Positions 1 through 64,000 of a stretch of DNA of 64,000 bases are shown piece after piece. The notes under the pieces are model-generated. The model ran no database searches. It was not told the DNA's origin and worked only from the letters and a program-made list of their open reading frames with translations. The position numbers and the translations under genes were made by a program. The stretch is taken from positions 128,001 to 192,000 of the forward strand of contig OZ253442.1 in the NCBI GenBank assembly GCA_965261085.1, written 5' to 3'. Within the stretch, counting starts at the first letter, position 1. Each line of letters starts with the position of its first letter. This DNA comes from a bacterium (lineage in GTDB: Bacteria > UBA8248).

Positions 1-62
1 TCGCCATCTCTTAGCTTCTCAATCAAAGACAACAAAACGGCAGCTCTCTCGAATCGCTCCAT
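1..62 (-). CDS. Partial gene (N-terminus MERFERAAVLLSLIEKLRDG..., runs off the window) coupled to the HD protein; possibly YwgA-like
   Basis: ATG at 62 lies 4 nt after the HD-gene stop, preceded by GGGAG; frame stays open to the window edge; not in the ORF track. Confidence 0.6.
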   Translation of the reverse strand, partial: MERFERAAVLLSLIEKLRDG

Positions 63-66
63 GTTT

Positions 67-1404
67 TTAACTCCCTTCGACGGATGAAAGGATTCTCTCC
101 CTATTTTCACTCAGCCAGGCATCGGCCTGATCTCTCATCTCAGGTGAAACGAACACATGATCACAAGATGCCGGTGGAACTCTTGAAAATGTTTCTTTCT
201 CGCTCGTTGCTTCCGTGATTCTCGCGCCTCGTATGAGAACCGGAAAGTTATTTTCGCTACTCTCCTGAGTTACTTGGACATGTTTCACATTTTCCTTACC
301 AAATTCCTTGGATACGGCCTCATATGTTTTCTTGCCCGGTTCTAAAAGTTTCCTGTCTTCAGCAGTGGGCCTATAAATGTTTTTGAAATGTCGTCGATGA
401 ACTATACGGTCAGCATATAAATGGGCGGGATCAGATTTATTTCTGGCTGCGGATAACATGGCGGATATTACTTCATTATCCGTATATTTCAAATGTTCTT
501 CATAATCTATCGGAAACATTCCCCCATCCAACCAGGATTTCAAAAAATCCGCCAAGTGCTGATCATAAATGAGCCGGACAGGATGAAAATATATTTGCGA
601 GAACATGAAATACCGCGCGAGCAGTAATGCTTCCGCAGATTCCAAACCACCTTCTTCGACACCCAAAACTGGTTCTTCAGAACCATAAGTTCTTTTTTGA
701 GAATCATCCATTCCTTCTTTCGGCAATATCCTCATCGTATCAATCAAACGGTAATGATCAAATTTTCCGTAAGCAACGCCCGTGTGATACGAATCCCGCA
801 ATAAATAATCCATCCTGTCGGCACCGAAAACATCTCCTGTGATAATTTCCGATAAAATACTTTCCCACACATCTAGCTCAACTCCCATATAGGCTTTCGA
901 TTTCTTAGAGCCAATCGCCAATTTCGCAACATGCTCTGGCTGCACATCAATTTCTTTCCAGATATCCGACATTTCCTCGCTCAAAATTACTTTCATCGTT
1001 ATGCGTTCATGATCCCAACCCTCTGGTAACAATTCTTCTGAAACATGGGAAAATGGAAGATGCCCCAGGTCATGGCACAATGCCGCAAGTCTCAACGTCC
1101 TTTTCCATTTTAGATGCTCTAATTCTCTATATTTTGGAATGATATCCCTAACAGCTTTTGATTCCTGATAAATATTTTCCGGTTCCGTCACGACATCATA
1201 AATCCTGCTGGCGAGCTCCATCACACCAAGCGAATGCTCGAATCTCTTGTGGGTTGCACCTGGATAGACGAGATAGGTTAGGGCCAGTTGGTGAATATGG
1301 CGCAATCGCTGAAAGGGAGGCGAATCAAGAATTTTCCTCTCATCAGAATCCAGTCTGATGAACACATGGATGGGATCTCGTATTTCGTGAATATTTTTTG
1401 CCAT
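67..1404 (-). CDS. HD-domain phosphohydrolase (SAMHD1/YwfO-like dNTP triphosphohydrolase family)
   Basis: IRDPIH, FQRLRHIHQL..YLVYPGATHKRFEHSLG, LCHDLGH, ADRMDYLLRDS and IYFHP motifs; AT-richer than its neighbours. Confidence 0.9.
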   Translation of the reverse strand: MAKNIHEIRDPIHVFIRLDSDERKILDSPPFQRLRHIHQLALTYLVYPGATHKRFEHSLGVMELASRIYDVVTEPENIYQESKAVRDIIPKYRELEHLKWKRTLRLAALCHDLGHLPFSHVSEELLPEGWDHERITMKVILSEEMSDIWKEIDVQPEHVAKLAIGSKKSKAYMGVELDVWESILSEIITGDVFGADRMDYLLRDSYHTGVAYGKFDHYRLIDTMRILPKEGMDDSQKRTYGSEEPVLGVEEGGLESAEALLLARYFMFSQIYFHPVRLIYDQHLADFLKSWLDGGMFPIDYEEHLKYTDNEVISAMLSAARNKSDPAHLYADRIVHRRHFKNIYRPTAEDRKLLEPGKKTYEAVSKEFGKENVKHVQVTQESSENNFPVLIRGARITEATSEKETFSRVPPASCDHVFVSPEMRDQADAWLSENRERILSSVEGS

Positions 1405-1549
1405 GGGAAAAGAATACCATACTTTCGTTTTATTGTCGCTAACTAATTCACGAGATTCATATTAGGTTTGTCACCCAAGAAAGAGCTTAGATAGCAAAAT
1501 GAGTAAAACCATCATATATTCCGCTCACACAAAATCAAACCTTTCCCCC

Positions 1550-2077
1550 TCACGTCACGGGCGGTATCTCGAAGGCGTTCAGGGTCAAGGAGATGGCCGA
1601 ATAAAAGCCCACGAGGGCGGTGAGGTCGACCACGCCCTTCTCCCCGAGCAGAGAAAACGCCTCCTGGTAGAGGGCTTCGGACACCTTTCGAGTTTCGAGC
1701 AATTCGGCGCAATACCTGTGAACGCAAAGCTCGAGGGGGGTGCCCTCGGTGGGCGTTTCCTGCGCCATCACGGCGGCCACGAGAGCGGGCGTCAGACCGC
1801 TGGCGAGAGCCTGCGCCTCGTGGGCGGCGTAGGCGTAGGTCGCCCCCCAGTGGCGCGTGGTGATGATAATGGTGAGTTCGCGGATGTCTTCGGTGATGAC
1901 GCTTTCTTCTAAATAAAACTTCATCAGCCCGCGCTGGGCGATGACGAGGCCCGGGCTGCGTACCCAGACGCCGAAAGGCCCGCGCACGCCGCCGCGCTGG
2001 TGGGCGATGAGAGCCTCATACGCATCTCGTTGACGGGGCGGCATGTTTTCCGGTGCAAGCGGTGCAAGACGGCTCAT
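1550..2077 (-). CDS. Carboxymuconolactone decarboxylase (CMD/AhpD-like) family protein
   Basis: RGPFGVWVRSP, RELTII, AHEAQALASGL and GVVDLTALVGFY are typical of the family; GGAGAG RBS before ATG 2077. Confidence 0.75.
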   Translation of the reverse strand: MSRLAPLAPENMPPRQRDAYEALIAHQRGGVRGPFGVWVRSPGLVIAQRGLMKFYLEESVITEDIRELTIIITTRHWGATYAYAAHEAQALASGLTPALVAAVMAQETPTEGTPLELCVHRYCAELLETRKVSEALYQEAFSLLGEKGVVDLTALVGFYSAISLTLNAFEIPPVT

Positions 2078-2165
2078 CGGCAACTCTCCTTATGGCGTTG
2101 TTCATCCAGAAATTTTGCTACAATGGCGAAAACATCCTTTTCTCTCATTCCTAGCGAGGTATCTC

Positions 2166-2591
2166 ATGAACTTCGAAGATGCAAGGCCGTTTATGGAGAA
2201 AAGCCACAAGGGCATGGTCACAACCTTAAGGCCGGACGGCTCGGCGCAATCGAGCATCATCGTGTGCGGAGCCTATGAGGATTGCGCCGCGTTCGTCATC
2301 GTGCGCGGCCGGTCGGTGAAGCTCAAGAACCTGCGCGCGAACCCGCAGTGCACGGTGCTCTACGTCACCCCCGACTGGCGCACTTGGGTGAGCGTGGAGG
2401 GCAAGGCCAGACTGTTCGACTACGAGAATACCGAAAAAGAGCAAATGCGCGTGATGTTCCGCGAGGTGTTTCGCGCCTGCGGGGATTCGGACCATTCCGA
2501 TTGGGAAGAATACGACCAGGCGATGGTGGATCAGGGCGCGGTCGCCGTGCTGGTCACGCCCGAGCGCGTCTACGGGCGTCTGCCGGCTTAA
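2166..2591 (+). CDS. PPOX-class (pyridoxamine 5'-phosphate oxidase-like, probably F420-dependent) oxidoreductase
   Basis: TTLRPDGSAQSS, KLKNLRANPQCT, WVSVEGKA, DWEEYDQAM and TPERVYG; GAGG RBS before ATG 2166. Confidence 0.8.
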   Translation: MNFEDARPFMEKSHKGMVTTLRPDGSAQSSIIVCGAYEDCAAFVIVRGRSVKLKNLRANPQCTVLYVTPDWRTWVSVEGKARLFDYENTEKEQMRVMFREVFRACGDSDHSDWEEYDQAMVDQGAVAVLVTPERVYGRLPA

Positions 2592-3517
2592 TTTTCGAGC
2601 GATCCCACAAAAGCGGCGATTCCCTCATCAAGTGTGTAGCGGGGCCGCCAGCCGGTTTTTTGCTCGAACGCGCGCGCGTCGAGACCGATTCTGAACACCT
2701 CGCCCGCGCGCAGTGGGGCGCGCTCAACGCTTACGGGTTTTTTACCCAAGTGACGGCAGAGGACTTCCAGCAGCGTCTCCACTTCGGTGACGACGCCGGT
2801 GCCGATGTTATAGACCCCGCCGTCCACACCACCCTTCCCCGCCGTCATGAAAGCCGCGACCACGTCTCTCACGTAGACGTAATCCCGCCCCGCGCGTCCG
2901 TGCCCGTAGAGAGTAAGGGGCTCACCCCTGATGAGTTTTTCCGCGAAAATCGATATCACGCCCGCATCCAGGTCCGCGCGCTGCCTCGGCCCGTATACGT
3001 TGGCGAGGCGCAGCGATACGGCGCGCAGCCCGAAATGCTCCCCGTAGAAAGTGAGATACCGCTCGCCCGTCACCTTGCTCATCCCGTAGTGGGAAGCGGG
3101 GGCGAGCGGACAGCCCTCGTCCACAATCTCTTCTTCGGGGTCGCCGTAGCACGCCCCGCCCGTGGCGGCGTAGACGACTCTCGGCTGCGTATCGACGCTT
3201 CTGGCCGCTTCCAGGACGCTGAGCGTGCCCATGACGTTCACGCGCGCGTCGCGTGAGGGATCGGCCAGGCTGTGCGTCACGCTCGCCTGGGCCGCCAGAT
3301 GGTGGATGACCGCCGGGCGAATCTCTCTCACCAGACGGCGCATGAACCCCGCATCGGCCACGTCGCCCTCTTGAAATACGACTCCCGGGGGGAGGTTCGC
3401 TGCTTCGCCGGAAGCGAGATTATCCACCACCCAGACGGAATCGCCCGCTTCCAAACAGGCCTCCGCTACATGGGAGCCGACGAACCCGGCCCCTCCCGTC
3501 ACCAACACGTTCGCCAT
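2588..3517 (-). CDS. NAD-dependent epimerase/dehydratase (UDP-glucose 4-epimerase-like)
   Basis: VLVTGGAGFVGSH, HLAAQASV, YGMSK (YxxxK), NVYGPRQ and RDYVYV. Confidence 0.9.
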   Translation of the reverse strand: MANVLVTGGAGFVGSHVAEACLEAGDSVWVVDNLASGEAANLPPGVVFQEGDVADAGFMRRLVREIRPAVIHHLAAQASVTHSLADPSRDARVNVMGTLSVLEAARSVDTQPRVVYAATGGACYGDPEEEIVDEGCPLAPASHYGMSKVTGERYLTFYGEHFGLRAVSLRLANVYGPRQRADLDAGVISIFAEKLIRGEPLTLYGHGRAGRDYVYVRDVVAAFMTAGKGGVDGGVYNIGTGVVTEVETLLEVLCRHLGKKPVSVERAPLRAGEVFRIGLDARAFEQKTGWRPRYTLDEGIAAFVGSLEN

Positions 3518-3673
3518 GTGAAATCCCAACCCATGTCATATCAAAATACGGTATACCAGTATGAAACCAACCATTGCGGATCGCGGCGTGAATTTCAACC
3601 ACAAACCCCACTTTGCCGGAATGACGGATATCTTCGATTCAGGGATTGCCCTGCGATCCGCCTTCCAGAATCG

Positions 3674-4145
3674 CTCCCCCCTTGAGGGTCATTTCCGACT
3701 AATGCAAGAGGGAATGTCGTAGAAGCCGAGCGTTTTGTGCGAAGGCTGATGCGGTGGGGGGTCAACTCGACCGATGAGGGGCTGTTGAAAAAGCCTTTGT
3801 CAAGGGAGCAACCCCCCTGTCCCCCCTTGTCAGGGGGGTAAAGGCGATGCCCCCCGACGAGGGGGTGGAAGAAAAGCCCCCCTGACAAGGGGGGACAGGG
3901 GGGTTGCTTTTACCAGTCGAAAGGGGTGTCCCCTCTACTCTCTAAAAAGGGGTCTTTTTCAACAACCCCATGAGAGAGGGTTTGCTGCGGATGAGAAACT
4001 AATCGGTACGCAATTCCTAGCTTCTCGCTCGAAAGAATTCCTCCTTCTTCAGTCGGAATTCACCCCCCACCGGCGCGACCTCAGGCTTCGCCCTCGTCTT
4101 GCCGACGGACTTTCCCCTCGGAAAGCCCGACCCTCAAGGGGGGAG
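3674..4145. repeat. Inverted pair of REP-like GC-rich elements bounding the intergenic region
   Basis: CTCCCCCCTTGAGGGTC (3674-3690) is the exact reverse complement of GACCCTCAAGGGGGGAG (4129-4145); there are further internal complementary blocks (CGGTGGGGGG / CCCCCCACCG). Confidence 0.7.
3778..3969. mobile_element. MITE-like non-autonomous element (192 bp) with 18-bp terminal inverted repeats and a 4-bp target duplication
   Basis: Left end GGGGCTGTTGAAAAAGCC vs right end reverse complement GGGGTTGTTGAAAAAGAC (16/18); ATGA directly flanks both ends (3774-3777, 3970-3973); internal perfect 32-bp inverted repeat (3807-3838 / 3877-3908). Confidence 0.75.
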
Positions 4146-4261
4146 TAATTCCAAACAAGAGGAAAACCCGCAGTCGCACCGGTCGTTTTGCCTGAACCAC
4201 CCGCTCCTGATAGCCTTGGCACCGGTTCCTGCGCAAACAGGCATATTGGGAGAAAACCGGA

Positions 4262-5257
4262 TTGGCCAGATACCTCGTCACGGGCGCTGCGGGCTTCATC
4301 GCCTCGAGAGTTTGTGAATTTCTGATGGATGGAGGCCACGCCGTCGTCGGCCTGGACGACATGAACGACGCCTACGACACCCGGCTGAAAGACTACCGGC
4401 TCGCGCGCCTGAAAGCGCAGCCCGGCTTTGTTTTTCACCAAATGGATATCGCCCGTCTCGACTCCTTGCGCGCGTTGTTCGCGGAAAACGCCAGCGGCGG
4501 CGCGCCGCCTTTCGACGCCGTGCTGAACCTGGCCGCGCGCGCAGGGGTGCGGCAATCCATCGAGAACCCCTGGGCGTATTTCGAAACCAACGTCACCGGT
4601 GCGCTGAACCTCCTCGAATTGTGCAAGGATTTCGGCGTCATGAAGTTCGTGCTCTCCTCCACCTCGAGCGCCTATGGAGCGGGGGCGCCCATGCCGTTTC
4701 GAGAGGACGCCCCGAGCGACAGGCCGCTTTCCCCCTATGCGGCTTCCAAAATAGCGGCCGAAGCGCTCTGCCACACCTATCACCATCTGTTCTGGATCGA
4801 CGTGACGGTGCTGCGCTATTTCACCGTCTACGGCCCGGCCGGGCGGCCCGACATGAGCCTTTTCCGCTTCACGCAGTGGATAGCCGAGGGAAAGCCCGTT
4901 CTCGTCTATGGCGACGGAACGCAAGCGCGCGATTTCACATATGTGGACGACATCGCCCGGGGCACGATTGCGGCCTTAAAGCCGGTTTCTTATGAAATCA
5001 TCAACTTGGGATCGGATGAGCCCGTCGTCTTGAACGAGGCGATCACCCGCATCGAAGCCCTGGTGGAGAAAAAAGCCCACATCCGCCATGAGGAGAGCAA
5101 CCCCGCCGACGTCAAGGCCACGTGGGCGAACATCGAGAAGGCGGAGAGGCTGCTGGGCTGGCGGCCCCGGGTGAGGCTCCGAGAGGGCCTCGCGCATCTG
5201 GTGGAGTGGTACACCGCCAACCGCGAATGGGCGAAAGAGGTCCGAACCGACGAGTGA
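4262..5257 (+). CDS. NAD-dependent epimerase (UDP-glucuronate 4-epimerase-like)
   Basis: LVTGAAGFI, NLAARAGVRQS, SPYAASK and LRYFTVYGPAGRPDM. Confidence 0.9.
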   Translation: MARYLVTGAAGFIASRVCEFLMDGGHAVVGLDDMNDAYDTRLKDYRLARLKAQPGFVFHQMDIARLDSLRALFAENASGGAPPFDAVLNLAARAGVRQSIENPWAYFETNVTGALNLLELCKDFGVMKFVLSSTSSAYGAGAPMPFREDAPSDRPLSPYAASKIAAEALCHTYHHLFWIDVTVLRYFTVYGPAGRPDMSLFRFTQWIAEGKPVLVYGDGTQARDFTYVDDIARGTIAALKPVSYEIINLGSDEPVVLNEAITRIEALVEKKAHIRHEESNPADVKATWANIEKAERLLGWRPRVRLREGLAHLVEWYTANREWAKEVRTDE

Positions 5258-5361
5258 AACCCGGGCGCTTCGGCGCTTTCTTTTGCGCCACGCGTTACCG
5301 CTTAGGAGCTTGATGCACTAAATTGGCCGGAAAACTTCACCCACTACCGGCAGGAGATGAT

Positions 5362-6396
5362 ATGAAAGCGATGGTATTGGCGGAACCGGGCGCGCCCTTT
5401 GTACTGGAGGAGCGGCCCATCCCCGTAGCGGGACCCGGCGAGGCCGTGGCGCGCGTGCTGGCCTGCGGCGCGGGCCTTACTATTGAACACACCCGGGCGG
5501 GCCGCATGGGCGGAAATTTTCCGCTCGTGATAGGCCACGAAATCACGGGCGAGATCACCCAAGTGGGCGCGGGCGTGGAGGGGCTCAGGGAAGGCGCGCC
5601 CGTGACGGCGTATTACTATTTCACCTGCGGGCGCTGCCGCTGGTGCCGCATCAACCGCGAGACCTTGTGCGAGAATCTCGCCGGCCAGGTCGGCCGCCAG
5701 ATGGACGGCGGCTACGCCGAGTACATCAAGCTGCCCGCCCGGAATTTCATCCCCCTGCCCGAGGAGCTGGACTACAAGGCGCATCCCGCCGAGGTCGGCG
5801 TCATCTCGGACGCCATAGCCACGCCGTACAAGGTGATCGGCCACGCGGGAATTCGCCCGATGGAGAACGTGGCCGTGGTGGGCGCGGGCGGCGGCGTGGG
5901 AATCCACATGGTGATGATGGCGCGCTGGGCGGGCGCGCGCGTCATCGCCGTCGATATCGCGGCCGAAAAACTGGGCAAATGCCGCGACATGGGCGCGCAC
6001 GAGACGGTGGATGCGTCTCAGGAAAACCTGGGCGAGGCGCTGCGGGATTTGACCGGGGGGGCGGGCGTGGACGTCGTCGTCGATTTCGTCTGCACCGCAG
6101 AGGGTGTCGAGGGCGGGTTGCGCGGACTGGGCAAGGGGGGCCGCTTCCTCGCCATGGGCGCCAACCGGATAGAGCGCTTCCCCTTTTCTCCCCGGGAGTT
6201 GCTTCGCGAGGAACAGCAGATCATGGGCAGCCGCTACGCCACCAAGCAGGAGGTCATCGACTCGCTCGAACTCGTGGCGCGCGGCGAGGCCTGGCCGCTG
6301 GTGAGCGAAACCTACCCGCTCGAAGAAGCCAACCTCGTACATGAACGCTTGAAAGAGGGCCGCGTCACCGGACGCGCCGCTCTGGTGATGTCTTAG
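5362..6396 (+). CDS. Zinc-binding alcohol dehydrogenase family protein
   Basis: GHEITG, structural Zn motif CGRCRWC...C, GAGGGVG; GGAG RBS before ATG 5362. Confidence 0.9.
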   Translation: MKAMVLAEPGAPFVLEERPIPVAGPGEAVARVLACGAGLTIEHTRAGRMGGNFPLVIGHEITGEITQVGAGVEGLREGAPVTAYYYFTCGRCRWCRINRETLCENLAGQVGRQMDGGYAEYIKLPARNFIPLPEELDYKAHPAEVGVISDAIATPYKVIGHAGIRPMENVAVVGAGGGVGIHMVMMARWAGARVIAVDIAAEKLGKCRDMGAHETVDASQENLGEALRDLTGGAGVDVVVDFVCTAEGVEGGLRGLGKGGRFLAMGANRIERFPFSPRELLREEQQIMGSRYATKQEVIDSLELVARGEAWPLVSETYPLEEANLVHERLKEGRVTGRAALVMS

Positions 6397-6503
6397 ACCC
6401 AAGAGACGCTTTCAGGTGGTCGGGGAAACGCACCCTGTGAGAGAGAAGCGGCGAAGGGCGACACCGGCTCGGCACGAGAAAGGCGACGGCGTCACAGAAC
6501 GAT

Positions 6504-7526
6504 TCATTTTATCTTCTGGTAAATACCAGCGCCAACCACGAAAAGTTGATCTCTGTCCGGCAAGGTAAAGCCTATGGCGTAGCTTTGTTTGGGCGAACCG
6601 GCGGCTTCGTCTCCTTTCACAGCCGGATTGTCCCAATAATAATCGACGAAGCCGCCTCCCGCTTTCGCCGCACCGATCAAACCTCTAATGAATTTGAATC
6701 CATTTATGTCTTTATAACCAAGCACGGTTTTACCCTCTTCGGATTGAGTACCCCCGTGAAAAAGCACGAAACCCTCATCGCTTATCACGAAGACATACAT
6801 GGAGCCGGACTTCCAATGCCCTCCCTCTACCCTGAATGCATTCTTCACGTGTGCGAGATTGGAGTAGTCTTTGCTGAGCAGGGCCTTGCGAAAAGTCAGG
6901 AGCGCTTCTCGCACGAATATCTTCAACGTTTCTTTACTCTTCACTTCACTGGCCGTTATCTTGGGACGCTCCATCTTGGGGATTTTGGTAACTACATTCG
7001 ATACATCCTGATAATAGCCACCGACCAGGATGAGGTTTTTGCCCGACAAGCCTGAAACATATCCGACGGCGTAGCTCAACTTGGGATTGGCATCCCCTTC
7101 CACCGAGGGATCGTCCCAATGATAATCGACAAAGTCGCCACCCCTGGCAGCCGCGGCGAGGAGTTCTTCCACCACTTTCTTTCCTTTGCCGTCTTCGACG
7201 TCAATCAGGTTTTTGTTCTCTATTTTGGCATCACCTCCGTGGAGGAGGACCGCGCCGCTTTTGAGTAGAATAGAGAGGAACATGGAGCCAGACTTCCACT
7301 CCCCCTCGGCCCTGAAGATATCACGGAGTTTTGCAGTCTCGGTAAGAGTGCGAATCCCCTCCAGAAACTTTTTCCCCCGGAGGACAAAGGCCTTCAGGGT
7401 TTTCCGATCCACGACCTCACCGGCTGATATCTTCCGGCCCTGAGCTACGGCGGGGCGCACGTCACAGAAAACACCGAGTAGCCCCAAGATACCGACCAAA
7501 GATATCACCAACACCATTCGCTTCAT
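6504..7526 (-). CDS. Secreted protein with two tandem single-Cache-like domains
   Basis: Signal peptide (MKRMVLVISLVGILG...AVA), then two homologous halves each with WKSGSM..., LHGG/FHGG, D..G, GG.FVDY.WD.P.V.GD and PK.SYA. Confidence 0.75.
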   Translation of the reverse strand: MKRMVLVISLVGILGLLGVFCDVRPAVAQGRKISAGEVVDRKTLKAFVLRGKKFLEGIRTLTETAKLRDIFRAEGEWKSGSMFLSILLKSGAVLLHGGDAKIENKNLIDVEDGKGKKVVEELLAAAARGGDFVDYHWDDPSVEGDANPKLSYAVGYVSGLSGKNLILVGGYYQDVSNVVTKIPKMERPKITASEVKSKETLKIFVREALLTFRKALLSKDYSNLAHVKNAFRVEGGHWKSGSMYVFVISDEGFVLFHGGTQSEEGKTVLGYKDINGFKFIRGLIGAAKAGGGFVDYYWDNPAVKGDEAAGSPKQSYAIGFTLPDRDQLFVVGAGIYQKIK

Positions 7527-7603
7527 GATAACTCCCTTACTCCGTAAGTTGATGGCATGTATCCACCGCAACGGTCATAGCAGAAACGTCCGGAGGAGAC
7601 CTC

Positions 7604-9064
7604 CTAACCATTCTCCTTCTCCAAAGCCTCCCTGCCGAACCGCTCTATTGTCTCGAGCGTTTCGCGCACGTCGTCCCAGGTCGTATTATGATTGATGATG
7701 CAGAGCCTGAGCGCAAACTTTCCCTTGAGAAGCGTCGATGAGAAGAAGGCTCGGTCGTCCCAGAAGATGCAGGCGAGCATCGTCTTGTTGATCTCCCCCA
7801 GGGCTTCCTCGCCGGGGTCTGATTCCGCCGGATTGACCCGGAAGCACACCACCCCAAGCGAGACGGGCGTCAACATCTCCAGAACCAGGCTCTCGCGAAC
7901 GTACTCCTCGGCACGCTCGGCCAGCTCCATTCCCTTCGAGACGGCTCGGCGGAACGCGGCCATCCCGAAGGTCTGCACCGACATCCAGACTTTCAAGGCC
8001 CGGAACGAGCGGCTCAGTTGCAGGCCGCGATCCGAGAAGTTCGGGTGGTTCGCGCCCCATATCGTATCCTGGAGAATATCGTGCCGCACCGCGAAGGCGC
8101 GCTCAAGCATACTCGTGTCCTTCACGAGCAAGGCGCCCGCCTCGTAGGGCTGAAAGAACCACTTGTGCGCGTCCATTCCAATCGAATCGGCGCGCTCCAT
8201 GCCGCGCATGAGTTCCTTGCCCCGCTCGGTCACGACCGCGAAGCCGCCGTAGGCGGCGTCGACGTGCAGCCAGATGTCTTCCGCCTCGCAGAAATCCGCC
8301 ATCGCCTCGAGCGGGTCGACCGCTCCCGTGCTGACCGCTCCGGCGTTGGCGCACACCGCGATGGGGTGAAGCCCCGCCGCGCGGTCTTCGGCCACGGCGC
8401 GCGCGAGGGCTCCCATATCCAGGCGGAAATCTCCGTCGCTCGGGAGCACCCTGATGCGCTCGGGCTTGACGCCGATGATCCGCACCGCGCGTATGTGGGC
8501 GCTGTGGCTCTGGTCGCTCATGTAGACGCTCGCGCGATCGGGATGCCCCGCGCTTTCACGCGCCGTAACGAAGGCATCCAGGCTGGCCGCCGAGCCTCCG
8601 CTCGTCAGGAGTCCGCCCGCGCCCTCGGGATAGCCGACCCAGCGCCGGAACCAGTCGATGACGACCAATTCGAGCTGGCTCGGGCCGCTCGCGATGAGCC
8701 AGGTGGCCGAGTTGACGTTGAAGCCCGCGGCCAGGAAGTCGGCCAGTACGCCGGGCCAGGTGGGTGAGGTGGGAATGAAGCCGAAGAAGCGGGGATGATC
8801 GTTGCGCCCCGTGAGAGGGAGAATATCGCGCGCGGCCCGCTCGAGAACATCCATCGCCGGCCGTCCCTCCTCGGGCGGAGCCTCCAGCAACTGTTTCTCG
8901 AGTTCCTGCTGGAAATCTCCATCCCAGGCCCCTTCTCCCGGCAGCTTCTCGATTCGCTCCACCAGGAGTTCCGCCGCCCTGCGCGCCAGATCGAGCATCT
9001 CTTCGGGAGCCATCCGGAGATCATCGCCTCCCGGGCCAGACGCTTCTCTTCTTGAGTCTTCCAT
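7604..9064 (-). CDS. PLP-dependent group II decarboxylase (aromatic-L-amino-acid decarboxylase-like)
   Basis: HPRFFGFI, LTSGGS, WLHVDAAYGG, DAHKW (PLP lysine) and LSRSFRALKVW. Confidence 0.9.
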   Translation of the reverse strand: MEDSRREASGPGGDDLRMAPEEMLDLARRAAELLVERIEKLPGEGAWDGDFQQELEKQLLEAPPEEGRPAMDVLERAARDILPLTGRNDHPRFFGFIPTSPTWPGVLADFLAAGFNVNSATWLIASGPSQLELVVIDWFRRWVGYPEGAGGLLTSGGSAASLDAFVTARESAGHPDRASVYMSDQSHSAHIRAVRIIGVKPERIRVLPSDGDFRLDMGALARAVAEDRAAGLHPIAVCANAGAVSTGAVDPLEAMADFCEAEDIWLHVDAAYGGFAVVTERGKELMRGMERADSIGMDAHKWFFQPYEAGALLVKDTSMLERAFAVRHDILQDTIWGANHPNFSDRGLQLSRSFRALKVWMSVQTFGMAAFRRAVSKGMELAERAEEYVRESLVLEMLTPVSLGVVCFRVNPAESDPGEEALGEINKTMLACIFWDDRAFFSSTLLKGKFALRLCIINHNTTWDDVRETLETIERFGREALEKENG

Positions 9065-9338
9065 AGAGCCCCTCCTATCGTCCCAGAATAATTTGGAACA
9101 CATAACGGGTCCGATGGCACTAAAAGTGAATGGAGCCCTCGTTGCTCCATTCCCAACCGGGTTCGGAACTCGAACACATGAATATAAAACATTCTTTCCG
9201 ATTGTATGTCCCGAAACTATGATTAATTCAGATCATCGAGTCAAGATGCCGCTCGAAATTCCCGCTCCCGCCCCGGCCACCGGGCGTATCCGGCGCAAGG
9301 CGCCCACAACTACATTGAACCAACAATAAGGCGATGAG

Positions 9339-9367
9339 TTGCCAAACACGGAGAAATTCTATATGTT
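9339..9367 (+). promoter_or_regulatory. Possible sigma70-type promoter for the STAS gene
   Basis: TTGCCA-N17-TATGTT in an AT-rich intergenic region. Confidence 0.3.
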
Positions 9368-9555
9368 GAGAAGCACTTTTTTCAAAGAAATGGTCCTGTA
9401 TGACTAAGTTGCCTGTCCGAGAATTAGTGGGGTAGACTTGCGTTCATGCAAGAAGAGGTGTTGCGCTAGGTGTATTGAATTTGCTATCTGTTCAAACACC
9501 CTCGGGGTATTGGGTCAATAAAGAAACCTCACGCTGTTGGGAGGCAGAGCCAAGC

Positions 9556-9894
9556 ATGGAAATCAAGACTGAGCAGGAAAACGGGACCTTGGTTGTGCAG
9601 GTTGATGGCCGCATCGACGGGGCTACCGCCCCTGAATTCGAGAGCATGATTAAGAACGTCATCAGCGACGACGACCGCGCCGTCATCGTCAATTTCGAGG
9701 GTGTCTCATATATCAGCAGCGCCGGCCTCCGCGCCGTCCTGCTGGTCGCCAAGCAGCTTAGTCAAAGCAATACGAAGTTCGCCCTGTACGCGCTCGGGGA
9801 ACTGACGCGCGAAGTTTTCGAGATATCCGGTTTCGACCGCATCATCCAGATCCACGGCTCGAAAGCGGACGCGCTCGCCTCAACCGCGAACTGA
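9556..9894 (+). CDS. STAS-domain anti-sigma factor antagonist (RsbV/SpoIIAA-like)
   Basis: GRIDG, YISSAGLRAVL with the phosphoacceptor Ser, VFEISGF; 112 aa. Confidence 0.92.
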   Translation: MEIKTEQENGTLVVQVDGRIDGATAPEFESMIKNVISDDDRAVIVNFEGVSYISSAGLRAVLLVAKQLSQSNTKFALYALGELTREVFEISGFDRIIQIHGSKADALASTAN

Positions 9895-10037
9895 CGGCCC
9901 GAAGGCAAGGAGCGAAAACGCCCTTCTCGCCGTTTCGCGTTGTGGATTCGCGCGTCGCGGTTCTTGCCGCGACCGCAACAATCCTTCATCTCTCTCTAAA
10001 TTATTTCAGAACTTTTTAGGTGGAAAGCCGCGGCGGA

Positions 10038-12227
10038 TCACCGAGGCAACTCGATGATCATTTCCGTGAACTCATCAGGCTCGGTTTCCACTCGTATGCT
10101 TCCCCCATGCTGACGAATAATGTCGCTGGATAGGGAAAGGCCGAGCCCGGTGCCCTTGTCCGTCGGCTTGGTCGTGAAGAAGGGGTTGAATATCTTCTCG
10201 ACGACTTCGGGCGGCATACCGCTCCCGTTGTCACGAATGCGGATCTCGATGCCGTCCGGCCTGCACCTGGTGAAGAGGCGAAGGGTGGGGTCGTAACGCG
10301 GCGCATCTTCGGCGGCTGAGGCGGCGTGACTTTTTCGTCTCTCGTCCGTGGCGTAGCTGGCGTTGCTCACCATGTTCAGGAAGACACGGCCCAAATCCTG
10401 TGGAATGACCTCGCACTCCACCATGTCGGGGTCCAAATCCCAATCGATCGTGAGGTTGAAATTCGGGTCGGCCGCCCGGGCGCTGTGATAGGCGAGACGC
10501 GCGTGCTCTTCGAGCAGGGTATTGATATTGGTCGGCTGCGCTTCGCCTGAACCCCGGCCCATCTGGAGCATGCTCTCCACGATGTTGTTGGCCCGTTCCC
10601 CGTGTTCGCGGATGCGCTTGAGGTTGCCGGTGAGGTCCTCTCCGATTTCGTTGATGATCTCGATCGGATCTTCCTCGTCCTTTTTTTTCTCCTCCTTATC
10701 CGTTTCTTGCCCATTTTCCTGTCCGTTGCCGCCGAGTTGCGCCACCTTCTCCAACTCTTCCAACAATTCCTCCATCAGCTCCTCGGAGACTTCCGAGAAG
10801 TTCTTGATGAAGTTCAGCGGATTCCTGATCTCGTGGGCCACGCCCGCCGTCAACTCACCGAGCGCCGCGAGTTTCTCGCGCATGACGATCTGATCCTGCG
10901 CCTTCTCCAGATCGCCCAGCGCGCTTTCGAGTTCCTCATTCTTGCCCTTGATCTCCTCGGCCAGCTTCTCCACCAGGTTCAGGCGCTGCACCTCCAGGGC
11001 GTGGCGGCGGAAGATTTCGAGCGCCGCGGCCATTTCCGCGACTTCGTCCTGCCCGCCGATGTCGACCTTCTCCTCCAGATCGCCGTCGGCCATTCGGCGC
11101 ATGCGGTCCGAGAGCCGCCCCAGCCGGCGCGACAGCACCCGGCCGATGAACAGCCAGCCGATCAGTACGGCGCCGATGAAGCTGATTGCGCTCAGCGCGA
11201 GCAGGATGTTGCCGCCCGTGCTGACGGCTTGGGCGGAATCCTGGGTGGCCTGCCGCGCGCTCTTGCGGGCCGTGCTCACCAGCGTTTCGGTGGCGGCCAG
11301 GATTTTCGCTTCCAGAGATTCGTGAAACGCGAGCAACTCACTCTGTTTCCTCTCGAGCTCCAGTTCACCCGCGCGCAGGTTGAAGCCCCCATCCTCCCCG
11401 ATGCTCAGTTCGATCATCTGCTCGAAGAGAGGCTCGAGAGCGGTGCGCACCGGAACCTCCCCGAGCGCGGCAAGACGCCGCCTGATGCCGCGCACCGTGG
11501 CCTCGAAACGCTCGCTCAGCGGTTCGAGCAGGGCGGCGTCCGATACGCTGAAGGCGGTGGCGAAAAGCTGCGTCGCGATGGTGGCGTCCGACCTTAAACC
11601 GGCGATGTAACGGTAGAGGTTGATTCCCTCTTCGGAGAAGTGTTTCTCGCGGGGGACGGCAGCCTCGTCGATTTTGCGATAGCCCGTTATCGCGTAGAAC
11701 AACTGATCGTCGATGGCGGGAACCATGACGTTGTTCAGCTCCTTGCGCACCCATGTGAGCTGGAGTTGCAGCGTATCGCGCTGATCGGTGAGGTCGAAGC
11801 GCTGCAACACCAATTGTTTGATGGCTCTGAGGTTCTCGATTAGCACGTCGCCGAGCTTCTTGATGCGCAGGGAGATTTCCTCGTTTACTCCCTGTCGTAT
11901 CAGCGCCGCCAGCGCAGTCTCGAACGCCTCCTGGTCATTGGCGACTTCGGTGGCGATCTGGTCCAGATTGTCGGGATTCACGACTGCGGCCAGGCGCGGC
12001 GCGGCGGCCACCAGGGCGCTGCTTTTCTGGGCGGTCTCGAAGGCGCTCGCCAGGAACGGAACGGTGCCCTCGTTCACGCGGTTCTGCACCTCTCCCACGA
12101 AAGCGAACGAGACCCATGCGACCACGCTCGCTATGACGGTGAGAGAGGCGGCGGCGCCGATGCTGAGGTAGAGTTGCATCGATATCTTGTAACGCTTGTC
12201 CAGGAGGTTTTTCAGCGCGCCTTTCAT
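10038..12227 (-). CDS. Membrane sensor histidine kinase (large helical periplasmic domain, TorS-like; HAMP; HisKA; HATPase)
   Basis: Two TM helices flanking about 300 aa, HAMP (DEVAEMA), GVAHEIRNPLNF, IRDNGSG and FFTTKPTDKGTGLGLS; start overlaps the upstream stop. Confidence 0.92.
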   Translation of the reverse strand: MKGALKNLLDKRYKISMQLYLSIGAAASLTVIASVVAWVSFAFVGEVQNRVNEGTVPFLASAFETAQKSSALVAAAPRLAAVVNPDNLDQIATEVANDQEAFETALAALIRQGVNEEISLRIKKLGDVLIENLRAIKQLVLQRFDLTDQRDTLQLQLTWVRKELNNVMVPAIDDQLFYAITGYRKIDEAAVPREKHFSEEGINLYRYIAGLRSDATIATQLFATAFSVSDAALLEPLSERFEATVRGIRRRLAALGEVPVRTALEPLFEQMIELSIGEDGGFNLRAGELELERKQSELLAFHESLEAKILAATETLVSTARKSARQATQDSAQAVSTGGNILLALSAISFIGAVLIGWLFIGRVLSRRLGRLSDRMRRMADGDLEEKVDIGGQDEVAEMAAALEIFRRHALEVQRLNLVEKLAEEIKGKNEELESALGDLEKAQDQIVMREKLAALGELTAGVAHEIRNPLNFIKNFSEVSEELMEELLEELEKVAQLGGNGQENGQETDKEEKKKDEEDPIEIINEIGEDLTGNLKRIREHGERANNIVESMLQMGRGSGEAQPTNINTLLEEHARLAYHSARAADPNFNLTIDWDLDPDMVECEVIPQDLGRVFLNMVSNASYATDERRKSHAASAAEDAPRYDPTLRLFTRCRPDGIEIRIRDNGSGMPPEVVEKIFNPFFTTKPTDKGTGLGLSLSSDIIRQHGGSIRVETEPDEFTEMIIELPR

Positions 12228-13411
12228 CACTTCTCCGGTCGCCGGATTTTTTCGGTCGGAATGTAACGGCCGCCCTCTCCGATGACGGTGAGGAAAACGG
12301 CGTCCGAGCCCTGGTTGTCGTCCTTGCCGTAGCGGAGCTTGAATCCGCCGAGGTCGATGTTGGCCGCACGGCGCAGACCCTTGAGAAGACAGTCGCGATC
12401 GGGCTTGCGCCCGCACAACTCAAGAGCACGAATGGCCAGTCTGCCGGCCATGTAGCCCTCGAAGGAAACGAAGCTGGGAGCCGCACCGGGCTTGTGGGCT
12501 TCCAGATCCCGGCGGTAGTCCGCCGCGATCTGGAGGTTCTCCGTCGTCGGGAATGGAACCACCTGGGTGACGTAGATACCAATGCCGGCGGGGCCGAGTT
12601 CACGCACGAGCGCATTGCTGCCCACGAAGGAGATCGTCACGAAAACCGGATTGAAATTCATATGGCGCGCCCAGGCGATGAAGGAAGCGACCGGCTTGTA
12701 GGCTCCCACGAGGACCACCGCCCCGGGGTTCGCGCGCCTGATGTCGAGCAGAGCCGTTTTGACCGCCGTCGTATTTCGTGGATAGACTCCGGTGACCGCC
12801 GGTTTGAGTTTGCGCCGCGCGAGGGCGCGACGAACGCCCCGGTAGCCCGCCAGACCAAAAGAATCGTCCTGATAGAGAACGGCTATCTTCTTGATGCCCA
12901 GGTCATTGATCAGCCGGTTCACCATCTCCTCGGTTTCCTGGAAGTAGGAAGCGCGCAGGTTGATGATGTTCTTCCACTTCGGATCGCGAAGGAAGGCGGC
13001 GCCGGTGAAGGGCGCGATATAGGGGACGCCCGCCTTCGCGGCGACCGGGGTGGCCGAGCGCGAGGTGGGCGTGCCGACGGCCCCGATGAGGGCGAAGACC
13101 TTGCTCTGTTCTATCAACCGGCGGGTGTTCAGGATGGCGGCTTCAGGCTCATACGCATCGTCGAGGGAGGTGATTTCGAGCCGGCGCCCGTGAATGCCGC
13201 CACGCACGTTCGCCGCGCGAAAGGCGGCTTCGATGCCGAGGCGCATCTCCTCGCCCAGAGCCCTCGCGGGTCCGGTGAAGGCGGCGGACTGGCCGAAAAG
13301 AATCCGCTGGGGGGAAACCCCGGGCACGGCCGCGTGCGCCCCCGGCGCCGAACAGATAATCACTCCGGCAAGAAGGGAAAGCGCCCGGCGGATTCGGAGC
13401 GGGAGCCTCAT
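12227..13411 (-). CDS. Periplasmic ligand-binding protein (Leu/Ile/Val-type) with no adjacent transporter
   Basis: Signal peptide, ILFGQSAAFTGP, LDDAYEP, LIGAVGTPT, NLRASY..E and YQDDSFG. Confidence 0.88.
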   Translation of the reverse strand: MRLPLRIRRALSLLAGVIICSAPGAHAAVPGVSPQRILFGQSAAFTGPARALGEEMRLGIEAAFRAANVRGGIHGRRLEITSLDDAYEPEAAILNTRRLIEQSKVFALIGAVGTPTSRSATPVAAKAGVPYIAPFTGAAFLRDPKWKNIINLRASYFQETEEMVNRLINDLGIKKIAVLYQDDSFGLAGYRGVRRALARRKLKPAVTGVYPRNTTAVKTALLDIRRANPGAVVLVGAYKPVASFIAWARHMNFNPVFVTISFVGSNALVRELGPAGIGIYVTQVVPFPTTENLQIAADYRRDLEAHKPGAAPSFVSFEGYMAGRLAIRALELCGRKPDRDCLLKGLRRAANIDLGGFKLRYGKDDNQGSDAVFLTVIGEGGRYIPTEKIRRPEK

Positions 13412-13827
13412 TCACTCCTCCGCTTGACAAGGCGCATATGGTTCTTGTTCTCCTCCCGTCGATAGGACACCTCGTCCATCATCGTCCGCACCAGATGGAT
13501 GCCGAGCCCGCCCACGGCGCGGTCTTCGATGCTCGATTCGGTATCCGGTTCGGGCGCGTCGGTGAGAGGGTCGAACGGCCGGCCGTCGTCGATGATCTGG
13601 ATGCTCACCGCTTTCTCGTCCGAGACGAGTTCGATTTTGATTTCACCCTCTCCGCCGCCGCTGCCGTGGTTCACGACGTTGAGGACTAATTCTTCGAGCA
13701 CGAGGTCGACCTGGAATTCGATGTCGGGCGGCCAATCCTGCTCCCGGCTGAATTCCCCGATGGCGGCTTGAATGCGTGGGAGGTCGGCGACTTCAAACCC
13801 CATTTTCAAGGAAAGTTTCGCGCTCAT
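13408..13827 (-). CDS. Anti-sigma factor Ser/Thr kinase (RsbW-like HATPase)
   Basis: EELVLNVVNHG (N box), DDGRPFDP, GGLGIHLV. Confidence 0.92.
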   Translation of the reverse strand: MSAKLSLKMGFEVADLPRIQAAIGEFSREQDWPPDIEFQVDLVLEELVLNVVNHGSGGGEGEIKIELVSDEKAVSIQIIDDGRPFDPLTDAPEPDTESSIEDRAVGGLGIHLVRTMMDEVSYRREENKNHMRLVKRRSE

Positions 13828-15041
13828 TCACTCCCTCCGCGGCGATAAAGGGTCAGGCAGGTAATATCATCGAATTGGGGTGCTCTGCCCGCGAAATCCT
13901 TCACCGACTCGAAAACCTTCGTGTTGATCTCCTTGGCGGAGGTCGGCGGCGAACCCCCGAGAATCCCCCGGAGGCGATCGAGACCGAACTGCTCGGTCTT
14001 CTCGTTCTCGGCCTCCGTCACGCCGTCGGTGTAGAGCACGAGGGCGTCACCTCTCGCGAGAGTCGCATTGTACATGTCGTAGTCGAATTCAGGCGCGATC
14101 CCCAGAGCGACCCCCGGAGCCTGGGCAAGCAGACTCGAGGAGCCGTCGGCATGGAGGATGACCGGGGGATTGTGCCCGCCGTTGGCGTAAACGAGTTCCC
14201 CGGTTGTGGAGTCGAAAATGGCGAAGAAGACGGTGACGAACATCACGGCGTCGTTGTTCTCCTGAAGGAGGCGGTTCACCTCGCTCAGCACGTCACCGGG
14301 CCGGAGCAGACGATTCACCTCGCCGAGCACGTCGCCCGGATTGGCGCGCGCGACGGCGACGCTGTTGAGCAGCGTGCGGCTCGACATCATGAAAAGGGCG
14401 GCGGCCACCCCCTTGCCCGAAACGTCGGCGACCATGATTCCGATGCGGTCGTCGGCCAAATTGATGACGTCGAAGAAATCACCCCCCACGTCACGGGCGG
14501 GTTCCATACCCCCGAATATCTCGTAGTGAGGGCTTTCGGGAAATTGGGTCGGCAGGATCGATTGCTGCATCCTGCTGGCCAGGTCGAGATCGCTCCTGAG
14601 CGCGACCAGCTTGTCGCGCGCATCAAGGGCCTCGCGCAGCATGGCGAGGTGCTCCAGTGTCCGCTCTATGGTGATCCGCAAATCCTCGAAGTCGATCGGC
14701 TTGGTGACGAAGTCGAATGCGCCCCTGTTCATCGCCGTGCGGATGTTCTTCATGTCCCCGTAGGCCGAGACGACCACGGAGCGCACATTGGGGTCGACCG
14801 AGGGGATTTGCTTGAGCAGCGTGAGGCCGTCCATCTCCGGCATGTTGATGTCGGTGAGCACCATGTCGATAGGCTCGCCGCCGCCGTTATCGTTGAGGCG
14901 CTCGAGCGCCTCGACCCCGTTGCGCGCGAAGACGAACGAATAGCGGCCCCGCCGAATCTCGCGCCGCATGCGCTGGAGCACGAGTTGTTCGAGATCGGGC
15001 TCGTCGTCCACCACGAGTATCCTGTGGGGCTCTTCCATCAC
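13824..15041 (-). CDS. Receiver domain plus SpoIIE/PP2C phosphatase (RsbU-like)
   Basis: REC (VVDDE, DINMP, TKP), then VGGDFFD, ADVSGKG, NGGHNPP, YTDGVTEA and DDIT. Confidence 0.93.
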   Translation of the reverse strand: MMEEPHRILVVDDEPDLEQLVLQRMRREIRRGRYSFVFARNGVEALERLNDNGGGEPIDMVLTDINMPEMDGLTLLKQIPSVDPNVRSVVVSAYGDMKNIRTAMNRGAFDFVTKPIDFEDLRITIERTLEHLAMLREALDARDKLVALRSDLDLASRMQQSILPTQFPESPHYEIFGGMEPARDVGGDFFDVINLADDRIGIMVADVSGKGVAAALFMMSSRTLLNSVAVARANPGDVLGEVNRLLRPGDVLSEVNRLLQENNDAVMFVTVFFAIFDSTTGELVYANGGHNPPVILHADGSSSLLAQAPGVALGIAPEFDYDMYNATLARGDALVLYTDGVTEAENEKTEQFGLDRLRGILGGSPPTSAKEINTKVFESVKDFAGRAPQFDDITCLTLYRRGGSE

Positions 15042-15478
15042 GGCCTCCCTTCAGCCAGCATCTTGTCACGCGCCTCGAACGCCTCCCGCATATTAGCGAG
15101 ATGCTTCACGGACTTGTCGATGGTCAACCGCAGATCCTCGAAATCGATCGGTTTGTTGAGAAAATCGAACGCGCCCCGGTTCATCGCCGTGCGGATGTTC
15201 TTCATGTCCCCATAGGCGGAGACGATCACGCAGCGGACCTTGGGGTCGTAAGCCGGGATTTGTTCGAGCAGCGTGAGGCCGTCCATCTCCGGCATGTTGA
15301 TGTCCGTAATGACGATGTCGATTTCACCGTCCTCTTTCAGGCGTTCGAGCGCCTCGACCCCGTTGCGCGCGAAGACGAACGAATAGCGTCCGCTGCGAAT
15401 CTCGCTCCGCATGCGCTGCTTCAAGAGGTCTTCCAGGTCGGGTTCGTCGTCGACTACGAGTATCTTGTGCGAATCCAT
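15038..15478 (-). CDS. Single-domain response regulator
   Basis: ILVVDDE, TDINMPEMDG, NKP; nearly identical to the REC domain of the next gene. Confidence 0.9.
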   Translation of the reverse strand: MDSHKILVVDDEPDLEDLLKQRMRSEIRSGRYSFVFARNGVEALERLKEDGEIDIVITDINMPEMDGLTLLEQIPAYDPKVRCVIVSAYGDMKNIRTAMNRGAFDFLNKPIDFEDLRLTIDKSVKHLANMREAFEARDKMLAEGRP

Positions 15479-15909
15479 CGTCCTGGTCTCCCCAACTCTC
15501 AGACTTTGCCCGACCAACGCTCAAACATTTTCGAACGCCCGCTCAATGTATATAAGACTCGCGCGTCGCGCAACTCATTTCTCACTCCGCCTCGTGTCCG
15601 AACGAGGCTGCGCGGCGGCCCGCAACCCCCTGAAACCAGGGCTTCACCGGCGCTCGCTCCCGGCTCGACACCGCTCGACCGGCGGATTTCATCCATCCCG
15701 ATTTCTCCTCCCGCGAGTGTTCCGACCTCCCGATCCCGTGAACCGATTCTGCGCCGAATGGAGATGAAGCCGTGAAAATTTCATCCGCCGCCGGTTGTTC
15801 CGGCCCTCTCGTTTGCGTATCTTGGAGTAGCCATCCGCCAGGATGGCGTGCGCCGCCGACAGCACTTGAAGAGAAAGGCCCTGCCTTGTCCCGCAAACAA
15901 TCAAGAAAA

Positions 15910-16473
15910 ATGAAAAATCCCGGTCCCACAGGGCGCGGCGCTTCGCGTCCGGCGGCGGCCATAGGTTCAAAGAACAACAGCACGGCCCCGCTCGTCTGGG
16001 CGAGCGTCATCGTCGCGGTCGTCTTCGGCATCTATTACTTATCGGGCGCATCCGCGAACAAGGCGCGCGACGCGCCCTCCCTCGGCAACCGCCACATCCG
16101 CGTCGGCACGAGCCCCGCCATCTCCTATAATACGGACCCTCCCACCTCGGGGCCCCATTATCCGACCATCGTCCGCTGGGGCGTGCACCAAAGGCCCATC
16201 GACAAGGGCTTCCAGGTGCATAACCTCGAAGACGGCGGCGTGCTCGTTCAGTATAACTGCGGCGATTGTCCCGAACTCGTGAAAAAACTCAGAAATCTGG
16301 TGCTCGGCTACCCGAAGTTCGTCATCCTCGCCCCCTACCCGTCCATGAAACACAGAATCGCGCTCACCGCCTGGGGCAAAATAGATACGCTGGACGCTTT
16401 TGATGAAAAGCGCATCACCTCCTTCATAAACGACTTTCGCGGCATCGACCACCATGTGCGGGGAAGCAGATAA
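15910..16473 (+). CDS. DUF3105-type membrane-anchored protein
   Basis: N-terminal TM helix; YNTDPPTSGPHY, VHNLEDGGV.VQY and IALTAWG; start could be TTG 15886. Confidence 0.8.
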   Translation: MKNPGPTGRGASRPAAAIGSKNNSTAPLVWASVIVAVVFGIYYLSGASANKARDAPSLGNRHIRVGTSPAISYNTDPPTSGPHYPTIVRWGVHQRPIDKGFQVHNLEDGGVLVQYNCGDCPELVKKLRNLVLGYPKFVILAPYPSMKHRIALTAWGKIDTLDAFDEKRITSFINDFRGIDHHVRGSR

Positions 16474-16479
16474 GGCTTC

Positions 16480-18252
16480 TCAACTCCCCCCGCCGCGCGC
16501 CGCGCCTGCGGCTTCCACGCGAACCGTCACGATGTCCGTATCGTGGTATTGCTGGTGGCGAACCGAGGAGGCGAGGTGGCGCAGCAGTCTGAGCGAGACT
16601 TCTCTCTCGATCGGCGCGGCTGCCGTCTGCTCGCCGAGCAGCGCGATTTTATCCTGGAGATTCTCCTCACCGCCCGCGGCGACGAACTCCAACACCGCGC
16701 CGCCGTCTTCTTTGTGGGCCACCACGAGCAGACGCCGCCGCTCGCGACCCTCGTCGGCTTCCTCCTGGCGCAGAAGCGTCAGCAGCGTCTCCTCACCCGC
16801 GGCGTCCAGGCGATGCGCCATCGCCGCATCCCAGCCACCGGCCGAGGCGAACTCGCCGAGAAACTCCCTTATCTTCGGTAAGGCCGAGAGGTCGAACGCC
16901 ACTTCGAGCCTGCTGCGCCGCGGTTCGGTGAGCTCGACGAACAGGGTCATGATCATGGCGACGAGGCCGCCGGCGGTCATTCCGTTACCCAGCAGGCCGC
17001 CCGCGAACGTGGAGAAATACTCAGGGTAAATCACTCCGTTCTGAAAGCCGACGCCCGCCCAGAACGCGACGCCCGCGACCAGCCCCTTGCGGTAGTCGAC
17101 TCCGTCCTGAACGATCATCCGCATGCCGACCACGAAGAGCATCGCCAGCAATACGGTGATGTAGGCCGCGGCGACCGGACCCGGTATCGCGAGCACCACG
17201 GCGACGAGCTTGGGAAGAAACGCCAGGGAGAGGAACACCAGCCCGGCGGCGACTCCGACGCTGCGCGCGCCGACGCCGGTGAGTTCGGTGACGGACACGC
17301 TCGTCGAATAGGTCGTGTTCGGCACCGTCGCCAAAAGGCCGGAGAGCAGGTTGCCCACCCCGTCGGCGGCCACCGCGCCCTGCACCGCCTTAAAATCCAC
17401 CGCCCGGGGCCGCCGCCAGGACACGCGCTGGATGGCGGCGGCGTCGCCCACGGTTTCGATGGCGCCGATCAGGGTCACGAACACGAACCCGGGAAGAAGC
17501 GCCCAGAAAACCGGCCCGAAGCTCAGATCCAGGCCCGGCCACGCGCCGTGGGGAAGGCCGATCCACGAGGCCCCGGCGACGCGGGCCGTATCGTAGATGC
17601 CGAAATAGCCTCCGATGAGCGAGCCCGCGACCACGCCGACCACCGGCGCCCACAGGCGCAGCGCCCCCGTCGCCTTGAGCGCGATGCCGACGATGACGGC
17701 CACTGTCGCCAGAGCGCTCAACGGGGCGGCGAGCGGCGGGCTGTCCTTCGGCACGTCCTTGAGCATGCCGAAGACTATCGGCATCACCGTCACCGCTATC
17801 AGCATGATGACGGTCCCCGCGACCGTCGGCGTCAGCACCCTCCTGAACAGGGAGAGGCGTTCTGAGAGCACGAACTGAAACAGCGAGGAGGCGAGAACCA
17901 GCGTGGCGAGCATCGCAGGTCCTCCCTGGGCGAGCGCCGCGATGCATACCGCGATGAAGGCGCCCGAGGTGCCCATGATGAGCACGTAGCCCGCGCCGAA
18001 ACGGCCGATGCGCACCGCCTGGAGCACCGTAGTCGCGCCGCAGACCGCCACCGCGGCGAACACGGCCCACGAGAGATAGGCCTCGGTTCCGCCGGCGGCC
18101 CGCACCACGATCGCAGGCGTGAAAACGATACCGCCCACGCAGAGGATGGCGAGTTGCAAACCCAGACCGAACGCGAGAAAGAACGGCGGTTTTTCGTCGG
18201 CTTCGTAGCGTACGCCGGTGTTCACGTGCTGGCCGGAATCCCTGGCGCTCAT
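16480..18252 (-). CDS. NCS2 (xanthine/uracil permease) family transporter fused to a C-terminal degenerate RsbW-like domain
   Basis: FGLGLQ, MGTSGAF, PTVAGTVIMLI, ETVGD, ADGVGNL, PNTTYSTS and FLPK..A....IP.PV; the last approx. 145 aa are soluble and align with the RsbW-like protein in this window. Confidence 0.85.
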   Translation of the reverse strand: MSARDSGQHVNTGVRYEADEKPPFFLAFGLGLQLAILCVGGIVFTPAIVVRAAGGTEAYLSWAVFAAVAVCGATTVLQAVRIGRFGAGYVLIMGTSGAFIAVCIAALAQGGPAMLATLVLASSLFQFVLSERLSLFRRVLTPTVAGTVIMLIAVTVMPIVFGMLKDVPKDSPPLAAPLSALATVAVIVGIALKATGALRLWAPVVGVVAGSLIGGYFGIYDTARVAGASWIGLPHGAWPGLDLSFGPVFWALLPGFVFVTLIGAIETVGDAAAIQRVSWRRPRAVDFKAVQGAVAADGVGNLLSGLLATVPNTTYSTSVSVTELTGVGARSVGVAAGLVFLSLAFLPKLVAVVLAIPGPVAAAYITVLLAMLFVVGMRMIVQDGVDYRKGLVAGVAFWAGVGFQNGVIYPEYFSTFAGGLLGNGMTAGGLVAMIMTLFVELTEPRRSRLEVAFDLSALPKIREFLGEFASAGGWDAAMAHRLDAAGEETLLTLLRQEEADEGRERRRLLVVAHKEDGGAVLEFVAAGGEENLQDKIALLGEQTAAAPIEREVSLRLLRHLASSVRHQQYHDTDIVTVRVEAAGAARGGGS

Positions 18253-18457
18253 CTCGCATCCTTCCCGGCTGGAAAGCGGGTCTTCGGTGGAGCGGAAACC
18301 TGCGTTCGATGTGGTCGCAACCGAACCGGATTTTCTCACACCTCTTTTTGTCCCTCAAGAAAAAAGGCCTGCGAAGGACATCGATGGGCGAATGTTCAGG
18401 GTTTGAGGCGAAAATCGCATTTTTTGCGTATTTTTTTGGCGGGCAATTACAATTTTG

Positions 18458-18485
18458 TTGACGAAACGAACACGCCATATATACT
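18458..18485 (+). promoter_or_regulatory. Sigma70-type promoter upstream of the RiPP precursor
   Basis: TTGACG-N16-TATACT, with AT-rich sequence upstream. Confidence 0.5.
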
Positions 18486-18637
18486 TTTCGGGTAACGTCT
18501 TCTTATTTTGCCTGGACATAAGGGCGGCAAAGCAACCACTCTCTCCCGGACACGGCGGCTATGGAGCCCCGGCGGGAGAAAGTGAGGAAGCACTGCCCGC
18601 TTTTGGAGCAGGCTTATCATCTGGAGAACTCGAAACA

Positions 18638-18925
18638 GTGAAAACCGTAGAGGAAGTGCGCGAGGAAATTATCAGAAAGGCGAGCGAGAACGAGGCGTTC
18701 CGCTCCGAATTGCTGGCCGACCCCAAGGCCGCCATTGAACGGGAATTGGGGGTCACCATTCCCGATGGGTTCAAGATCGGCGTGCACGAAGACAACATCA
18801 TGAGCTTTCACCTGGTGTTGCCGCCGGCCGAGTTGAGCGAGGCGGACCTGAGCGCCGTCGTGGCCGGAACGCAGACGATGCAAGACTTCGCCAACGCCTG
18901 GAACAACTTGAACCAGAACTCCTGA
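18638..18925 (+). CDS. NHLP (nitrile hydratase-like leader peptide) family RiPP precursor
   Basis: GTG start after GGAG; IIRKASENEAFRSELLADPKAAIE..LG..IP, HLVLPP, ELSEADLSAVVAG (double-Gly-type site); predicted core TQTMQDFANAWNNLNQNS. Confidence 0.88.
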   Translation: MKTVEEVREEIIRKASENEAFRSELLADPKAAIERELGVTIPDGFKIGVHEDNIMSFHLVLPPAELSEADLSAVVAGTQTMQDFANAWNNLNQNS

Positions 18926-19120
18926 TACGATATACCGAAAGAGTTCCATAATCTGATCGACAGGTTTGCCGAAAAACCCTGAGAGGGGATTGGTTCGGGA
19001 TGCCGCTTTGTGGGTTTGAACGGCTCTGCGGTCCACTTCGTTGAAGGGAGACCGAAGAGCCGAACTTGCTCATCGTCGTCTTGACCCCAATGTACGTATC
19101 CCGCTCAGAAACAGGATTCG

Positions 19121-20218
19121 ATGATGTCTGAGAATTTCGGGGACGTCTTTCCAAGGTTGCGCCGCTTTTTCCCATCCTCCCTGCTTGACGACCCGTGGTG
19201 GGATCGGCTGGTGGAGCGCGTCGGCGAACTTCCGAGTTGGCTGACCCTGAACTACGCAGCCTTCGAGTTCCGGTTGGGAGACCCTGCGCCCGCCGCCGAT
19301 TATTTCGTCTCGGTTACGCCCGGGCGTCCATCCATGGAGTATTACGTCCACCTGGGCGAGGACGCAAAACCGGACTCCGCCGAGGCGGCCCTCGCCCGGG
19401 TCTACGCCCGCATGAACGGGGCGGGCTCCCCTTCCGAATCCTCTCTCGCCGGCTGGTTCAGAGCGTCGATGCTCGAATACGACATCGCGGAGATTCCTTT
19501 GAACCAGCGACAGCCCCCGGGCGTGTTCCTGGCGCTTCAGCCTCAATCCGAACTGGATGAAAACCTCGTGGGTTCGCGAACTCCTGACCGCCTGGCCGCC
19601 ACCATAGTGAGCGCGGTCGGGTGGGACGAGGACGAGGAAGAGCGCCGCGCCGTGGAACGGGCCTTCGCCGCCTTGCCCCGGGACGGCGTGGTGGATCAGA
19701 TCGGCGCCGCGGCGCAGCGCGAGCCGCGCTCCATCCGCCTCATCGTGGACGGGTTGAAAGGGCGCAACATGCCGGCTCTCCTGAAGCGGCTGAAATGGGA
19801 AGGCCCCACCCGGAAGGTGATGGACGTTTTAGAGGAGATGCGCGACGTGACGCCGGTCTTCCGGCTCGCGGTGGACGTCGGCGCGCACGGCGTGGGGCCG
19901 CGCCTGGGCCTCGAGATGTACAGGCCGAGAAAACCCTCGAACCTCGACTACTGGCTGACCTCGGGGCGCAACGCCTGGCGTCCCGTCGTGGACTACCTCG
20001 AAGAGATGAAATGGTGTCTGCCGGAAAAGGGAGACGGCCTGCGCGCATTCCCGGGAATCGAGCGAATTTTCGATGAAAACGGCATGTCCATCCTGTATAA
20101 GGGAATCAACCACTTCAAGCTGTCCATCGAGGGCGACGCCGTCGAGGCCAAGGCCTACGCCGCCCTCGCCTACTTCCGGCTCTACGCTCCCTCCGAGGAA
20201 GAATCTGAGCCGGCGTGA
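19121..20218 (+). CDS. Putative RiPP maturase, possibly an ABBA-like prenyltransferase
   Basis: Directly follows the precursor; motifs FEFRLG, LEYD, IRL, DVG..GVGPRLGLE, LPEK..L..FPG and HFKL...EAKAY, which I recognise from proteins encoded near NHLP/Nif11 precursors; function inferred. Confidence 0.5.
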   Translation: MMSENFGDVFPRLRRFFPSSLLDDPWWDRLVERVGELPSWLTLNYAAFEFRLGDPAPAADYFVSVTPGRPSMEYYVHLGEDAKPDSAEAALARVYARMNGAGSPSESSLAGWFRASMLEYDIAEIPLNQRQPPGVFLALQPQSELDENLVGSRTPDRLAATIVSAVGWDEDEEERRAVERAFAALPRDGVVDQIGAAAQREPRSIRLIVDGLKGRNMPALLKRLKWEGPTRKVMDVLEEMRDVTPVFRLAVDVGAHGVGPRLGLEMYRPRKPSNLDYWLTSGRNAWRPVVDYLEEMKWCLPEKGDGLRAFPGIERIFDENGMSILYKGINHFKLSIEGDAVEAKAYAALAYFRLYAPSEEESEPA

Positions 20219-20309
20219 TCGGGGGGGGCGGGGGGCGGTCAATCAGACGGCGGGGTGGTTTTTTGGAGAAGTAATTATACGCTTGTCTAACTATATAAGG
20301 AATTTATAT

Positions 20310-21560
20310 TCAAATTGATATTTTGGTTTGCTTGGGCAACAATTTGTCAAAATCACTTTTATTAATCAAATTATCAGCAAATCCTCTCATGACAATATAT
20401 GGCCGCATCAGTGGACTGTTAAAACGATAGCGTATCTGACGTTTTGGACCCGTTCGATAAAGAAGTCCTCCACGTTCTTTACCACTCAATTCTTTCAGGT
20501 GACGGGCGAAATTTGGAATATCATATGAGCGATTCGTGATAATTCGCAAAGGTTCCCGAACATTCGCTGCAGAGAAATATCCGAGGTCGTCATTCTCAGC
20601 GAATGCACAAGCCAAAACAACTTCTCTGAAGATGTGACCTGGTTGCTGGCTCTTGGTTGCACGATAATACGCCATCTTGATTGATTCTTGCCATTGTTCG
20701 AGGGCTCTTTCCATTCCTTCGTTTACGTCTTGATTTTCAAGCTCTTTACTTTCTCTCTTTATTGCCACCTTTGTAGCGTGAAGCGCGAGCAGGTGGGTAA
20801 CATATGGCAAACCCTGAGACAGGCTAACAATTTCTGATTTTGCATCATCTTTAATTTTCATCTGTAGTCGCCCCATGCCTTTTGCAACAATTTCGGCAAT
20901 TTCAGTGTTTGACATACGCGGCATCGGTACTTGGACAAGCGCTCGTTCGATGGATTGATGCTCGCTGATCAATTCGTCTACAGAATCTGCGACACCGATC
21001 AGAAGAATTGTAGCTTTAACACTATAATCAGAAAGACTTTTGATTGTGTCAGCCATTACGGCGGGAATTTCACTGTTCACTGTCCGATCGAACTCATCAA
21101 ATACTGGAACAAGAATAATTCCGTGTGAAAATTCATCTAAAATTCTACGAATATCTTCTGGAGATAAATTTTCAGGAAGGCTCTCCACAAGTTTCCGTCT
21201 AACACTAACTTCTTGTTTGGTAAATCCAACCCCAGGACGTGTCGCAGTTAAGGTGATGTTGTCAAACTGTTTTTTCCACAGACTTGTGAATGTATCAGTT
21301 GTGTCACAATTTACGCGTGGAAGGAGAAATCTTCCGCCAGTTTTGTGCAAAAAACTTAAAAGGACATTAGATAATGAAGTCTTTCCAACTCCACGCTCAC
21401 CATAAAGAACCGCATGGTAACCACGCTGAGAAATAGTGTCGATTATCTTATTTACTTGGTCAATCCTACCCGAAAATAATTCAGCCTCACTGATTGGGGC
21501 ACCCGGCGTGAACACTTGGTTCGCATTAAACTCTAACTCAGCCCAATAATCGCTCGCCAT
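20310..21560 (-). CDS. AAA+ ATPase (Orc1/Cdc6-like, with probable C-terminal winged helix)
   Basis: FTPGAP...LFSGR, Walker A YGERGVGKTS, Walker B VFDEFDR, SQGLPYVTHLL; AT-rich. Confidence 0.85.
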   Translation of the reverse strand: MASDYWAELEFNANQVFTPGAPISEAELFSGRIDQVNKIIDTISQRGYHAVLYGERGVGKTSLSNVLLSFLHKTGGRFLLPRVNCDTTDTFTSLWKKQFDNITLTATRPGVGFTKQEVSVRRKLVESLPENLSPEDIRRILDEFSHGIILVPVFDEFDRTVNSEIPAVMADTIKSLSDYSVKATILLIGVADSVDELISEHQSIERALVQVPMPRMSNTEIAEIVAKGMGRLQMKIKDDAKSEIVSLSQGLPYVTHLLALHATKVAIKRESKELENQDVNEGMERALEQWQESIKMAYYRATKSQQPGHIFREVVLACAFAENDDLGYFSAANVREPLRIITNRSYDIPNFARHLKELSGKERGGLLYRTGPKRQIRYRFNSPLMRPYIVMRGFADNLINKSDFDKLLPKQTKISI

Positions 21561-21576
21561 ACGCCACCTCAAGCGT

Positions 21577-21735
21577 CTAGTAAAGAAGTAAACTCATATA
21601 ATAACACCTTAATCTTGTCAAGTATTAGGCTGAACGCCGTCGTTTCGCCTTGCGACTAATAAACTGCTAAACTCATATAGTAATGCCTTAATCTTGTCAA
21701 GTATGAGACTGAACGCCGTCGTTTCGCTTTACAAC
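21577..21735. repeat. Tandem 79-bp imperfect direct repeat (2 copies) between the divergent ATPase and DUF488 genes
   Basis: TAAACTCATATA..CCTTAATCTTGTCAAGTAT..CTGAACGCCGTCGTTTCGC starts at 21589 and again at 21668; each copy has TTGACA on the minus strand. Confidence 0.85.
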
Positions 21736-21853
21736 CCGAGGGTAAGCTTTGCCTAACGCGGAAGGAGCTAATCAACGATGCAGTAGATCGTCAGGCAAAG
21801 CGCATCGCCTTCGTGGACGAGAATCTGACTAATCCTTCTGCCGGAGCAATCCA

Positions 21854-22291
21854 ATGAAATTATTCACCACCGGATTTACCAATAAGTCGGCATGCCGTTT
21901 CTTTGACCTACTTCTGGAATCGCGTGTGAAAAGGATTTTGGGCGTTCGAATCAACAACGGGTCGCAACTCGCCGGTTTCGCCAAGAAGGACGATCTCTCG
22001 TACTTCCTCGAAAAGATTTGTGGAATGGATTATGTTCATCTGCCAGACCTCGGCGCCACGAAGGAGTTATTACGGGAGTATCAAGCAGGAAACTTAGATT
22101 GGGAGACCTATGAAAAGCGTTTCACAGAGTTGATGCGTGAACGACGCATTGAGGAAACGACTCCAAAAGATGTTCTAAGCGATGGCTGTCTTTTGTGTAG
22201 CGAAGATCAGCCACATCATTGCCACCGTCGACTCGTAGCGGAATATCTAAACGAACATTGGAGAGACATCGATATCTCCCACTTGCGTTAA
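21854..22291 (+). CDS. DUF488 family protein
   Basis: FTTGF, SQLAGFAK..DL.YFL and LLCSE..PHHCHRRLVAEYL. Confidence 0.85.
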   Translation: MKLFTTGFTNKSACRFFDLLLESRVKRILGVRINNGSQLAGFAKKDDLSYFLEKICGMDYVHLPDLGATKELLREYQAGNLDWETYEKRFTELMRERRIEETTPKDVLSDGCLLCSEDQPHHCHRRLVAEYLNEHWRDIDISHLR

Positions 22292-22680
22292 TCGGCGAAT
22301 ACGCAGGTAAGAGAACATCGTATGTTCAGAAACTCCATAAGAAAAGCTAACCTAAAATAGAAACCGAGTAACACGAAAATCACGACACCAGCACAACATG
22401 GTCGGGCAGACGCGCTCACGGAAACCTATCAGCAATCATTCTTCCCCCTCATCCTCCCCGATGAAATTCGTGATGGCGACGCTCGCTCCCGAAACCCAGC
22501 GGTGATGTGACCGACACGTCGTTTCCTGAAACTTTGCATTCGAATGTGGCAACCGCAAGGTCAACCAATCACGCGCTCCTCCAACTCGGAAAAGAAAGGC
22601 CGCTCCTCCCGGAACGGGGAGAAGGGATATGCCGGCGCAGGTGAAAGATTGACAAGTGTCGATTGACACATTACATCTGA

Positions 22681-22806
22681 CTGCTCCACGCGCTCAAAGG
22701 CGAATGGAGAGGCTATTGGCCGGTCACCGTGAATGCGAACCGGCGCATCATCTTCCGCTTCGAGGGTGAGGATGCGCACGACGTTGAACTCATCGACTAT
22801 CACTGA
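22681..22806 (+). pseudogene. higB: 5'-truncated HigB (RelE/ParE-type) toxin remnant
   Basis: Reads LHALKGEWRGYWPVTVNANRRIIFRFEGEDAHDVELIDYH*; an in-frame TGA at 22678 precedes it and there is no N-terminal half. Confidence 0.8.
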
Positions 22807-22821
22807 ATAAAGGAGTGCCCC

Positions 22822-23115
22822 ATGCCCATGAAGAATCCGCCGCATCCCGGCAAGGTCGTGCGCGTCTCCTGTCTGGAGCCGCTGGGCCTGAGCGTGACCG
22901 AAGGCGCCAAAGCGCTGGGCGTCAGCCGCCAAGCCCTCTCGAACCTGGTGAACGGGCGCGCGCGGGTGTCCTCCGAGATGGCGATTCGCCTCGCCAAGGC
23001 CTTCGGCTCCACGACGGAGACCTGGATACGCCTTCAGACGGCTTATGACATCGCCCAAGCACTTGAACGCGAGGATGAAATCGAGGTCAAACGCTACGAG
23101 CCGCAACCGGCGTGA
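22822..23115 (+). CDS. higA: HigA antitoxin (XRE HTH addiction module antidote)
   Basis: [41 protein letters not shown] and W..LQ.AYD. Confidence 0.92.
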
Positions 23116-23181
23116 GAGGAGCCGGCTGCAATTTAGCCGCGCGGGCCAACCTCGACCGGAGAAGGAGGACTCCTGTGTCCC

Positions 23182-23502
23182 CTACGAAATCGCGGCGTCC
23201 CCCGCCACGAGCACGACGTGATCGGTTTCAATGCGCCGCCTGAAATGCTCGGGCACGGAATCCCACACGAATACGTCCACGCGAAAAGGCAGGCTGCTCT
23301 CCTCTAACGCTTCTTTGAGATCGTAGACTCTTCGGCTTTGGGCGGGCTCGGCGAACACGACCATATCCAGATCGGATTTGGGGCGCGCTTCTCCCCTCGC
23401 GCGGGAGCCGTACACCCAGGCGGCGGTGTTCGGCAGATGCTTATCGAGCAAACCCAGAATGAGCGCGCGCTGCGCCTCGGTGACGTCGATGGTCTTGGTC
23501 AT
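23182..23502 (-). CDS. Minimal nucleotidyltransferase (MNT antitoxin)
   Basis: YGSRARG...SDLD and LPFRVDV; ATG overlaps the stop of the upstream HEPN frame (ATGA). Confidence 0.88.
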   Translation of the reverse strand: MTKTIDVTEAQRALILGLLDKHLPNTAAWVYGSRARGEARPKSDLDMVVFAEPAQSRRVYDLKEALEESSLPFRVDVFVWDSVPEHFRRRIETDHVVLVAGDAAIS

Positions 23503-23911
23503 TCCCATGTCCGTTTGGTCATGGTTTGGTAGAGACCCGCGGCGTCTTCAATGAAATCACCCACTATCTCCAAAGCGGCTCGCGCCTTTTCGCCGCTGTA
23601 GGCGTGGGCGGTATCGCGGCATAGCCCAGCCATCGCTCCAGAGGCGCAGGGAGCATCAAATCGTTCTCGAAGGCGAGTCTGAAGACGGGCTTGGGGCTGT
23701 TGGGCGCATTCGCGACGCCCAACTCTTCGACCAGGTATCGCTTGGGCACCTTCCAGAGGCAGTCGTAGCAGGTCTCGAAACGCTGGATGACCGACTCGGC
23801 GACGGCTTCTCTGAGCAGTTCGGGTAGTACGGCGTCGGGTTTCCGATAATTCTCATACTGCTCTTCCAGACGTTTGAGGGACATCCGAAAATTGTCGTAC
23901 TCAACCATCAT
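23499..23911 (-). pseudogene. HEPN (HI0074-type nucleotidyltransferase substrate-binding) toxin, frameshifted
   Basis: IQRFETCY...WK and SPKPVFR; after WLGYA the homology continues in another frame as DTAHAYSGEKA...YQTMTKRTWE*. Confidence 0.8.
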
Positions 23912-24322
23912 ACGCCTCACAACGTCGAAAAACCTTCATCCGCATCGGGCCTCGACCATCATCCCACAAGGCATGAATTTGTCAATAAATCGCACAGGCG
24001 CATTTGCCCGCATCTGCGGTGCGGCGGGACCGGGCCGGTTCGGGTAGATTCCGGGAAGCGTTTCTTGGAGGAGAACACATGCGTAGATGCCGAAATTCAG
24101 AGGGCGCGCTTCACTTTAGAGATCGCACGAGGGACGCAAGAATTCAGAATAATGCAAATAATCAAATTTCCTGTAAAATTAGATAAATTGACGAGGTTAT
24201 TCGATAAATTAACGGGGTATTTCTAAAAATAAACGAACCATAAAACGGCTCTTTTTCAGCGCAAAACGGCCCTTTTTCGGCTGAAAACCTGGGCTTTCGC
24301 CCCTTTTCGGGGCTAAACGGCC

Positions 24323-25540
24323 CTATAGCGCGCCTGCGAAGGCCTCTCCCGCCAGGAGCCTGCCGAGTTTCAGGCGCGTCGTGTCGTTCAGGCCGTCAAT
24401 GTGGTAGCACATCATCGCGTCGCGCAGGTGCCGCTCGGCCGGATGGGTGTCCATGTAGCCGTTTCCGCCAAAAATGTTCATCGCCTTGATGCAGACCTGG
24501 GGCGCCATCTCGGAGGCGAACAGGGCGCAGCGCATGCCCTCCTTGTGGTCGTATTCGCCCTCAGCCGCCGTATCCGCATGCCAGGCCGCGCGCCAGACAG
24601 CGTCTCGCGCGACGGTGATGTTCACGTACATGTCGGCGAGAATCTCACGAATCCGCGCGTGCTCGATGATGGGCTTTCCGCCCTGGACGCGCTCCCTCGC
24701 GTAGGTCATGGCGTCTTCAAAAGCGGCCCGCGCGATGCCGACGCCGAAAGTCGCCGTGGTGGGCGAATGACGCGAGAAGACGCGGGCCATATAGGGAAGC
24801 CCCCCGTCCACCTCGCTAAGCCGCCATTTTTCGGGCACTTCGGCGTTTTCGTAGATGAGCTCGGCGTTCATCAAAAGGCGCGCGCCGAGCTTTCCGTGGA
24901 TGGTTCCGCGCCGGAAGCCGGGTATCTCGTCCGTCATGATGAACGCAGTGATCCCCTCGTTGACGGGAACGTTCGGGTTGGTTCTCGCGAGCACGAAATT
25001 GATGTTGCTCATCGCCGCGCAGGCGATGAAGTGCTTCTTACCGTTCAGTATCCAGGTATCGCCTTGTTTTACGGCGGATAGCCGCGCTCCCCCGTCGATG
25101 TTCGTGGCGGGCATGATGTTGTCCGTACCCGCCTGGGGTTCCGTCAGGCCGATGGCCATGGTGGAGGTGTCCACGTCCATGTAACGGGGCAGAAATTCCG
25201 CCAACTGCTCTTCGGTTGTGAAGTGGCAGAGCATCTTGGCGAGCTTCCAGTTCTGGTGGATGACGGAGGCGAAGCCCGCCTCGCCCTGAAAAAGCTCCTC
25301 CAGCAAGACCACGTGCGCGAAAATGCCCAAGCCCTCCCCGCCCATTTCCTTGGGCGTCGTGAGCGTCCTGATGCCCGCCGCGGAGGCCTTCTTCAAGGCT
25401 TCCACTGGAAAGGGATGCGCCGGATCGACACCGTTTTGGCGATCCCACTCGGCCGCATAGGGCTTCAACTCGTTTTTGGAGAATTCAGCGATTTTGCTCT
25501 GCCAGCCTTTTAGTTCGTCGTCCAGAATGTAATCCACCAT
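24323..25540 (-). CDS. Acyl-CoA dehydrogenase family protein
   Basis: GLTEPQAGTD, LNGKKHFI, ARERVQGGKPI and FGGNGYM..HPAERHLRDA. Confidence 0.9.
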   Translation of the reverse strand: MVDYILDDELKGWQSKIAEFSKNELKPYAAEWDRQNGVDPAHPFPVEALKKASAAGIRTLTTPKEMGGEGLGIFAHVVLLEELFQGEAGFASVIHQNWKLAKMLCHFTTEEQLAEFLPRYMDVDTSTMAIGLTEPQAGTDNIMPATNIDGGARLSAVKQGDTWILNGKKHFIACAAMSNINFVLARTNPNVPVNEGITAFIMTDEIPGFRRGTIHGKLGARLLMNAELIYENAEVPEKWRLSEVDGGLPYMARVFSRHSPTTATFGVGIARAAFEDAMTYARERVQGGKPIIEHARIREILADMYVNITVARDAVWRAAWHADTAAEGEYDHKEGMRCALFASEMAPQVCIKAMNIFGGNGYMDTHPAERHLRDAMMCYHIDGLNDTTRLKLGRLLAGEAFAGAL

Positions 25541-25562
25541 GACGGCTCCCTCGCATGAAGGT

Positions 25563-26537
25563 TCACGAACCTGATTTTCGCTCCGTTTCGTGTTCCAAAG
25601 CGTTGTTTTGTCTATACCAACGAATCAACTCCGAATCCCGCGCCCGCGCCGCCTCCCGGGCCGATTCCTCCGTCCATTTATAAAACCCCTCGCCGCTCTT
25701 GATACCAAGCAGGTTCTTCTCCACCATCTCATCCATCAAAGGCGAGGGCTCGGGGCGGTGATCGAGAGAGGGCTGAATATGCCCATGCACGTCGCGCAAA
25801 ACGTCCATTCCAGAGAAATCGTTGAGCATGCAAAGCCCCAGCGGCGGAAAAAGAGGGGCGATGGCGCGCCACACGGCATCGACATCCTCAGGGCTGGCAT
25901 AGCCTTTCTCCACGATATGAAAGGCCTCGCGCCTGAGCGCCGTCGTGAGCCTCACACCGATGTGCCCAGGCACTTCGCGGCACACGATGGGTTTCTTGCC
26001 CGATTTTTCCAACAGCGCGCACGTGATTCGCGTCGTCTCCTCGCTCGTTTGGCGACCGGGGGAAACCTCCACGACGGGGATCAGATGCGGCGGGGTGTAA
26101 TTGTGCGTGACGATACAGCGCTCGGGATGCTTCGTTCGCGCGGAAATATCCGTCATCCCCAGGCCCGAGGTCTCGCTCGCCAGGATCACGTCCGGCGGGG
26201 ATATTTCATCTATTTTTTCGAAAACTTCCTGTTTGAGTGATAAATTCTCACTCACCGCTTCCACCACGAAATCACCGCCCCGCACGGCTTCGTGAAAATC
26301 CTGCGTCGAGTCGATGCGCTCTAAAATATCGCGCGCCTCCCCTGCGCCCAACACATCCGCATCAATAAGTATATCGAGGCTTTTTTCGATTTCAGAACGC
26401 GCGCGCGCCGCGCTCTCGGAGCTTCGGTTGTACATGAGAACGCGAAAATTCGCCTGAGCGAACTGCAACGCCACGCCCCGGCCCACATATCCACCCCCGA
26501 TGACCGCGATGTTTTGAATATCGCCCGCCTCGCGCAT
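25563..26537 (-). CDS. 3-hydroxyacyl-CoA dehydrogenase family protein
   Basis: IAVIGGGYVG, VEAVSENL.LKQ, NYTPPHLIPVVE and LGIKSGEGFY. Confidence 0.88.
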   Translation of the reverse strand: MREAGDIQNIAVIGGGYVGRGVALQFAQANFRVLMYNRSSESAARARSEIEKSLDILIDADVLGAGEARDILERIDSTQDFHEAVRGGDFVVEAVSENLSLKQEVFEKIDEISPPDVILASETSGLGMTDISARTKHPERCIVTHNYTPPHLIPVVEVSPGRQTSEETTRITCALLEKSGKKPIVCREVPGHIGVRLTTALRREAFHIVEKGYASPEDVDAVWRAIAPLFPPLGLCMLNDFSGMDVLRDVHGHIQPSLDHRPEPSPLMDEMVEKNLLGIKSGEGFYKWTEESAREAARARDSELIRWYRQNNALEHETERKSGS

Positions 26538-26660
26538 AATGGCTCCTGGTATAGAAATGGACTCAAGGTATGAGTCAAGATGTATCATAGACGAGTTCCC
26601 AAAGCCATGAGAGCATCTGGAAGCCTCCTGTTCCAAGTAGCCCGAACCCAAGGGAGTACG

Positions 26661-27761
26661 ATGGCAAAGCGAACGATCACATGTTTCTTGCTCGGTATCG
26701 CCCTGGCCGCCTGTGGCGGCGAGGGGGATTTCTCCTCCACGGGAAACATGAATACCCCCCGTCATGGGCACACGGCCACAAAACTCGAGTCAGGTGAAAT
26801 ACTCATCACCGGCGGACTCACCAAAACTTCTCCGCTCGATGATTTCGAGATATACGATCCGGTCCAGGGAATCTTCAAACCCTACAAGATTCAAGGCTTG
26901 CAGGCCCGGGGGTGGCATAAGGCCATCCTGCTGAAAGGAGGAGTGCTGATTTCCGGGGGCTGGACGAATGGCGGCAAAGCGCTCAGAGACGCTTTTCTCA
27001 CACAACCCGGCGCGGGGCTTCGCGCACGCGCCATGATGAAATACGGCCGTTATGATCATACGGTGACAAAGCTGCCTACCGGAGACATACTCATCGCAGG
27101 CGGCAACGATGGAAAACGCGCCATCCCCCACTTGGAAATATATGCGCCCGACAAAAAGCGTTTCATGCCTGCGCGAAGGCCCATGCTCATGGCGCGCCAG
27201 CAGCACAGCGCCACCATGTTGCACGGAGGCGCCGTGCTGATCCTCGGCGGCGCGGAAGGAAAAGGGGCACGATACGCGGAGCTGTACCTGCCTACTCAAG
27301 GAAGAACACGCCTGGTTCGAAGCCTGACGACACAAAGGAGCCGCCATAGCGCCACACGACTGAAGGATGGGGAGGTCCTCATTGCAGGCGGCCTGGGCAA
27401 AGATAAAACGCTCGATAGCGCTGAAATCTTCGACCCGGCGACGGGAAAATTCATCCCGTTAAAAAACAAACTGCACGCCAAGCGCCAGCAGCATACCGCC
27501 ACATTACTCTCGGACGGCAGAGTCGTTCTCATCGGCGGCTGGGGTGGCGAGGGGCGGACCCTGGCCAGCGCGGAAGTGTTCGAGCCCGAAAAAAGATGTT
27601 TCTGGCTGCTGGGAGTCGAGATGAAGTTTCCCAGACGCCTTCATTCGGCCACTTCACTGGGAGGAGGGCGGGTTCTCATCGCTGGGGGCGCATCTGACAG
27701 CGAAGTTCTGAAATCAGCGGAAATTCTCACCATCACGCGCGAAGGAAAAAGCGGATGCTGA
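26661..27761 (+). CDS. Kelch-repeat beta-propeller lipoprotein
   Basis: Lipobox LAAC; seven repeats of R..H.AT.L..G.VLI.GG. Confidence 0.88.
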   Translation: MAKRTITCFLLGIALAACGGEGDFSSTGNMNTPRHGHTATKLESGEILITGGLTKTSPLDDFEIYDPVQGIFKPYKIQGLQARGWHKAILLKGGVLISGGWTNGGKALRDAFLTQPGAGLRARAMMKYGRYDHTVTKLPTGDILIAGGNDGKRAIPHLEIYAPDKKRFMPARRPMLMARQQHSATMLHGGAVLILGGAEGKGARYAELYLPTQGRTRLVRSLTTQRSRHSATRLKDGEVLIAGGLGKDKTLDSAEIFDPATGKFIPLKNKLHAKRQQHTATLLSDGRVVLIGGWGGEGRTLASAEVFEPEKRCFWLLGVEMKFPRRLHSATSLGGGRVLIAGGASDSEVLKSAEILTITREGKSGC

Positions 27762-27823
27762 GCTTTCAAGATATCCCGATAAAACTGGGCAATCATAAAA
27801 CCTGACCAAACGAGGATAATCAC

Positions 27824-29029
27824 ATGTCTTTGAAACACGTACGCCGCCGGGACAATCAGCAATGGATACTGGATTACATCGCCAAAACGGCAGGAATGGT
27901 CCAAAACCTTGAAGACGATAAGTTCGAGCTTCCCAAGGGCGTCAAGAACTACAAGATGATCAGCAAGCTCCAGGGCGAGGACGCGGAACACAAAGAAAAA
28001 ATCGCGCAGGCGGCGGAAGAGGCCGGCATGCGGGAAACAGCGCTTGAACTCTACATCCAGGCGACTGAATCATACCGCAAAGGACAACACGTCATCTTTG
28101 AAGATGACCACCCGCAGAAGATCAAACTTCACGCCGGATTGATCCGCTGCTATGACCGGGCGATTGCCTTGGCCGATTATCCAGTTGAGCGCATCGAGGT
28201 TCCTTTCGAGGGCCAGGAGATTCAAATTATTCTTCATCTCCTGCCGGAGAAGAGAAAAGCTCCCTGCATCATCTATATTCCCGGCATGGACCAGACAAAA
28301 GAATTCTATCCCTACATCCTGCAGAACGACATGATTCGGCGAGGTATGCACGCATGCGCCATCGACGGTCCCGGGCAGGGCATCTCCAACATGCGCAAAA
28401 TTCGCGTAACCGAAAACAATTATGAACGCGCCATTTCGGCGGTGATTGATTATCTGGTGACTCGCGAGGAAATAGATGCGGATAAAATCGGCGTATTCGG
28501 CATCAGCATGGGTTCTTATTGGGCGCCGATCGCCGCATCGATAGATGAGAGAATCAGGGCTTGCGCGGGAGGCAGCGCCACCTTTTCGGACAAACACGTC
28601 ATCTTCGGCGAAGCGTCTCCTCGCTTCAAACAGATATTCATGTACATGGCCGGATACACCGACGAAGATGCATTTGATGAAATGGCCGGGAAAATGACGC
28701 TTAAAGGCTGCGGTGAGAAAATCACCTGCCCAACGCTATTGGCCACCGGGGAATTCGACCCGCTGAGCCATTTGGAAGATGCTTTCCGCTTTTTCGACGA
28801 GATCACAGCCCCCAAGGAATTCTGGGTGCTGGAGAACGAGTTCCACAGGGTATGGGGAATGCAGGGACTCGGTGGTCTGGACCTGAACCCTTGGGCCGTG
28901 GATTGGTTAAGAAAAGCATTAAACGGAGAAATTCCCGAGGACCACGACAAGACCGTCTACATCAAACAAAAATCAGGCCGAGGCGCCTTCAGCGACGCTA
29001 TGCCGGATGATCATCCCAAACGATGGTAA
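27824..29029 (+). CDS. Alpha/beta hydrolase (FrsA / 2,6-dihydroxypseudooxynicotine hydrolase-like)
   Basis: PGMDQTKE, IDGPGQG, GISMG nucleophile elbow, GEFDPL. Confidence 0.8.
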   Translation: MSLKHVRRRDNQQWILDYIAKTAGMVQNLEDDKFELPKGVKNYKMISKLQGEDAEHKEKIAQAAEEAGMRETALELYIQATESYRKGQHVIFEDDHPQKIKLHAGLIRCYDRAIALADYPVERIEVPFEGQEIQIILHLLPEKRKAPCIIYIPGMDQTKEFYPYILQNDMIRRGMHACAIDGPGQGISNMRKIRVTENNYERAISAVIDYLVTREEIDADKIGVFGISMGSYWAPIAASIDERIRACAGGSATFSDKHVIFGEASPRFKQIFMYMAGYTDEDAFDEMAGKMTLKGCGEKITCPTLLATGEFDPLSHLEDAFRFFDEITAPKEFWVLENEFHRVWGMQGLGGLDLNPWAVDWLRKALNGEIPEDHDKTVYIKQKSGRGAFSDAMPDDHPKRW

Positions 29030-29044
29030 CAAGCTTGAGAATAA

Positions 29045-29815
29045 TCAAGGAGCCATCGATAGCTGGCTCACGGAAGCGCCGAGCAGCTTCGATATGTTGC
29101 GCGTTACTTCCAATACGGCTTCGATATGCTCCTCCCACCGCTCCTCGTTCATTCGAGATGCGGGGGTAGCCGTGCTGATGGCGCCCACCACCAACCCCCT
29201 CGCGTCGAAAATCGGGGCCCCCACGCCGCACACGTCCTCTCTGAATTCCCCTTTGTTAAGGGCATAACCCCGCACTCTGATCATTTCGAGTTCTTCACGC
29301 ATTTTTGGAGGGTCAACAATGGTGTGAGACGAATAACTTTTTAATTCAGACGCCAGAACACGCTCCACAAGTTCTGGATGATACGCCAGCATCGCCTTGC
29401 CACTGGAGACGCAATACGCAGGAGCCGTTGCCCCTACGTTCATTTGGGTGACCACCGCTTGCGTACTTTCCATCATTTCCAGATAGGTGATTCGATCACC
29501 CTCCAGCACCGTCAAAAGCACATTCTCGTTAATGGCGTCTCTTAATTTCGCCATGTGCGGAATCGCGATTTCCCTTAAATCCATATCCTCGATGGCCCTG
29601 CAACCCAACTCGAAGAGTTTCAAACCCAGGCGAAATTTCCCACTCCCCGGTTCTCTTCTCACGAAACCCAGGGCTTCCATCGTGGAGAGAAAGCGCGAAA
29701 CCGTGCTTTTGGGCATATCGAGTTTCCGCGCGAATTCATTCACGCCAACGGGATTATTCTCCGCCATGAGGGTATCGAATATCTGCGCCGCTTTCATGAG
29801 CGAACGATTCATCAC
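29045..29815 (-). CDS. IclR family transcriptional regulator
   Basis: HTH PKSTVSRFL, SSGKAMLA and RGYALN.GE....CGVGAPIF. Confidence 0.93.
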   Translation of the reverse strand: MMNRSLMKAAQIFDTLMAENNPVGVNEFARKLDMPKSTVSRFLSTMEALGFVRREPGSGKFRLGLKLFELGCRAIEDMDLREIAIPHMAKLRDAINENVLLTVLEGDRITYLEMMESTQAVVTQMNVGATAPAYCVSSGKAMLAYHPELVERVLASELKSYSSHTIVDPPKMREELEMIRVRGYALNKGEFREDVCGVGAPIFDARGLVVGAISTATPASRMNEERWEEHIEAVLEVTRNISKLLGASVSQLSMAP

Positions 29816-29947
29816 AAAACCCCCACGTCACCCGCAAATTCAAGTTTTCGCAACTGCTCGATCATCGCATTCATTCTTGTTAAACCCATGCTTTTTGAAA
29901 CACATTCCAAAAGAATTGAGCAGTATTGCGAAGCGATTCCAACTTTG

Positions 29948-30018
29948 TTGACTTCTCAATCCAAATCCATTATCTTGAATAAAACCAAAATATGCAACAT
30001 AGTTCCATTATTTAGAAC
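29948..30018 (+). promoter_or_regulatory. Promoter and candidate IclR operator for the LLM gene
   Basis: TTGACT-N17-TATCTT (29948-29976), then palindrome GTTC-N9-GAAC (30002-30018), located between the divergent iclR and LLM genes. Confidence 0.45.
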
Positions 30019-30108
30019 AAAATACGCCAAATTCGTTCGTGGATATCAGTCCTTTCTAATTCGAGGTTGGCAGATATTCTGGCGTATCCTCACAAGGCTG
30101 GAGAAAAC

Positions 30109-31200
30109 TTGGCCGTTCAATTTCATTGGGCCTTATGCTCTTTCAATGCAGGCGATGGGCACCAAATCAACCCTGCCGTTCCCGAGCGTCCCGCCAAACT
30201 GGATTATCTGGCTCGGGTCACGCAGGCGGCTGAAGACGCCGGGTGCGTCAACATCCTGGTGCCGACGGGTACGCATTGTCTGGATGCCTGGCAGACCGCA
30301 TCCGCCCTGGCGATGCAAACAAAGAAAATCAAATTTCTGGTCGCCTTTCGCCCCGGTTTGGTTGGTCCGGTCTACGCCGCCCAGCAAGCGAACACGCTCG
30401 ATTACTTCACGAAAGGACGCCTTTCACTCAATGTCGTCTCGGGCGCGAACTCCGCGGATCTGAGACGTTACGGCTACCATGCGCCTCATGATGAAAGATA
30501 CGAGGTGACCGAGGAATTTTTGGACCTGGTACATCAACTTTGGGAGGAAGACGGACCCATCGATTACAAGGGCCGCTTTTTCCATGTGGAAGACGCCCAC
30601 GTCTGGCCGAAGCGTTACTCGGATCCCCATCCGACCATCTTCTTGGCAGGCAGTTCTCCAGGAGGGAAGCGCGTTGCTGCGCGCTTCGGTGACGTTCACG
30701 TCTTTTTCGCCTATGAACCGGAAACGGTGGCGAAAGAAATTCAAGAGGTCAGAAAGCTGGAAGAAGAATTCGAACGGGGAGCTCCTCTCGAATTCGGGGT
30801 GCGCCACTGCGTTTGCGTGCGGGAGACAAGACAAGAGGCAAGGCGTGCCGTGGAGGGCTGGCTGAACGACAGCGACATCGGCAATACCGCCACCTGGGCG
30901 GATTCGGTTCGCCTGAGCGAATCCACGAGCCAATCGCGCATCAACGAAATGGCGTCGAGGGAATCACTTTGGCTCACCGATACCATCTGGATGGGCGTGA
31001 ACAAGGTGCGAGCCGGCGGGGCCACCACGTTCGTGGGCACGCCACAGATGGTGGCGAACCAGTTCCGTGAATACATCGACGCCGGAGTGACTCATTTCAT
31101 CATGCACGGCTGGCCATACCTGGAGGAAGCGCAGATTTTCGGTCGCGAGGTTTTGCCGCTGCTCAAGGATGTGGAGCCGGTGATTTTGGCTGATCCCTGA
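30109..31200 (+). CDS. Luciferase-like (LLM) flavin-dependent monooxygenase, alkanesulfonate monooxygenase-like
   Basis: LVPTGTHCLDAW, KFLVAFRPG, GRLSLNVVSG, HDERY and VGTPQMVA; TTG start after GGAG. Confidence 0.88.
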   Translation: MAVQFHWALCSFNAGDGHQINPAVPERPAKLDYLARVTQAAEDAGCVNILVPTGTHCLDAWQTASALAMQTKKIKFLVAFRPGLVGPVYAAQQANTLDYFTKGRLSLNVVSGANSADLRRYGYHAPHDERYEVTEEFLDLVHQLWEEDGPIDYKGRFFHVEDAHVWPKRYSDPHPTIFLAGSSPGGKRVAARFGDVHVFFAYEPETVAKEIQEVRKLEEEFERGAPLEFGVRHCVCVRETRQEARRAVEGWLNDSDIGNTATWADSVRLSESTSQSRINEMASRESLWLTDTIWMGVNKVRAGGATTFVGTPQMVANQFREYIDAGVTHFIMHGWPYLEEAQIFGREVLPLLKDVEPVILADP

Positions 31201-31394
31201 GAAGGCAAGCGAGAAACATTCTTTGGCATGTCTTCTTCATGTGGCGACAGAACAAGGAAAATGGGTGGGGTATGGGATGAATAAAACATTCCCCGCGCGA
31301 TGAGCGAATAAATGCGCAACTGGAAAATTGACGCGAGGTTCTCATTTTCGCCGAACCGACGTCAGGCGATGAAAATCCATAAAAGGAGGTTGTA

Positions 31395-32657
31395 ATGCCA
31401 GGCTATCCCGTAAACAGCAATTTGGAATCTACCACCGAGCACTGGAGAATATCGCAGCATTGCTTCTCCGAGGAAATCCGCTCGCAGATGACGCTTCCGG
31501 AGAAGTTTCAGCTTTGCGATATCACCTTGAGGGAAGGCAGGCAGTTGCCCGGCGTGTCCTTGAGGCGGGATGAGGTCATCCGCATCGCCGATGCGCTCGT
31601 CGACGCCGGTGTGAGCATGGTGCAGATGCACCACGACGACCCCCTGGAAATGGAGGAGGTGAAAAAGCGGCATCCGGACCTCATCGTGGAAGCCCTCGTG
31701 CACCCCACCGCTGTCTTAAACCCCGAACTCGCCAAAGTGGAAGTCGACCTGAACGTGGACCACGGCGCGGATTATACGACCCTTTGTTTTTCATTCTCGC
31801 CGAACCAGATGTGCCTGTTCGAATCGATGGCCGGAGACCCGAACATCACCATCGAACAGGCCATCGAGCGCGCTTGCGGCTCCGTGGCCTACGCCCGGAA
31901 GAAATCAGGCCCCGACAGGAAAGTGGGCTGCCTGATTCAGGACTGCACACGCATCCCTATCGAACGGCTGGCTGAAGTATGCGGCAAACTCGTGGACTCG
32001 GGCGCCGACATGATCAAGCTCGACGACATCAACGGCATGGCGATCACGCCGGTCTATACATACGTCGTCCGCGAGATGAAGCGCCTGCTGCCCGGCACGC
32101 AAATCGGCCTCCACACCCACAACGACATCGGTATGGCGTGCGCCGCCTTGTATGCGGGTCTGGAGGGCGGCGCCGACCTCATCGACGCCTGCGTGAACGG
32201 CTTGGGCGAGCGCGCCCACATCGCACCCCTGGCCGAAGTCGCCGCCGTGATTCAGATTTATTACGGCATCGACTGCGGTATTAAACTCGAGAAAATGCAT
32301 GAACTCTCCAGGCTCGTCTCCGACATCATGAAGTGGCCCATGACGGATACCATGCCCTTCGTCGGTAAAACGGCGTTCTCCCACCTGGTCGAGGTGCACT
32401 ATTGCGTGCCTAATACGGAAGAAGGCTTTTGGGCGTATTCGTGCATGAAGCCCGGGATTTTCGGAAACGGCATGCACAATCTTTTGGGACACTATTCCGG
32501 TAACTGGGCCATACGCACCAAGGCGCGGGAGTTGGGCCTCGATCTCCCACAGGAGAAAGAAAAAGACGTGGTCGAGCGGGTTCGCACGGAGATCCGCTGG
32601 CGCAAGCGACAATTGGAGAATGAGGAATTCGAAGCCATCGTCCGGGAAGTTTGCTAG
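31395..32657 (+). CDS. DRE-TIM metallolyase (homocitrate/isopropylmalate synthase-like, no LeuA regulatory domain)
   Basis: DITLREG.Q.PG, HTHNDIGMA and NGLGERA; GGAGG RBS. Confidence 0.8.
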   Translation: MPGYPVNSNLESTTEHWRISQHCFSEEIRSQMTLPEKFQLCDITLREGRQLPGVSLRRDEVIRIADALVDAGVSMVQMHHDDPLEMEEVKKRHPDLIVEALVHPTAVLNPELAKVEVDLNVDHGADYTTLCFSFSPNQMCLFESMAGDPNITIEQAIERACGSVAYARKKSGPDRKVGCLIQDCTRIPIERLAEVCGKLVDSGADMIKLDDINGMAITPVYTYVVREMKRLLPGTQIGLHTHNDIGMACAALYAGLEGGADLIDACVNGLGERAHIAPLAEVAAVIQIYYGIDCGIKLEKMHELSRLVSDIMKWPMTDTMPFVGKTAFSHLVEVHYCVPNTEEGFWAYSCMKPGIFGNGMHNLLGHYSGNWAIRTKARELGLDLPQEKEKDVVERVRTEIRWRKRQLENEEFEAIVREVC

Positions 32658-32736
32658 AAAAAATCAAAACTGAGGCGCGCCTTTTCGACGAAGCGCGCGT
32701 GAAGCCTTGTAATTATTCACCAAATAAGGAGAAAGC

Positions 32737-33513
32737 ATGAAACTCGAAGGCAAAGTCGCATTCATTACGGGCGCATCCGGCGGCATCGGCGGCGCCGTCG
32801 CGCGCACTTTCGCAAGCGAGGGGGCAAATCTCGCCCTGGCCGCCCGCTCCGTGGATAAACTGGAAGCGCTCGCCGAGGAAATAGAGGCCATGGGACGAAA
32901 GGCGCTCGTATGCCCGTGCGACGTCATGAAGGACGAGGACATCCTCGATTCGCTCCGCAAAACGGTCGACGCGCTCGGCCCCATCGACATCCTCGTGAAC
33001 AACGCAGGCATCGTGAGCTTCGAGGCGGTGCACGAGCTTCCCGACGAGGTGTGGGAGCGCACCATGCAAATCAACGCGAAGGCGCCGTTCACGGCGATTC
33101 GCGAAGTCCTGCCCTCGATGCTCGAGCGAAAATCCGGAAAAATCATCAACGTCGCCTCGGTTTCGGGGAAAATCGGCCTGGCCTACAGGAGCGCCTACGC
33201 GGCGTCGAAACACGCCGTCCTGGGCCTCACCAAATCGCTCTCCGCCGAAGTCGCTCCGTTCGGCATCACGGCGAACTGCATCTGCCCCACCTTCGTCGCC
33301 ACCGGCATGTTCGAGGAAAGCATCCAGAAATGGGCCGACGAAACGGGCAATACCTTTGAGGAACAATCGGAGGAGTTGAGAAACAGGGTGCCGATGAAGC
33401 GCTTCATCGATCCGGAAGAATGCGCCCCGCTGGCGCTTCTTCTGGCGTGTGACGACTCCGGCGGCATTACGGGCCAGGCCATCAACGTGGACGGCGGCTT
33501 CGTGCAATTCTAA
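32737..33513 (+). CDS. Short-chain dehydrogenase/reductase
   Basis: TGASGGIG, NNAG, YAASK. Confidence 0.92.
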   Translation: MKLEGKVAFITGASGGIGGAVARTFASEGANLALAARSVDKLEALAEEIEAMGRKALVCPCDVMKDEDILDSLRKTVDALGPIDILVNNAGIVSFEAVHELPDEVWERTMQINAKAPFTAIREVLPSMLERKSGKIINVASVSGKIGLAYRSAYAASKHAVLGLTKSLSAEVAPFGITANCICPTFVATGMFEESIQKWADETGNTFEEQSEELRNRVPMKRFIDPEECAPLALLLACDDSGGITGQAINVDGGFVQF

Positions 33514-33529
33514 ATAATGGAGAACACCG

Positions 33530-34279
33530 ATGCGCCTGACGGATAAGGTAGCCATCATCACGGGAGCAGGAAGCGGCCTGGGCGAAGCCGTCGCCAGGCG
33601 CTTCGCGTCCGAGGGGGCGTCTTTGCTCATCTGCGATCGCAACGCCGAAGCCGTGGAAGCTCTCTCGAACGAGCTTTCCACGCCAGCCCACGGTGTTGAG
33701 GCATGTGAGGTAGACGTTTCAGATTCCGGCGCCGTGCGTAGGATGGCCGAATCCTGCCTGAAAGCATTCGGCCGAATCGACATTCTCGTCAACAACGCGG
33801 GCATCTCTCCCAAGAAGGGATACCTCGAATATTCTGAGGAAGACTGGGACGCCGTGATCGACGTGAACCTCAAAGGAGAATACCTCTGCGCCCGCGCCAT
33901 CTCCGAACACATGATGGCGAGACGCTATGGCCGCATCGTCAACCTCTCGTCATCCGCGTGGCGCTCGGGTGGTTTCGCGGGCGGGATTCCCTACACGTCG
34001 GCCAAAGCCGGCGTCATCGGCCTCACGCGCGCTCTCGCCAAGACTTTGGGCCCTTACGGCATCACCGTGAACGCCATCGCGCCCGGCCCCACGACCACGC
34101 CGCTCACGGACGGGTGGCTTCCCGCCCGCCACGATGAGATCGTGAAGCAGATTCCGCTCGGCCGCGTGGGCAAACCCCTGGACGTGGCAAACGCCGCGCT
34201 TTTTCTGGCCTCGGATGAGGCGGAATACATCACGGGCATCTGCCTGGACGTGAACGGCGGTATCGCCATGGGCGGTTGA
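33530..34279 (+). CDS. Short-chain dehydrogenase/reductase (FabG-like)
   Basis: TGAGSGLG, NNAG, YTSAK, NAIAPG. Confidence 0.92.
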   Translation: MRLTDKVAIITGAGSGLGEAVARRFASEGASLLICDRNAEAVEALSNELSTPAHGVEACEVDVSDSGAVRRMAESCLKAFGRIDILVNNAGISPKKGYLEYSEEDWDAVIDVNLKGEYLCARAISEHMMARRYGRIVNLSSSAWRSGGFAGGIPYTSAKAGVIGLTRALAKTLGPYGITVNAIAPGPTTTPLTDGWLPARHDEIVKQIPLGRVGKPLDVANAALFLASDEAEYITGICLDVNGGIAMGG

Positions 34280-34365
34280 TTCATCGAGATGAGGCAGCGG
34301 ACGAGATTTCTAGAAGAATTCAAAGTAGCTTGATTTTGAGGAGGACCTCCCGTTGAATTTTTGGG

Positions 34366-34755
34366 TTACTCCTCCGACTTTGGTGGAGGAGACGCCTGAC
34401 GTCCCCCAAAATAAAAACCAGTAACGGAACCGGCAAGAGTGCCAAAAACAGTAACAACCTGCTCAAAATGATTCGGAAGCACTGCTGCGCCAAACACGAG
34501 AACATTAACGAACGAGCCGACAATCAACAAAGCCAGCATCGCCCGCACAGAGCCTCTCGGAAGATTTAAGCCTCTAAGAGATTCTGAAGATTCATCACTA
34601 CGTCGAGCACAAATTGCATATATAGGAGCCGCCAACAAAACCAGCCCTAACAACGATAGCTGAATCCAAAAAAGCGGTTGATCAGACCACGTAATTTGGG
34701 AAACCTTAGACATTGATTCAGCCTTTTCGGCGGCGTGTGCAATGCTCGCAAACAT
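34366..34755 (-). CDS. Small membrane protein of unknown function
   Basis: Three hydrophobic segments; GLNLPRGSVRA and terminal GFYFG motif; AT-richer. Confidence 0.6.
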   Translation of the reverse strand: MFASIAHAAEKAESMSKVSQITWSDQPLFWIQLSLLGLVLLAAPIYAICARRSDESSESLRGLNLPRGSVRAMLALLIVGSFVNVLVFGAAVLPNHFEQVVTVFGTLAGSVTGFYFGGRQASPPPKSEE

Positions 34756-35098
34756 GAGAAATCTCCTTCACATTCGTTTTATTCAATTCGCTATATTGTC
34801 CATTAAGTATCCCTTTAATTCAAGGATGGAAGCCTATTTGCAAATTGAGGGGGATCGCTGCGTGAGTTTCAACTGTTTCATATTCATGCAGCAAAACTCT
34901 GCGGCCCCGAAACGCTACGCTTGCATTTTTCCGCCCTGCATGACACCCTTTTCGGTTCATGAGCTCTTGCTCGATGTATGGTTGAGACAGCGCATTCTCC
35001 GCCGCTTTATTCGTTTCCGGGAGATGAGTATCTGCATGTTCTCGACATAAAACCAGAAAATCGAATCCGAGATATCACATATTGGAGAGGAAACCGCC

Positions 35099-36256
35099 AT
35101 GAACCTGCCCTTTGATGACAACAAGCTCAGCGCCTTGATGGAAGTTCAGGGCGCGGACGTCGTTCTCGCCTCCTCGAAGGAAAACGTCCAATACCTGCTC
35201 GGCGGCTACAAATTCTTTTTCTTCGCCCACAAAGACGCCATCGGCGTGAGCCGCTACCAGCCTCTGGTAGGCCTGCCGAAGGGTGCTCCCGACAAAGCAT
35301 TTTACATCGGAAACGTCATGGAAGGCTGGCAGCAGGAAGTCGAACCCCTGTGGGTGCCCGAGAAGAGAAACAACCACTGGCACAGCGACCAGGCCGGCAA
35401 GGACGCGGCCGATTTCATCCGCAGGCTCGGCCATGAGAAAGGCACCGTGGCGGTGGAGAAATGCTTCCTGCCGGCGGACACGTATGAGGCGCTTCAGGAA
35501 GAATTGCCCGACGCCAAATTCATCGACGCCGTCTACCTGCTCGAAGAACTCCGGGCCGTGAAGCAGCCCCACGAACTCACCTTGCTGAAAGAGGCGTCCG
35601 AAACCATCGTCGAATGTATGCTCGACGTCATGAAGAGCACGCCTCCGGGCACCACCATGTACGAGGTCGCCGATCAGATGAAAAAAATCGAGACCCAAAG
35701 AGGACTCGATTTCGAATACTGCCTCACCTGCACGGGCCCAAGCTACAACCGCGCGCCCTCGAACGCCACCTGGGATGAGGGAAACATTCTCTCACTCGAT
35801 TCGGGGGGGAACAAGCAGGGATACCTGGGCGATCTGTGCCGCATGGCCGTCATGGGAGAACCGACGCCGCTCATGGAGGATTTGCTCGGCGAAATCCAGG
35901 CGGTGCAGACAGCCGCGCGCGCCGTGGTGCGCCCGGGCGTCACGGGACAGGAAATCTACGAAGCCGCCCTCAATGAGCAGGCCAGGTGCGCGCACGACGA
36001 TCAGATGGTATTCCTCGCGCACGGCATGGGCATCATCCAGCACGAGGCGCCGCACCTCACGTCCTCGGGCGTCGTGCCCTACCCTGCCACCTACGAGACC
36101 AAGGGCCTCGAACCCGGGATGGTGGTGTCCATCGAAACCGACATAAAAAATCCCGAGGTCGGCTTCGTGAAACTGGAGGACACCTTGGTCGTCACCGAAG
36201 ACGGCTCGGAAGGTTACGGCGATGAAGGACGGGGCTGGAACATCGGCGGCGCATAG
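35099..36256 (+). CDS. M24 (Xaa-Pro peptidase/creatinase) family protein
   Basis: LRAVK, LDSGG...YLGDLCR, HGMG..HE.P and KLEDT..VT. Confidence 0.88.
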   Translation: MNLPFDDNKLSALMEVQGADVVLASSKENVQYLLGGYKFFFFAHKDAIGVSRYQPLVGLPKGAPDKAFYIGNVMEGWQQEVEPLWVPEKRNNHWHSDQAGKDAADFIRRLGHEKGTVAVEKCFLPADTYEALQEELPDAKFIDAVYLLEELRAVKQPHELTLLKEASETIVECMLDVMKSTPPGTTMYEVADQMKKIETQRGLDFEYCLTCTGPSYNRAPSNATWDEGNILSLDSGGNKQGYLGDLCRMAVMGEPTPLMEDLLGEIQAVQTAARAVVRPGVTGQEIYEAALNEQARCAHDDQMVFLAHGMGIIQHEAPHLTSSGVVPYPATYETKGLEPGMVVSIETDIKNPEVGFVKLEDTLVVTEDGSEGYGDEGRGWNIGGA

Positions 36257-36288
36257 ACTCCATTTCGTGAACGGTAAGGAACAAGCAG

Positions 36289-37464
36289 GTGGATTTTCGT
36301 ATCAACCCTGAAAATGAAGATTTGCTCGAACGCGCGAAAATCTACGCGAAGGAAATCCTGGCCCCGAGAGCCGAAGAAATCGACCAGGAAGGAATTTTTC
36401 CCCGCGAGAATTTCAACGATTTGGCGAAAGAGGGCTTTACCTCCCTGACGATTCCGAAAGACCAGGGCGGCAGAGACCTCTATGAGGACACCGCCACCTA
36501 CTCGATGGTCCTCTACGAGCTTTCCAAGGGCTGCACGAACACCGCCATGCTCTTTCACATGCACAGTTCCATATCACACGTCATCACCTATCTGGGAACG
36601 GATGAGCAAAAGCGCAGATACAGCGAAATCATCCGAAGCGGAAAAATCATCGCTAGCTATGCGAGCGAGAACACCTCGAGCCTTCACGGCGTGTGGCGCA
36701 TGGAGACGAAGGCGATCCGGGACGGCGACGTCTACAGGATCAACGGCAGAAAATACTTTTGCTCCATGGCCGGAGAGGCGGACTACTACGTGCTATGGGT
36801 GCAGCTTGAAGACGAGGAAGACCTCACGAAAAGCCTGGGGTTGCTCATCGCGCCTTCGGACAACCCCGGCTTCAAGATAGATCAGGAGTGGAACTCCTTC
36901 GCCATGCGCGGAACGATGAGCCACTCGATGATATACGACGACGTGCAAATACCGGTGGAGGATCTGGTGGGCCGTGGCGGAGACCCGATACGCCCCGACG
37001 TTCTGCCCAAGTTCGGCTTCGGCTACTCCGCCGTCTACCTGGGCGCGGGCGGAGGCGCCTTCGACTGGGTGGTCAACTACGCGCAAACCCGAAAGCTCAT
37101 GCCCGACAACGTGCCCATCGCCTCATATCCCGCCATACAGCGCCAGATAGGGGAGATGAAAATTGCGCTCGAGGGCGCGATTCTCATGCTCCTGAGAGCG
37201 GGCTGGATGATCAACGCCCAAGGAGCAGACAAAGCGTATGGCGCCATCAACGAGGCGAAATACGTTTGCGCGGAAGCCTCCGCCTTCATCACGGAAAAAG
37301 CGCTCAAGGTGGCCGGCGGCCCGGGGCTGTTCCGGCATAATCCGCTCCAGCGCTTTCACCGCGAGGCGAGAGCCGGACTCATCATGCCGCCCAACACGGA
37401 AAAGTGCCTGGAACTCACCGCCAAAACCGTGCTGGAGGGCAGCGCGAACATGCTGGGCTCATAA
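36289..37464 (+). CDS. Acyl-CoA dehydrogenase-fold flavoprotein (non-canonical)
   Basis: INGRKYFCS, W..FAMRGT.S, YLG and LQRFHREARAG; no IYEG-type motif. Confidence 0.85.
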   Translation: MDFRINPENEDLLERAKIYAKEILAPRAEEIDQEGIFPRENFNDLAKEGFTSLTIPKDQGGRDLYEDTATYSMVLYELSKGCTNTAMLFHMHSSISHVITYLGTDEQKRRYSEIIRSGKIIASYASENTSSLHGVWRMETKAIRDGDVYRINGRKYFCSMAGEADYYVLWVQLEDEEDLTKSLGLLIAPSDNPGFKIDQEWNSFAMRGTMSHSMIYDDVQIPVEDLVGRGGDPIRPDVLPKFGFGYSAVYLGAGGGAFDWVVNYAQTRKLMPDNVPIASYPAIQRQIGEMKIALEGAILMLLRAGWMINAQGADKAYGAINEAKYVCAEASAFITEKALKVAGGPGLFRHNPLQRFHREARAGLIMPPNTEKCLELTAKTVLEGSANMLGS

Positions 37465-37484
37465 CCAATGGAGGACCATCGCCG

Positions 37485-39059
37485 ATGAATGAAAGCGTCC
37501 GTCTTCCTCCCTATTTCCGTCCCCCGCTGGAATATCCCGATTACGCGTTTCACGGCCTGCTCAAAACGGCGTGCGCGCGTCGCCCGGACGCCATCGCCCT
37601 GGTGGATGGGGATATCCGCATGAGCTTCCGGGAACTCGACGTACTCTCGAACGCCTGCGCCCGCGCCATGCTCGCCGAGGGTATCGGGATCGGGGATCGC
37701 GTCGGCCTGTTCCTGCCCAATTCAGCCGAATTCGAGATCGCCGCTTTCGGCGTATCGAAGATAGGCGCCGTTTTCACGCCGATGAACCCCGCGTACAAAG
37801 AAGCCGAGGCTGCGTATCAGCTCAACGATTCGGGCGCGAAGATTCTGATCACCACGGCGGAGGGTGCCGCCGTGTTTCGAGAAGTGCAAAAAGAACTCCC
37901 GACGCTCGAGACCATCATCGTCACGGATGACGCCGCAGGAGAACATATATTTTTCGAGGATTGGATAGGCGCACACCCTACGGAGAGCCTGCCCGAGCCC
38001 CAAATCGACTTTGCCCAAGATTTAATCGCCCTGCCCTATTCGAGCGGCACCACGGGTCTTCCAAAAGGCGTGATGCTGACCCACAGAAATCTGGTGTCGA
38101 ACTACCACCAGTGCGTGGCGAACCATCAAATTACCGACCGGGATTCGGGCCTCTTGTTTCTCCCCCTTTATCACATCTACGGGGCGCTGATCATGGGCGC
38201 GCTGATTCTCGCCGGCGCCACCCATGTGCTGATGAAACGATTCACGGTGGAAGGCGCCCTGCGCCTCGTGCAGGAACACAAGCTCACGCTCTTCTTTGGC
38301 GTGCCGCCCGCGCTCTTGGCCATCGCGCACCATGAAAACCTGGGTGACTACGATCTCTCCTCCCTCAGGTACATCATGAGCGGGGCCGCGCCATTGCCAC
38401 CCGAAGTCAGGCGCGTCGTGCAGGAGAGAACGGGCGTGCTCACCTTCATGGGCTACGGCCTCACCGAAGCCTCGCCCCTCACGCACCTGAACCCTCCCGT
38501 GGAGGCCTTGATCCGGGAGGAGTCCGTGGGTCCGCCCGTCTCCGATCAGGAGCAAAAAATCGTCGACGTGGAAACGGGAAAAACGGAACTGCCCGTGGGC
38601 GAGGCGGGCGAGTTGATAATCAGGGGCCCGCACATCATGAAAGGCTACTGGAACGCGCCGGAGGCCACGGCCGAAGCGCTGCGGGACGGCTGGCTCCATA
38701 CGGGCGACATCGGGCGGGTGGACGAGCAGGGCTACGTCTATCTGATGGACAGGAAAAAGGAGATGATCAAATACAAGGGCTTCGCCGTTGCGCCCGCCGA
38801 ACTGGAAGCCTACCTGCACTTGCACCCCGACGTTGCGGACGCGGCCGTCGTCCCCCGGGCGGACCCCGAAGCGGGCGAGATACCCGTGGCCTTCGTGGTC
38901 CCCAAAGAAGGCGTCCAAATCGACGAAGAAGCCTTGATGGATTTCGTGAACGAAAAAATTGCGGGCTACAAACACATTCGCGCGGTGGCGATCACCGACG
39001 CCATCCCGAAATCGGGCAGCGGGAAAATACTGCGCCGATTGCTTAAAGAACAAGCGTAA
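37485..39059 (+). CDS. AMP-dependent CoA ligase (4-coumarate-CoA/long-chain acyl-CoA ligase-like)
   Basis: YSSGTTGLPKGV, GYGLTE, GWLHTGD, DRKKEMIKYKG and SGKILRR. Confidence 0.92.
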   Translation: MNESVRLPPYFRPPLEYPDYAFHGLLKTACARRPDAIALVDGDIRMSFRELDVLSNACARAMLAEGIGIGDRVGLFLPNSAEFEIAAFGVSKIGAVFTPMNPAYKEAEAAYQLNDSGAKILITTAEGAAVFREVQKELPTLETIIVTDDAAGEHIFFEDWIGAHPTESLPEPQIDFAQDLIALPYSSGTTGLPKGVMLTHRNLVSNYHQCVANHQITDRDSGLLFLPLYHIYGALIMGALILAGATHVLMKRFTVEGALRLVQEHKLTLFFGVPPALLAIAHHENLGDYDLSSLRYIMSGAAPLPPEVRRVVQERTGVLTFMGYGLTEASPLTHLNPPVEALIREESVGPPVSDQEQKIVDVETGKTELPVGEAGELIIRGPHIMKGYWNAPEATAEALRDGWLHTGDIGRVDEQGYVYLMDRKKEMIKYKGFAVAPAELEAYLHLHPDVADAAVVPRADPEAGEIPVAFVVPKEGVQIDEEALMDFVNEKIAGYKHIRAVAITDAIPKSGSGKILRRLLKEQA

Positions 39060-39091
39060 AGAATCATTTTCGAGCGCTTCAACGAGAATTC

Positions 39092-40267
39092 ATGGACCTT
39101 CGCCTAAACCCGAAAAACGAGGCTTTGATCACGCAAGCCAGAGAACTCGCCCGAAACGTGCTGGCCGCGCACGCGGATCGCTGCGATCAGGAGCAACGCT
39201 TTCCCAGAGAGAGTTTCGACGCCTTGATCCGGGAGGGCTTCACGCGCCTCACGCTGCCTGAATCCTATGGCGGGCAAGCGCTCTGGAGCGACCCCGTCTG
39301 CTACGCCATGGTGTTCCACGAACTCGGCAAGGGCTGCGCGAACACCGCCATGACGCTTCACATGCACAGTTCGATTCTATACTTTCTCCTCACACTCTCG
39401 GATGAAGAGCAAAAGCACCGCTTCGCCGAGGCGGCCCAAAACGGGGCCATCTTCGGCAGCCACGCGGGCGAGGCGAGTTCCAGCCCCCAGTGGAACCGCA
39501 CTATCTCTACGCGCGCGCGCAGAGAGGGCGATGAATATGTCATCAACGGCAAAAAACATTTTTGCTCCATGGCGGGAGAGGCGGATTATTACGTGCTCTG
39601 GTGTCTGATCGAGGGGGTGGAAGAGCTCAAGACCGGCCTTCGCTGGGCGGTGCTGGATAAAAACCTCAAGGGCATCACCATAGCGAGCCGCTGGGACGCT
39701 TTCGCCATGCGGGGCACGGCCAGCCACTCCCTCGCCTATGAGAACGTGAGGGTCCCGGCGCGCAACATCGTGGGCACGGGCGAGGACATCCTCCAGCCCG
39801 ACTTCGTACCCAGATTCGGCTTGGGCTACGCCGCCGTTTATCTGGGCGCGGGCGCCGCCGCCATGGACTGGATTGTGGACTACGCGCTCAAGCGCAAGCT
39901 GTTGCCCGATAACCTGCCCATCGCGAGCTATCCTGCGATTCAGCGCCAGATCGGCGAAATGAAAATCGCCTTTGAAACCGCGCTCATCATGATCCAGAAA
40001 GCCGCCTGGGTGCTGGAGACCCAGGGCGCGGCCCAGGCCATTCCCTTCATCAACGAGGCGAAATACACCGCCTCCGAAGCGGCGGCTTCCATGACGGAAA
40101 AGGCCCTGAAAATCGCGGGCGGCCCCGGCCTGCTGAACGACAAGCCGCTCCAGCGGTTTCATCGCGACGCCAGGGCCGCGCTGGTGATGCCGCCCAGCAC
40201 GGAGAAGTGCCTGCAAATGGCGTCGAACTTCGTTTTAAGTCAAAATGAGGCGGCATCCATCTTCTAA
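39092..40267 (+). CDS. Acyl-CoA dehydrogenase-fold flavoprotein, paralog of 36289-37464
   Basis: Shares CSMAGEADYYVLW, PIASYPAIQRQIGEMKIA and AGGPGL. Confidence 0.85.
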   Translation: MDLRLNPKNEALITQARELARNVLAAHADRCDQEQRFPRESFDALIREGFTRLTLPESYGGQALWSDPVCYAMVFHELGKGCANTAMTLHMHSSILYFLLTLSDEEQKHRFAEAAQNGAIFGSHAGEASSSPQWNRTISTRARREGDEYVINGKKHFCSMAGEADYYVLWCLIEGVEELKTGLRWAVLDKNLKGITIASRWDAFAMRGTASHSLAYENVRVPARNIVGTGEDILQPDFVPRFGLGYAAVYLGAGAAAMDWIVDYALKRKLLPDNLPIASYPAIQRQIGEMKIAFETALIMIQKAAWVLETQGAAQAIPFINEAKYTASEAAASMTEKALKIAGGPGLLNDKPLQRFHRDARAALVMPPSTEKCLQMASNFVLSQNEAASIF

Positions 40268-40297
40268 GTCTAAAAAAATTCTCGTGAGGGAGAGCGC

Positions 40298-41971
40298 ATG
40301 AATAGCGGAAACGGCTCGGACCTGTTTTTGGAAACACTCATCGACGAGGGCGTCCGCTGCATGTTCGGCAACCCGGGCACCACCGAACTGCCTCTCATGG
40401 ACGCGCTGGTGAACGAGAGCAGGCTCGATTACATCCTCTGCCTTCAAGAATCCGTCACCATCGGCGCGGCCGAGGGCTACGCCTACGCCACGGGCGGCGT
40501 GGGCGTGGTGAACCTCCACGTAGCACCGGGCCTCGGCAACGCCATGGGCATGCTCTACAACATCAAGCGAGCCGGCACTCCACTTATCGTCACGGCGGGC
40601 AACCAGGGCCAGCGCGGGCAACTCTCAGAACCCGTACTCTGGGACGATTTGCCGCGCATGGCGGAACCGCTCACAAAATGGTCCTACGAGGTGCGCAGGG
40701 TGGAGGATTTGGAGCAAAGCGTTCGTCGGGCGATCAAATACGCGCTCACACCGCCTACGGGTCCGGTCTTCCTCTCATTGCCCGGCGACGTCATGCTCGC
40801 CGAAACGGGAGGCCCTACGGGCCGTCCCACGCGGCTTTCGAGCGCCTTTCCCGCGTCAGCGGAATCCATCGAACGCGCGGCGCAGATGCTCGCCGAAGCG
40901 GAGAATCCATACATCGTCACCGGCTCGCGCGTCACCCGCTCGGGCGCGGTGGGCGAAGTCGCCCGGCTGGCGGAGCGCATCGGGGCGAAAGTGTTTTCCG
41001 ACAACCGCCCGAACTCTCTTTCGTTCTCCCTCACCCATCCCCTGTATGCGGGAGAACTCCTGAACACGATCGAACCGTTGCTGGATCAGATCGAAGACGC
41101 GGACGTCGTGTTCTTCATCGGCACCGAAACCTACATCTTCTCCTTCCCGCCGGAAATTCCGCTGGCTCCGCGCGGCGCGCGAATCATTCATCTGGACCTG
41201 GACCCCTGGGAGATCGGCAAGAACTTCCCCGTGGACGTCGCCATGCTGGGAGACCCGAAAACCACACTCGTCGAACTCACTGAGGAGGTGGAGAAAAAAC
41301 TGGGTGAATCGGGTCTTCAAAGCGCTAGCGAGCGCCGCGTGTGGATCGAGAAAGAACTAGCGGCTGCGAGAAAAGAGATTGCCCCTAAAGCAGGCGACGA
41401 TGGAGGCCCCTTAACGAAAGAGACCTTCCAGGCCGCATTCGGGGAAGCCCTGCCTGCGGGGACGGCGCTGGTGGATGAGTCCCTCACCATGGGACACGGC
41501 GGCGGCCTCAAAAGCGCGGTCGCCGGCAAGATAGATTCCATCTTCGGCATGAAGGGAGGGGGCATCGGTCTGGGCCTGCCCAGCGCGCTGGGAGTCAAAA
41601 AAGCCCTGCCCGATACACCCGTTGTCTGCCTGTCGGGAGACGGCTCCGCCATGTACGCCATCCAGGCGCTCTGGAGCGCCGCGAAATACGGTCTGGACGC
41701 CGTGTTCGTGATTCTAAACAACAAGAGCTACCGGATTCTCAAAGAGAGAGTATTGAGGCTCGACGGCAAAACGCAGGAACACCGGCAATTCGTCGCCATG
41801 GATTTCAAGGAGCCCGAACTCGATTTCATCCAGATGGCCCGCTCCATGGGCGTGGACGCCATCCGGGCGGAAACGCCTGCGGAACTCAAAGAGGCCATGC
41901 AAAAAGGGCTGGCGAGCGGCAAACCGTATTTAATCGACGCCCACATCGAATACGAACGCCTGGAGAACTGA
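40298..41971 (+). CDS. Thiamine pyrophosphate-dependent enzyme (benzoylformate decarboxylase-like)
   Basis: FGNPGTTELP, NLHVAPGLGNAMG and GDGSAMYAIQALW...NN. Confidence 0.9.
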   Translation: MNSGNGSDLFLETLIDEGVRCMFGNPGTTELPLMDALVNESRLDYILCLQESVTIGAAEGYAYATGGVGVVNLHVAPGLGNAMGMLYNIKRAGTPLIVTAGNQGQRGQLSEPVLWDDLPRMAEPLTKWSYEVRRVEDLEQSVRRAIKYALTPPTGPVFLSLPGDVMLAETGGPTGRPTRLSSAFPASAESIERAAQMLAEAENPYIVTGSRVTRSGAVGEVARLAERIGAKVFSDNRPNSLSFSLTHPLYAGELLNTIEPLLDQIEDADVVFFIGTETYIFSFPPEIPLAPRGARIIHLDLDPWEIGKNFPVDVAMLGDPKTTLVELTEEVEKKLGESGLQSASERRVWIEKELAAARKEIAPKAGDDGGPLTKETFQAAFGEALPAGTALVDESLTMGHGGGLKSAVAGKIDSIFGMKGGGIGLGLPSALGVKKALPDTPVVCLSGDGSAMYAIQALWSAAKYGLDAVFVILNNKSYRILKERVLRLDGKTQEHRQFVAMDFKEPELDFIQMARSMGVDAIRAETPAELKEAMQKGLASGKPYLIDAHIEYERLEN

Positions 41972-41975
41972 GGGC

Positions 41976-43226
41976 TCAGGCAACGCCCATTTTCTCGCCA
42001 TAGGCTTCGAGGGCCTGCTCGAAACAGGCGAGTGGCGCGCGCACCACGCCCGCGCCCACCTGCCCGACGCCGGGCTCTTTGTGCGCGATGCCTGTGTTGA
42101 TGACGGGCGTGACGCCGAGTTTCACCACCTTGGTGATGTCGATACCCGTGGGAACCCCCTGAAAATCAAGAGAGGGAATCGTCCACTCGGGGTTTCGGCC
42201 CTGGGTGATCTCATACATGGAGCGGGAGTAATTCAGCGCATCCGCCGCACTCCCCGCGCCTACGAACCCGACGACGGCGGGCGCCGCGGCCATGGCGAAC
42301 CCACCCAACCCCATCGTCTCGATGATTGTGGAATCGCCCATGTCCGGATTCGCGTCGTCCTCGCCGAAGCCCGGGAAATACAACCCTTCTGGCATCTCCA
42401 CCGGCGCCGTGAACCACTCATCCCCCGTCGCGCTCACCCGAATACCGAAGTCCGTTCCATTGCGGCACATCGCCGTGACGATGCTCGACGCCTCGATATC
42501 GCGCACCGGGTCCATCACCGCCTTTCCGGTAGCCATCGCGACGTTCAGGAAAAACTGATCGTTTCCGCCGATGAAGGACAAAACCTCCTCCAGCGCCCCG
42601 CTTTCCCTCACGACGCGCGCCAGCGCAGGAGCCGCCTCGCGCATGAAGAGACTCGTACACGCCACGTTGCGCTGGTGCATTTCATCACCCATCGAAAGCC
42701 CCCGCGCGATGATGCTCTTAAGAGGCATACCCCCTATGGCCTGGAGGGCGTCTGAGAGAGCGGGCGCCAGGCGCTCCGCCAGCCAGCGAAGCCGGTTCAG
42801 CACCTCTTCGTCGTTTCCGCCGAAGCGCATCACCTTCCCCAGACCTTCGTTCAGGGCGCAGTACGCCCGGTTCCCGAATTTTCTGTTCTCCACGATCATC
42901 ACCGGCATCGAGCGCGTGGTGATGCCCGTCATGGGGCCGACGGCGTCGAAATGATGATTCGGATGGAACACGATCCCGCCCGAGGCGGCGAGCGCTTCGC
43001 CTGAGGTCAAATCTTCCGCCCAGCCTTCCAGAACGGCCGCCCCCGCGACGGCCCCGCGCAGGGGACCGCACATCCGCTCCCACTCGATCGGGGGGCCTGC
43101 ATGAAGGAGAACGCCATCCTCCAAACCCGGTATCACCTCACCCGCCGGACAAACGTCCACCAAAACGGGTTCCGCTTCGGTGATGCGGGTGAGCGCCTCC
43201 GTGTTCGCGTCCGTGATCACGCCCAT
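41976..43226 (-). CDS. DUF1116 (YlbE/YahG-like) protein
   Basis: LHAGPP, VGPMTG, MGDEMHQRN, RNGTDFGI, DMGDS.I.E and INTGIAH. Confidence 0.88.
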   Translation of the reverse strand: MGVITDANTEALTRITEAEPVLVDVCPAGEVIPGLEDGVLLHAGPPIEWERMCGPLRGAVAGAAVLEGWAEDLTSGEALAASGGIVFHPNHHFDAVGPMTGITTRSMPVMIVENRKFGNRAYCALNEGLGKVMRFGGNDEEVLNRLRWLAERLAPALSDALQAIGGMPLKSIIARGLSMGDEMHQRNVACTSLFMREAAPALARVVRESGALEEVLSFIGGNDQFFLNVAMATGKAVMDPVRDIEASSIVTAMCRNGTDFGIRVSATGDEWFTAPVEMPEGLYFPGFGEDDANPDMGDSTIIETMGLGGFAMAAAPAVVGFVGAGSAADALNYSRSMYEITQGRNPEWTIPSLDFQGVPTGIDITKVVKLGVTPVINTGIAHKEPGVGQVGAGVVRAPLACFEQALEAYGEKMGVA

Positions 43227-44479
43227 CCAGCCATCTCCCCCCAGGTCGTCTCCGCCACGTTTTCCACGATGATGCGCCCGCCCTTCACCACGAATCTCTT
43301 CTCGGGCTGATCGATGAGGACGTCGTCGAAATTCCGAGAATCGAGAACCACGAAATCGGCTGCGCAGCCCGTTCTCAGGCCGTAACCATCCTCCACCCCC
43401 AACGCCTTAGCGCCGTTGGTCGTGAAAAGATCCGGAACCACAGCCCTGTCCGATGCGCCGCTCATGTGGAGCACATGGGCGAGGAGGAGGCCAATTTCGA
43501 GCAAATCGCCGCGACCCGAGGGCGTAAAGGCGTTCCGGATGTTGTTCGATGAAATAGCCACGTTGACGCCCGCACTGAGTAAGTCCTTCACGGGGGCGAG
43601 GCTCCTGAAGCGAGGCGGCTCCTCTCCCCTGCCGCCCAGGAACAAATCCGTCGCCGGCAAGGGCAGGACGGAGATGCCCGCCTCCAGAATCTTCTCGATG
43701 ACCGGCGCGGCCTCATCCCGCGACATGGCGCCCGGGGAAGTGAGATGCCCCACGGCCACCCTGCCCTGCAAACCGGCGGCCATCGTGCGGGCGGCCACGG
43801 ATTCGATGTTCCTTACCCGGGGGTCGTCCGCGAAATCGAGATGAAAATCCAGACCACAGCCAAACGCCTCGGCCATCGCGAAAACGATATCCAGATGCCG
43901 CCCGGCGTCCAGGTCGTTATACGGGATTCCGCCCACCAGGTCCCCGCCCATCCGCATGGCCTCGCGCATCAAATCCTCCGTTCCCGGCTGCTGCTCGATG
44001 CCCTCCTGCGGAAAAATGACGAGTTGAAAATCCGCCAGGCCGGCGTATTTCTCCTTGAGCGCCAGGGCGACTTCCACCCCCTTCAGTCCGACGATGGGGT
44101 CGACCTCCACCTGCGCGCGAAACCAGGTGGCGCCGTGCCGGATGCACATGCGAAGCGCGCGCTCGGCGCGCTCCATCATGTCTTGTTTCGTGACGCTTTT
44201 TTTCAGGGCGAGCGTGATGGATATGGCGTCCTCGAGCGTGCCGGAGAGATTGGGCTCGCGTTCTTCCAGAAACGCCTTGTCCAGATGAATATGGCTCTCC
44301 ACGAACGCGGGCAGCACGACGCGCGCGCCCAGGTCGATCTCCTCGCAGCCGGCATCGTTCGCGATTCCAGGCGATATTCCCGAAAACCGGCCTCCGGCGA
44401 CGCACAAATCCACCAAGGGTCCCCCTAAGTCGATTCTGGCGTTCCTGAAAATTCTATCGTCCGTCATCTCGGCGCTCAT
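43217..44479 (-). CDS. Metal-dependent amidohydrolase (cytosine deaminase-like)
   Basis: ESHIHLDK, FPQEG, DFHLD, GHL and ADFVVLD. Confidence 0.88.
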   Translation of the reverse strand: MSAEMTDDRIFRNARIDLGGPLVDLCVAGGRFSGISPGIANDAGCEEIDLGARVVLPAFVESHIHLDKAFLEEREPNLSGTLEDAISITLALKKSVTKQDMMERAERALRMCIRHGATWFRAQVEVDPIVGLKGVEVALALKEKYAGLADFQLVIFPQEGIEQQPGTEDLMREAMRMGGDLVGGIPYNDLDAGRHLDIVFAMAEAFGCGLDFHLDFADDPRVRNIESVAARTMAAGLQGRVAVGHLTSPGAMSRDEAAPVIEKILEAGISVLPLPATDLFLGGRGEEPPRFRSLAPVKDLLSAGVNVAISSNNIRNAFTPSGRGDLLEIGLLLAHVLHMSGASDRAVVPDLFTTNGAKALGVEDGYGLRTGCAADFVVLDSRNFDDVLIDQPEKRFVVKGGRIIVENVAETTWGEMAGWA

Positions 44480-44779
44480 GATCATTTAACCGGAGTGAAA
44501 TATCACCTTAACAGAAACGAAACGCGCATCGGCCATAGTCGCAAAATGGAGAAACTCGTCATTGCGAACTCTATCTTTCCGCGCGAATTTTCGCCAGCGA
44601 AAAAGGAGGAAGCCAAAAAAATCCCGTTTCCCGTCAACTTGACCCACACCTGGAATCGTGAACATAATGAAGGATTCAGGGTCATATTTCATCTGCTTCT
44701 CACGCGGCTTGGCGACCCGGTGACGCGAGGTGGCGTTTGATCGTGCGGCGCGCCATTCCAGGACTAAAGAGAGACTTGC

Positions 44780-45877
44780 ATGACCACTCTGAGTTTTACG
44801 AACATCCTCGTTCTCAGCTATAATTCCCTCTCCTACGCCGCGATTCTGTTTCTCCTGGCGAGCGGACTCTCGCTCATCTTCGGCGTGATGCGCATCGTGA
44901 ACCTCGCTCACGCCGCTTTTTTCCTCTTCGCCGGCTATCTCGCCCTGGAATTCTACAACATCATTTTCGGCTCCCTGAGCCTGATGCCGCGAATCATCCA
45001 AATCGTTTCGTGGGCCCTGCTGTATCTCGCATGGCGGGGGCTCACGGAATACGTCGCTCCCAGACACGCCGCGCTGGCGCTCCTGCTGGCCTACATCGTC
45101 TTGGAAACCCTGAGCAGCCTGATATGGGGCTTCAAATTCTTCGAACTCTTCTTCCCGCACGTGCCCATCAAACCCGTCGACAGGATCAACTTCGCAGGGA
45201 TGATAGCCGCCATCGCCGTCGCGATTTCCATCGCGGCGCTGTGCGGGATGTTCATCGAGCGTTTTTTCCTGCGCCGCCTCGGGCAGGACACGCTCTCGCA
45301 GGTGCTGGTGACCATCGGCTTCGCCTTCATCTTGCAAGACGGCTCGCTCTACACCTGGGGCGGGGACAACTTCATGCTCAAACAACCATGGCCCCTTAAC
45401 TACAGCGCCGTCGTCTGGGGCCTGTCGCTGCCGCAGTACCGCGCCTTCATGATCGTCACCGCCGTCTTGGTGGCCGTGGTCCTGTTCCTGGGGATAGAGC
45501 GCACCCGTCTCGGCGCCATCATGCGCGCGGCGGTGGACGACCCCGAAATGGCGCGCGGCATCGGCATCAACACCAACGTCGTGCAAATGGCGATATTCGC
45601 CATCGGGGCGATGCTGGCCGCCACGGGCGGCGTGGTGGGCGGCGCGTTCTTCGGCGTCTACCCGGGGCTCGATTTCGAGGTACTCCCCTATGCGTTCGCC
45701 GTGGTGATCATCGGGGGCCTCGGCAGCCTGGGCGGCGCCGTCCTGGGCAGCATCGTGGTCGGCTTCATCGAGAACTTCGGGACCGCGCTGTTTCCCGAAC
45801 TCTCCTATTTCGCGCTCTTCGCGCCCATGGCCATCATTCTGGCGATCAAGCCAACCGGCCTGTTCGGAAAGGGTTAA
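44780..45877 (+). CDS. Branched-chain amino acid-type ABC permease (LivH-like)
   Basis: GLSLIFGVMRIVNLAH, TRLG..MRA and GGLGS..GA. Confidence 0.9.
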   Translation: MTTLSFTNILVLSYNSLSYAAILFLLASGLSLIFGVMRIVNLAHAAFFLFAGYLALEFYNIIFGSLSLMPRIIQIVSWALLYLAWRGLTEYVAPRHAALALLLAYIVLETLSSLIWGFKFFELFFPHVPIKPVDRINFAGMIAAIAVAISIAALCGMFIERFFLRRLGQDTLSQVLVTIGFAFILQDGSLYTWGGDNFMLKQPWPLNYSAVVWGLSLPQYRAFMIVTAVLVAVVLFLGIERTRLGAIMRAAVDDPEMARGIGINTNVVQMAIFAIGAMLAATGGVVGGAFFGVYPGLDFEVLPYAFAVVIIGGLGSLGGAVLGSIVVGFIENFGTALFPELSYFALFAPMAIILAIKPTGLFGKG

Positions 45878-45880
45878 GCC

Positions 45881-46894
45881 TTGGCGGAGAAAAGAAGGGT
45901 GCTCATCGTGCTGGGCGTCTTCGTCGCGCTCGGCGTCGTCACGCCGTTTCTCGACCTCTTCATGCAGAGCCTGGTGACGGAGATCCTCGTCTTCGGCATC
46001 CTGGCAATGAGCCTGGACCTTCTCCTGGGATTCACCGGGCTGCCCTCTCTGGGACACGCCGCCTATTTCGGCGTCGCCTCCTACACCACGGCCATCATCA
46101 TGACGAAAGAAGACTGGACGTGGACTTACGCCGCCTTCCAGTGGACAAACTCGCTGGGGCTGGGCCTTTTCTACATCTTCATATTCGCGCTGATCGTGGC
46201 CATGGCCTTCGCCGCGTTCTTCGGTTTTCTGGCCATACGCGCCGTGGGCGTGTATTTTCTGATGATCACCCTTTCTCTCGCCATGGTCGTCTGGGGTCTG
46301 GCCTATCGCTGGAGCGCCGTGACGGAAGGAGACAACGGCATCAACGTCCTGGGGAGACCGTCTCTATTCGGCATATCGCTGGAATCGGAAATTACGTTCT
46401 TCTACTTCACGCTCGCGGTGTTTCTCATTTGCCTGGGGCTGATGTACCTGTTCGTGAGAAGCCCCTTCGGAAAAACGCTGGTCGGCATCAGGGAGCGCGA
46501 GGAGCGCATGGAGATGCTCGGCTACAACATCTGGCTCCACAAATACCTCGCGTTCATCATCGCAGGCGTGTTCAGCGGCGTTTCGGGCGTGATGTGGACG
46601 CTGTTCAATCTCTTCGTGAGCCCGCCGGACATCGAACTCATCACCTCGGCCGAGGCGCTCTTCATGGTGGCGCTGGGCGGACCCGCCACGCTCGTCGGCC
46701 CGGTGATCGGCTCGGCGATCATCCGCTCGCTGCAACAATTCATCAGCATCTACGTGGAGCGATGGCCGCTGATTCTGGGCGCCATTTACATCATCACCAT
46801 CATGTTGGGACGCCTCTACGGCGTCGAGGGAATTCTTGGATTGTTCGGCAAGTTTCGCAAACCCGCCGCCCCGCCTGAAACCCCGGAGGGTTGA
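45881..46894 (+). CDS. Branched-chain amino acid-type ABC permease (LivM-like)
   Basis: SLGHAAYFG, YFLMITL and SPFG..L.GIRE.E. Confidence 0.9.
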   Translation: MAEKRRVLIVLGVFVALGVVTPFLDLFMQSLVTEILVFGILAMSLDLLLGFTGLPSLGHAAYFGVASYTTAIIMTKEDWTWTYAAFQWTNSLGLGLFYIFIFALIVAMAFAAFFGFLAIRAVGVYFLMITLSLAMVVWGLAYRWSAVTEGDNGINVLGRPSLFGISLESEITFFYFTLAVFLICLGLMYLFVRSPFGKTLVGIREREERMEMLGYNIWLHKYLAFIIAGVFSGVSGVMWTLFNLFVSPPDIELITSAEALFMVALGGPATLVGPVIGSAIIRSLQQFISIYVERWPLILGAIYIITIMLGRLYGVEGILGLFGKFRKPAAPPETPEG

Positions 46895-46942
46895 GGACGG
46901 AGCGGCCCCGCGTCTCCTAAACGAAATGAAGGAGGAAAAAAG

Positions 46943-48195
46943 ATGAAACGGAAACTCATCACCATCATCGCAGCGCTCGGCATCACCTTTACCGCCGGTC
47001 TCGGCGGCGCCCAGGCCGCCGAGGTGCGCATCGGGTTCATCGCGCCGATGACGGGCATCTTCGCCAGATCGGCAAGGACATGAGCAACGGCTTCAAGATG
47101 TACATGGCGCACACGAAGAACAAGATGGGTCCTCTGGACGTCAAGTTCATCCTCGAGGACTCCACCGGCAAGCCGGCCGTGAACGTGCGCAAGGCGCTCA
47201 AGCTCATCAAGCGCGACAAGGTGCACATGTTCATCGGCGGCCTCCTGGCCAGCACCGGATACGCGCTCGCGCCTGTGAGCGACCGCTTCAAGGTGCCCTA
47301 CATCTCGCCCGTGCCGGCGGCGGACGACCTCACCCAGCGCAAGCTCTTCAAGCATTTCCTGCGCAGCGGATTCACGAGCAGCCAGAACAGCCATCCGCTC
47401 GGCGAGTGGGCGTACGACCAGGGCTACCGCAACGTGGTCACCATCGGCGCGGACTACGCGTTCGGCTACGAGACCGTAGGCGGCTTCCAGAAGGCCTTCG
47501 AGTCGCGCGGCGGCAAGGTTGTCAAGAAGATCTGGGCGAAACTCGGCACGAAGGACTTCGGCCCCTATCTGCCGCAGATACCCAAGGACGCCGACGCCAT
47601 CTTCACGCTGATGGTCGGCCCCATGTCCCTGGCCTTCCCGAAACAGTTCCGCGCCGCGGGCTACAAGATGCCGATGCTCGGCGGCGTGACGAGCGCGGAT
47701 GAGTTCATTCTCCCCAGCATGGGCGCTGAGGCGCTCGGCTACGTGACGGCCTCGCAGTACAGCGCCGCTCTCACGACGGACAAGAACAAGGCGTTCGTCA
47801 AGGAATATCAGCAGCGCTACGGGAAGATGGCCTCCTACTACTCGGAGTCCTGCTACACCACGGCCCAGTGGGTGGACCTCACGCTCAAGAAGATCGGCTA
47901 CAAGCCGGAGAACACCGATGCGTTCCTCAAGGCGTTCAAGACCATTCGCATCGACGCCATCAGGGGGCCGGTGTATCTGGACGAATACGGAAACCCGGTG
48001 CACAACAGCTACATCCGCCGGGTGACCCGCGTGAAGGGCGACCGCCTGGGTCTGGGCGTGAAAGCGAACTCGCTCTGGAACCTCGTTATTAAAACCTACC
48101 CGGCCGTGGGCCAGTTCTGGAAGTGGTCGGCGAAGGATTTCCTGAAGGACCCCGTGTACAGCAAGAAGTTCCCGCCGTGCACACATTGTAAATAA
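46943..48195 (+). pseudogene. ABC substrate-binding protein (LivK-like) with a 1-nt frameshift after the signal peptide (may be a sequencing error)
   Basis: GGAGG RBS and MKRKLITIIAALG...RIGFIAPMTGIFA from 46943; TTC GCC AG ATC at 47060-47070 is one base short of joining the ORF that starts at 47080. Confidence 0.75.
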
Positions 48196-48278
48196 AGGGC
48201 GAATTCCCCGCCGTCCGGACCTCCCCGGCCCGGGCGGCGGATTCGCGCCAGCGGACTTTCCGAAGGAGCAACCAGATT

Positions 48279-49037
48279 TTGGCGAACGGGCAGCAACCAG
48301 GGCTGGAACTGGAGAGCGTCACCAAGCATTTCGGCGGCCTCCACGCCGTCGAGGACGTGAACCTGCGCCTGAACCTCGGCGAGCGGCGGGGAATCCTGGG
48401 GCCGAACGGAGCGGGGAAGACAACGCTCTTTCACCTGATAACGGGCGTGCTTCCGCTCACCTCGGGCCGCATCCGCCTTTTCGGGCAGGACGTCTCGGGG
48501 TGGCCCACCCACAAGCGCGTGGCCTTGGGCATGGCGCGCACCTTCCAGATCACCAGCCTGTTCCCCAAGCTCACCGTGCTCGAGAACGTTCTGCTCGCCG
48601 TGCAGGGCTTGCGGAAGATGAAGATGATGATGCTGAAACCCCTCTCCAAGTACAAGGACGTGTATGAAAAAGCCGAAAAGCTGCTCAGCGACGTCAACTT
48701 CTGGCATTTGAGAGACCAGGAAGTCCGCAACCTCTCCCACGGAGAACAGCGCCAACTCGAAATCGTCCTCGCCCTGGCGAGCGACCCCAAGGTTTTGCTT
48801 CTCGACGAACCCTCCGCCGGCCTGGCCACGGGAGAATCCCACGAAATGGCCAATTTCCTGAAATCACTCGATCCGGAAATAGCCATTCTCATCATCGAGC
48901 ACGATCTGAACGTCATATTCGAGGTCGTCTCCCACATCAGCGTTCTGCACTACGGCGAAGTTCTCGCCGAGGGGCCCAGCGACGACATCCGCAACGACCC
49001 CAAGGTGCAGGAAATCTACCTCGGAAAGGCGGAATGA
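48279..49037 (+). CDS. ABC ATP-binding protein (LivG-like)
   Basis: GPNGAGKTT, RTFQ, LSHG, LLDEP and EHD. Confidence 0.92.
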   Translation: MANGQQPGLELESVTKHFGGLHAVEDVNLRLNLGERRGILGPNGAGKTTLFHLITGVLPLTSGRIRLFGQDVSGWPTHKRVALGMARTFQITSLFPKLTVLENVLLAVQGLRKMKMMMLKPLSKYKDVYEKAEKLLSDVNFWHLRDQEVRNLSHGEQRQLEIVLALASDPKVLLLDEPSAGLATGESHEMANFLKSLDPEIAILIIEHDLNVIFEVVSHISVLHYGEVLAEGPSDDIRNDPKVQEIYLGKAE

Positions 49038-49038
49038 C

Positions 49039-49749
<711 letters not shown>

Positions 49750-49984
49750 AAAAACCCCTCGCAAAACGGAATGTTTTCATAGTATGGTTGGACAGTTGTG
49801 TCGGAAGTGAAACAGATGAACGAAGAGGTGCTTCCACCAGGGCGTTTCCGAAGTTTCATACCAGGAAACGAGTTCGAACTCTGGCGCACCTCTGCCCATC
49901 ACCCGAAGAAAACCAGGCCGCGGCGAGAGAGTCGTGGACCCGAATCGGTGACCTGCCGCCGCACTCAACCGCTATGCCAGGGCG

Positions 49985-52375
49985 ATGACTCTCGTGCAAT
50001 TGGATCGCTATATCAACGCCATTCTTCGCCACCGGTGGCCGGTGGTCGCGCTGGCCGTATTGATCATGCTGGTCACGGGAGTCGGCGCGCTCTTCATCAC
50101 CGTCACGAACAATTACCGCATCATGTTCGGCGAAGACAATCCGCAACTCGCCGCTTTCAAGGCGCTGGAGAACACTTTTTCCACATCCAACATGGCGATC
50201 ATCGCCATCGCTCCTCGAAAGGGCTCGGTTTTCACCCGCGAGGCGCTCCGCGCTCTCGAGGAGTTGACGGAAGCCGCTTGGCGAACGCCTCATTCCAGAC
50301 GGGTCGACTCCCTTACGAATTACACGCATAGCCGCGCGCAGGGCGATGAATTGATCGTCGAGCCGCTCGTCGACGACGCGCGCTCGCTGAGCAATGCCGA
50401 CATCGCGCGAATCAGGAAAATCGCGCTTGAATCGGCCGATCTGGCCGGACGTCTCGTCTCCCGTGACGAGCGCGTGGGCGGGCTGGTGGTCACTTTCGTC
50501 CTGCCCGACAACATGTACGCCGCCGTGCTCAAGATAAACGACTATCTGAACGCCCTTCTGAAGCAATCCCGCGCGAGACACCCGGACATCGCCTACTACA
50601 TGAGCGGCGACGTGATCATCAACCACGCCTTCGCCGAGGCGACTTTCGATGATTTCGTCACCCTGGGTCCAATCGTGTTTCTCATGATCATCGTCACCAC
50701 CACCCTTCTCCTGCGCTCGCTTCTCGGCACAGTGTCCATCATCGTCGTGATCGGGTTCGTCGTCACGACCACCATGGGAATCGCGGGCTGGCTCGGTACG
50801 GTGTTCAGCCCCGCCAACGCCGGTGTACCGACCATCGTCATGGCGACATGCGTCGCCCACTCGGTCCACATCATCACGACCACTCTGCTGGGTATGGGCC
50901 ATGGGTTGGACAAGGATGCGGCGATTGCCGAATCGCTTCGCAGCAACGCCTGGCCGGTGTTTCTGACCTCGCTCACGACCGCCGCCGGATTCTTGAGCTT
51001 GAACTACTCGGATTCGCCTCCATTTCGCATCCTGGGCAATCTCGTGGCGCTCGGCGTGGCGTGCGCCTTCATCTATTCGGTGACCCTGCTGCCGGCGCTG
51101 CTATCGTTTCTGCCCTTGCGCGCGCGCCGAATTCCCTCCGATAAATCCCTGTTCTTCGATCGCTTCGGCGCATTTGTGGTCAGGCGTCGCGCGTTTCTGC
51201 TCTCGTTCGTCGCCATTCTGACGCTCGTTCTCATCAGCGGCATTCCCCGCAACGAGTTGACCGAGAGGTGGGCGCACAACTTCGACGAACGCTATCAATA
51301 CCGGCGCGACACGGATTTCATCTCCCAAAACCTGACCGGTCCCAATTTCCTGGAATACGCGCTGAAAGCGGGGCGCGAAGGCGGCATCACCGACCCCGGA
51401 TACCTGAGAAAAGTCGAGGCATTCGCCGAATGGTGCCGGAAACAAACCGAAGTGACCCACGTCCAGGCTTTTTCGGACATCATGAAGCGCCTGAACAAGA
51501 ACATGCACGGCGACGACCCGGCCTTCTACCGGCTGCCCGAAGACTCCAGGCTCGCCGCGCAATATCTGCTGCTCTTTGAGTTTTCGCTTCCCTTCGGCAT
51601 GGACCTCAACAACCGCATCGACGTTGCGAAATCCGCGACGCGCATGACCGTCGTGCTGCGCAGCCTCTCCTCCCGGGACCACCGCGATTTCGACGAGCGC
51701 GCACAGGGCTGGCTCCGCGCCAACATACCCGAATTTGCGGACGAGGCGTCAGGCATCACCATGATCTTCGCGCATCTTGCCCTGAGAAATATCCACGGCA
51801 TGCTTCGCGGCACGATCATCGCCATGCTGCTCATCTCTTTCCTCCTGGTCCTGGTTTTCAGAAGCGTCCGCCTGGGCCTCATCAGCCTCGTGCCCAATTT
51901 CATTCCCGCGGCCATGACCTTCGGCCTGTGGGGCTATCTGGTCGGCCGGGTGGGTCTCGCCGGCTCCGTGATGACCACCATCGCATTCGGTATCATCGTG
52001 GACGATACGATTCACTTCATGAGCCGATATCTCAAAGCCCGCCGTATGGGCCTATCCGCGCCTAAGGCCGTGCGCGCCACCTTTCGAATCGTGGGCCAGG
52101 CGCTATGGACGACGACCGCGGTCTTGACGCTCGGTTTCCTGGTATTCGCCTCATCGGGATTCGAGCCCAGCAGGGCGCTCGGCCTGATGGTGGCGATCAC
52201 GCTCGTCTTCGCGCTCCTGGCCGATTTTCTGCTTCTGCCGACCCTGCTGATGGCCATCGACCGGAAGGAGCTATCTCATCTCACGCCCGGGGCAAAGGGT
52301 TCGAGATTGCGAGTAAATTCCGCCGGGGAATTTGGGCGAACGGAGAAACCGGAAAACCCATCCGGGATCGGCTGA
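49985..52375 (+). CDS. MMPL/RND family transporter
   Basis: Two repeats of TM, periplasmic domain and 5 TM; LTSLTTAAGF and GIIVDDTIHF. Confidence 0.9.
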   Translation: MTLVQLDRYINAILRHRWPVVALAVLIMLVTGVGALFITVTNNYRIMFGEDNPQLAAFKALENTFSTSNMAIIAIAPRKGSVFTREALRALEELTEAAWRTPHSRRVDSLTNYTHSRAQGDELIVEPLVDDARSLSNADIARIRKIALESADLAGRLVSRDERVGGLVVTFVLPDNMYAAVLKINDYLNALLKQSRARHPDIAYYMSGDVIINHAFAEATFDDFVTLGPIVFLMIIVTTTLLLRSLLGTVSIIVVIGFVVTTTMGIAGWLGTVFSPANAGVPTIVMATCVAHSVHIITTTLLGMGHGLDKDAAIAESLRSNAWPVFLTSLTTAAGFLSLNYSDSPPFRILGNLVALGVACAFIYSVTLLPALLSFLPLRARRIPSDKSLFFDRFGAFVVRRRAFLLSFVAILTLVLISGIPRNELTERWAHNFDERYQYRRDTDFISQNLTGPNFLEYALKAGREGGITDPGYLRKVEAFAEWCRKQTEVTHVQAFSDIMKRLNKNMHGDDPAFYRLPEDSRLAAQYLLLFEFSLPFGMDLNNRIDVAKSATRMTVVLRSLSSRDHRDFDERAQGWLRANIPEFADEASGITMIFAHLALRNIHGMLRGTIIAMLLISFLLVLVFRSVRLGLISLVPNFIPAAMTFGLWGYLVGRVGLAGSVMTTIAFGIIVDDTIHFMSRYLKARRMGLSAPKAVRATFRIVGQALWTTTAVLTLGFLVFASSGFEPSRALGLMVAITLVFALLADFLLLPTLLMAIDRKELSHLTPGAKGSRLRVNSAGEFGRTEKPENPSGIG

Positions 52376-52440
52376 AATGCATATTGCGCTGATGAACGAA
52401 TTTGATAAGATGTTCAGGAAATGGAAAGAAGTTGTAAGGA
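52321..52440 (+). repeat. Dispersed approx. 115-bp repeat, copy 1 (promoter-like)
   Basis: CGCCGGGG..GGGCGAACG..GGAAAACCC.TCCGG.ATCGGCTGAAA..TATTGC..GTTGTAAGGA; also at 60433-60543. Confidence 0.75.
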
Positions 52441-52505
52441 GCCGTGAAACAAATAATTACAGGTAAGCATTCAAGAGGGTATTTTAACGGCTTTTCGAAA
52501 GGATT

Positions 52506-52745
52506 GCCCGAAAAGAGGGGCTTTCGTCGCCCGAGGCCGTGCGGTCAGTCTTTCGCACCGCAGGCCATGCGTTATGTATGACAACCGCTGTTTTTGCCCT
52601 GGGTTTCGTGGCTTTCGCCGTATCGGGATTGGCAAATGACAGGGCGCTCGGCCTCCTGCTCGGGATAACGATTGTTATCGCGCTCGTGGCCGATTTTCTG
52701 TTTCCGCCGACTCTGCTGATGGCCATCGACCGGAGAAAAAAATGA
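52506..52745 (+). pseudogene. C-terminal fragment of another MMPL paralog
   Basis: ARKEGLSSPEAVRSVF...ADFLFPPTLLMAIDR matches the end of 49985-52375; its stop overlaps the next ATG. Confidence 0.8.
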
Positions 52746-53560
52746 CCCACGCTCATCCCGCCCGCACTACGCTCCTGCTTCTCGCGATCTGCGCTTGCGT
52801 TCTGGTTCATCCGCTTGCCCCGCCGCACGCAGAGGGCGCGACGCCCGAAGAAATAGGGCTGAAGATCGCTAGCGAGACCCGCGAGAAAGCGAAAGGTTTT
52901 GGGAATTTCACGGCTGAGCAGAGCATGGTGCTGCGCAACAAGCACGGGCAGGAGAGCAGGCGCCGGCTCCGCGTGAAGGTTCTCGAGACGGACGGAGAAG
53001 GCAACAAGAGCCTGTTCGTCTTCGATCGCCCGCGCGACGTCAAAGGCACCGCGCTGCTCGTCCACACACACAAGAAGAAGAACGACGATCAATGGCTCTA
53101 CCTGCCCGCTCTCAAACGGGTCAAGCGCATCAGTTCGTCGAACCAGCCCGGCTCCTTCATGGGAAGCGAATTCGCTTATGAGGACATGGGCACCCAGGAG
53201 GTGGAGAAATACACCTACCGCTACCTGCGAGAGGAGCCTTGCGGCAAACTGACATGCACGGTCGTCGAACGCTTCCCGAGTAGCAAGAGGTCGGGCTACC
53301 GGCGCCAAATCGTCTGGCAGGACAAGGGCGAACTTCGCGCCTGGAAGGTGCAGTACTACGACCGGAAGAACTCACACTTAAAAACGCTCACGCTGGTGAA
53401 ATACAAGAAGTATCTGGATCGCTACTGGCAGGCCGGCGAAATGAAGATGGTGAACCACCTGACGGGCAAAAGCACCGTGCTGAGCTGGAAGGACTACAAG
53501 TTCCGCACCAACCTCAAAGACCGCGACTTCACCCGGACCGGGCTGAAACGGGTGCGCTGA
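52742..53560 (+). CDS. LolA-like outer-membrane lipoprotein-sorting protein
   Basis: Signal peptide; PRDVKGTALL, DDQWLYLPALKRVKRI and FMGSEFAYED. Confidence 0.88.
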   Translation: MTHAHPARTTLLLLAICACVLVHPLAPPHAEGATPEEIGLKIASETREKAKGFGNFTAEQSMVLRNKHGQESRRRLRVKVLETDGEGNKSLFVFDRPRDVKGTALLVHTHKKKNDDQWLYLPALKRVKRISSSNQPGSFMGSEFAYEDMGTQEVEKYTYRYLREEPCGKLTCTVVERFPSSKRSGYRRQIVWQDKGELRAWKVQYYDRKNSHLKTLTLVKYKKYLDRYWQAGEMKMVNHLTGKSTVLSWKDYKFRTNLKDRDFTRTGLKRVR

Positions 53561-54804
53561 TGCCGCTGCGCGCCGCTCTTCACCGCGCGGTGCTCGCCGC
53601 CGTCCCCATCCTGGCCGTTTTCCTTCTCGCCGGGTCGAGCCAGGGGGCCGAAAGCATCGAGCACGAACTCTCCGGCAGCCTGGACGTCGACAGCCGGTGG
53701 TATCCCCAGGACGCGGCCCATCCCGGCCAGCGCGCACATGTGAGCGGTTTCGCCGCCGAGCCGAATCTCCATCTCAAAGATGAGGGCAACTGGAGTTTTA
53801 CTATCGCGCCGTTTTTTCGCTACGACGGGGCGGACTCGCGCCGCACCCACGCCGATCTGCGCGAAGCCTATCTCTTGGTGTTTGGTGAAATCGGCCATGG
53901 GGAATGGGAGTTACGACTGGGTGTGGACCGCGTGTTCTGGGGAGTCACCGAATCGCAGCACTTGGTCGACATCATCAACCAGACCGACCTCATCGAACAT
54001 CCGAACAAAGAGGCCAAACTGGGCCAGCCCATGGCCCACCTCACCTGGTCCACAGAGTGGGGCATCCTGGAACTCTTCGCCCTGACCTATCACCGCGCGC
54101 GCACCTTCCCGGGCCTCCATGGCCGCCTGCGCTCCTCGATTCTCATAGACGATGAACACGTTTCATACGAGAGCGCCGCCAAGGAGTGGCGCGTGGACCT
54201 CGCGGCGCGCTACAGCCACAGCTTCGGGCCTTTCGACTTAGGGTTCAGCGTATTCGAGGGCACCAGCCGGGAGCCTTTTTACATGCCGCGCGTGGACTCT
54301 ACCTTAAGTCAACACTACGAGCAGATACGCCAGTTCAGCGTGGACGCCCAACTCACCGTGGAGTCGTGGCTGTTCAAGCTCGAGGCCCTTCACCGCGAGG
54401 GCGCGCGAAACCTCCGGGGCGTGAAAGAGGACTACGCCGCTTTCGTTCTGGGCGGCGAATACACCTTCAACTCCATCTGGGGCTCGGCCGCCGACCTCGG
54501 CCTGCTCGCCGAATGGAATCACGATGAGCGGCGCGAGCATTCGAACTCCGAGTTCCAGAACGACTTCTTCCTCGCCGTTCGCCTGGCGCTTAACGACAAC
54601 CAGAGCACGGAGCTCATCGCCGGCATTCTGGCGGATATGGACCATACCACGCGCACCCTGAGCGTCGAATTGAGACGCCGCCTTTCGAATCAGTGGTCCC
54701 TGAAGCTCGAAGCGATTGTTCTCATGGAGGTCGACGAAGAGGACATCATCTATGACACGAGGCGGGACAGCTTCGTGGCGCTGAACGTAACGTACAACTT
54801 CTAG
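53560..54804 (+). CDS. Outer-membrane beta-barrel protein
   Basis: Signal peptide, LREAY, VFWG, amphipathic beta strands, C-terminal YNF. Confidence 0.8.
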   Translation: MPLRAALHRAVLAAVPILAVFLLAGSSQGAESIEHELSGSLDVDSRWYPQDAAHPGQRAHVSGFAAEPNLHLKDEGNWSFTIAPFFRYDGADSRRTHADLREAYLLVFGEIGHGEWELRLGVDRVFWGVTESQHLVDIINQTDLIEHPNKEAKLGQPMAHLTWSTEWGILELFALTYHRARTFPGLHGRLRSSILIDDEHVSYESAAKEWRVDLAARYSHSFGPFDLGFSVFEGTSREPFYMPRVDSTLSQHYEQIRQFSVDAQLTVESWLFKLEALHREGARNLRGVKEDYAAFVLGGEYTFNSIWGSAADLGLLAEWNHDERREHSNSEFQNDFFLAVRLALNDNQSTELIAGILADMDHTTRTLSVELRRRLSNQWSLKLEAIVLMEVDEEDIIYDTRRDSFVALNVTYNF

Positions 54805-54931
54805 GGTGGGTTTTTCTTGCGCCTCTGCGCCCTATGGAGTTGCCCCGTTTCGGTGGGCACCTTCGGACTGTGCGCAGGAGGTGTTCAGATGCCGAAAACC
54901 CACCCGCCCCGGATCCAGAAGCCATGGTGCG

Positions 54932-56638
54932 TCAGACGGGCAGTTCGCGCTTCTGCCCGGCGATGAGGAACTTCAGCTTTTTGCTCGGTTTCATCGACGG
55001 AAGCGGGCTGAACCGGAGCTTATAGTTCGCGGGGGACACCTCGAGGGTAAAGTAATGCGCGATCATCAGCACGTTGACGGCCAGTTGCAGTTCCACCCAC
55101 CGGGAGCCGAGACACGTGTGCGTGCCCAGCCCGTACGGCGCGTACCCGGGGCTACGGTGCTCGTTGCGTGGAGGCAGATAGCGGTCGATATCGAATGAGT
55201 AGGGGTCCGGGAAGACGTCGTCCATGTAATGCGAGGCCGTCTGGGCAATGTAGATCCGTGACCCCACCGGTAGTTCGTAACCCTCGACCACAAACGAATT
55301 CATCACGTCTCGCATAGACATCGGGACAATCGGGTACATGCGCAGGCACTCCATGAGGAAGCGGTGCGTGACGTCGATCGCGGATGGGGTGAAGTCCTCG
55401 CCATCCGGATCGCCGTTGCCAAGGGCATCGGCTTCACTCCGGATTCTGTCGTAGAGCGCGGGCTGTGACGCCATGGCGTAAACCGCGAAGCTAAACGCAT
55501 CGCCAAGGTACACGCTGGCAATCAGCGCTGCCGATAGAGCGAAACGCAGATTCGACTCCGGCACCAACTGCGGATCGCTCGCGTGCAGGCTTAGCAGGTC
55601 ATCCGCAAGGTTCCGCGGGCAACCTGCCCGCTGGGCGGGCGTATGGCCGCTCTGGATCCGTTCCAGCAACGTGTCGACGGCTTTCGCCCGGCGTTTCATT
55701 CCCGGGGTCTTCAGCATGAATTTGGGCAGGGCTTTTACGATGTGGGTGTTGAGCGCCCGTTCCTTGTAGGTCATCAGATCGTCGATGATATCCTGCGAAT
55801 CAACGCTGACGGAGAGAGGTGAGATTTGCGCGTTAATCATCCGTCGGCACATGCGCGTAGCAGGGTAGGAGTCACCAACCGCCCAATCCGCCATGAATTT
55901 ACGGGCGTGATGGTAGAGTTGGTCCAACTGACCCGCCAGTCTCCCGCGTGAATACGCCGGCGACATAGCCTTGCGAAGCCGGAAATGATCGGCGCCATCG
56001 AGGGAAGGCAATACTCCGGACGCACCATAGGCTTTTTCGAAGTCGGCAAAATAGTCCTTGGCCCTCAGGTACATCCGCCCGTGCCGATGCCTCCAGCGGT
56101 TTATCCGTGGCCCGGCGAGGAAGATCATGGGTTTCGCAAACGGCCGACGGATTTTGAACACCGGCCCATACTTTTTTGCAAGGTCTGTAAAGATCGCGGG
56201 AATGTTGCCAGTACGCAGATGTGGATTGAGCAGCAGCCGATGAAGCGAGACAGTCGGAATATGCTTGTTCAGGGAGGAACGTCGAAGCATCGGGCTGGCG
56301 ATATTGTGTTCGACCGCATCGGCTATGGAACGGCCGATCAGGTCCATCTTGCAGATGAACTCGATGCGCTCTTCCGCCACTTCATCAAGTTCGAATATGA
56401 AGCGAAAGACGTCGCACGTATTGACCAGGCAAATTATGATGATTTCTCTCGGAGCAGGAATCGTGGCGTTAAAGATATACTCGCTGATACGCGTTTTGAT
56501 GAACTGACCTGCATTGTCTTCCTGGGAGTCGCCGTCCAAGCCCGCGTGCCGGGTAGCAGGAGCCAGCGTCCAGAACTCGCCGTCATGGTGTTGCAGGATA
56601 TCGAGATCAACCAAGCGGTCCAGAGGTACGGACATCAT
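54932..56638 (-). CDS. Cytochrome P450 with an N-terminal GPP34 (GOLPH3)-like segment, probably 5'-eroded
   Basis: ECLR (ExxR), FDIDRY, heme motif YGLGTHTCLG; approx. 115 extra N-terminal residues (IKTRI...IPAPREIIIICL...DLIGRSI). Confidence 0.8.
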   Translation of the reverse strand: MMSVPLDRLVDLDILQHHDGEFWTLAPATRHAGLDGDSQEDNAGQFIKTRISEYIFNATIPAPREIIIICLVNTCDVFRFIFELDEVAEERIEFICKMDLIGRSIADAVEHNIASPMLRRSSLNKHIPTVSLHRLLLNPHLRTGNIPAIFTDLAKKYGPVFKIRRPFAKPMIFLAGPRINRWRHRHGRMYLRAKDYFADFEKAYGASGVLPSLDGADHFRLRKAMSPAYSRGRLAGQLDQLYHHARKFMADWAVGDSYPATRMCRRMINAQISPLSVSVDSQDIIDDLMTYKERALNTHIVKALPKFMLKTPGMKRRAKAVDTLLERIQSGHTPAQRAGCPRNLADDLLSLHASDPQLVPESNLRFALSAALIASVYLGDAFSFAVYAMASQPALYDRIRSEADALGNGDPDGEDFTPSAIDVTHRFLMECLRMYPIVPMSMRDVMNSFVVEGYELPVGSRIYIAQTASHYMDDVFPDPYSFDIDRYLPPRNEHRSPGYAPYGLGTHTCLGSRWVELQLAVNVLMIAHYFTLEVSPANYKLRFSPLPSMKPSKKLKFLIAGQKRELPV

Positions 56639-56933
56639 GGCCTCGCTGTCCGGCGGCTCATAGCCGCGGCAAACCCGCCGGTTCTATGGGCGGTTGTTGA
56701 CTGGAGATGGATCTCGATCTTCGCAACGCGGCTTGCGCATGAGAGCGTTAGTGAGTATGTCAGGGCCTGTACATGAAGCGATCTGACCCGCAATCCAATC
56801 GACACAGCCAGGCCAGGTGGGCCGGCCGGCGACTGCTTTGACGAGGATCGAGGCGGAGAAGAGACCGGATTGCATCGCTTCATTGAGCGATTTTGGAGAT
56901 GAGTTCGAGTCGACCTGAACACGAGGAGAGTCC

Positions 56934-57860
56934 ATGAGATTGATTTCACATCGGAAAAATTTTCGTAATCGAATGATCGTTGCGGTGGCCGCCCTCGCCG
57001 TGTTCCTTCTGCCGGCGTTCGCAACCGATGCGCGCGCCGCGGATTCGGGTGCGAAAGCGGCGGATTCGAAATGGTACGCCAGTTTTAACGTGCCGGTCAT
57101 GTTCATCGACGACTCGGTGAGCGTCTCGGCAGGCACCGCCCCTGGCCCAGACGGCACGCCAAACCAAGTCCCGTACACTTCGAACGCCACCAACGAGTAC
57201 GATACGGGGTTCAGGATCAGCGGCGCCGTGGGCTATGAATTCGGCTCTGGCTTACGTGTCGAGGGCGAGGTGTTCTTCGCCAGGGCCGACGTCAGCAAGC
57301 TGACTTTCACCGGAATCTCCAGTCCCTTGTTGCAAAAGTTTCCAAATGCCGAAGTTCCGCCCAGGGACATCCCCATCTCCGGCCCTGCGGGCCAATTCGG
57401 CGGCATGCTGAACGTCTGGTACGACTTCAGCACCGCTTCGCGCTGGAAACCCTACCTCGGCGGCGGCCTCGGCTTCATGCGGGTCAACCAGGGCGACCTG
57501 GAGTATGACCCCCGAGGACCCGCGATAGCGATTGCGGAAGCGGCTGCGCTGGCAAGAATTCCTCCGAACCTGCCTCCACAGGCCCTAGAACCAGCCCGAC
57601 AACAAGCCCTGAGCATGGCCCGGGATAGTGTGCCCCCGGGGACCATACCCGAGGTTTCCGGCACCGACACGGGGTTCGCCTATCAGATCGGCGTGGGGCT
57701 TGGCTACGAGTATTCCGACACCATTACCTTCCAGGTGGGCTACCGCCTGTTGAAAACCAGCGAGTTTGAGTTCACCGGCCAGAATGCGGCTGCAACGGTC
57801 AAGGCGACGACCGATTTGCAAGTGCATCTTTTCGAGATAGGGATACGCTATCGATTCTAG
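56934..57860 (+). CDS. Opacity/OmpA-like outer-membrane beta-barrel protein
   Basis: Signal peptide, GAVGYEF..GLRVEGE, MLNVWYDF, PYLGGGLG, FAYQ.G.G.GY, terminal RYRF. Confidence 0.85.
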   Translation: MRLISHRKNFRNRMIVAVAALAVFLLPAFATDARAADSGAKAADSKWYASFNVPVMFIDDSVSVSAGTAPGPDGTPNQVPYTSNATNEYDTGFRISGAVGYEFGSGLRVEGEVFFARADVSKLTFTGISSPLLQKFPNAEVPPRDIPISGPAGQFGGMLNVWYDFSTASRWKPYLGGGLGFMRVNQGDLEYDPRGPAIAIAEAAALARIPPNLPPQALEPARQQALSMARDSVPPGTIPEVSGTDTGFAYQIGVGLGYEYSDTITFQVGYRLLKTSEFEFTGQNAAATVKATTDLQVHLFEIGIRYRF

Positions 57861-57945
57861 GCGTCAGGTCTAGCCTTACGACCTCTCGCGACGCCTTGCT
57901 CATAGGCGAAGTCACAGCCTTAAAGCCAGGGGATGACGGATACCG

Positions 57946-58977
57946 ATGAAAGCCGGTCGAAACGAGCTAAAAGACCTGACTTCGCTTTCTCCATTTCCGG
58001 AAGGCTGGTACTTCATCGCCGGCCGAAAAACGATAGAGAAGAAAAAGCTGATTCAAAGAACCTGGATGGGTGAGCAAATCGTCGTCTGGTGCGACGAGGA
58101 GGGACGCATCTGTGTGGCCGAGGATCTCTGTCCGCATCTGGGATCGGAACTCGGGCCCGAAGTCGGGGGCGTGGTGCGCAACGGTTGCCTCGTTTGTCCT
58201 TTTCACGGGTTCGAGTACGACGCCACCGGTCAATGCGTTGCGACGCCCTACGCGCCGGCGCCCAAGACCGCCAGGCTGAAGGTGTTCGAGACGCGCGAAA
58301 TTCTGGGCCTCGTCTTCGCCTGGTGGGGCAGCGGCGGACGGCCGCCGCAATGGAGCCTTCCGGAAGCGCCGAGCGGAACCGACTGGTCCGAATTGGAAAC
58401 CTGGAGCGTCCGGTTCCCGGGGCATCCTCAGGAAACGACCGAGAACTCCGTTGACGACGGACATCTGCGCTACGTGCACGGCTACAACAGTGTGAACCGG
58501 ATCGGATCGATAGAGGTGGACGGCGCCTACCTCAAGGGTAGCTTCGACTTCAAGCGAACCCAGACCATCGCCGGGATAAAGGTCTACGTATACGATGTTT
58601 CCGCCGTCACCCACGTGTACGGATTAGGCTATTCGTACGTCGAGGTTCGCGAGCATGGCATCGGCATGGATACGCGTCTGTGGGTGCTCGCAACGCCCAT
58701 CGACGGCAATGTCGTCGAAATGGTGCTGGTCAGCCAGGTGAAGCGAATACGGAAGCCGAAGCGGCCGATCATCGGCATGCGCTTCCTGCCGTCCGGCCTG
58801 CGCACCTGGCTCATGAGCAAAATCATCATAGCGGCCCTGAAGCGGGACGTTTTAATGGACGTCGTCATATGGGGCAGAAAACATTATGCGCCTCGTCCCC
58901 GCCTGTGCGGCTCGGACGGGGAGATTGGAGTATTTCGGCGTTATTGCGAGCAATTCTATCCGGATAGTCCGGATTGA
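57946..58977 (+). CDS. Rieske [2Fe-2S] oxygenase (Neverland/DAF-36 cholesterol 7-desaturase / KshA-like)
   Basis: FPEGWY, CPHLG...CPFHG, ENSVD.GHL.YVH and DV.IW..K.Y...P.L...DG.I..FRRY..QFY. Confidence 0.8.
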   Translation: MKAGRNELKDLTSLSPFPEGWYFIAGRKTIEKKKLIQRTWMGEQIVVWCDEEGRICVAEDLCPHLGSELGPEVGGVVRNGCLVCPFHGFEYDATGQCVATPYAPAPKTARLKVFETREILGLVFAWWGSGGRPPQWSLPEAPSGTDWSELETWSVRFPGHPQETTENSVDDGHLRYVHGYNSVNRIGSIEVDGAYLKGSFDFKRTQTIAGIKVYVYDVSAVTHVYGLGYSYVEVREHGIGMDTRLWVLATPIDGNVVEMVLVSQVKRIRKPKRPIIGMRFLPSGLRTWLMSKIIIAALKRDVLMDVVIWGRKHYAPRPRLCGSDGEIGVFRRYCEQFYPDSPD

Positions 58978-58995
58978 GTTCAGACGGACGAGGCG

Positions 58996-60354
58996 ATGCC
59001 TAGAAAAGTTGCCATTATCGGTGCAGGAGTCTCGGGACTGGGGGTCGCCTGGGCGCTGCATCAGCACCCTGATCGATTCGAATTTCGACTGTTCGAAGCG
59101 CAGGCTCAGGTCGGCGGCAACGCCATTACGGCCGACATGCCGCAAGACGACGGCACCTCGATTCCGTTCGATATTTCCGTCACCGCGTGCATTCCCTCGG
59201 TATACCACCATATTCTTCTGCTCATGCGGCGATACGGTATCGAGCTGGTCGATACCAGGTTCAGCTACAGCGTGAAGTATCGCGGCGGCGTCTACGCCCA
59301 CGATTTCGACTCCGACATCAAGAGGCAGTTGCAACCGGAAATCGAGAAATTCCAAAAACTCCTGAGACGCCTAAAATGGTTTGGCCGGCTCAACCGAACG
59401 AGGTCCAGATTGCTCAATGCCCTCAACCCGTTCAACTACGTCAGCATGGGCGCGATTCTCAACTTCGGCAGGTTCTCCGGAGATTTCAGGTACAAGATAC
59501 TGAAGCCCATGTTCGTCAACTTCCTGATGGCCACGAACGTGTTCGACATGCCCGCGTCCCTGTTTTCCCGGTATCTGGAGTTCTTTGATATTGAAACCGC
59601 AACCCCGATGCAGACCTGGGACCGGGGGACGCGGCGCATCTATGAAGAATTGTCGGCCGCCTTTCAGGACAAGATATACCTCGACCGGCCGGTTCGAAAA
59701 GTATACCGGCGTGCATCCGGCGTCGACGTAGAGGATGAAGACGGAAACACGGAGACGTTTGATGACGTGGTTTTCGCGTGCAACGCGAATCAAACGCTGA
59801 TGATCCTGGATAAACCGACGTACCTGGAGAACTGGCTTCTCTCTTCGATCCGTTACGAGAGCGAACTGCACAACCATACGGTCGTTCATTCGGACGCCTC
59901 GGTTCTCCCGGACAACGCCGTCAAGCCGCTCGCCACTCGCAGCAACCACATCGAGCAATACGGTGTGAGACCCGACAACTACGAAATCACCTACATCATG
60001 CACAATCTGCAGCCCTGGGTGAGGCGATCGGACAAGCCATGCCTCGTGACCTACAATCCGATTAGTCGTATCGACGAAGGCAAGATCGTCAAGAAGTGGT
60101 GGTTTCAGCACATCGTGCACGACGTGCCTCACGTGGCCTTTCTCATCCATTTGTTTCGCTTTGTTCAGGGCAGGAGGCGAACGTGGCACTGTGGCGCCCA
60201 CACTCTGATTAACAGCCAGGAGACCTGTTTCGTGTCCGGCCTCGTGACGGCGAGACAGATCGGAGCAGACTATCCCTTTCAGGATTCCGAAGCGAGGAAG
60301 TGGTTCAACTTTTACGGGCGCATGATGTACGGTCGGCGCTTCAGAAAGGCGTGA
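58996..60354 (+). CDS. FAD-dependent oxidoreductase (amine oxidase-like; type often found near lipid-modifying genes)
   Basis: IIGAGVSGL, FEA..QVGG, FDDVVFAC, VHSD and QG.RRTWHCGA. Confidence 0.8.
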   Translation: MPRKVAIIGAGVSGLGVAWALHQHPDRFEFRLFEAQAQVGGNAITADMPQDDGTSIPFDISVTACIPSVYHHILLLMRRYGIELVDTRFSYSVKYRGGVYAHDFDSDIKRQLQPEIEKFQKLLRRLKWFGRLNRTRSRLLNALNPFNYVSMGAILNFGRFSGDFRYKILKPMFVNFLMATNVFDMPASLFSRYLEFFDIETATPMQTWDRGTRRIYEELSAAFQDKIYLDRPVRKVYRRASGVDVEDEDGNTETFDDVVFACNANQTLMILDKPTYLENWLLSSIRYESELHNHTVVHSDASVLPDNAVKPLATRSNHIEQYGVRPDNYEITYIMHNLQPWVRRSDKPCLVTYNPISRIDEGKIVKKWWFQHIVHDVPHVAFLIHLFRFVQGRRRTWHCGAHTLINSQETCFVSGLVTARQIGADYPFQDSEARKWFNFYGRMMYGRRFRKA

Positions 60355-60432
60355 GCCAGGGCTTGATTTGCGCGGTGAGGGCGCACACCCATCTCGTCTG
60401 AGGAGCAGGGCTAAAAATCGCGCGCAAACTCT

Positions 60433-60543
60433 CGCCGGGGGGATTGCGGGCGAACGAAGAAGCAGGAAAACCCGTCCGGAATCGGCTGAAAAATCTATTG
60501 CATAAGAGAACGTATGGATAGTATATTAAAGGAGTTGTAAGGA
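60433..60543 (+). repeat. Dispersed approx. 115-bp repeat, copy 2 (upstream of the MpaB-like gene)
   Basis: Homologous to 52321-52440; contains TTGCAT and a TAGTAT/TATATT -10-like region. Confidence 0.75.
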
Positions 60544-60720
60544 TATGTTAAAGAAAAATGGAACAAACGGGTGCAGAAGTTACCTTCACGAGGGCGTTCT
60601 CTAAGTTCTATCTACGCTGACGAGTATAAGTTCTTGACTTTATTCGATATGAATTCATACTTCTAAAGTCTTGTAGATTCGTGAACTCATGGAGCTAAAC
60701 TTCGGGGAGGGTCTGATAAG

Positions 60721-61885
60721 ATGACGGAAACCCCATCGGCATACGTTGAGGGTTACGAGAAGAAGGTTCTTCCCCACGATAAAGCCCCGGCCGACAACTA
60801 TATCAAGCACACCATGATTGGCGACCCCGTGATGGACGAGATCATGGAGGAACTCTCCTCGTTGCCTCCCAGGAACCTGCATCGGTTCGTCGAGGCCGGC
60901 ATAGAGCAGCAGGATGATACCCTGGCAATTGCGCCAAAAATCCTGCGCGATTTCTTCTACAATTTTGAAGAACCTCCCTGGCTCGATTACGAAGCCTTCC
61001 GTCCGGGGATTCGCTCCTTTAACGTAACCGTAGACCTCATGCTCACCGCATTCGTGACGGGGGTGCTGGTGCAGGGCTTCTCGACGCTTATCGCCAAATC
61101 TTTCTCGATACCGGGCGAGTGGCGATGACCAAAAGACGCCTCCAGCAGAACAACCGCCACATGATGGAGATTTTTTTTCCGGCGGGATGATGAGGAGCGG
61201 CGATGGATGGAAGCTGTCCATGCGGATTCGCTTCATTCATGCCCGAATCAGGCACCTGCTGAATAATTCCGAGGATTGGGACCACGGAGCCTGGGGCGCG
61301 CCGGTAAGCGCGGCGCACCTGGGTTTCGCCATCTCCGTCTTCTCCATGCGCCTGTTGGAATACTCGATGGCAATGGGCGCGCGCTACAACAAGGAAGAAC
61401 AAGAAAGCGTTCTTGCCATTTGGCGCTACTCCGGCTATCTCATGGGGATACCCGAAACCATCCTCTATACCACAGGTGCTGAGGCGCAAAAATTATACGA
61501 GATCGGCTATATGTGCGAACCCCGGGCGGACGCCGACTCGGTAGCCGTGGCGAATACTTTGATCACGGCCATTCCGATAGTCGCGGGCGTAACGGATCCG
61601 GATGAGAAGAAAGAGTTGACGAATCTGGCCTACCGCCTTTCGCGGTCGTTGATAGGAAAAGACCTCGCTGAGCAGTTCGAATTCCCGAAGTTCTCTTTCT
61701 TTGAAAACGCGACGACCCTGTTCAGTTTCCGGATAAAACAACGCATCCAGCGATTTTTGAACAACAAACAGTTCGTCAGATCACAGAATTTCTCCCAGCT
61801 TATCCAAATCTCGGTGTAAGACGAGGGTGGACTGAGCTACAAGATGCCCGACCACGTACACACGGCAGAATCAAGCGACTGGTAA
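60721..61885 (+). pseudogene. MpaB/DUF2236 (rubber oxygenase-like) heme oxygenase, disrupted
   Basis: Frameshifts near 61110 and 61180 and an in-frame TAA at 61817; joined frames give GDPVMD, PPWLD, TGRV..RRL, IRFIHARIR, WGAPVS and WRYSGYLMG. Confidence 0.8.
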
Positions 61886-61955
61886 GCGATGTTCGTGATT
61901 TGGCGCAGCTACAAAAATCAGCCCACAGCCGCACCCGGCCCGTGATCCCAAGGCG

Positions 61956-64000
61956 ATGAATCCCGTGCAATTGGACCGCTATATCGACGCCGTTCTGCGC
62001 CATCGGTGGCTGGTCGTCGCGCTCGCCGTATTGGTTGTGCTCATCACGGGAGCGGGCGGGCGCTTCATCAAGACCACGAACGATTACCGCATCATGTTCG
62101 GAGAAAACAATCCGCAACTCGCCGCTTTCAACGCGCTGGAGAAAACCTTCTCCACATCCGACACGGCGCTCATCGCCATCTCGCCCCGAGGGGGTTCGGT
62201 ATTCAACAAAGATGCGCTCGGCGCGCTCGAGGAGTTGACCAATGCCGCGTGGAAGACGCCGCATTCCAGCCGGGTCGACTCCCTCACGAACTATTCCCAC
62301 AGCCGGGCGGAGGGAGATGACCTGATCGTCGATCCGCTCGTCGATGACGCGAGCGCGCTTACAGACGCCGACGTAGCGAGAGTACGGAAAATCGCGCTCA
62401 GCGCCACAGAAATCGCCGGGCGCCTCGTCTCCCGCGACGGACGAGTGGGAGCTCTGGCCGTCACTTTCGTCCTGCCTGAGAACCTCGACGCCGCGGTGCT
62501 CGAAATAAGCGATTATCTGAACGCCGTTCTCAAGAAGGCCCGCGCGAAACATCCAAACATCGCCTATCATCTGACCGGCGACGTCATCATGAATCGCGCC
62601 TTCGCCGACGTCACGAAGGACGACCTCGAAATCCTTACGCCGATCGTGTTCGTCATCATCGTAGCCACCACCATACTCCTCCTGCGCTCCGTGCTCGGCA
62701 CCTTGTCCATCATCATCGCGTTCGTGTTCATCGTCATGAACACCATGGGGGTCGCAGGCTGGCTCGGCACGGTGTTCAGCCCCGCCAATTCCGGTGTCCC
62801 GATCATTATTATGGCGGTTTCCGTCGCCCATTCGGTCCACATCGTCTCGGCCACGCTGATGGGCATGGGCAATGGTCTGGACAGGAACGCGGCGATCGCG
62901 GAATCGTTTCGAGAGAACGTCTGGCCTGTGTTCCTGACCTCGATCACGACCGTGATCGGATTCTTGAGCCTGAACGCCTCGGATTCGCCGCCTTTTCACG
63001 TCCTGGGCAATTTCGTGGCGTTCGGCGTGGTGTGCGCCTTCGTCTACTCCATGACGCTTCTGCCGGCGCTGCTTTCCATCCTGCCGCTGCGCGCGCCGCG
63101 CCGCCGCGCCGGGCGGCCCGCCTTCTTTGATCGCTTCGGCGCTTTCGTCGTCGAACGCCGCACGCCTCTGCTCTGGTTCATCGCCATTCTGACGGTTGTT
63201 CTCATCACCGGCATTCCCCGCAACGAGTTGACCGACAGATGGGCGCACTATTTCGACGAGCGCTACGAGTTCCGGCGCGATACGGACTTCGTCATCAAAA
63301 ACCTGACCGGCGTGGATTCGCTGGAATACGCGCTGAAAGCGGGACGCGAAGGCGGCATCACCGACCCCGCATACCTGAAAAAAGTCGACGCCTTCGCAGA
63401 ATGGTACAGGAAGCAGCCCCAAGTGAGCCACGTGCGGGCCTTCCCGGACATCATGAAGCGCCTGAACAAGAACATGCACGGCGACGATTCGGCCTTCTAC
63501 CGGATACCGGACGACCCCAAACTCGCCGCGCAATATCTGTTGCTCTATGAATTCTCGCTTCCCTTCGGCAGCGACCTCAACAACCGCATCGACATCTCCA
63601 AATCCACGACGCGCATGACCGTCGTGGTCCGCAGCATATCCTCCCGGGACCACCGCGATCTCGACGAGCGCGCGCAAGCCTGGCTCCGCGCCAATTTACC
63701 CGAATTCGCGGCCGAAGCATCGGGCATCAGCATGATCTTCGCCCACCTTTCCCAACGAAACATCCACAGCATGCTGCGCGGCACGATCATCGCCATGGCC
63801 CTTATTTCGTTCATTTTGATACTGGTTTTCAAAAGCGTGCGACTGGGCCTCATCAGCCTCGTGCCCAACTTCCTTCCCGCCGCTATGAGCTTCGGCCTGT
63901 GGGGTCATCTGGTCGGCCGGGTAGGTATTGCCTCCTCGGTCGTCGTCGCCATCGCCTTCGGAATCATCGTGGACGACACGATTCACTTTCTGAGCAAATA
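61956..64000 (+). CDS. MMPL/RND family transporter, second paralog (runs off the window)
   Basis: ATG 61956 MNPVQLDRYIDAVLRHRW; collinear and highly similar to 49985-52375 through GIIVDDTIHF; missing from the ORF track because there is no stop in the window. Confidence 0.9.
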   Translation, partial: MNPVQLDRYIDAVLRHRWLVVALAVLVVLITGAGGRFIKTTNDYRIMFGENNPQLAAFNALEKTFSTSDTALIAISPRGGSVFNKDALGALEELTNAAWKTPHSSRVDSLTNYSHSRAEGDDLIVDPLVDDASALTDADVARVRKIALSATEIAGRLVSRDGRVGALAVTFVLPENLDAAVLEISDYLNAVLKKARAKHPNIAYHLTGDVIMNRAFADVTKDDLEILTPIVFVIIVATTILLLRSVLGTLSIIIAFVFIVMNTMGVAGWLGTVFSPANSGVPIIIMAVSVAHSVHIVSATLMGMGNGLDRNAAIAESFRENVWPVFLTSITTVIGFLSLNASDSPPFHVLGNFVAFGVVCAFVYSMTLLPALLSILPLRAPRRRAGRPAFFDRFGAFVVERRTPLLWFIAILTVVLITGIPRNELTDRWAHYFDERYEFRRDTDFVIKNLTGVDSLEYALKAGREGGITDPAYLKKVDAFAEWYRKQPQVSHVRAFPDIMKRLNKNMHGDDSAFYRIPDDPKLAAQYLLLYEFSLPFGSDLNNRIDISKSTTRMTVVVRSISSRDHRDLDERAQAWLRANLPEFAAEASGISMIFAHLSQRNIHSMLRGTIIAMALISFILILVFKSVRLGLISLVPNFLPAAMSFGLWGHLVGRVGIASSVVVAIAFGIIVDDTIHFLSK

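Follow-up and report, generated by a model that had tools for sequence, protein, structure and literature searches.

An NCS2-type permease with an RsbW-like tail and an adjacent partner-switching cascade in a candidate bacterial gene mosaic

Gene content of the region

Within the window, a 64,000-nucleotide stretch of bacterial DNA that was analyzed as a whole, the original prediction had listed ten gene types between positions 6504 and 20218, and all ten were found there by Pfam (also at E ≤ 10), NCBIfam and fold searches. Two parts lie beyond the family models, the C-terminal tail of the permease and a 365-aa protein, and these were tested separately. The true starts of four genes are likely downstream of their open reading frame (ORF) starts, at 18252 for the permease, 9556 for the STAS protein, 12227 for the sensor kinase and 18638 (a GTG) for the NHLP precursor.

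Five reverse-strand genes form the cascade operon. The first encodes a REC-only response regulator (15038..15517; PF00072, 4.7e-27), followed by a REC-PP2C response regulator with a SpoIIE-type phosphatase domain (13824..15041; PF07228, 4.1e-52; PF00072, 1.2e-23), a 139-aa RsbW-like serine kinase of the HATPase_c_2 type (13408..13827; PF13581, 7.4e-27), a Peripla_BP_6 binding protein with a signal peptide (12227..13411; PF13458, 5.4e-57) and a sensor histidine kinase (10038..12227, in ORF 10038-12416). Successive genes overlap by 4, 4, 4 and 1 nt, the last where the sensor kinase start (M64) meets the binding-protein stop codon. The best NCBIfam match of the REC-PP2C protein is the Pseudomonas RssB type, at 117 bits and below the cutoff of 700. 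A single-domain STAS protein (9556..9894, forward strand, start M28 of ORF 9475-9894; PF01740, 1e-19; TIGR00377, 79 bits against a cutoff of 53.45) is encoded divergently from the decarboxylase described below. Its SYISSAGLRA and FEISGF blocks show no variation across the 13 sequences compared, which come from two phyla, and the N, G1 and G2 boxes of the RsbW-like kinase are intact (EELVLNVVNH, DDGRPFDP and GGLGI, invariant in 10 of 10 relatives), so that judging by their motifs both proteins look functional. As predicted, this STAS/RsbW/PP2C module has no sigma factor nearby: sigma-factor families gave no match among the 62 window ORFs scanned (20 + 42, those outside the region being at least 150 aa).

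Periplasmic sensing had also been proposed, and the binding protein and sensor kinase are well placed to feed the cascade. The kinase comprises TM1, a TorS-like periplasmic sensor of ~300 aa, TM2, HAMP, HisKA and HATPase, and its pairing with a periplasmic binding protein gene resembles TorT/TorS, in which the sensor is likewise helical (TorS_sensor_domain, 1.6e-5; TIGR02956 aligned over residues 78-499, with all TorS scores below the curated cutoffs). Unlike TorT/TorS, the binding protein here belongs to Peripla_BP_6, a family of amino-acid/amide-type rather than peptide-type binding proteins, and the kinase has neither receiver nor HPt domains.

At the low-coordinate end of the region, two further reverse-strand genes encode a secreted tandem Cache protein (6504..7526, in ORF 6504-7571; sCache_2, 2.9e-29, and dCache_2), which has a signal peptide and lacks a membrane or output domain, and a group II PLP-dependent decarboxylase (7604..9103; PF00282, 1.4e-65). 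The position of the Cache gene, which lies outside the decarboxylase gene, is corrected here. The best PDB match of the decarboxylase is 4obu (1.6e-78), and the next ones are Tyr, DOPA and Trp decarboxylases, which places it by sequence closest to the aromatic amino-acid decarboxylases.

The opposite end carries two forward-strand genes. A 95-aa NHLP-leader RiPP precursor (18638..18925, in ORF 18455-18925; TIGR03793, 65.8 bits against a cutoff of 50.9) has GGAGAA upstream of its GTG start and contains an L(x)4L motif, with VVAG and an 18-residue core after it; the core and one Trp within it are conserved in 9 of 9 precursor copies. The neighboring 365-aa protein (19121..20218) matches no Pfam or NCBIfam family. 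Its AF2 model (pLDDT 90.3, pTM 0.89) matched AmbP1, TleC, EpzP, NphB and CloQ in Foldseek (probability 1.0, E from 3.8e-7, TM 0.41-0.56) at 9-16% identity to solved ABBA enzymes, and its 62 homologues are all unnamed, the distant ones being 36-50% identical. The model thus predicts the ABBA (alpha-beta-beta-alpha barrel) aromatic prenyltransferase fold, in keeping with the prenyltransferase-like maturase foreseen in the original prediction, and the protein presumably modifies the NHLP precursor.

The pair here resembles the leader-dependent RiPP Trp prenylation systems of MppC (ABBA type) and PalQ (ComQ type) in its precursor, which has a long structured leader (NHLP or Nif11) with an L(x)4L motif and a core containing Trp, and in the prenyltransferase gene beside it (PMC12715784, PMC10853753). 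Unlike MppC and PalQ, the 365-aa enzyme is missed by the Pfam prenyltransferase models, and unlike PalQ it has the predicted ABBA rather than the ComQ/PalQ fold. As no lanthionine synthetase is encoded here, the substrate would be linear, another difference from these systems. We consider the two genes a separate cassette that probably makes a Trp-prenylated linear peptide.

The permease and its RsbW-like tail

The permease gene (16480..18252, reverse strand, in ORF 16480-18339) encodes a nucleobase-type permease of ~590 aa from M30, a start taken from the family alignment. PF00860 (Xan_ur_permease; 1.1e-42) spans residues 59-431, the protein scores under every NCBIfam NCS2 cutoff, and its NAT-motif region aligns to UapA with differing residues. 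A gene for a DUF3105 protein (15772..16473, forward strand; PF11303, 8.9e-26 in the Pfam search at E ≤ 10), missing from the earlier gene list, sits between the REC gene and the permease gene and is convergent with the latter, their stop codons being 6 nt apart. Of the 80 best among 594 related permease loci, 10 carry it, and these all belong to the window's clade. The permease forms a transcription unit separate from the cascade in both lineages described below, with a convergent gene between.

Four lines of evidence establish that the ~150 C-terminal residues (470-619; 16483..16932) have an RsbW/SpoIIAB/UsfX-like fold, although they match no Pfam family at E ≤ 10, including PF13581. The AF2 model (pLDDT 78.4) retrieved UsfX (8ih8_C, 3.8e-7), SpoIIAB (1th8) and RsbW (6m37) as best Foldseek matches with target-normalized TM-scores of 0.65-0.76, along with 8jzt, at about 10-21% identity to UsfX, RsbW and SpoIIAB; the best of these structures show an anti-sigma factor bound to sigma F or to an antagonist. 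Profile-profile alignment of the tail with the neighboring kinases by hhalign gave 94.2% (E 1.2e-7), clearest over the N-terminal 54 columns, and an HMM of the adjacent kinases matches the permease in 52 of the best 80 loci (E 1.4e-7 to 1e-2). Among language-model neighbors, the nearest atlas clusters carry HATPase_c_2.

The tail shares its fold with UsfX, RsbW and SpoIIAB (8ih8, 8jzt, 1th8, 6m37). Unlike them, it is fused to a membrane permease and has lost the ATP-binding motifs: the N-box Asn present in 10 of 10 kinases aligns with Thr, and the G1 and G2 glycine motifs are missing by eye. These losses mark the tail as a pseudokinase, as the original prediction of a fusion between an NCS2 permease and an RsbW-like domain had it, and by its sequence it looks catalytically dead. 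It is nevertheless under constraint, with 33 positions at least 95% conserved over 83 sequences. This conservation is equal in loci with and without the cascade, so the tail cannot need a cascade next to it in order to function. The fusion forms a large family whose tail matches no family model, and we found no description of it in the literature searched.

Conservation of the linkage and of the neighboring genes

Among the best 80 of the 594 related permease loci, the cascade (binding protein, kinase, REC-PP2C, RsbW-like kinase and STAS) adjoins the permease in 13, namely nine close relatives and four Nitrospirales loci; a fourteenth (L010), on a 4-kb contig, shows only REC and the start of REC-PP2C. 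The cascade-bearing loci fall into two clades, one Nitrospinota-like and one Nitrospirales, with different gene orders. The Nitrospirales module is compact, is flanked by the mre operon on one side and a LolA-like gene on the other, and runs permease, RsbW (opposite strand), STAS, REC-PP2C, binding protein and kinase. In it, the 3' end of the permease gene directly adjoins the free kinase gene. Its cascade proteins are 31-63% identical to those of the window (31-38% for the small ones). A tree holding the two clades together was not rejected (p-AU 0.572), and we therefore do not count them as two independent events; they may share one origin.

The remaining 66 of 80 loci have no cascade nearby: HMMs specific to the family's STAS, PP2C and kinase proteins match nothing there, these loci share no conserved neighbor (no neighbor cluster exceeds 14 loci), and STAS, HATPase_c_2 and SpoIIE are outside the top 25 Pfam families in every batch of their 365 flanking ORFs. 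Even in the window's own clade, one locus (L006) has no cascade in 3.3 kb downstream. The expected linkage of these genes in other genomes thus held for permease and cascade in a minority of loci, extending to a second phylum in rearranged order, and the other genes co-occur with the permease less often. The peptide pair is found in 8 of the 80 loci and the decarboxylase in 9, each being present in 8 of 9 full-length close relatives. The pair is absent from one relative that keeps the cascade (L011) and the decarboxylase from another relative (L004). The Cache gene, seen only in the window, was found in 0 of 9 close loci (two of these with little or no sequence beyond the decarboxylase). All three are missing from the Nitrospirales module. 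In L002 and L011 an ADH gene directly follows the decarboxylase, and the gammaproteobacterial locus L036 has, directly next to a family permease, a decarboxylase that is 78% identical to the window's. We regard the decarboxylase and Cache genes as variable neighbors and, like the peptide pair, as separable add-ons.

Possible roles of the cascade and the permease

Our best explanation for the 14-kb stretch as a whole, held tentatively, is a mosaic around one conserved core consisting of the cascade operon, the STAS gene and the permease. Bacillus cereus RsbK-RsbY-RsbV-RsbW is a two-component-fed partner switch. As in that system and in Pseudomonas aeruginosa HptB-PA3346/PA3347, a phosphorelay would act through REC-PP2C on the phosphorylation state of STAS, opposed by an RsbW-like kinase. 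Unlike PA3346, in which the kinase is fused to REC-PP2C, the kinase here is separate; and unlike both switches, the input would be a binding-protein-assisted periplasmic sensor kinase and the candidate output a transporter-borne pseudokinase domain. Some partner switches are known to act on something other than an adjacent sigma factor (PMC8256260).

The core would then work as a ligand-triggered partner switch in which STAS docks on the dead kinase domain of the permease, a scheme we put forward as plausible but short of an even chance. By analogy with TorT/TorS, a small periplasmic ligand would load the binding protein, which would dock on the TorS-like sensor. The operon structure suggests that the sensor kinase would phosphorylate REC-PP2C, with the lone REC as a sink or competitor. 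From the motifs present, the conserved STAS serine would lose its phosphate to PP2C and regain it from the 139-aa kinase. In the weakest step, unphosphorylated STAS might bind the pseudokinase tail and so change transport; we propose that the tail, being unable to phosphorylate STAS, could hold but not release it. Speaking against this scheme, the free RsbW-like kinase might act on a sigma factor whose gene lies elsewhere.

It is less likely, though far from negligible, that the permease is independent of the cascade, its tail a general built-in module and the adjacency in two clades inherited synteny after a single transfer. The tail might then serve as a dimerization or stability domain, as proposed for the SLC26 STAS domain, or as a membrane-tethered anti-sigma domain holding a sigma factor encoded elsewhere. 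The 66 cascade-free loci without a conserved neighbor (best 80 of 594), the equal conservation of the tail everywhere, the anti-sigma complexes among its best structural matches, the permease's own transcription unit and a p-AU value compatible with a single origin of the linkage all favor this reading. Against it, the linkage has outlived rearrangement and divergence of the small cascade proteins to 31-38% identity, the Nitrospirales module is compact between unrelated housekeeping genes, and no other obvious cascade output lies nearby.

RsbW and SpoIIAB act as dimers. It is improbable, but consistent with the homology of the tail to the free kinase, clearest over the N-terminal 54 columns, and with the gene adjacency in Nitrospirales, that the permease is the input, a transceptor whose tail, depending on substrate flux, forms a pair with the free kinase or sequesters it and so sets the phosphorylation state of STAS, the real target of STAS lying elsewhere; the cascade already has a dedicated input, and most family permeases have no such kinase nearby.

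Equally doubtful is the original proposal that the ten genes form one self-contained system, with the prenylated peptide and/or amine as self-made signals sensed by the Cache protein together with the binding protein/kinase, the permease being the output: it draws on the adjacency of peptide pair and decarboxylase in the window and its close relatives, on locus L036 and on a Paenibacillus precedent described in PMC10853753 (the gene for an NHLP precursor whose C-terminal Trp is prenylated lies beside that for a histidine kinase), but the modules separate in L011, L004 and the Nitrospirales, Pfam found no leader peptidase or exporter in the region, and for either product to be the signal sensed here the evidence is adjacency, with a binding protein that is not of a peptide-binding family.

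Returning to the partner switch acting on the permease, the closest comparison is with SLC26/SulP proteins, which share their fold with SLC23 (PMC8256260; PMC6497670). Both are 7+7 inverted-repeat transporters with a cytoplasmic C-terminal domain taken from the anti-sigma partner-switching toolkit. Unlike SLC26/SulP, in which that domain is a STAS antagonist, the transporter here is of the NCS2/SLC23 type, its fused domain has the RsbW-like anti-sigma/kinase fold, and in 13 of the best 80 of 594 loci a gene for a free STAS protein lies close by. If the proposed docking is true, this arrangement would be the counterpart in trans of the fused STAS domain of SLC26 transporters, on the same 7+7 fold.

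An RsbW-like domain at the end of the permease

The NCS2 permease (16480-18252, minus strand) ends in an extension of about 150 residues, a conserved domain not annotated in present-day family libraries: Pfam found no family in residues 433-619 (the last 187) even at E≤10, and the PF13581 gathering score was not reached. Four lines of evidence indicate that this tail has an RsbW-like, GHKL-type fold. A hidden Markov model built from 14 adjacent RsbW-like kinases matched the permease ORF in 52 of the best 80 of 594 related permease loci (E 1.4e-7 to 1e-2), and profile-profile comparison of the tail and kinase alignments (hhalign) gave 94.2% probability over 54 columns (E 1.2e-7). In Foldseek, the PDB structures closest to the AlphaFold model of the tail (pLDDT 78.4) are UsfX, SpoIIAB and RsbW (prob 1.0, E 3.8e-7 to 8.8e-4; TM-scores normalised by target 0.65-0.76), and the nearest language-model clusters of the tail carry HATPase_c_2.

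The tail looks catalytically dead when aligned with the kinases. The N-box Asn, shared by all 10 kinases compared, lies opposite a Thr in the hhalign alignment, and by eye none of 81 family tails has Asn at that position. The glycine-rich G1 and G2 boxes likewise have no counterpart by eye; with these elements lost, ‘pseudokinase’ is a fair name. The domain is constrained all the same, having 33 positions at least 95% conserved among 83 sequences, with a mean pairwise identity of 0.64 compared to 0.74 for the membrane core. Because it has the fold of HATPase_c_2 proteins and lacks their sequence signature and motifs, we term it RsbW-like, not RsbW. Among 10 candidates for stand-alone tails that we fetched, nine were short (141-199 aa) and at least five have their start within the final membrane helix; most thus look like fragments and two may be free-standing domains.

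The membrane part is a divergent NCS2 transporter. It scores 146.6 bits against Pfam Xan_ur_permease, above the gathering score of 27, and falls below every NCBIfam NCS2 cutoff (TIGR00801, 162.5 of 291.8 bits; TIGR03173, 185.4 of 414.15; NF037981, 36.7 of 40). The NAT signature motif in TM10 reads Q/E/P-N-x-G-x4-T-R/K/G. The stretch opposite the UapA motif, T-S-V-S-V-T-E-L-T-G, fits it at the Thr and the final position only, so the permease lacks the NAT signature, with the TM8 Glu retained. Given this divergent stretch and the scores below the NCBIfam cutoffs, a nucleobase substrate is not assumed, and nucleobases may not be what is transported. We also looked ahead of the permease gene for a riboswitch or other RNA element that might hint at the substrate; there was no Rfam match at E≤1 across 6000-21000.

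Permeases with this tail are numerous. Among 8000 candidates scored, at least 2949 proteins (clustered at 90%) reach E≤1e-3, as do 598 clusters at 50% identity; full-length members run to about 567-597 aa and carry the domain C-terminally. Of 612 stretches matched in species-representative genomes (GTDB), 594 held up on confirmation, and we took the best 80, the closest relatives of the window, for neighbour analysis, 67 of them with at least 7 kb on either side of the gene. The permeases of these 80 loci are 61-91% identical to that of the window, all come from MAG records, and by record title belong to Pseudomonadota (42), Nitrospirota (10), Spirochaetota (7), Nitrospinota (4), Rhodothermota (3), Acidobacteriota (2), Binatota, Verrucomicrobiota and Thermodesulfobacteriota (one each), with nine unclassified. 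Shallow clades of the permease tree match taxonomy, yet distances between phyla are very short. Such identity over at least nine phyla suggests that the tail-bearing permease may have spread horizontally as a single gene. Tandem tail-bearing copies occur in two loci labelled Candidatus Foliamicus (L038:10028-13505 and L071:10028-13682), and one MAG has two unlinked paralogues (L007 and L055), only one of them beside a cascade. In the literature outside subscription journals and supplements, we found no report of an anti-sigma-like domain joined to an NCS2 permease.

A partner-switching cascade beside the permease

Scanning the ORFs of 6504-20218 with Pfam and NCBIfam confirmed the coordinates and gene types of the original prediction. 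Next to the permease is a minus-strand operon of five genes, whose frames overlap by 4, 4, 4 and 1 nt from first to last: a REC protein (15038-15517), a REC-PP2C protein (13824-15041; PF07228, 4.1e-52), a 139-aa HATPase_c_2 kinase (13408-13827; PF13581, 7.4e-27), a Peripla_BP_6 binding protein with a signal peptide (12227-13411), and a sensor kinase (10038-12227) in which two membrane helices flank a TorS-like sensor of about 300 aa, followed by HAMP, HisKA and HATPase domains. A STAS protein is encoded on the plus strand at 9475-9894, with a likely start at 9556; it scores above the TIGR00377 cutoff, and its SYISSAGL block is invariant in 13 of 13 sequences and includes a Ser that is presumably the counterpart of the SpoIIAA phospho-Ser. 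The catalytic motifs of the 139-aa kinase are intact. With a STAS protein bearing a conserved Ser, an RsbW-like kinase and a PP2C phosphatase all encoded here, the genes appear from their sequences to make up a partner-switching module. No family match to a cognate sigma factor was found in the 62 window ORFs scanned, nor in the 12 ORFs scanned of L062, a Nitrospirales locus with the cascade.

These genes suggest a route from ligand to transporter. A ligand would be bound by the binding protein, which would dock on the sensor; phosphotransfer to REC-PP2C could follow, and the cascade would thereby control the phospho-state of the STAS protein. In the last and weakest step, the STAS protein would dock on the permease tail and alter transport. 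This proposal builds on the domain architecture, a kinase and a STAS protein whose motifs are intact, a tail that is dead but conserved, the overlapping operon frames and the linkage of permease and cascade in two phyla, and we favor it tentatively, at a little short of an even chance.

The linkage was assessed in the best 80 of the 594 loci by tblastn with the window proteins and by family-specific HMMs. STAS, the sensor kinase, the binding protein, the RsbW-like kinase and REC-PP2C lie beside the permease in 13 of them, comprising nine close relatives (80-94% identity) and the Nitrospirales loci L062, L068, L073 and L080; one further locus, the 4-kb contig L010, has only REC and the start of REC-PP2C. 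In Nitrospirales the order is permease, RsbW (on the opposite strand), STAS, REC-PP2C, binding protein and kinase, flanked by mreBCD/PBP2/rodA genes and a LolA-like gene. Identity between these proteins and those of the window is 31-34% for RsbW, 34-38% for STAS and the kinase, 46-48% for REC-PP2C, 58-63% for the binding protein and 67-69% for the permease, and two invariant STAS blocks are common to both lineages, one of them containing the presumed phospho-Ser. In the permease tree, the 12 rows of the window's clade and the four of Nitrospirales form separate, well-supported clades. A tree joining the two is not rejected (p-AU 0.572), so the linkage of permease and cascade may have a single origin. 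Within the window's clade, no cascade was found in the 3.3 kb downstream of the permease of L006.

The remaining 66 of the best 80 loci have no common neighbour. When 6416 flanking ORFs were clustered, no neighbour family occurred in more than 14 of the 80 loci. For a Pfam summary of the 66, we took 365 flanking ORFs of 85-700 aa within 3 kb of the permease, dropping 35 longer ones; the commonest families have 3-5 members each, and STAS, HATPase_c_2 and SpoIIE do not rank among the top 25 families of any batch. In two of the batches the ranking extends down to families with a single member, and in the third up to two hits per family could be hidden. These 66 loci are what one would expect if the permease worked independently of the cascade, its tail serving as a dimerisation or anti-sigma module. 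With the cascade adjoining the permease in two phyla, we consider such independence unlikely, though it is the strongest competitor of the partner switch acting on the permease.

Accessory genes and the limits of the region

The original prediction was of a possible self-contained signalling island. Its permease-cascade core recurs in two phyla; the peptide, decarboxylase and Cache genes do not share that distribution. The group II PLP decarboxylase (7604-9103, minus strand) has as its best solved relative 4obu (1.6e-78), which we take to be a bacterial tryptophan decarboxylase, followed by Tyr, DOPA, Trp and aromatic amino-acid decarboxylases of plants and animals; with such relatives, its product is likely an aromatic amine. 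The gene is present in nine of the best 80 loci, namely eight close relatives and L036. In this last locus, a gammaproteobacterial MAG without the cascade, a copy 78% identical to the window's is divergent from the adjoining family permease (8614-9954 and 10007-11782), a second association of this kind. L004 lacks the decarboxylase and has STAS and then an ADH gene.

The secreted tandem Cache protein, which has a signal peptide (6504-7571, minus strand), is encoded between an ADH gene and the decarboxylase. No Cache gene was found in the best 80 loci, the sole match (26%, in L035) being something else, and the GC content of 6001-8000 is 0.566 compared to 0.60-0.63 on either side. Because ADH directly follows the decarboxylase in L002 and L011, the gene order points to a probable recent insertion of the Cache gene in the window's genome.

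The NHLP precursor (18638-18925, plus strand) scores 65.8 bits against TIGR03793 (cutoff 50.9), and NCBI labels its relatives ‘NHLP leader peptide family RiPP precursor’. It starts with GTG, with a GGAGAA site upstream and, as a pattern match only, a consensus promoter-like site at 18458-18485. An NHLP leader is followed by an acidic linker containing an L(x)4L motif, then VVAG and an 18-residue core, whose final ten residues, one of them a Trp, hardly vary across 9 of 9 copies. Remoter precursors have Trp-rich cores; two of these, from P0355 and P0356, end in Trp and contain repeated Asn-Trp, which recalls the C-terminal Trp of PalX.

The adjacent 365-aa ORF (19121-20218, plus strand), the maturase of the original prediction, has no Pfam or NCBIfam family match, and none of its 62 homologues is named or has a Pfam domain. 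For PTase_Orf2 and Trp_DMAT, Pfam gave no family at E≤10, and atlas leads to both were below 0.9. The structure model (pLDDT 90.3, pTM 0.89) matched 79 PDB chains at E≤0.001, and all 36 matches listed are ABBA aromatic prenyltransferases, including AmbP1, TleC, EpzP, NphB, CloQ, FamD1, PriB, IptA and CymD (TM-scores 0.41-0.56 and identity 9-16% among the matches listed). The protein is thus predicted to have the ABBA aromatic prenyltransferase fold, and invariant acidic and basic residues on the barrel strands of the model would fit a working active site. Gene adjacency and the Trp kept in 9 of 9 cores argue for putative prenyl transfer onto the precursor Trp. We found no leader peptidase or exporter within the region by Pfam scan. 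The pair would be a minimal linear version of a leader-dependent prenylated RiPP. It differs from ComQXP/PalQXP in that the enzyme is modeled with the ABBA fold instead of the isoprenyl diphosphate synthase fold of ComQ. As precedents, the ABBA enzyme MppC carries out leader-dependent Trp prenylation of a Nif11-leader lanthipeptide (PMC12715784), and PalQ, a member of the isoprene synthase superfamily, acts on an NHLP precursor whose gene adjoins a histidine kinase gene (PMC10853753). This minimal cassette of precursor and ABBA prenyltransferase would join a short list of leader-bearing prenylated peptides.

The peptide pair is present in eight of the best 80 loci, close relatives only; it is absent from the Nitrospirales loci and from L011, which keeps the cascade and has a DNA methyltransferase gene instead. 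Some permease, prenyltransferase and precursor hits come from contigs of equal length (13169, 6319, 79259, 397182 and 435882), a hint that they may lie on common contigs, which we rejected as evidence for being indirect. With these genes neighbouring the permease in close relatives and missing where the cascade persists, the original model of all genes acting as one system is improbable.

A DUF3105 gene (15772-16473, plus strand), which the original prediction did not list, separates the cascade operon from the permease gene, with which it is convergent, and its product has an N-terminal hydrophobic stretch. It is found in 10 of the best 80 loci, every one in the window's clade, and is missing from the Nitrospirales module. 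Two ORFs opposite and overlapping it (15582-16031 and 16039-16455, minus strand) have no family match and were rejected as shadow ORFs.

The region is bounded by a low-GC stretch (45% in 20001-22000). A STAND/AAA NTPase gene (20310-21572, minus strand) and a DUF488 gene (21854-22291, plus strand) lie in 20001-22300; the STAND gene adjoins the cluster in none of the best 80 loci, DUF488 is likewise not beside the cluster in relatives, and the stretch may be a mobile or defence insert. No tRNA gene that might mark an island border was found across the window. A second low-GC stretch (47%, 1-2000) carries an HD-domain protein (67-1404, minus strand). Farther along, 24323-41971 holds ordinary catabolic gene content (acyl-CoA dehydrogenases, a 3-hydroxyacyl-CoA dehydrogenase, an AMP-dependent ligase, a TPP enzyme, an IclR regulator and a luciferase-like monooxygenase), and 49985-63998 looks like a lipid/steroid-type catabolic or export cluster with no relation to the finding (two MMPL/sterol-sensing-type transporters, a cytochrome P450, a KshA-like Rieske oxygenase, an amine oxidase-like flavoprotein and an outer-membrane barrel protein).

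Possible partner switching with a transporter as output

The cascade resembles two-component-fed partner switches, of which RsbK/RsbY of B. cereus is one. Another is PA3346/PA3347 (PMC8256260). We give little credence to the permease being the input that engages the free kinase, whose catalytic motifs are intact, in an operon that itself encodes a binding protein and a sensor kinase. The closest conceptual analogue of a STAS protein acting on the permease tail is SLC26-STAS, from which the present architecture differs in that the transporter carries the other partner of the pair as its fused domain. On the broadest view, which we regard as possible and rather doubtful, tail-bearing NCS2 permeases would be a large, undescribed transporter class (at least 594 loci) gated by partner switching, in which a phospho-regulated free STAS protein docks on a dead RsbW domain and so turns uptake on or off. 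Such a class would mirror SLC26-STAS and provide the first bacterial partner switch with a transporter rather than a sigma factor as its output.

Partner switching is known mainly for freeing and trapping sigma factors, and a connection with transport, still unexplained, has long been suggested by the STAS domains that SLC26 transporters carry as fusions. A widespread permease with a complementary RsbW-like domain, beside a full STAS, kinase and phosphatase set in two phyla, provides a concrete, testable pair, and poses the question of whether a free STAS protein binds a transporter tail in a phosphorylation-dependent manner.

Follow-up and report, generated by a model that had tools for sequence, protein, structure and literature searches.

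Gene content of the locus

We analysed a 64,000-nt stretch of a bacterial contig (OZ253442.1, lineage UBA8248; hereafter the window), in which a permease gene lies 3-7 kb from a complete partner-switching module (Table 1). The permease is a non-canonical transporter of the NCS2/NAT fold with a C-terminal tail of the RsbW/SpoIIAB fold, from which the Mg-ATP residues have been lost. The module comprises a STAS protein that keeps the conserved string SYISSAGLR, including the conserved Ser, an intact RsbW-like protein (N50, D80, G82, G106, G107 and G109 are invariant in 34 homologues), a response regulator fused to a PP2C phosphatase, a periplasmic binding protein and a TorS-like histidine kinase. 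The hallmarks of partner switching (STAS Ser, RsbW-type kinase, PP2C) are all found in the window, and the same set occurs in a related locus, L061. In related loci, homologous kinases begin where the binding-protein gene ends, and the true start of the histidine kinase is therefore probably close to that point as well. Because the DUF3105 gene intervenes on the opposite strand, the permease stands outside the operon of the module; this gene is conserved in 6 loci only, among the best 80 of at least 596 genome loci, to which all neighbourhood counts below refer.

Table 1. Features of the permease gene and its neighbourhood; positions are counted from the first nucleotide of the window.
Feature	Position	Strand	Basis or remark
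STAS protein, single-domain, anti-sigma-factor antagonist type	9556..9894	+	PF01740 5.1e-20; TIGR00377 78.4 bits, above cut-off 53.45
Sensor histidine kinase (TorS-like sensor, HAMP, HisKA, HATPase_c)	10038..12416	-	ORF as listed
Periplasmic binding protein (Peripla_BP_6)	12227..13411	-	Domain scan
RsbW-like Ser kinase/anti-sigma-type protein, stand-alone, 139 aa	13408..13827	-	PF13581 7.4e-27; N-box Asn, DxG and GGxG intact
Response-regulator receiver fused to PP2C (SpoIIE) phosphatase	13824..15041	-	Domain scan
Response regulator, single-domain	15038..15517	-	Domain scan
DUF3105 gene	15772..16473	+	PF11303 8.9e-26; convergent with permease
Permease ORF	16480..18339	-	619 aa from GTG; PF00860 1.1e-42
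Folded C-terminal domain, predicted degenerate RsbW/SpoIIAB-type GHKL	16513..16914	-	Tail residues 11-144 (ORF 476-609); AF2, Foldseek, hhalign, motif loss
Last membrane helix (end) with short basic linker (LFVELTEPRR)	16915..16944	-	Sequence and model secondary structure; joins strand 1 of the tail directly
NAT signature position in TMS10, here TYSTSVSVTELTG	17275..17313	-	Alignment with UraA/XanQ/UacT; counts in 76 family members
Membrane domain Xan_ur_permease (NCS2/NAT fold)	17047..18165	-	ORF residues 59-431; Pfam PF00860 E 1.1e-42

The permease and its altered substrate signature

Homologues of the permease are mostly 580-590 aa long (in the 580s in 94 of the 120 listed), and the ATG at 18252 (M30) is therefore the probable true start, which would give a protein of 590 aa. 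PF00860 is its sole Pfam match, a Sulfate-transporter domain not being detected, and the protein stays below the NCBIfam cut-offs of pbuX (185.4 bits vs 414), ncs2 (162.5 vs 291.8) and NCS2_1 (36.7 vs 40). No riboswitch or other RNA was found 5' of the gene.

The preliminary description had called the NCS2 signature region (YSTSVSVTELTG) divergent, and alignment with the E. coli transporters together with counts in 76 family members, using the NAT motif definitions given in passages of PMC5972032, bears this out. The signature in the window reads T-S-V-S-V-T-E-L-T-G, with Thr, Ser and Ser in the places of Gln/Glu/Pro, Asn and Gly. Neither this Asn nor this Gly occurs in any of the 76 members and the first position is T, V, I, S or N in at least 71, the final Thr-Gly being retained in all of them. 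TMS1 carries Gln-Leu instead of the canonical Gln-His; the Gln is present in 76/76 and is followed by Leu (65), Ile (9), Gly (1) or Val (1) and never by His. Rare Gln-Met/Ile variants at this position are known among NATs, according to a passage of PMC5972032. The TMS8 motif E-x-x-G-D is present in the window as ETVGD (EAVGD in XanQ), and across the family its first residue is Glu in 32 and Gln in 38 of the 76 members, with the Gly in 33. The permease thus shares its Pfam family, the TMS8 motif and the signature Thr-Gly with UraA, XanQ, UacT and UapA, from which it differs in the TMS1 Gln-Leu, the altered signature and a tail of about 145 residues. Since the substrate-binding signature is absent from this branch of 'nucleobase permeases', its cargo is probably something other than nucleobases.

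Fold of the C-terminal tail

The tail, i.e., the last ~145 residues of the permease, is soluble and conserved. It corresponds exactly to positions 16480-16925, the part past the last helix; at the junction LFVELTEPRR is followed by SRLEV, and about five basic residues lie between the last membrane helix and the tail domain. Canonical NCS2 proteins were said to have no such domain, in agreement with the E. coli K-12 sequences of UraA (429 aa), XanQ (466 aa) and UacT (482 aa), which end soon after the last helix.

A resemblance of the tail to the neighbouring RsbW-like protein had been proposed from a by-eye alignment, and all strings then quoted are present, both in the permease (FDLSALPKIREFLGEF..W, EETLLTLL, FVAAG, EVSLRLLR and the signature string given above) and in the 139-aa protein (FEVADLPRIQAAIGEF..W, EELVLNVV, IIDDG, GGLGIHLVR). 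BLASTP of the tail against this protein gave 32.3 bits (E 6e-7, 13/48 identical). An hhalign comparison of 42 tails with 34 RsbW-like proteins, which covers the N-terminal 79 columns only, reached a probability of 88.8% (E 2.5e-6) and paired FVAAG with IIDDG, the same pairing as made by eye. In the reverse direction, the RsbW-like profile was run against 6812 ORFs from 80 related loci: 11 true RsbW-like proteins ranked first, followed, among the matches listed, by tail-bearing permeases only (E 1e-4 to 0.07).

Family databases gave fainter signals. The window tail had no match in Pfam or NCBIfam even at E<=10, and so does not reach the gathering score of PF13581. This family was matched weakly by 10 of 42 family tails (best E 2.2e-4, sub-threshold) and by 2 of 69 longer representatives (26.2 bits at best vs a cut-off of 27.4), and precomputed annotation places it on 3 of the 120 listed short forms; the 17 other Pfam families were each matched by a single member of the 42 tails, and none recurred. 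In the ESM Atlas, 18 of the 30 nearest clusters belong to a set carrying PF13581 (a 15% share), which we treat as a lead only. Designed armadillo-repeat proteins, retrieved from the PDB with the tail sequence, look compositional and were discarded, as were GAL4 and centrin, retrieved with the tail profile at E 0.3-0.6.

The AF2 model of the tail (pLDDT 84.4, pTM 0.80) is least confident in the predicted lid (residues 91-120, pLDDT 61-73). Foldseek returned 17 PDB matches at E<=1e-3, of which ranks 1-10 are all anti-sigma kinases (UsfX, RsbW, SpoIIAB; E 7e-7 to 6e-5); the matches are kinases and not STAS proteins. The best one (E 7e-7, TM 0.62/0.73) is a UsfX structure with a bound STAS antagonist (8ih8), and sequence identity to the solved anti-sigma kinases is 9-21%. 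In the model, the elements follow the order found in RsbW/SpoIIAB: a strand, two long helices, a two-strand hairpin, the lid, a short helix and two strands. The expectation that the tail would adopt a GHKL/RsbW-type fold thus held when the model was searched, and model and sequence comparisons together support remote homology to the RsbW/SpoIIAB (HATPase_c_2, GHKL) fold.

Loss of the ATP-binding residues and conservation of the tail

In GHKL proteins the N-box Asn holds Mg-ATP, the Asp-x-Gly of the G1 box contacts adenine and the glycines of the G2 box form the ATP lid. The N-box Asn, the G1 Asp and the G2 glycines, described as lost in the window tail, are absent from all 279 unique tails examined. 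The N-box Asn position aligns to T56 (T205, S45, A11 and C5 as the top four residues across 278 tails, with no Asn among them), and the position of the G1 Asp (89) reads A231, V17, S16 and G7 of 279 tails. The G2 stretch of the tails reads V/S/L/R, with EVSL corresponding to the GGLG of the RsbW-like protein, in a pairing made by eye and from the structure, since hhalign does not reach there. These substitutions support reading the tail as a putative dead kinase.

The family has instead its own conserved set (E51, E52, N95, S117, R119 and H130), with E52 in 279/279, N95 in 275/279, R119 in 274/279, S117 in 272/279 and H130 in 277/278 tails. In the alignment, E52, N95, S117 and R119 fall on the N-box helix, just past G1 and on the G2 helix, which, going by the known GHKL motifs, we take to be the site of the former nucleotide pocket. 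Conservation of the tail equals that of the membrane domain (mean pairwise identity 0.668 vs 0.650, 2701 pairs).

Distribution of the fusion

The fusion was found in 3342 protein clusters (E<=1e-3, 7999 scored), PF00860 being carried by 119 of the 120 clusters listed, and is represented by 613 sequences at 50% identity and at least 596 confirmed genome loci from many phyla. Most members examined are at least 50% identical to the window tail, so that counts given as family-wide lean on a fairly tight group. Members that carry a source name are named permease, hypothetical protein or partial protein. No convincing stand-alone tail was seen among the 19 short representatives and 46 short sequences (<=200 aa) inspected: nearly all short forms start within the last membrane helix or upstream of it, the ends of a few are garbled, and about three, from contigs of 2.5-12 kb, start at the border of the domain. 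Three odd fusions of the tail (with DctM, Thiolase_N or PAS) and a further sequence, P0017, have junctions in the middle of structural elements and look like assembly chimeras. A tblastn search of a plasmid collection with the tail gave no match, and a description of an NCS2-GHKL fusion was not found in the literature searched. The permease-tail fusion is a real, undescribed domain architecture.

A probable regulatory role for the tail

We consider it probable that the tail, with its dead RsbW-type fold, is a built-in cytoplasmic regulatory and dimerising module of this non-canonical NCS2 transporter, and it would then play the part held by the STAS domain in SLC26/SulP transporters. RsbW and SpoIIAB are dimers, and two tails might pair beneath the transporter dimer. 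A partner or a small ligand may bind the remodelled former nucleotide pocket (E52, N95, S117, R119), and such binding could alter the freedom of movement of the transport domain. UraA and UapA form tight dimers that are required for transport (PMC5972032), in SLC26 proteins the same 7+7 architecture is accompanied by a STAS domain with a regulatory function (10.1101/518209), and the bacterial STAS domain is required for stability and function (PMC8256260). A purely structural role of the tail, in folding or stability, would account for its conservation equally well.

Known systems resemble this arrangement in part. SLC26/SulP proteins likewise join a 7+7 inverted-repeat transporter to a C-terminal cytoplasmic domain from the partner-switching toolkit (10.1101/518209, PMC8256260); however, the membrane domain here is Xan_ur_permease and not Sulfate_transp, and the appended domain comes from the kinase/anti-sigma side of the switch rather than the antagonist side. 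With RsbW, SpoIIAB and UsfX the tail shares fold and size, and its N-terminal half aligns by profile, whereas it is fused to a transporter, has lost the ATP motifs, carries invariant residues of its own and has no sigma-factor partner in sight (59 window ORFs; 80 loci). The SLC5/STAC sensor kinases CbrA and CrbS also fuse a transporter domain to a GHKL-containing signalling part (PMC9100948), but they carry catalytic HisKA and HATPase_c domains and signal to a response regulator, while the tail has no HisKA and is RsbW-type and degenerate.

Linkage to the partner-switching module

For the window lineage and one Nitrospirales lineage, the STAS protein of the adjacent module is the most plausible candidate partner of the tail. 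The more specific proposal is that the tail is a pseudo-kinase dock for this STAS protein, which the RsbW-like protein would phosphorylate and the response regulator-PP2C protein dephosphorylate, one phospho-state gating transport, or transport feeding the cascade. This is a special case of the regulatory role preferred above, with the partner named, and we regard it as possible though doubtful. Somewhat more doubtful is its full version as the output of a partner switch, in which the STAS protein would leave the kinase, dock on the dead-kinase domain and gate uptake, or the state of the transporter would sequester the STAS protein and so report flux.

The docking proposal draws on the completeness of the module so close to the permease, on the absence of a sigma-70-family domain, and hence of a sigma-factor gene as module output, from the 59 window ORFs scanned, and on the best structural match of the tail being a UsfX bound to a STAS antagonist. 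It also draws on linkage: 11 of the 80 loci have a STAS/RsbW/PP2C module no more than 10 kb away from the permease, and these belong to two non-sister permease clades from two phyla, the window clade and a Nitrospirales clade (support 100), split by starred branches and with rearranged gene order. The only genes common to both locus types are the permease and the module. A precedent for divided roles of RsbW paralogues is offered by the SigF switch of M. smegmatis, where, according to PMC7693655, the STAS protein RsfB has RsbW2 as its sole kinase, RsbW1 binds unphosphorylated RsfB, and a third RsbW paralogue acts through protein binding. In the window, likewise, an intact RsbW-fold unit is accompanied by a dead one; unlike the soluble M. 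smegmatis proteins, which control a sigma factor, the dead unit here is part of a transporter.

Against docking stands the finding that, by phmmer and profile searches, neither a STAS nor an RsbW gene lies within 10 kb in 69 of the 80 loci, where the tail is equally conserved. Co-location of the permease with STAS genes is thus partial, being seen in the 11 linked loci and not in the other 69; since the tail is kept across the family with or without the module, its central function must be independent of this one neighbour. Furthermore, the permease is convergent with the DUF3105 gene in the window and with the RsbW-like gene, which abuts it directly, in the Nitrospirales clade, so that co-transcription is unlikely in both locus types. 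No tail residue is shared by both linked clades and rare (<25%) elsewhere, module-linked tails score no better against the RsbW profile than other tails, and the linkage in two clades could come from block transfer. A complex prediction for tail and STAS protein, run on this pair alone, scored 0.26 vs a mark of 0.32 and weighs on neither side.

Other explanations

Alternatively, the tail might be a small-molecule sensor, in which a rebuilt Bergerat-fold pocket (E51, E52, N95, S117, R119) would bind a metabolite, perhaps the substrate or product, and exert allosteric feedback without a protein partner. The invariant polar residues of the alignment at the N-box helix, past G1 and in the G2 helix fit such a pocket, as does the presence of the tail in every family member whatever its neighbours, in a neighbourhood that is otherwise unconserved (the most recurrent genes being YCII in 12 and TRAP DctM in 10 of the 80 loci). 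However, both the Asp that contacts adenine and the glycine-rich lid are lost, model confidence is lowest in the predicted lid, and we judge a sensor role unlikely.

It is very unlikely that the tail acts as an anti-sigma factor tethered to the membrane, holding a sigma factor there and freeing it according to the state of transport: the nearest solved structures are indeed anti-sigma factors in complex with sigma F (8jzt, 1l0o), but the window ORFs scanned lack a sigma-70-family domain, as noted, and searches with E. coli RpoS, FliA and RpoE found only 3 of the 80 loci to have a sigma gene no more than 10 kb away, all RpoE-like and at unrelated positions. A resemblance due to chance or composition, with the tail being some unrelated alpha/beta domain, is hardly credible: the missing Pfam and NCBIfam matches of the window tail, the PDB sequence searches that yield only designed repeat proteins, GAL4 and centrin, and the low identity to solved anti-sigma kinases would fit it, but BLASTP, hhalign, the recurrent PF13581, the reverse profile search and Foldseek ranks 1-10 converge on one family.

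Significance

Appended cytoplasmic domains regulate 7+7-fold transporters, for which SLC26 with its STAS domain is the textbook case. Here a sister family with this fold has taken up the other member of the RsbV/RsbW pair in a degenerate state, in a fusion that spans thousands of protein clusters and many bacterial phyla, and the tail likely regulates transport. For annotation, this is a warning that a branch of 'nucleobase permeases' lacks the substrate-binding signature. If docking of the STAS protein is true, a partner-switching system would target a transporter instead of a sigma factor, and the arrangement would be the reciprocal of SLC26-STAS, each 7+7 family carrying one half of the RsbV/RsbW pair. 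The tail is a testable candidate output for partner-switching cascades without a sigma factor, and its family would constitute a new class of pseudo-kinases in the GHKL superfamily, with invariant residues of its own.

The permease and its C-terminal tail

The permease is encoded by a minus-strand ORF whose residues 59-431 form a Xan_ur_permease domain (Pfam, E 1.1e-42); because its homologues are mostly 580-590 residues long (94/120 in the 580s), translation probably begins with the ATG at 18252. The soluble stretch of about 145 residues after the last membrane helix (..LFVELTEPRR), here called the tail, coincides with the interval 16480..16925 that the preliminary description took for a dead RsbW-like domain, and all strings quoted there were found again, in the tail and in the neighbouring 139-residue RsbW-like protein. 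Canonical NCS2 proteins, as had been claimed, lack this part: in the alignment, E. coli K-12 UraA, XanQ and UacT end right after the last helix, with no counterpart to the tail.

Five lines of evidence (BLASTP, PF13581 matches, hhalign, a reverse profile search and a model compared with the PDB) agree that the tail has an RsbW/SpoIIAB-type fold (HATPase_c_2, GHKL). BLASTP aligned it with the neighbouring RsbW-like protein (E 6e-7, 48 residues). PF13581 was matched by 10 of 42 family tails (best E 2.2e-4), and 17 other listed Pfam families by one tail each; PF13581 was also matched by two of 69 longer representatives, one of them scoring 26.2 bits (cut-off 27.4), and stands in the database's precomputed Pfam column for 3 of the 120 short forms listed. 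The hhalign comparison of the 42 tails with 34 RsbW-like homologues (88.8% probability, E 2.5e-6, 79 columns; tail 10-91 to RsbW 4-82) reproduced the pairing of GEETLL with LEELVL and of FVAAG with IIDDG that had been made by eye. When the RsbW-like profile was run against 6812 ORFs of 80 related loci, it recovered 11 genuine RsbW-like proteins and then, among the matches listed, solely tail-bearing permeases. The AlphaFold2 model of the tail (pLDDT 84.4, pTM 0.80) gave 17 PDB matches at E<=1e-3 (best E 7e-7, TM 0.62/0.73), of which ranks 1-10 were all anti-sigma-factor kinases (UsfX, 8ih8 and 8jzt; RsbW, 6m37 and 6m36; SpoIIAB, 1l0o and 1th8), with classical histidine-kinase ATP-binding domains ranking below them at much weaker scores; the GHKL fold on which the preliminary description depended is thus borne out. 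ESM Atlas look-alikes agree with an RsbW-type fold, as a lead only. Even with the threshold relaxed to E<=10, the window tail itself has no Pfam or NCBIfam match, as would be expected if its resemblance to RsbW were due to chance, but against five concurring lines this explanation is scarcely credible.

The N, G1 and G2 boxes have their names and roles as in GHKL ATPases. N50, D80, G82, G106, G107 and G109 do not vary between the stand-alone RsbW-like protein and the 33 homologues aligned with it. Among 279 unique tails, however, the N-box Asn position holds mostly T (205), S (45), A (11) or C (5), the G1 Asp position mostly A (231), V (17), S (16) or G (7), and the G2 stretch, with its glycines replaced, reads V/I/L-S-L-R. 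At the level of sequence the ATP-binding motifs are lost, in line with the earlier view of the tail as CATALYTICALLY dead. The tails have near-invariant polar residues of their own (tail numbering): E51 (276/279), E52 (279/279), N95 (275/279), S117 (272/279), R119 (274/279) and H130 (277/278). By alignment these lie in the N-box helix, just past G1, in the G2 helix and in the next strand, and we infer that they are grouped round the old nucleotide pocket.

Spread and conservation of the fusion

With the tail region as query, 7999 clusters of a large protein collection were scored, of which 3342 passed E<=1e-3; 119 of the 120 listed contain PF00860. The exhaustive search of 50%-identity representatives yielded 613 at E<=1e-3 and 370 at E<=1e-10, and a genome scan with one genome per species at least 596 confirmed loci. 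The best 80 of these (L001-L080), all in metagenome-assembled genomes (MAGs), were used for the neighbourhood work; taxa given in their titles include Nitrospinota, Nitrospirota, Alpha- and Gammaproteobacteria, Binatia, Acidobacteriota, Latescibacterota, Verrucomicrobiota, Gemmatimonadota, Rhodothermota, Thermodesulfobacteriota and Actinomycetes. The plasmid collection contained no match to the tail. Stand-alone tails were sought among two sets of short hits (19 and 46). Nearly all start in the last membrane helix or further upstream; the ends of a few are garbled, and roughly three, from 2.5-12 kb contigs, start at the domain border. In the material covered, the tail domain is confined to this transporter. 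In four database proteins (P0017, P0130, P0144, P0170) it is fused to an integrase arm domain, a piece of DctM, a piece of thiolase or a PAS domain, but since the junctions interrupt structural elements, assembly chimeras are a more probable explanation than new architectures.

Over 2701 pairs, identity averages 0.668 in the tail and 0.650 in the membrane domain, and in 65% of the pairs the tail has the higher value; being conserved like the membrane domain, it can be argued to have a function under selection. Both domains are known singly. No description of an NCS2 protein combined with a degenerate RsbW-type domain, or of such a class, was found in the full-text literature, a body of text with subscription journals largely outside it; in the sources, listed family members are named permease, hypothetical or partial protein.

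The family is multi-copy (seen in L046, L080 and contigs OY843592.1, OZ242279.1, CAXXVU020000002.1 and OZ241991.1), with tandem paralogues in one locus (three copies in L046, two in L080), and several genomes give two separate loci. Near-identical permeases (end branches 0.007-0.02) occur in L011, L014 and L067, from MAGs labelled Binatia, Bryobacterales and Thermodesulfobacteriota, and in other mixed clades, which, with phyla intermixed throughout the tree, points to recent gene transfer or binning errors.

Transporter domain and gene neighbourhood

Features of the window around the permease and further along
Feature	Position	Strand	Remarks
HD-domain protein	within 1-2000		low GC (0.47)
Single-domain STAS gene	9556-9894		convergent with minus-strand row
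TorS-like sensor kinase	10038-12416	-	TorS-like periplasmic sensor (TIGR02956 partial, 1.7e-48)
Periplasmic binding protein	12227-13411	-	Peripla_BP_6
RsbW-like kinase	13408-13827	-	139 residues; HATPase_c_2, E 7.4e-27, clear member
Receiver-PP2C phosphatase	13824-15041	-	operon-like row
Response regulator	15038-15517	-	operon-like row
DUF3105 gene	15772-16473	+	convergent with permease
Permease ORF	16480..18339	-	619 residues
NHLP-leader-family RiPP precursor	18455-18925	+	divergent from permease; TIGR03793, 65.8 bits, cut-off 50.9
365-aa protein	19121-20218	+	no Pfam/NCBIfam match
STAND-type NTPase	20310-21572		with a DUF488 gene in low-GC 20001-22000 (0.45)
Nucleotidyltransferase pair	23182-23920		beyond the low-GC stretch
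AllG (oxamate carbamoyltransferase subunit) and amidohydrolase genes	41976-44485	-	24 kb from permease

The window permease has Gln-Leu in TMS1, where canonical NAT proteins have Gln-His, keeps the TMS8 motif E-x-x-G-D as ETVGD, and reads T-S-V-S-V-T-E-L-T-G at the TMS10 NAT signature. Among 76 members of the family the residue after Gln is never His (0/76), and the NAT signature keeps its closing Thr-Gly (76/76) with Asn and Gly at 0/76 each, so that the divergence noticed earlier is shared by these members. The permease's ncs2 and pbuX scores stay under the NCBIfam cut-offs, and prokaryotes are described as having divergent NAT branches whose function is unknown (PMC5972032). The earlier remark that the substrate may be other than a nucleobase is reasonable on these motifs. 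No substrate clue was found in the neighbourhood of the permease, and no riboswitch or other Rfam family upstream of it. The AllG and amidohydrolase genes, lying 24 kb away, are of purine/allantoin-breakdown type.

The permease stands outside the operon-like signalling row of the minus strand, which comprises the response regulator, receiver-PP2C phosphatase, RsbW-like kinase, binding protein and TorS-like kinase, because the plus-strand DUF3105 gene intervenes. The binding protein and the TorS-like kinase (10038-13411) resemble a TorT/TorS-like ligand-sensing pair feeding the receiver-PP2C phosphatase, and the SYISSAGLR segment of the STAS protein is invariant in 11 homologues. The RiPP precursor and the 365-aa gene stay with the tail-permease in L001, L004-L006, L008 and L013 (a gammaproteobacterial MAG). 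The two low-GC stretches (about 0.60 elsewhere) are possibly acquired islands. Across the 80 loci, a YCII-family gene (~105 aa; PF03795 3.5e-14 for L067) lies directly downstream of the permease in ten and just upstream in two (L011, L015, L018, L019, L031, L034, L037, L065-L068, L071), and TRAP transporter genes occur nearby (DctM 10/80, DctP 9/80).

Proposed role of the tail

By analogy, the tail is probably the transporter's built-in cytoplasmic control module, in which a partner or ligand at the remodelled pocket would affect the moving domain. A more specific version, that the tail docks the STAS protein, is a tentative possibility. Its expected co-occurrence with STAS genes holds in 11/80 loci, where homologues of the whole module (STAS, RsbW, receiver-PP2C, binding protein and kinase) are all found no more than 10 kb from the permease, and fails in 69/80, where phmmer and profiles found neither STAS nor RsbW within that distance. 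Six linked loci have the window-type arrangement (L001, L003-L006, L008), whereas in five Nitrospirales loci (L039, L043, L061, L072, L079) the permease is directly abutted by the RsbW-like gene and then the STAS gene (Pfam-confirmed for L061); permease and module are the only genes common to both locus types. A maximum-likelihood tree of 76 permeases places the linked ones in two clades with well-supported branches between them; it requires at least three changes of linkage (one being L002, on a short contig), and the label is clustered (0/500 shuffles as low). That the linkage has survived rearrangement in two phyla suggests that permease and module are functionally tied, and M. smegmatis offers a useful parallel: of its RsbW paralogues, one is described as the STAS protein's sole kinase, a second as binding that protein when it is unphosphorylated, and a third as working through protein binding alone (PMC7693655). 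However, the tree shows phyla thoroughly intermingled and block transfer could explain the linkage, no tail residue is common to both linked clades yet rare elsewhere, and linked tails are no closer to RsbW than unlinked ones; the support that linkage lends to STAS docking is real but limited. The module adjoins only one paralogue clade per lineage.

That the tail is a small-ligand sensor is likewise tentative and slightly less likely; control module, STAS docking and ligand sensing overlap as readings. A tethered anti-sigma factor is highly improbable, since sigma-factor genes, all RpoE-like, lie near only 3/80 loci and at unrelated positions; the 59 window ORFs scanned contain no sigma-70 domain.

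RsbW and SpoIIAB are dimers. UraA and UapA are described as functioning as tight dimers (PMC5972032), and the linker of five residues would hold both tails together beneath the transporter dimer. SLC26/SulP transporters have the same 7+7 architecture (10.1101/518209), and in bacterial members the STAS domain, which would be the counterpart of the tail, is reported to be required for stability and function (PMC8256260). In the tail-bearing permeases, a partner or ligand at the remodelled pocket may restrain or free the moving domain.
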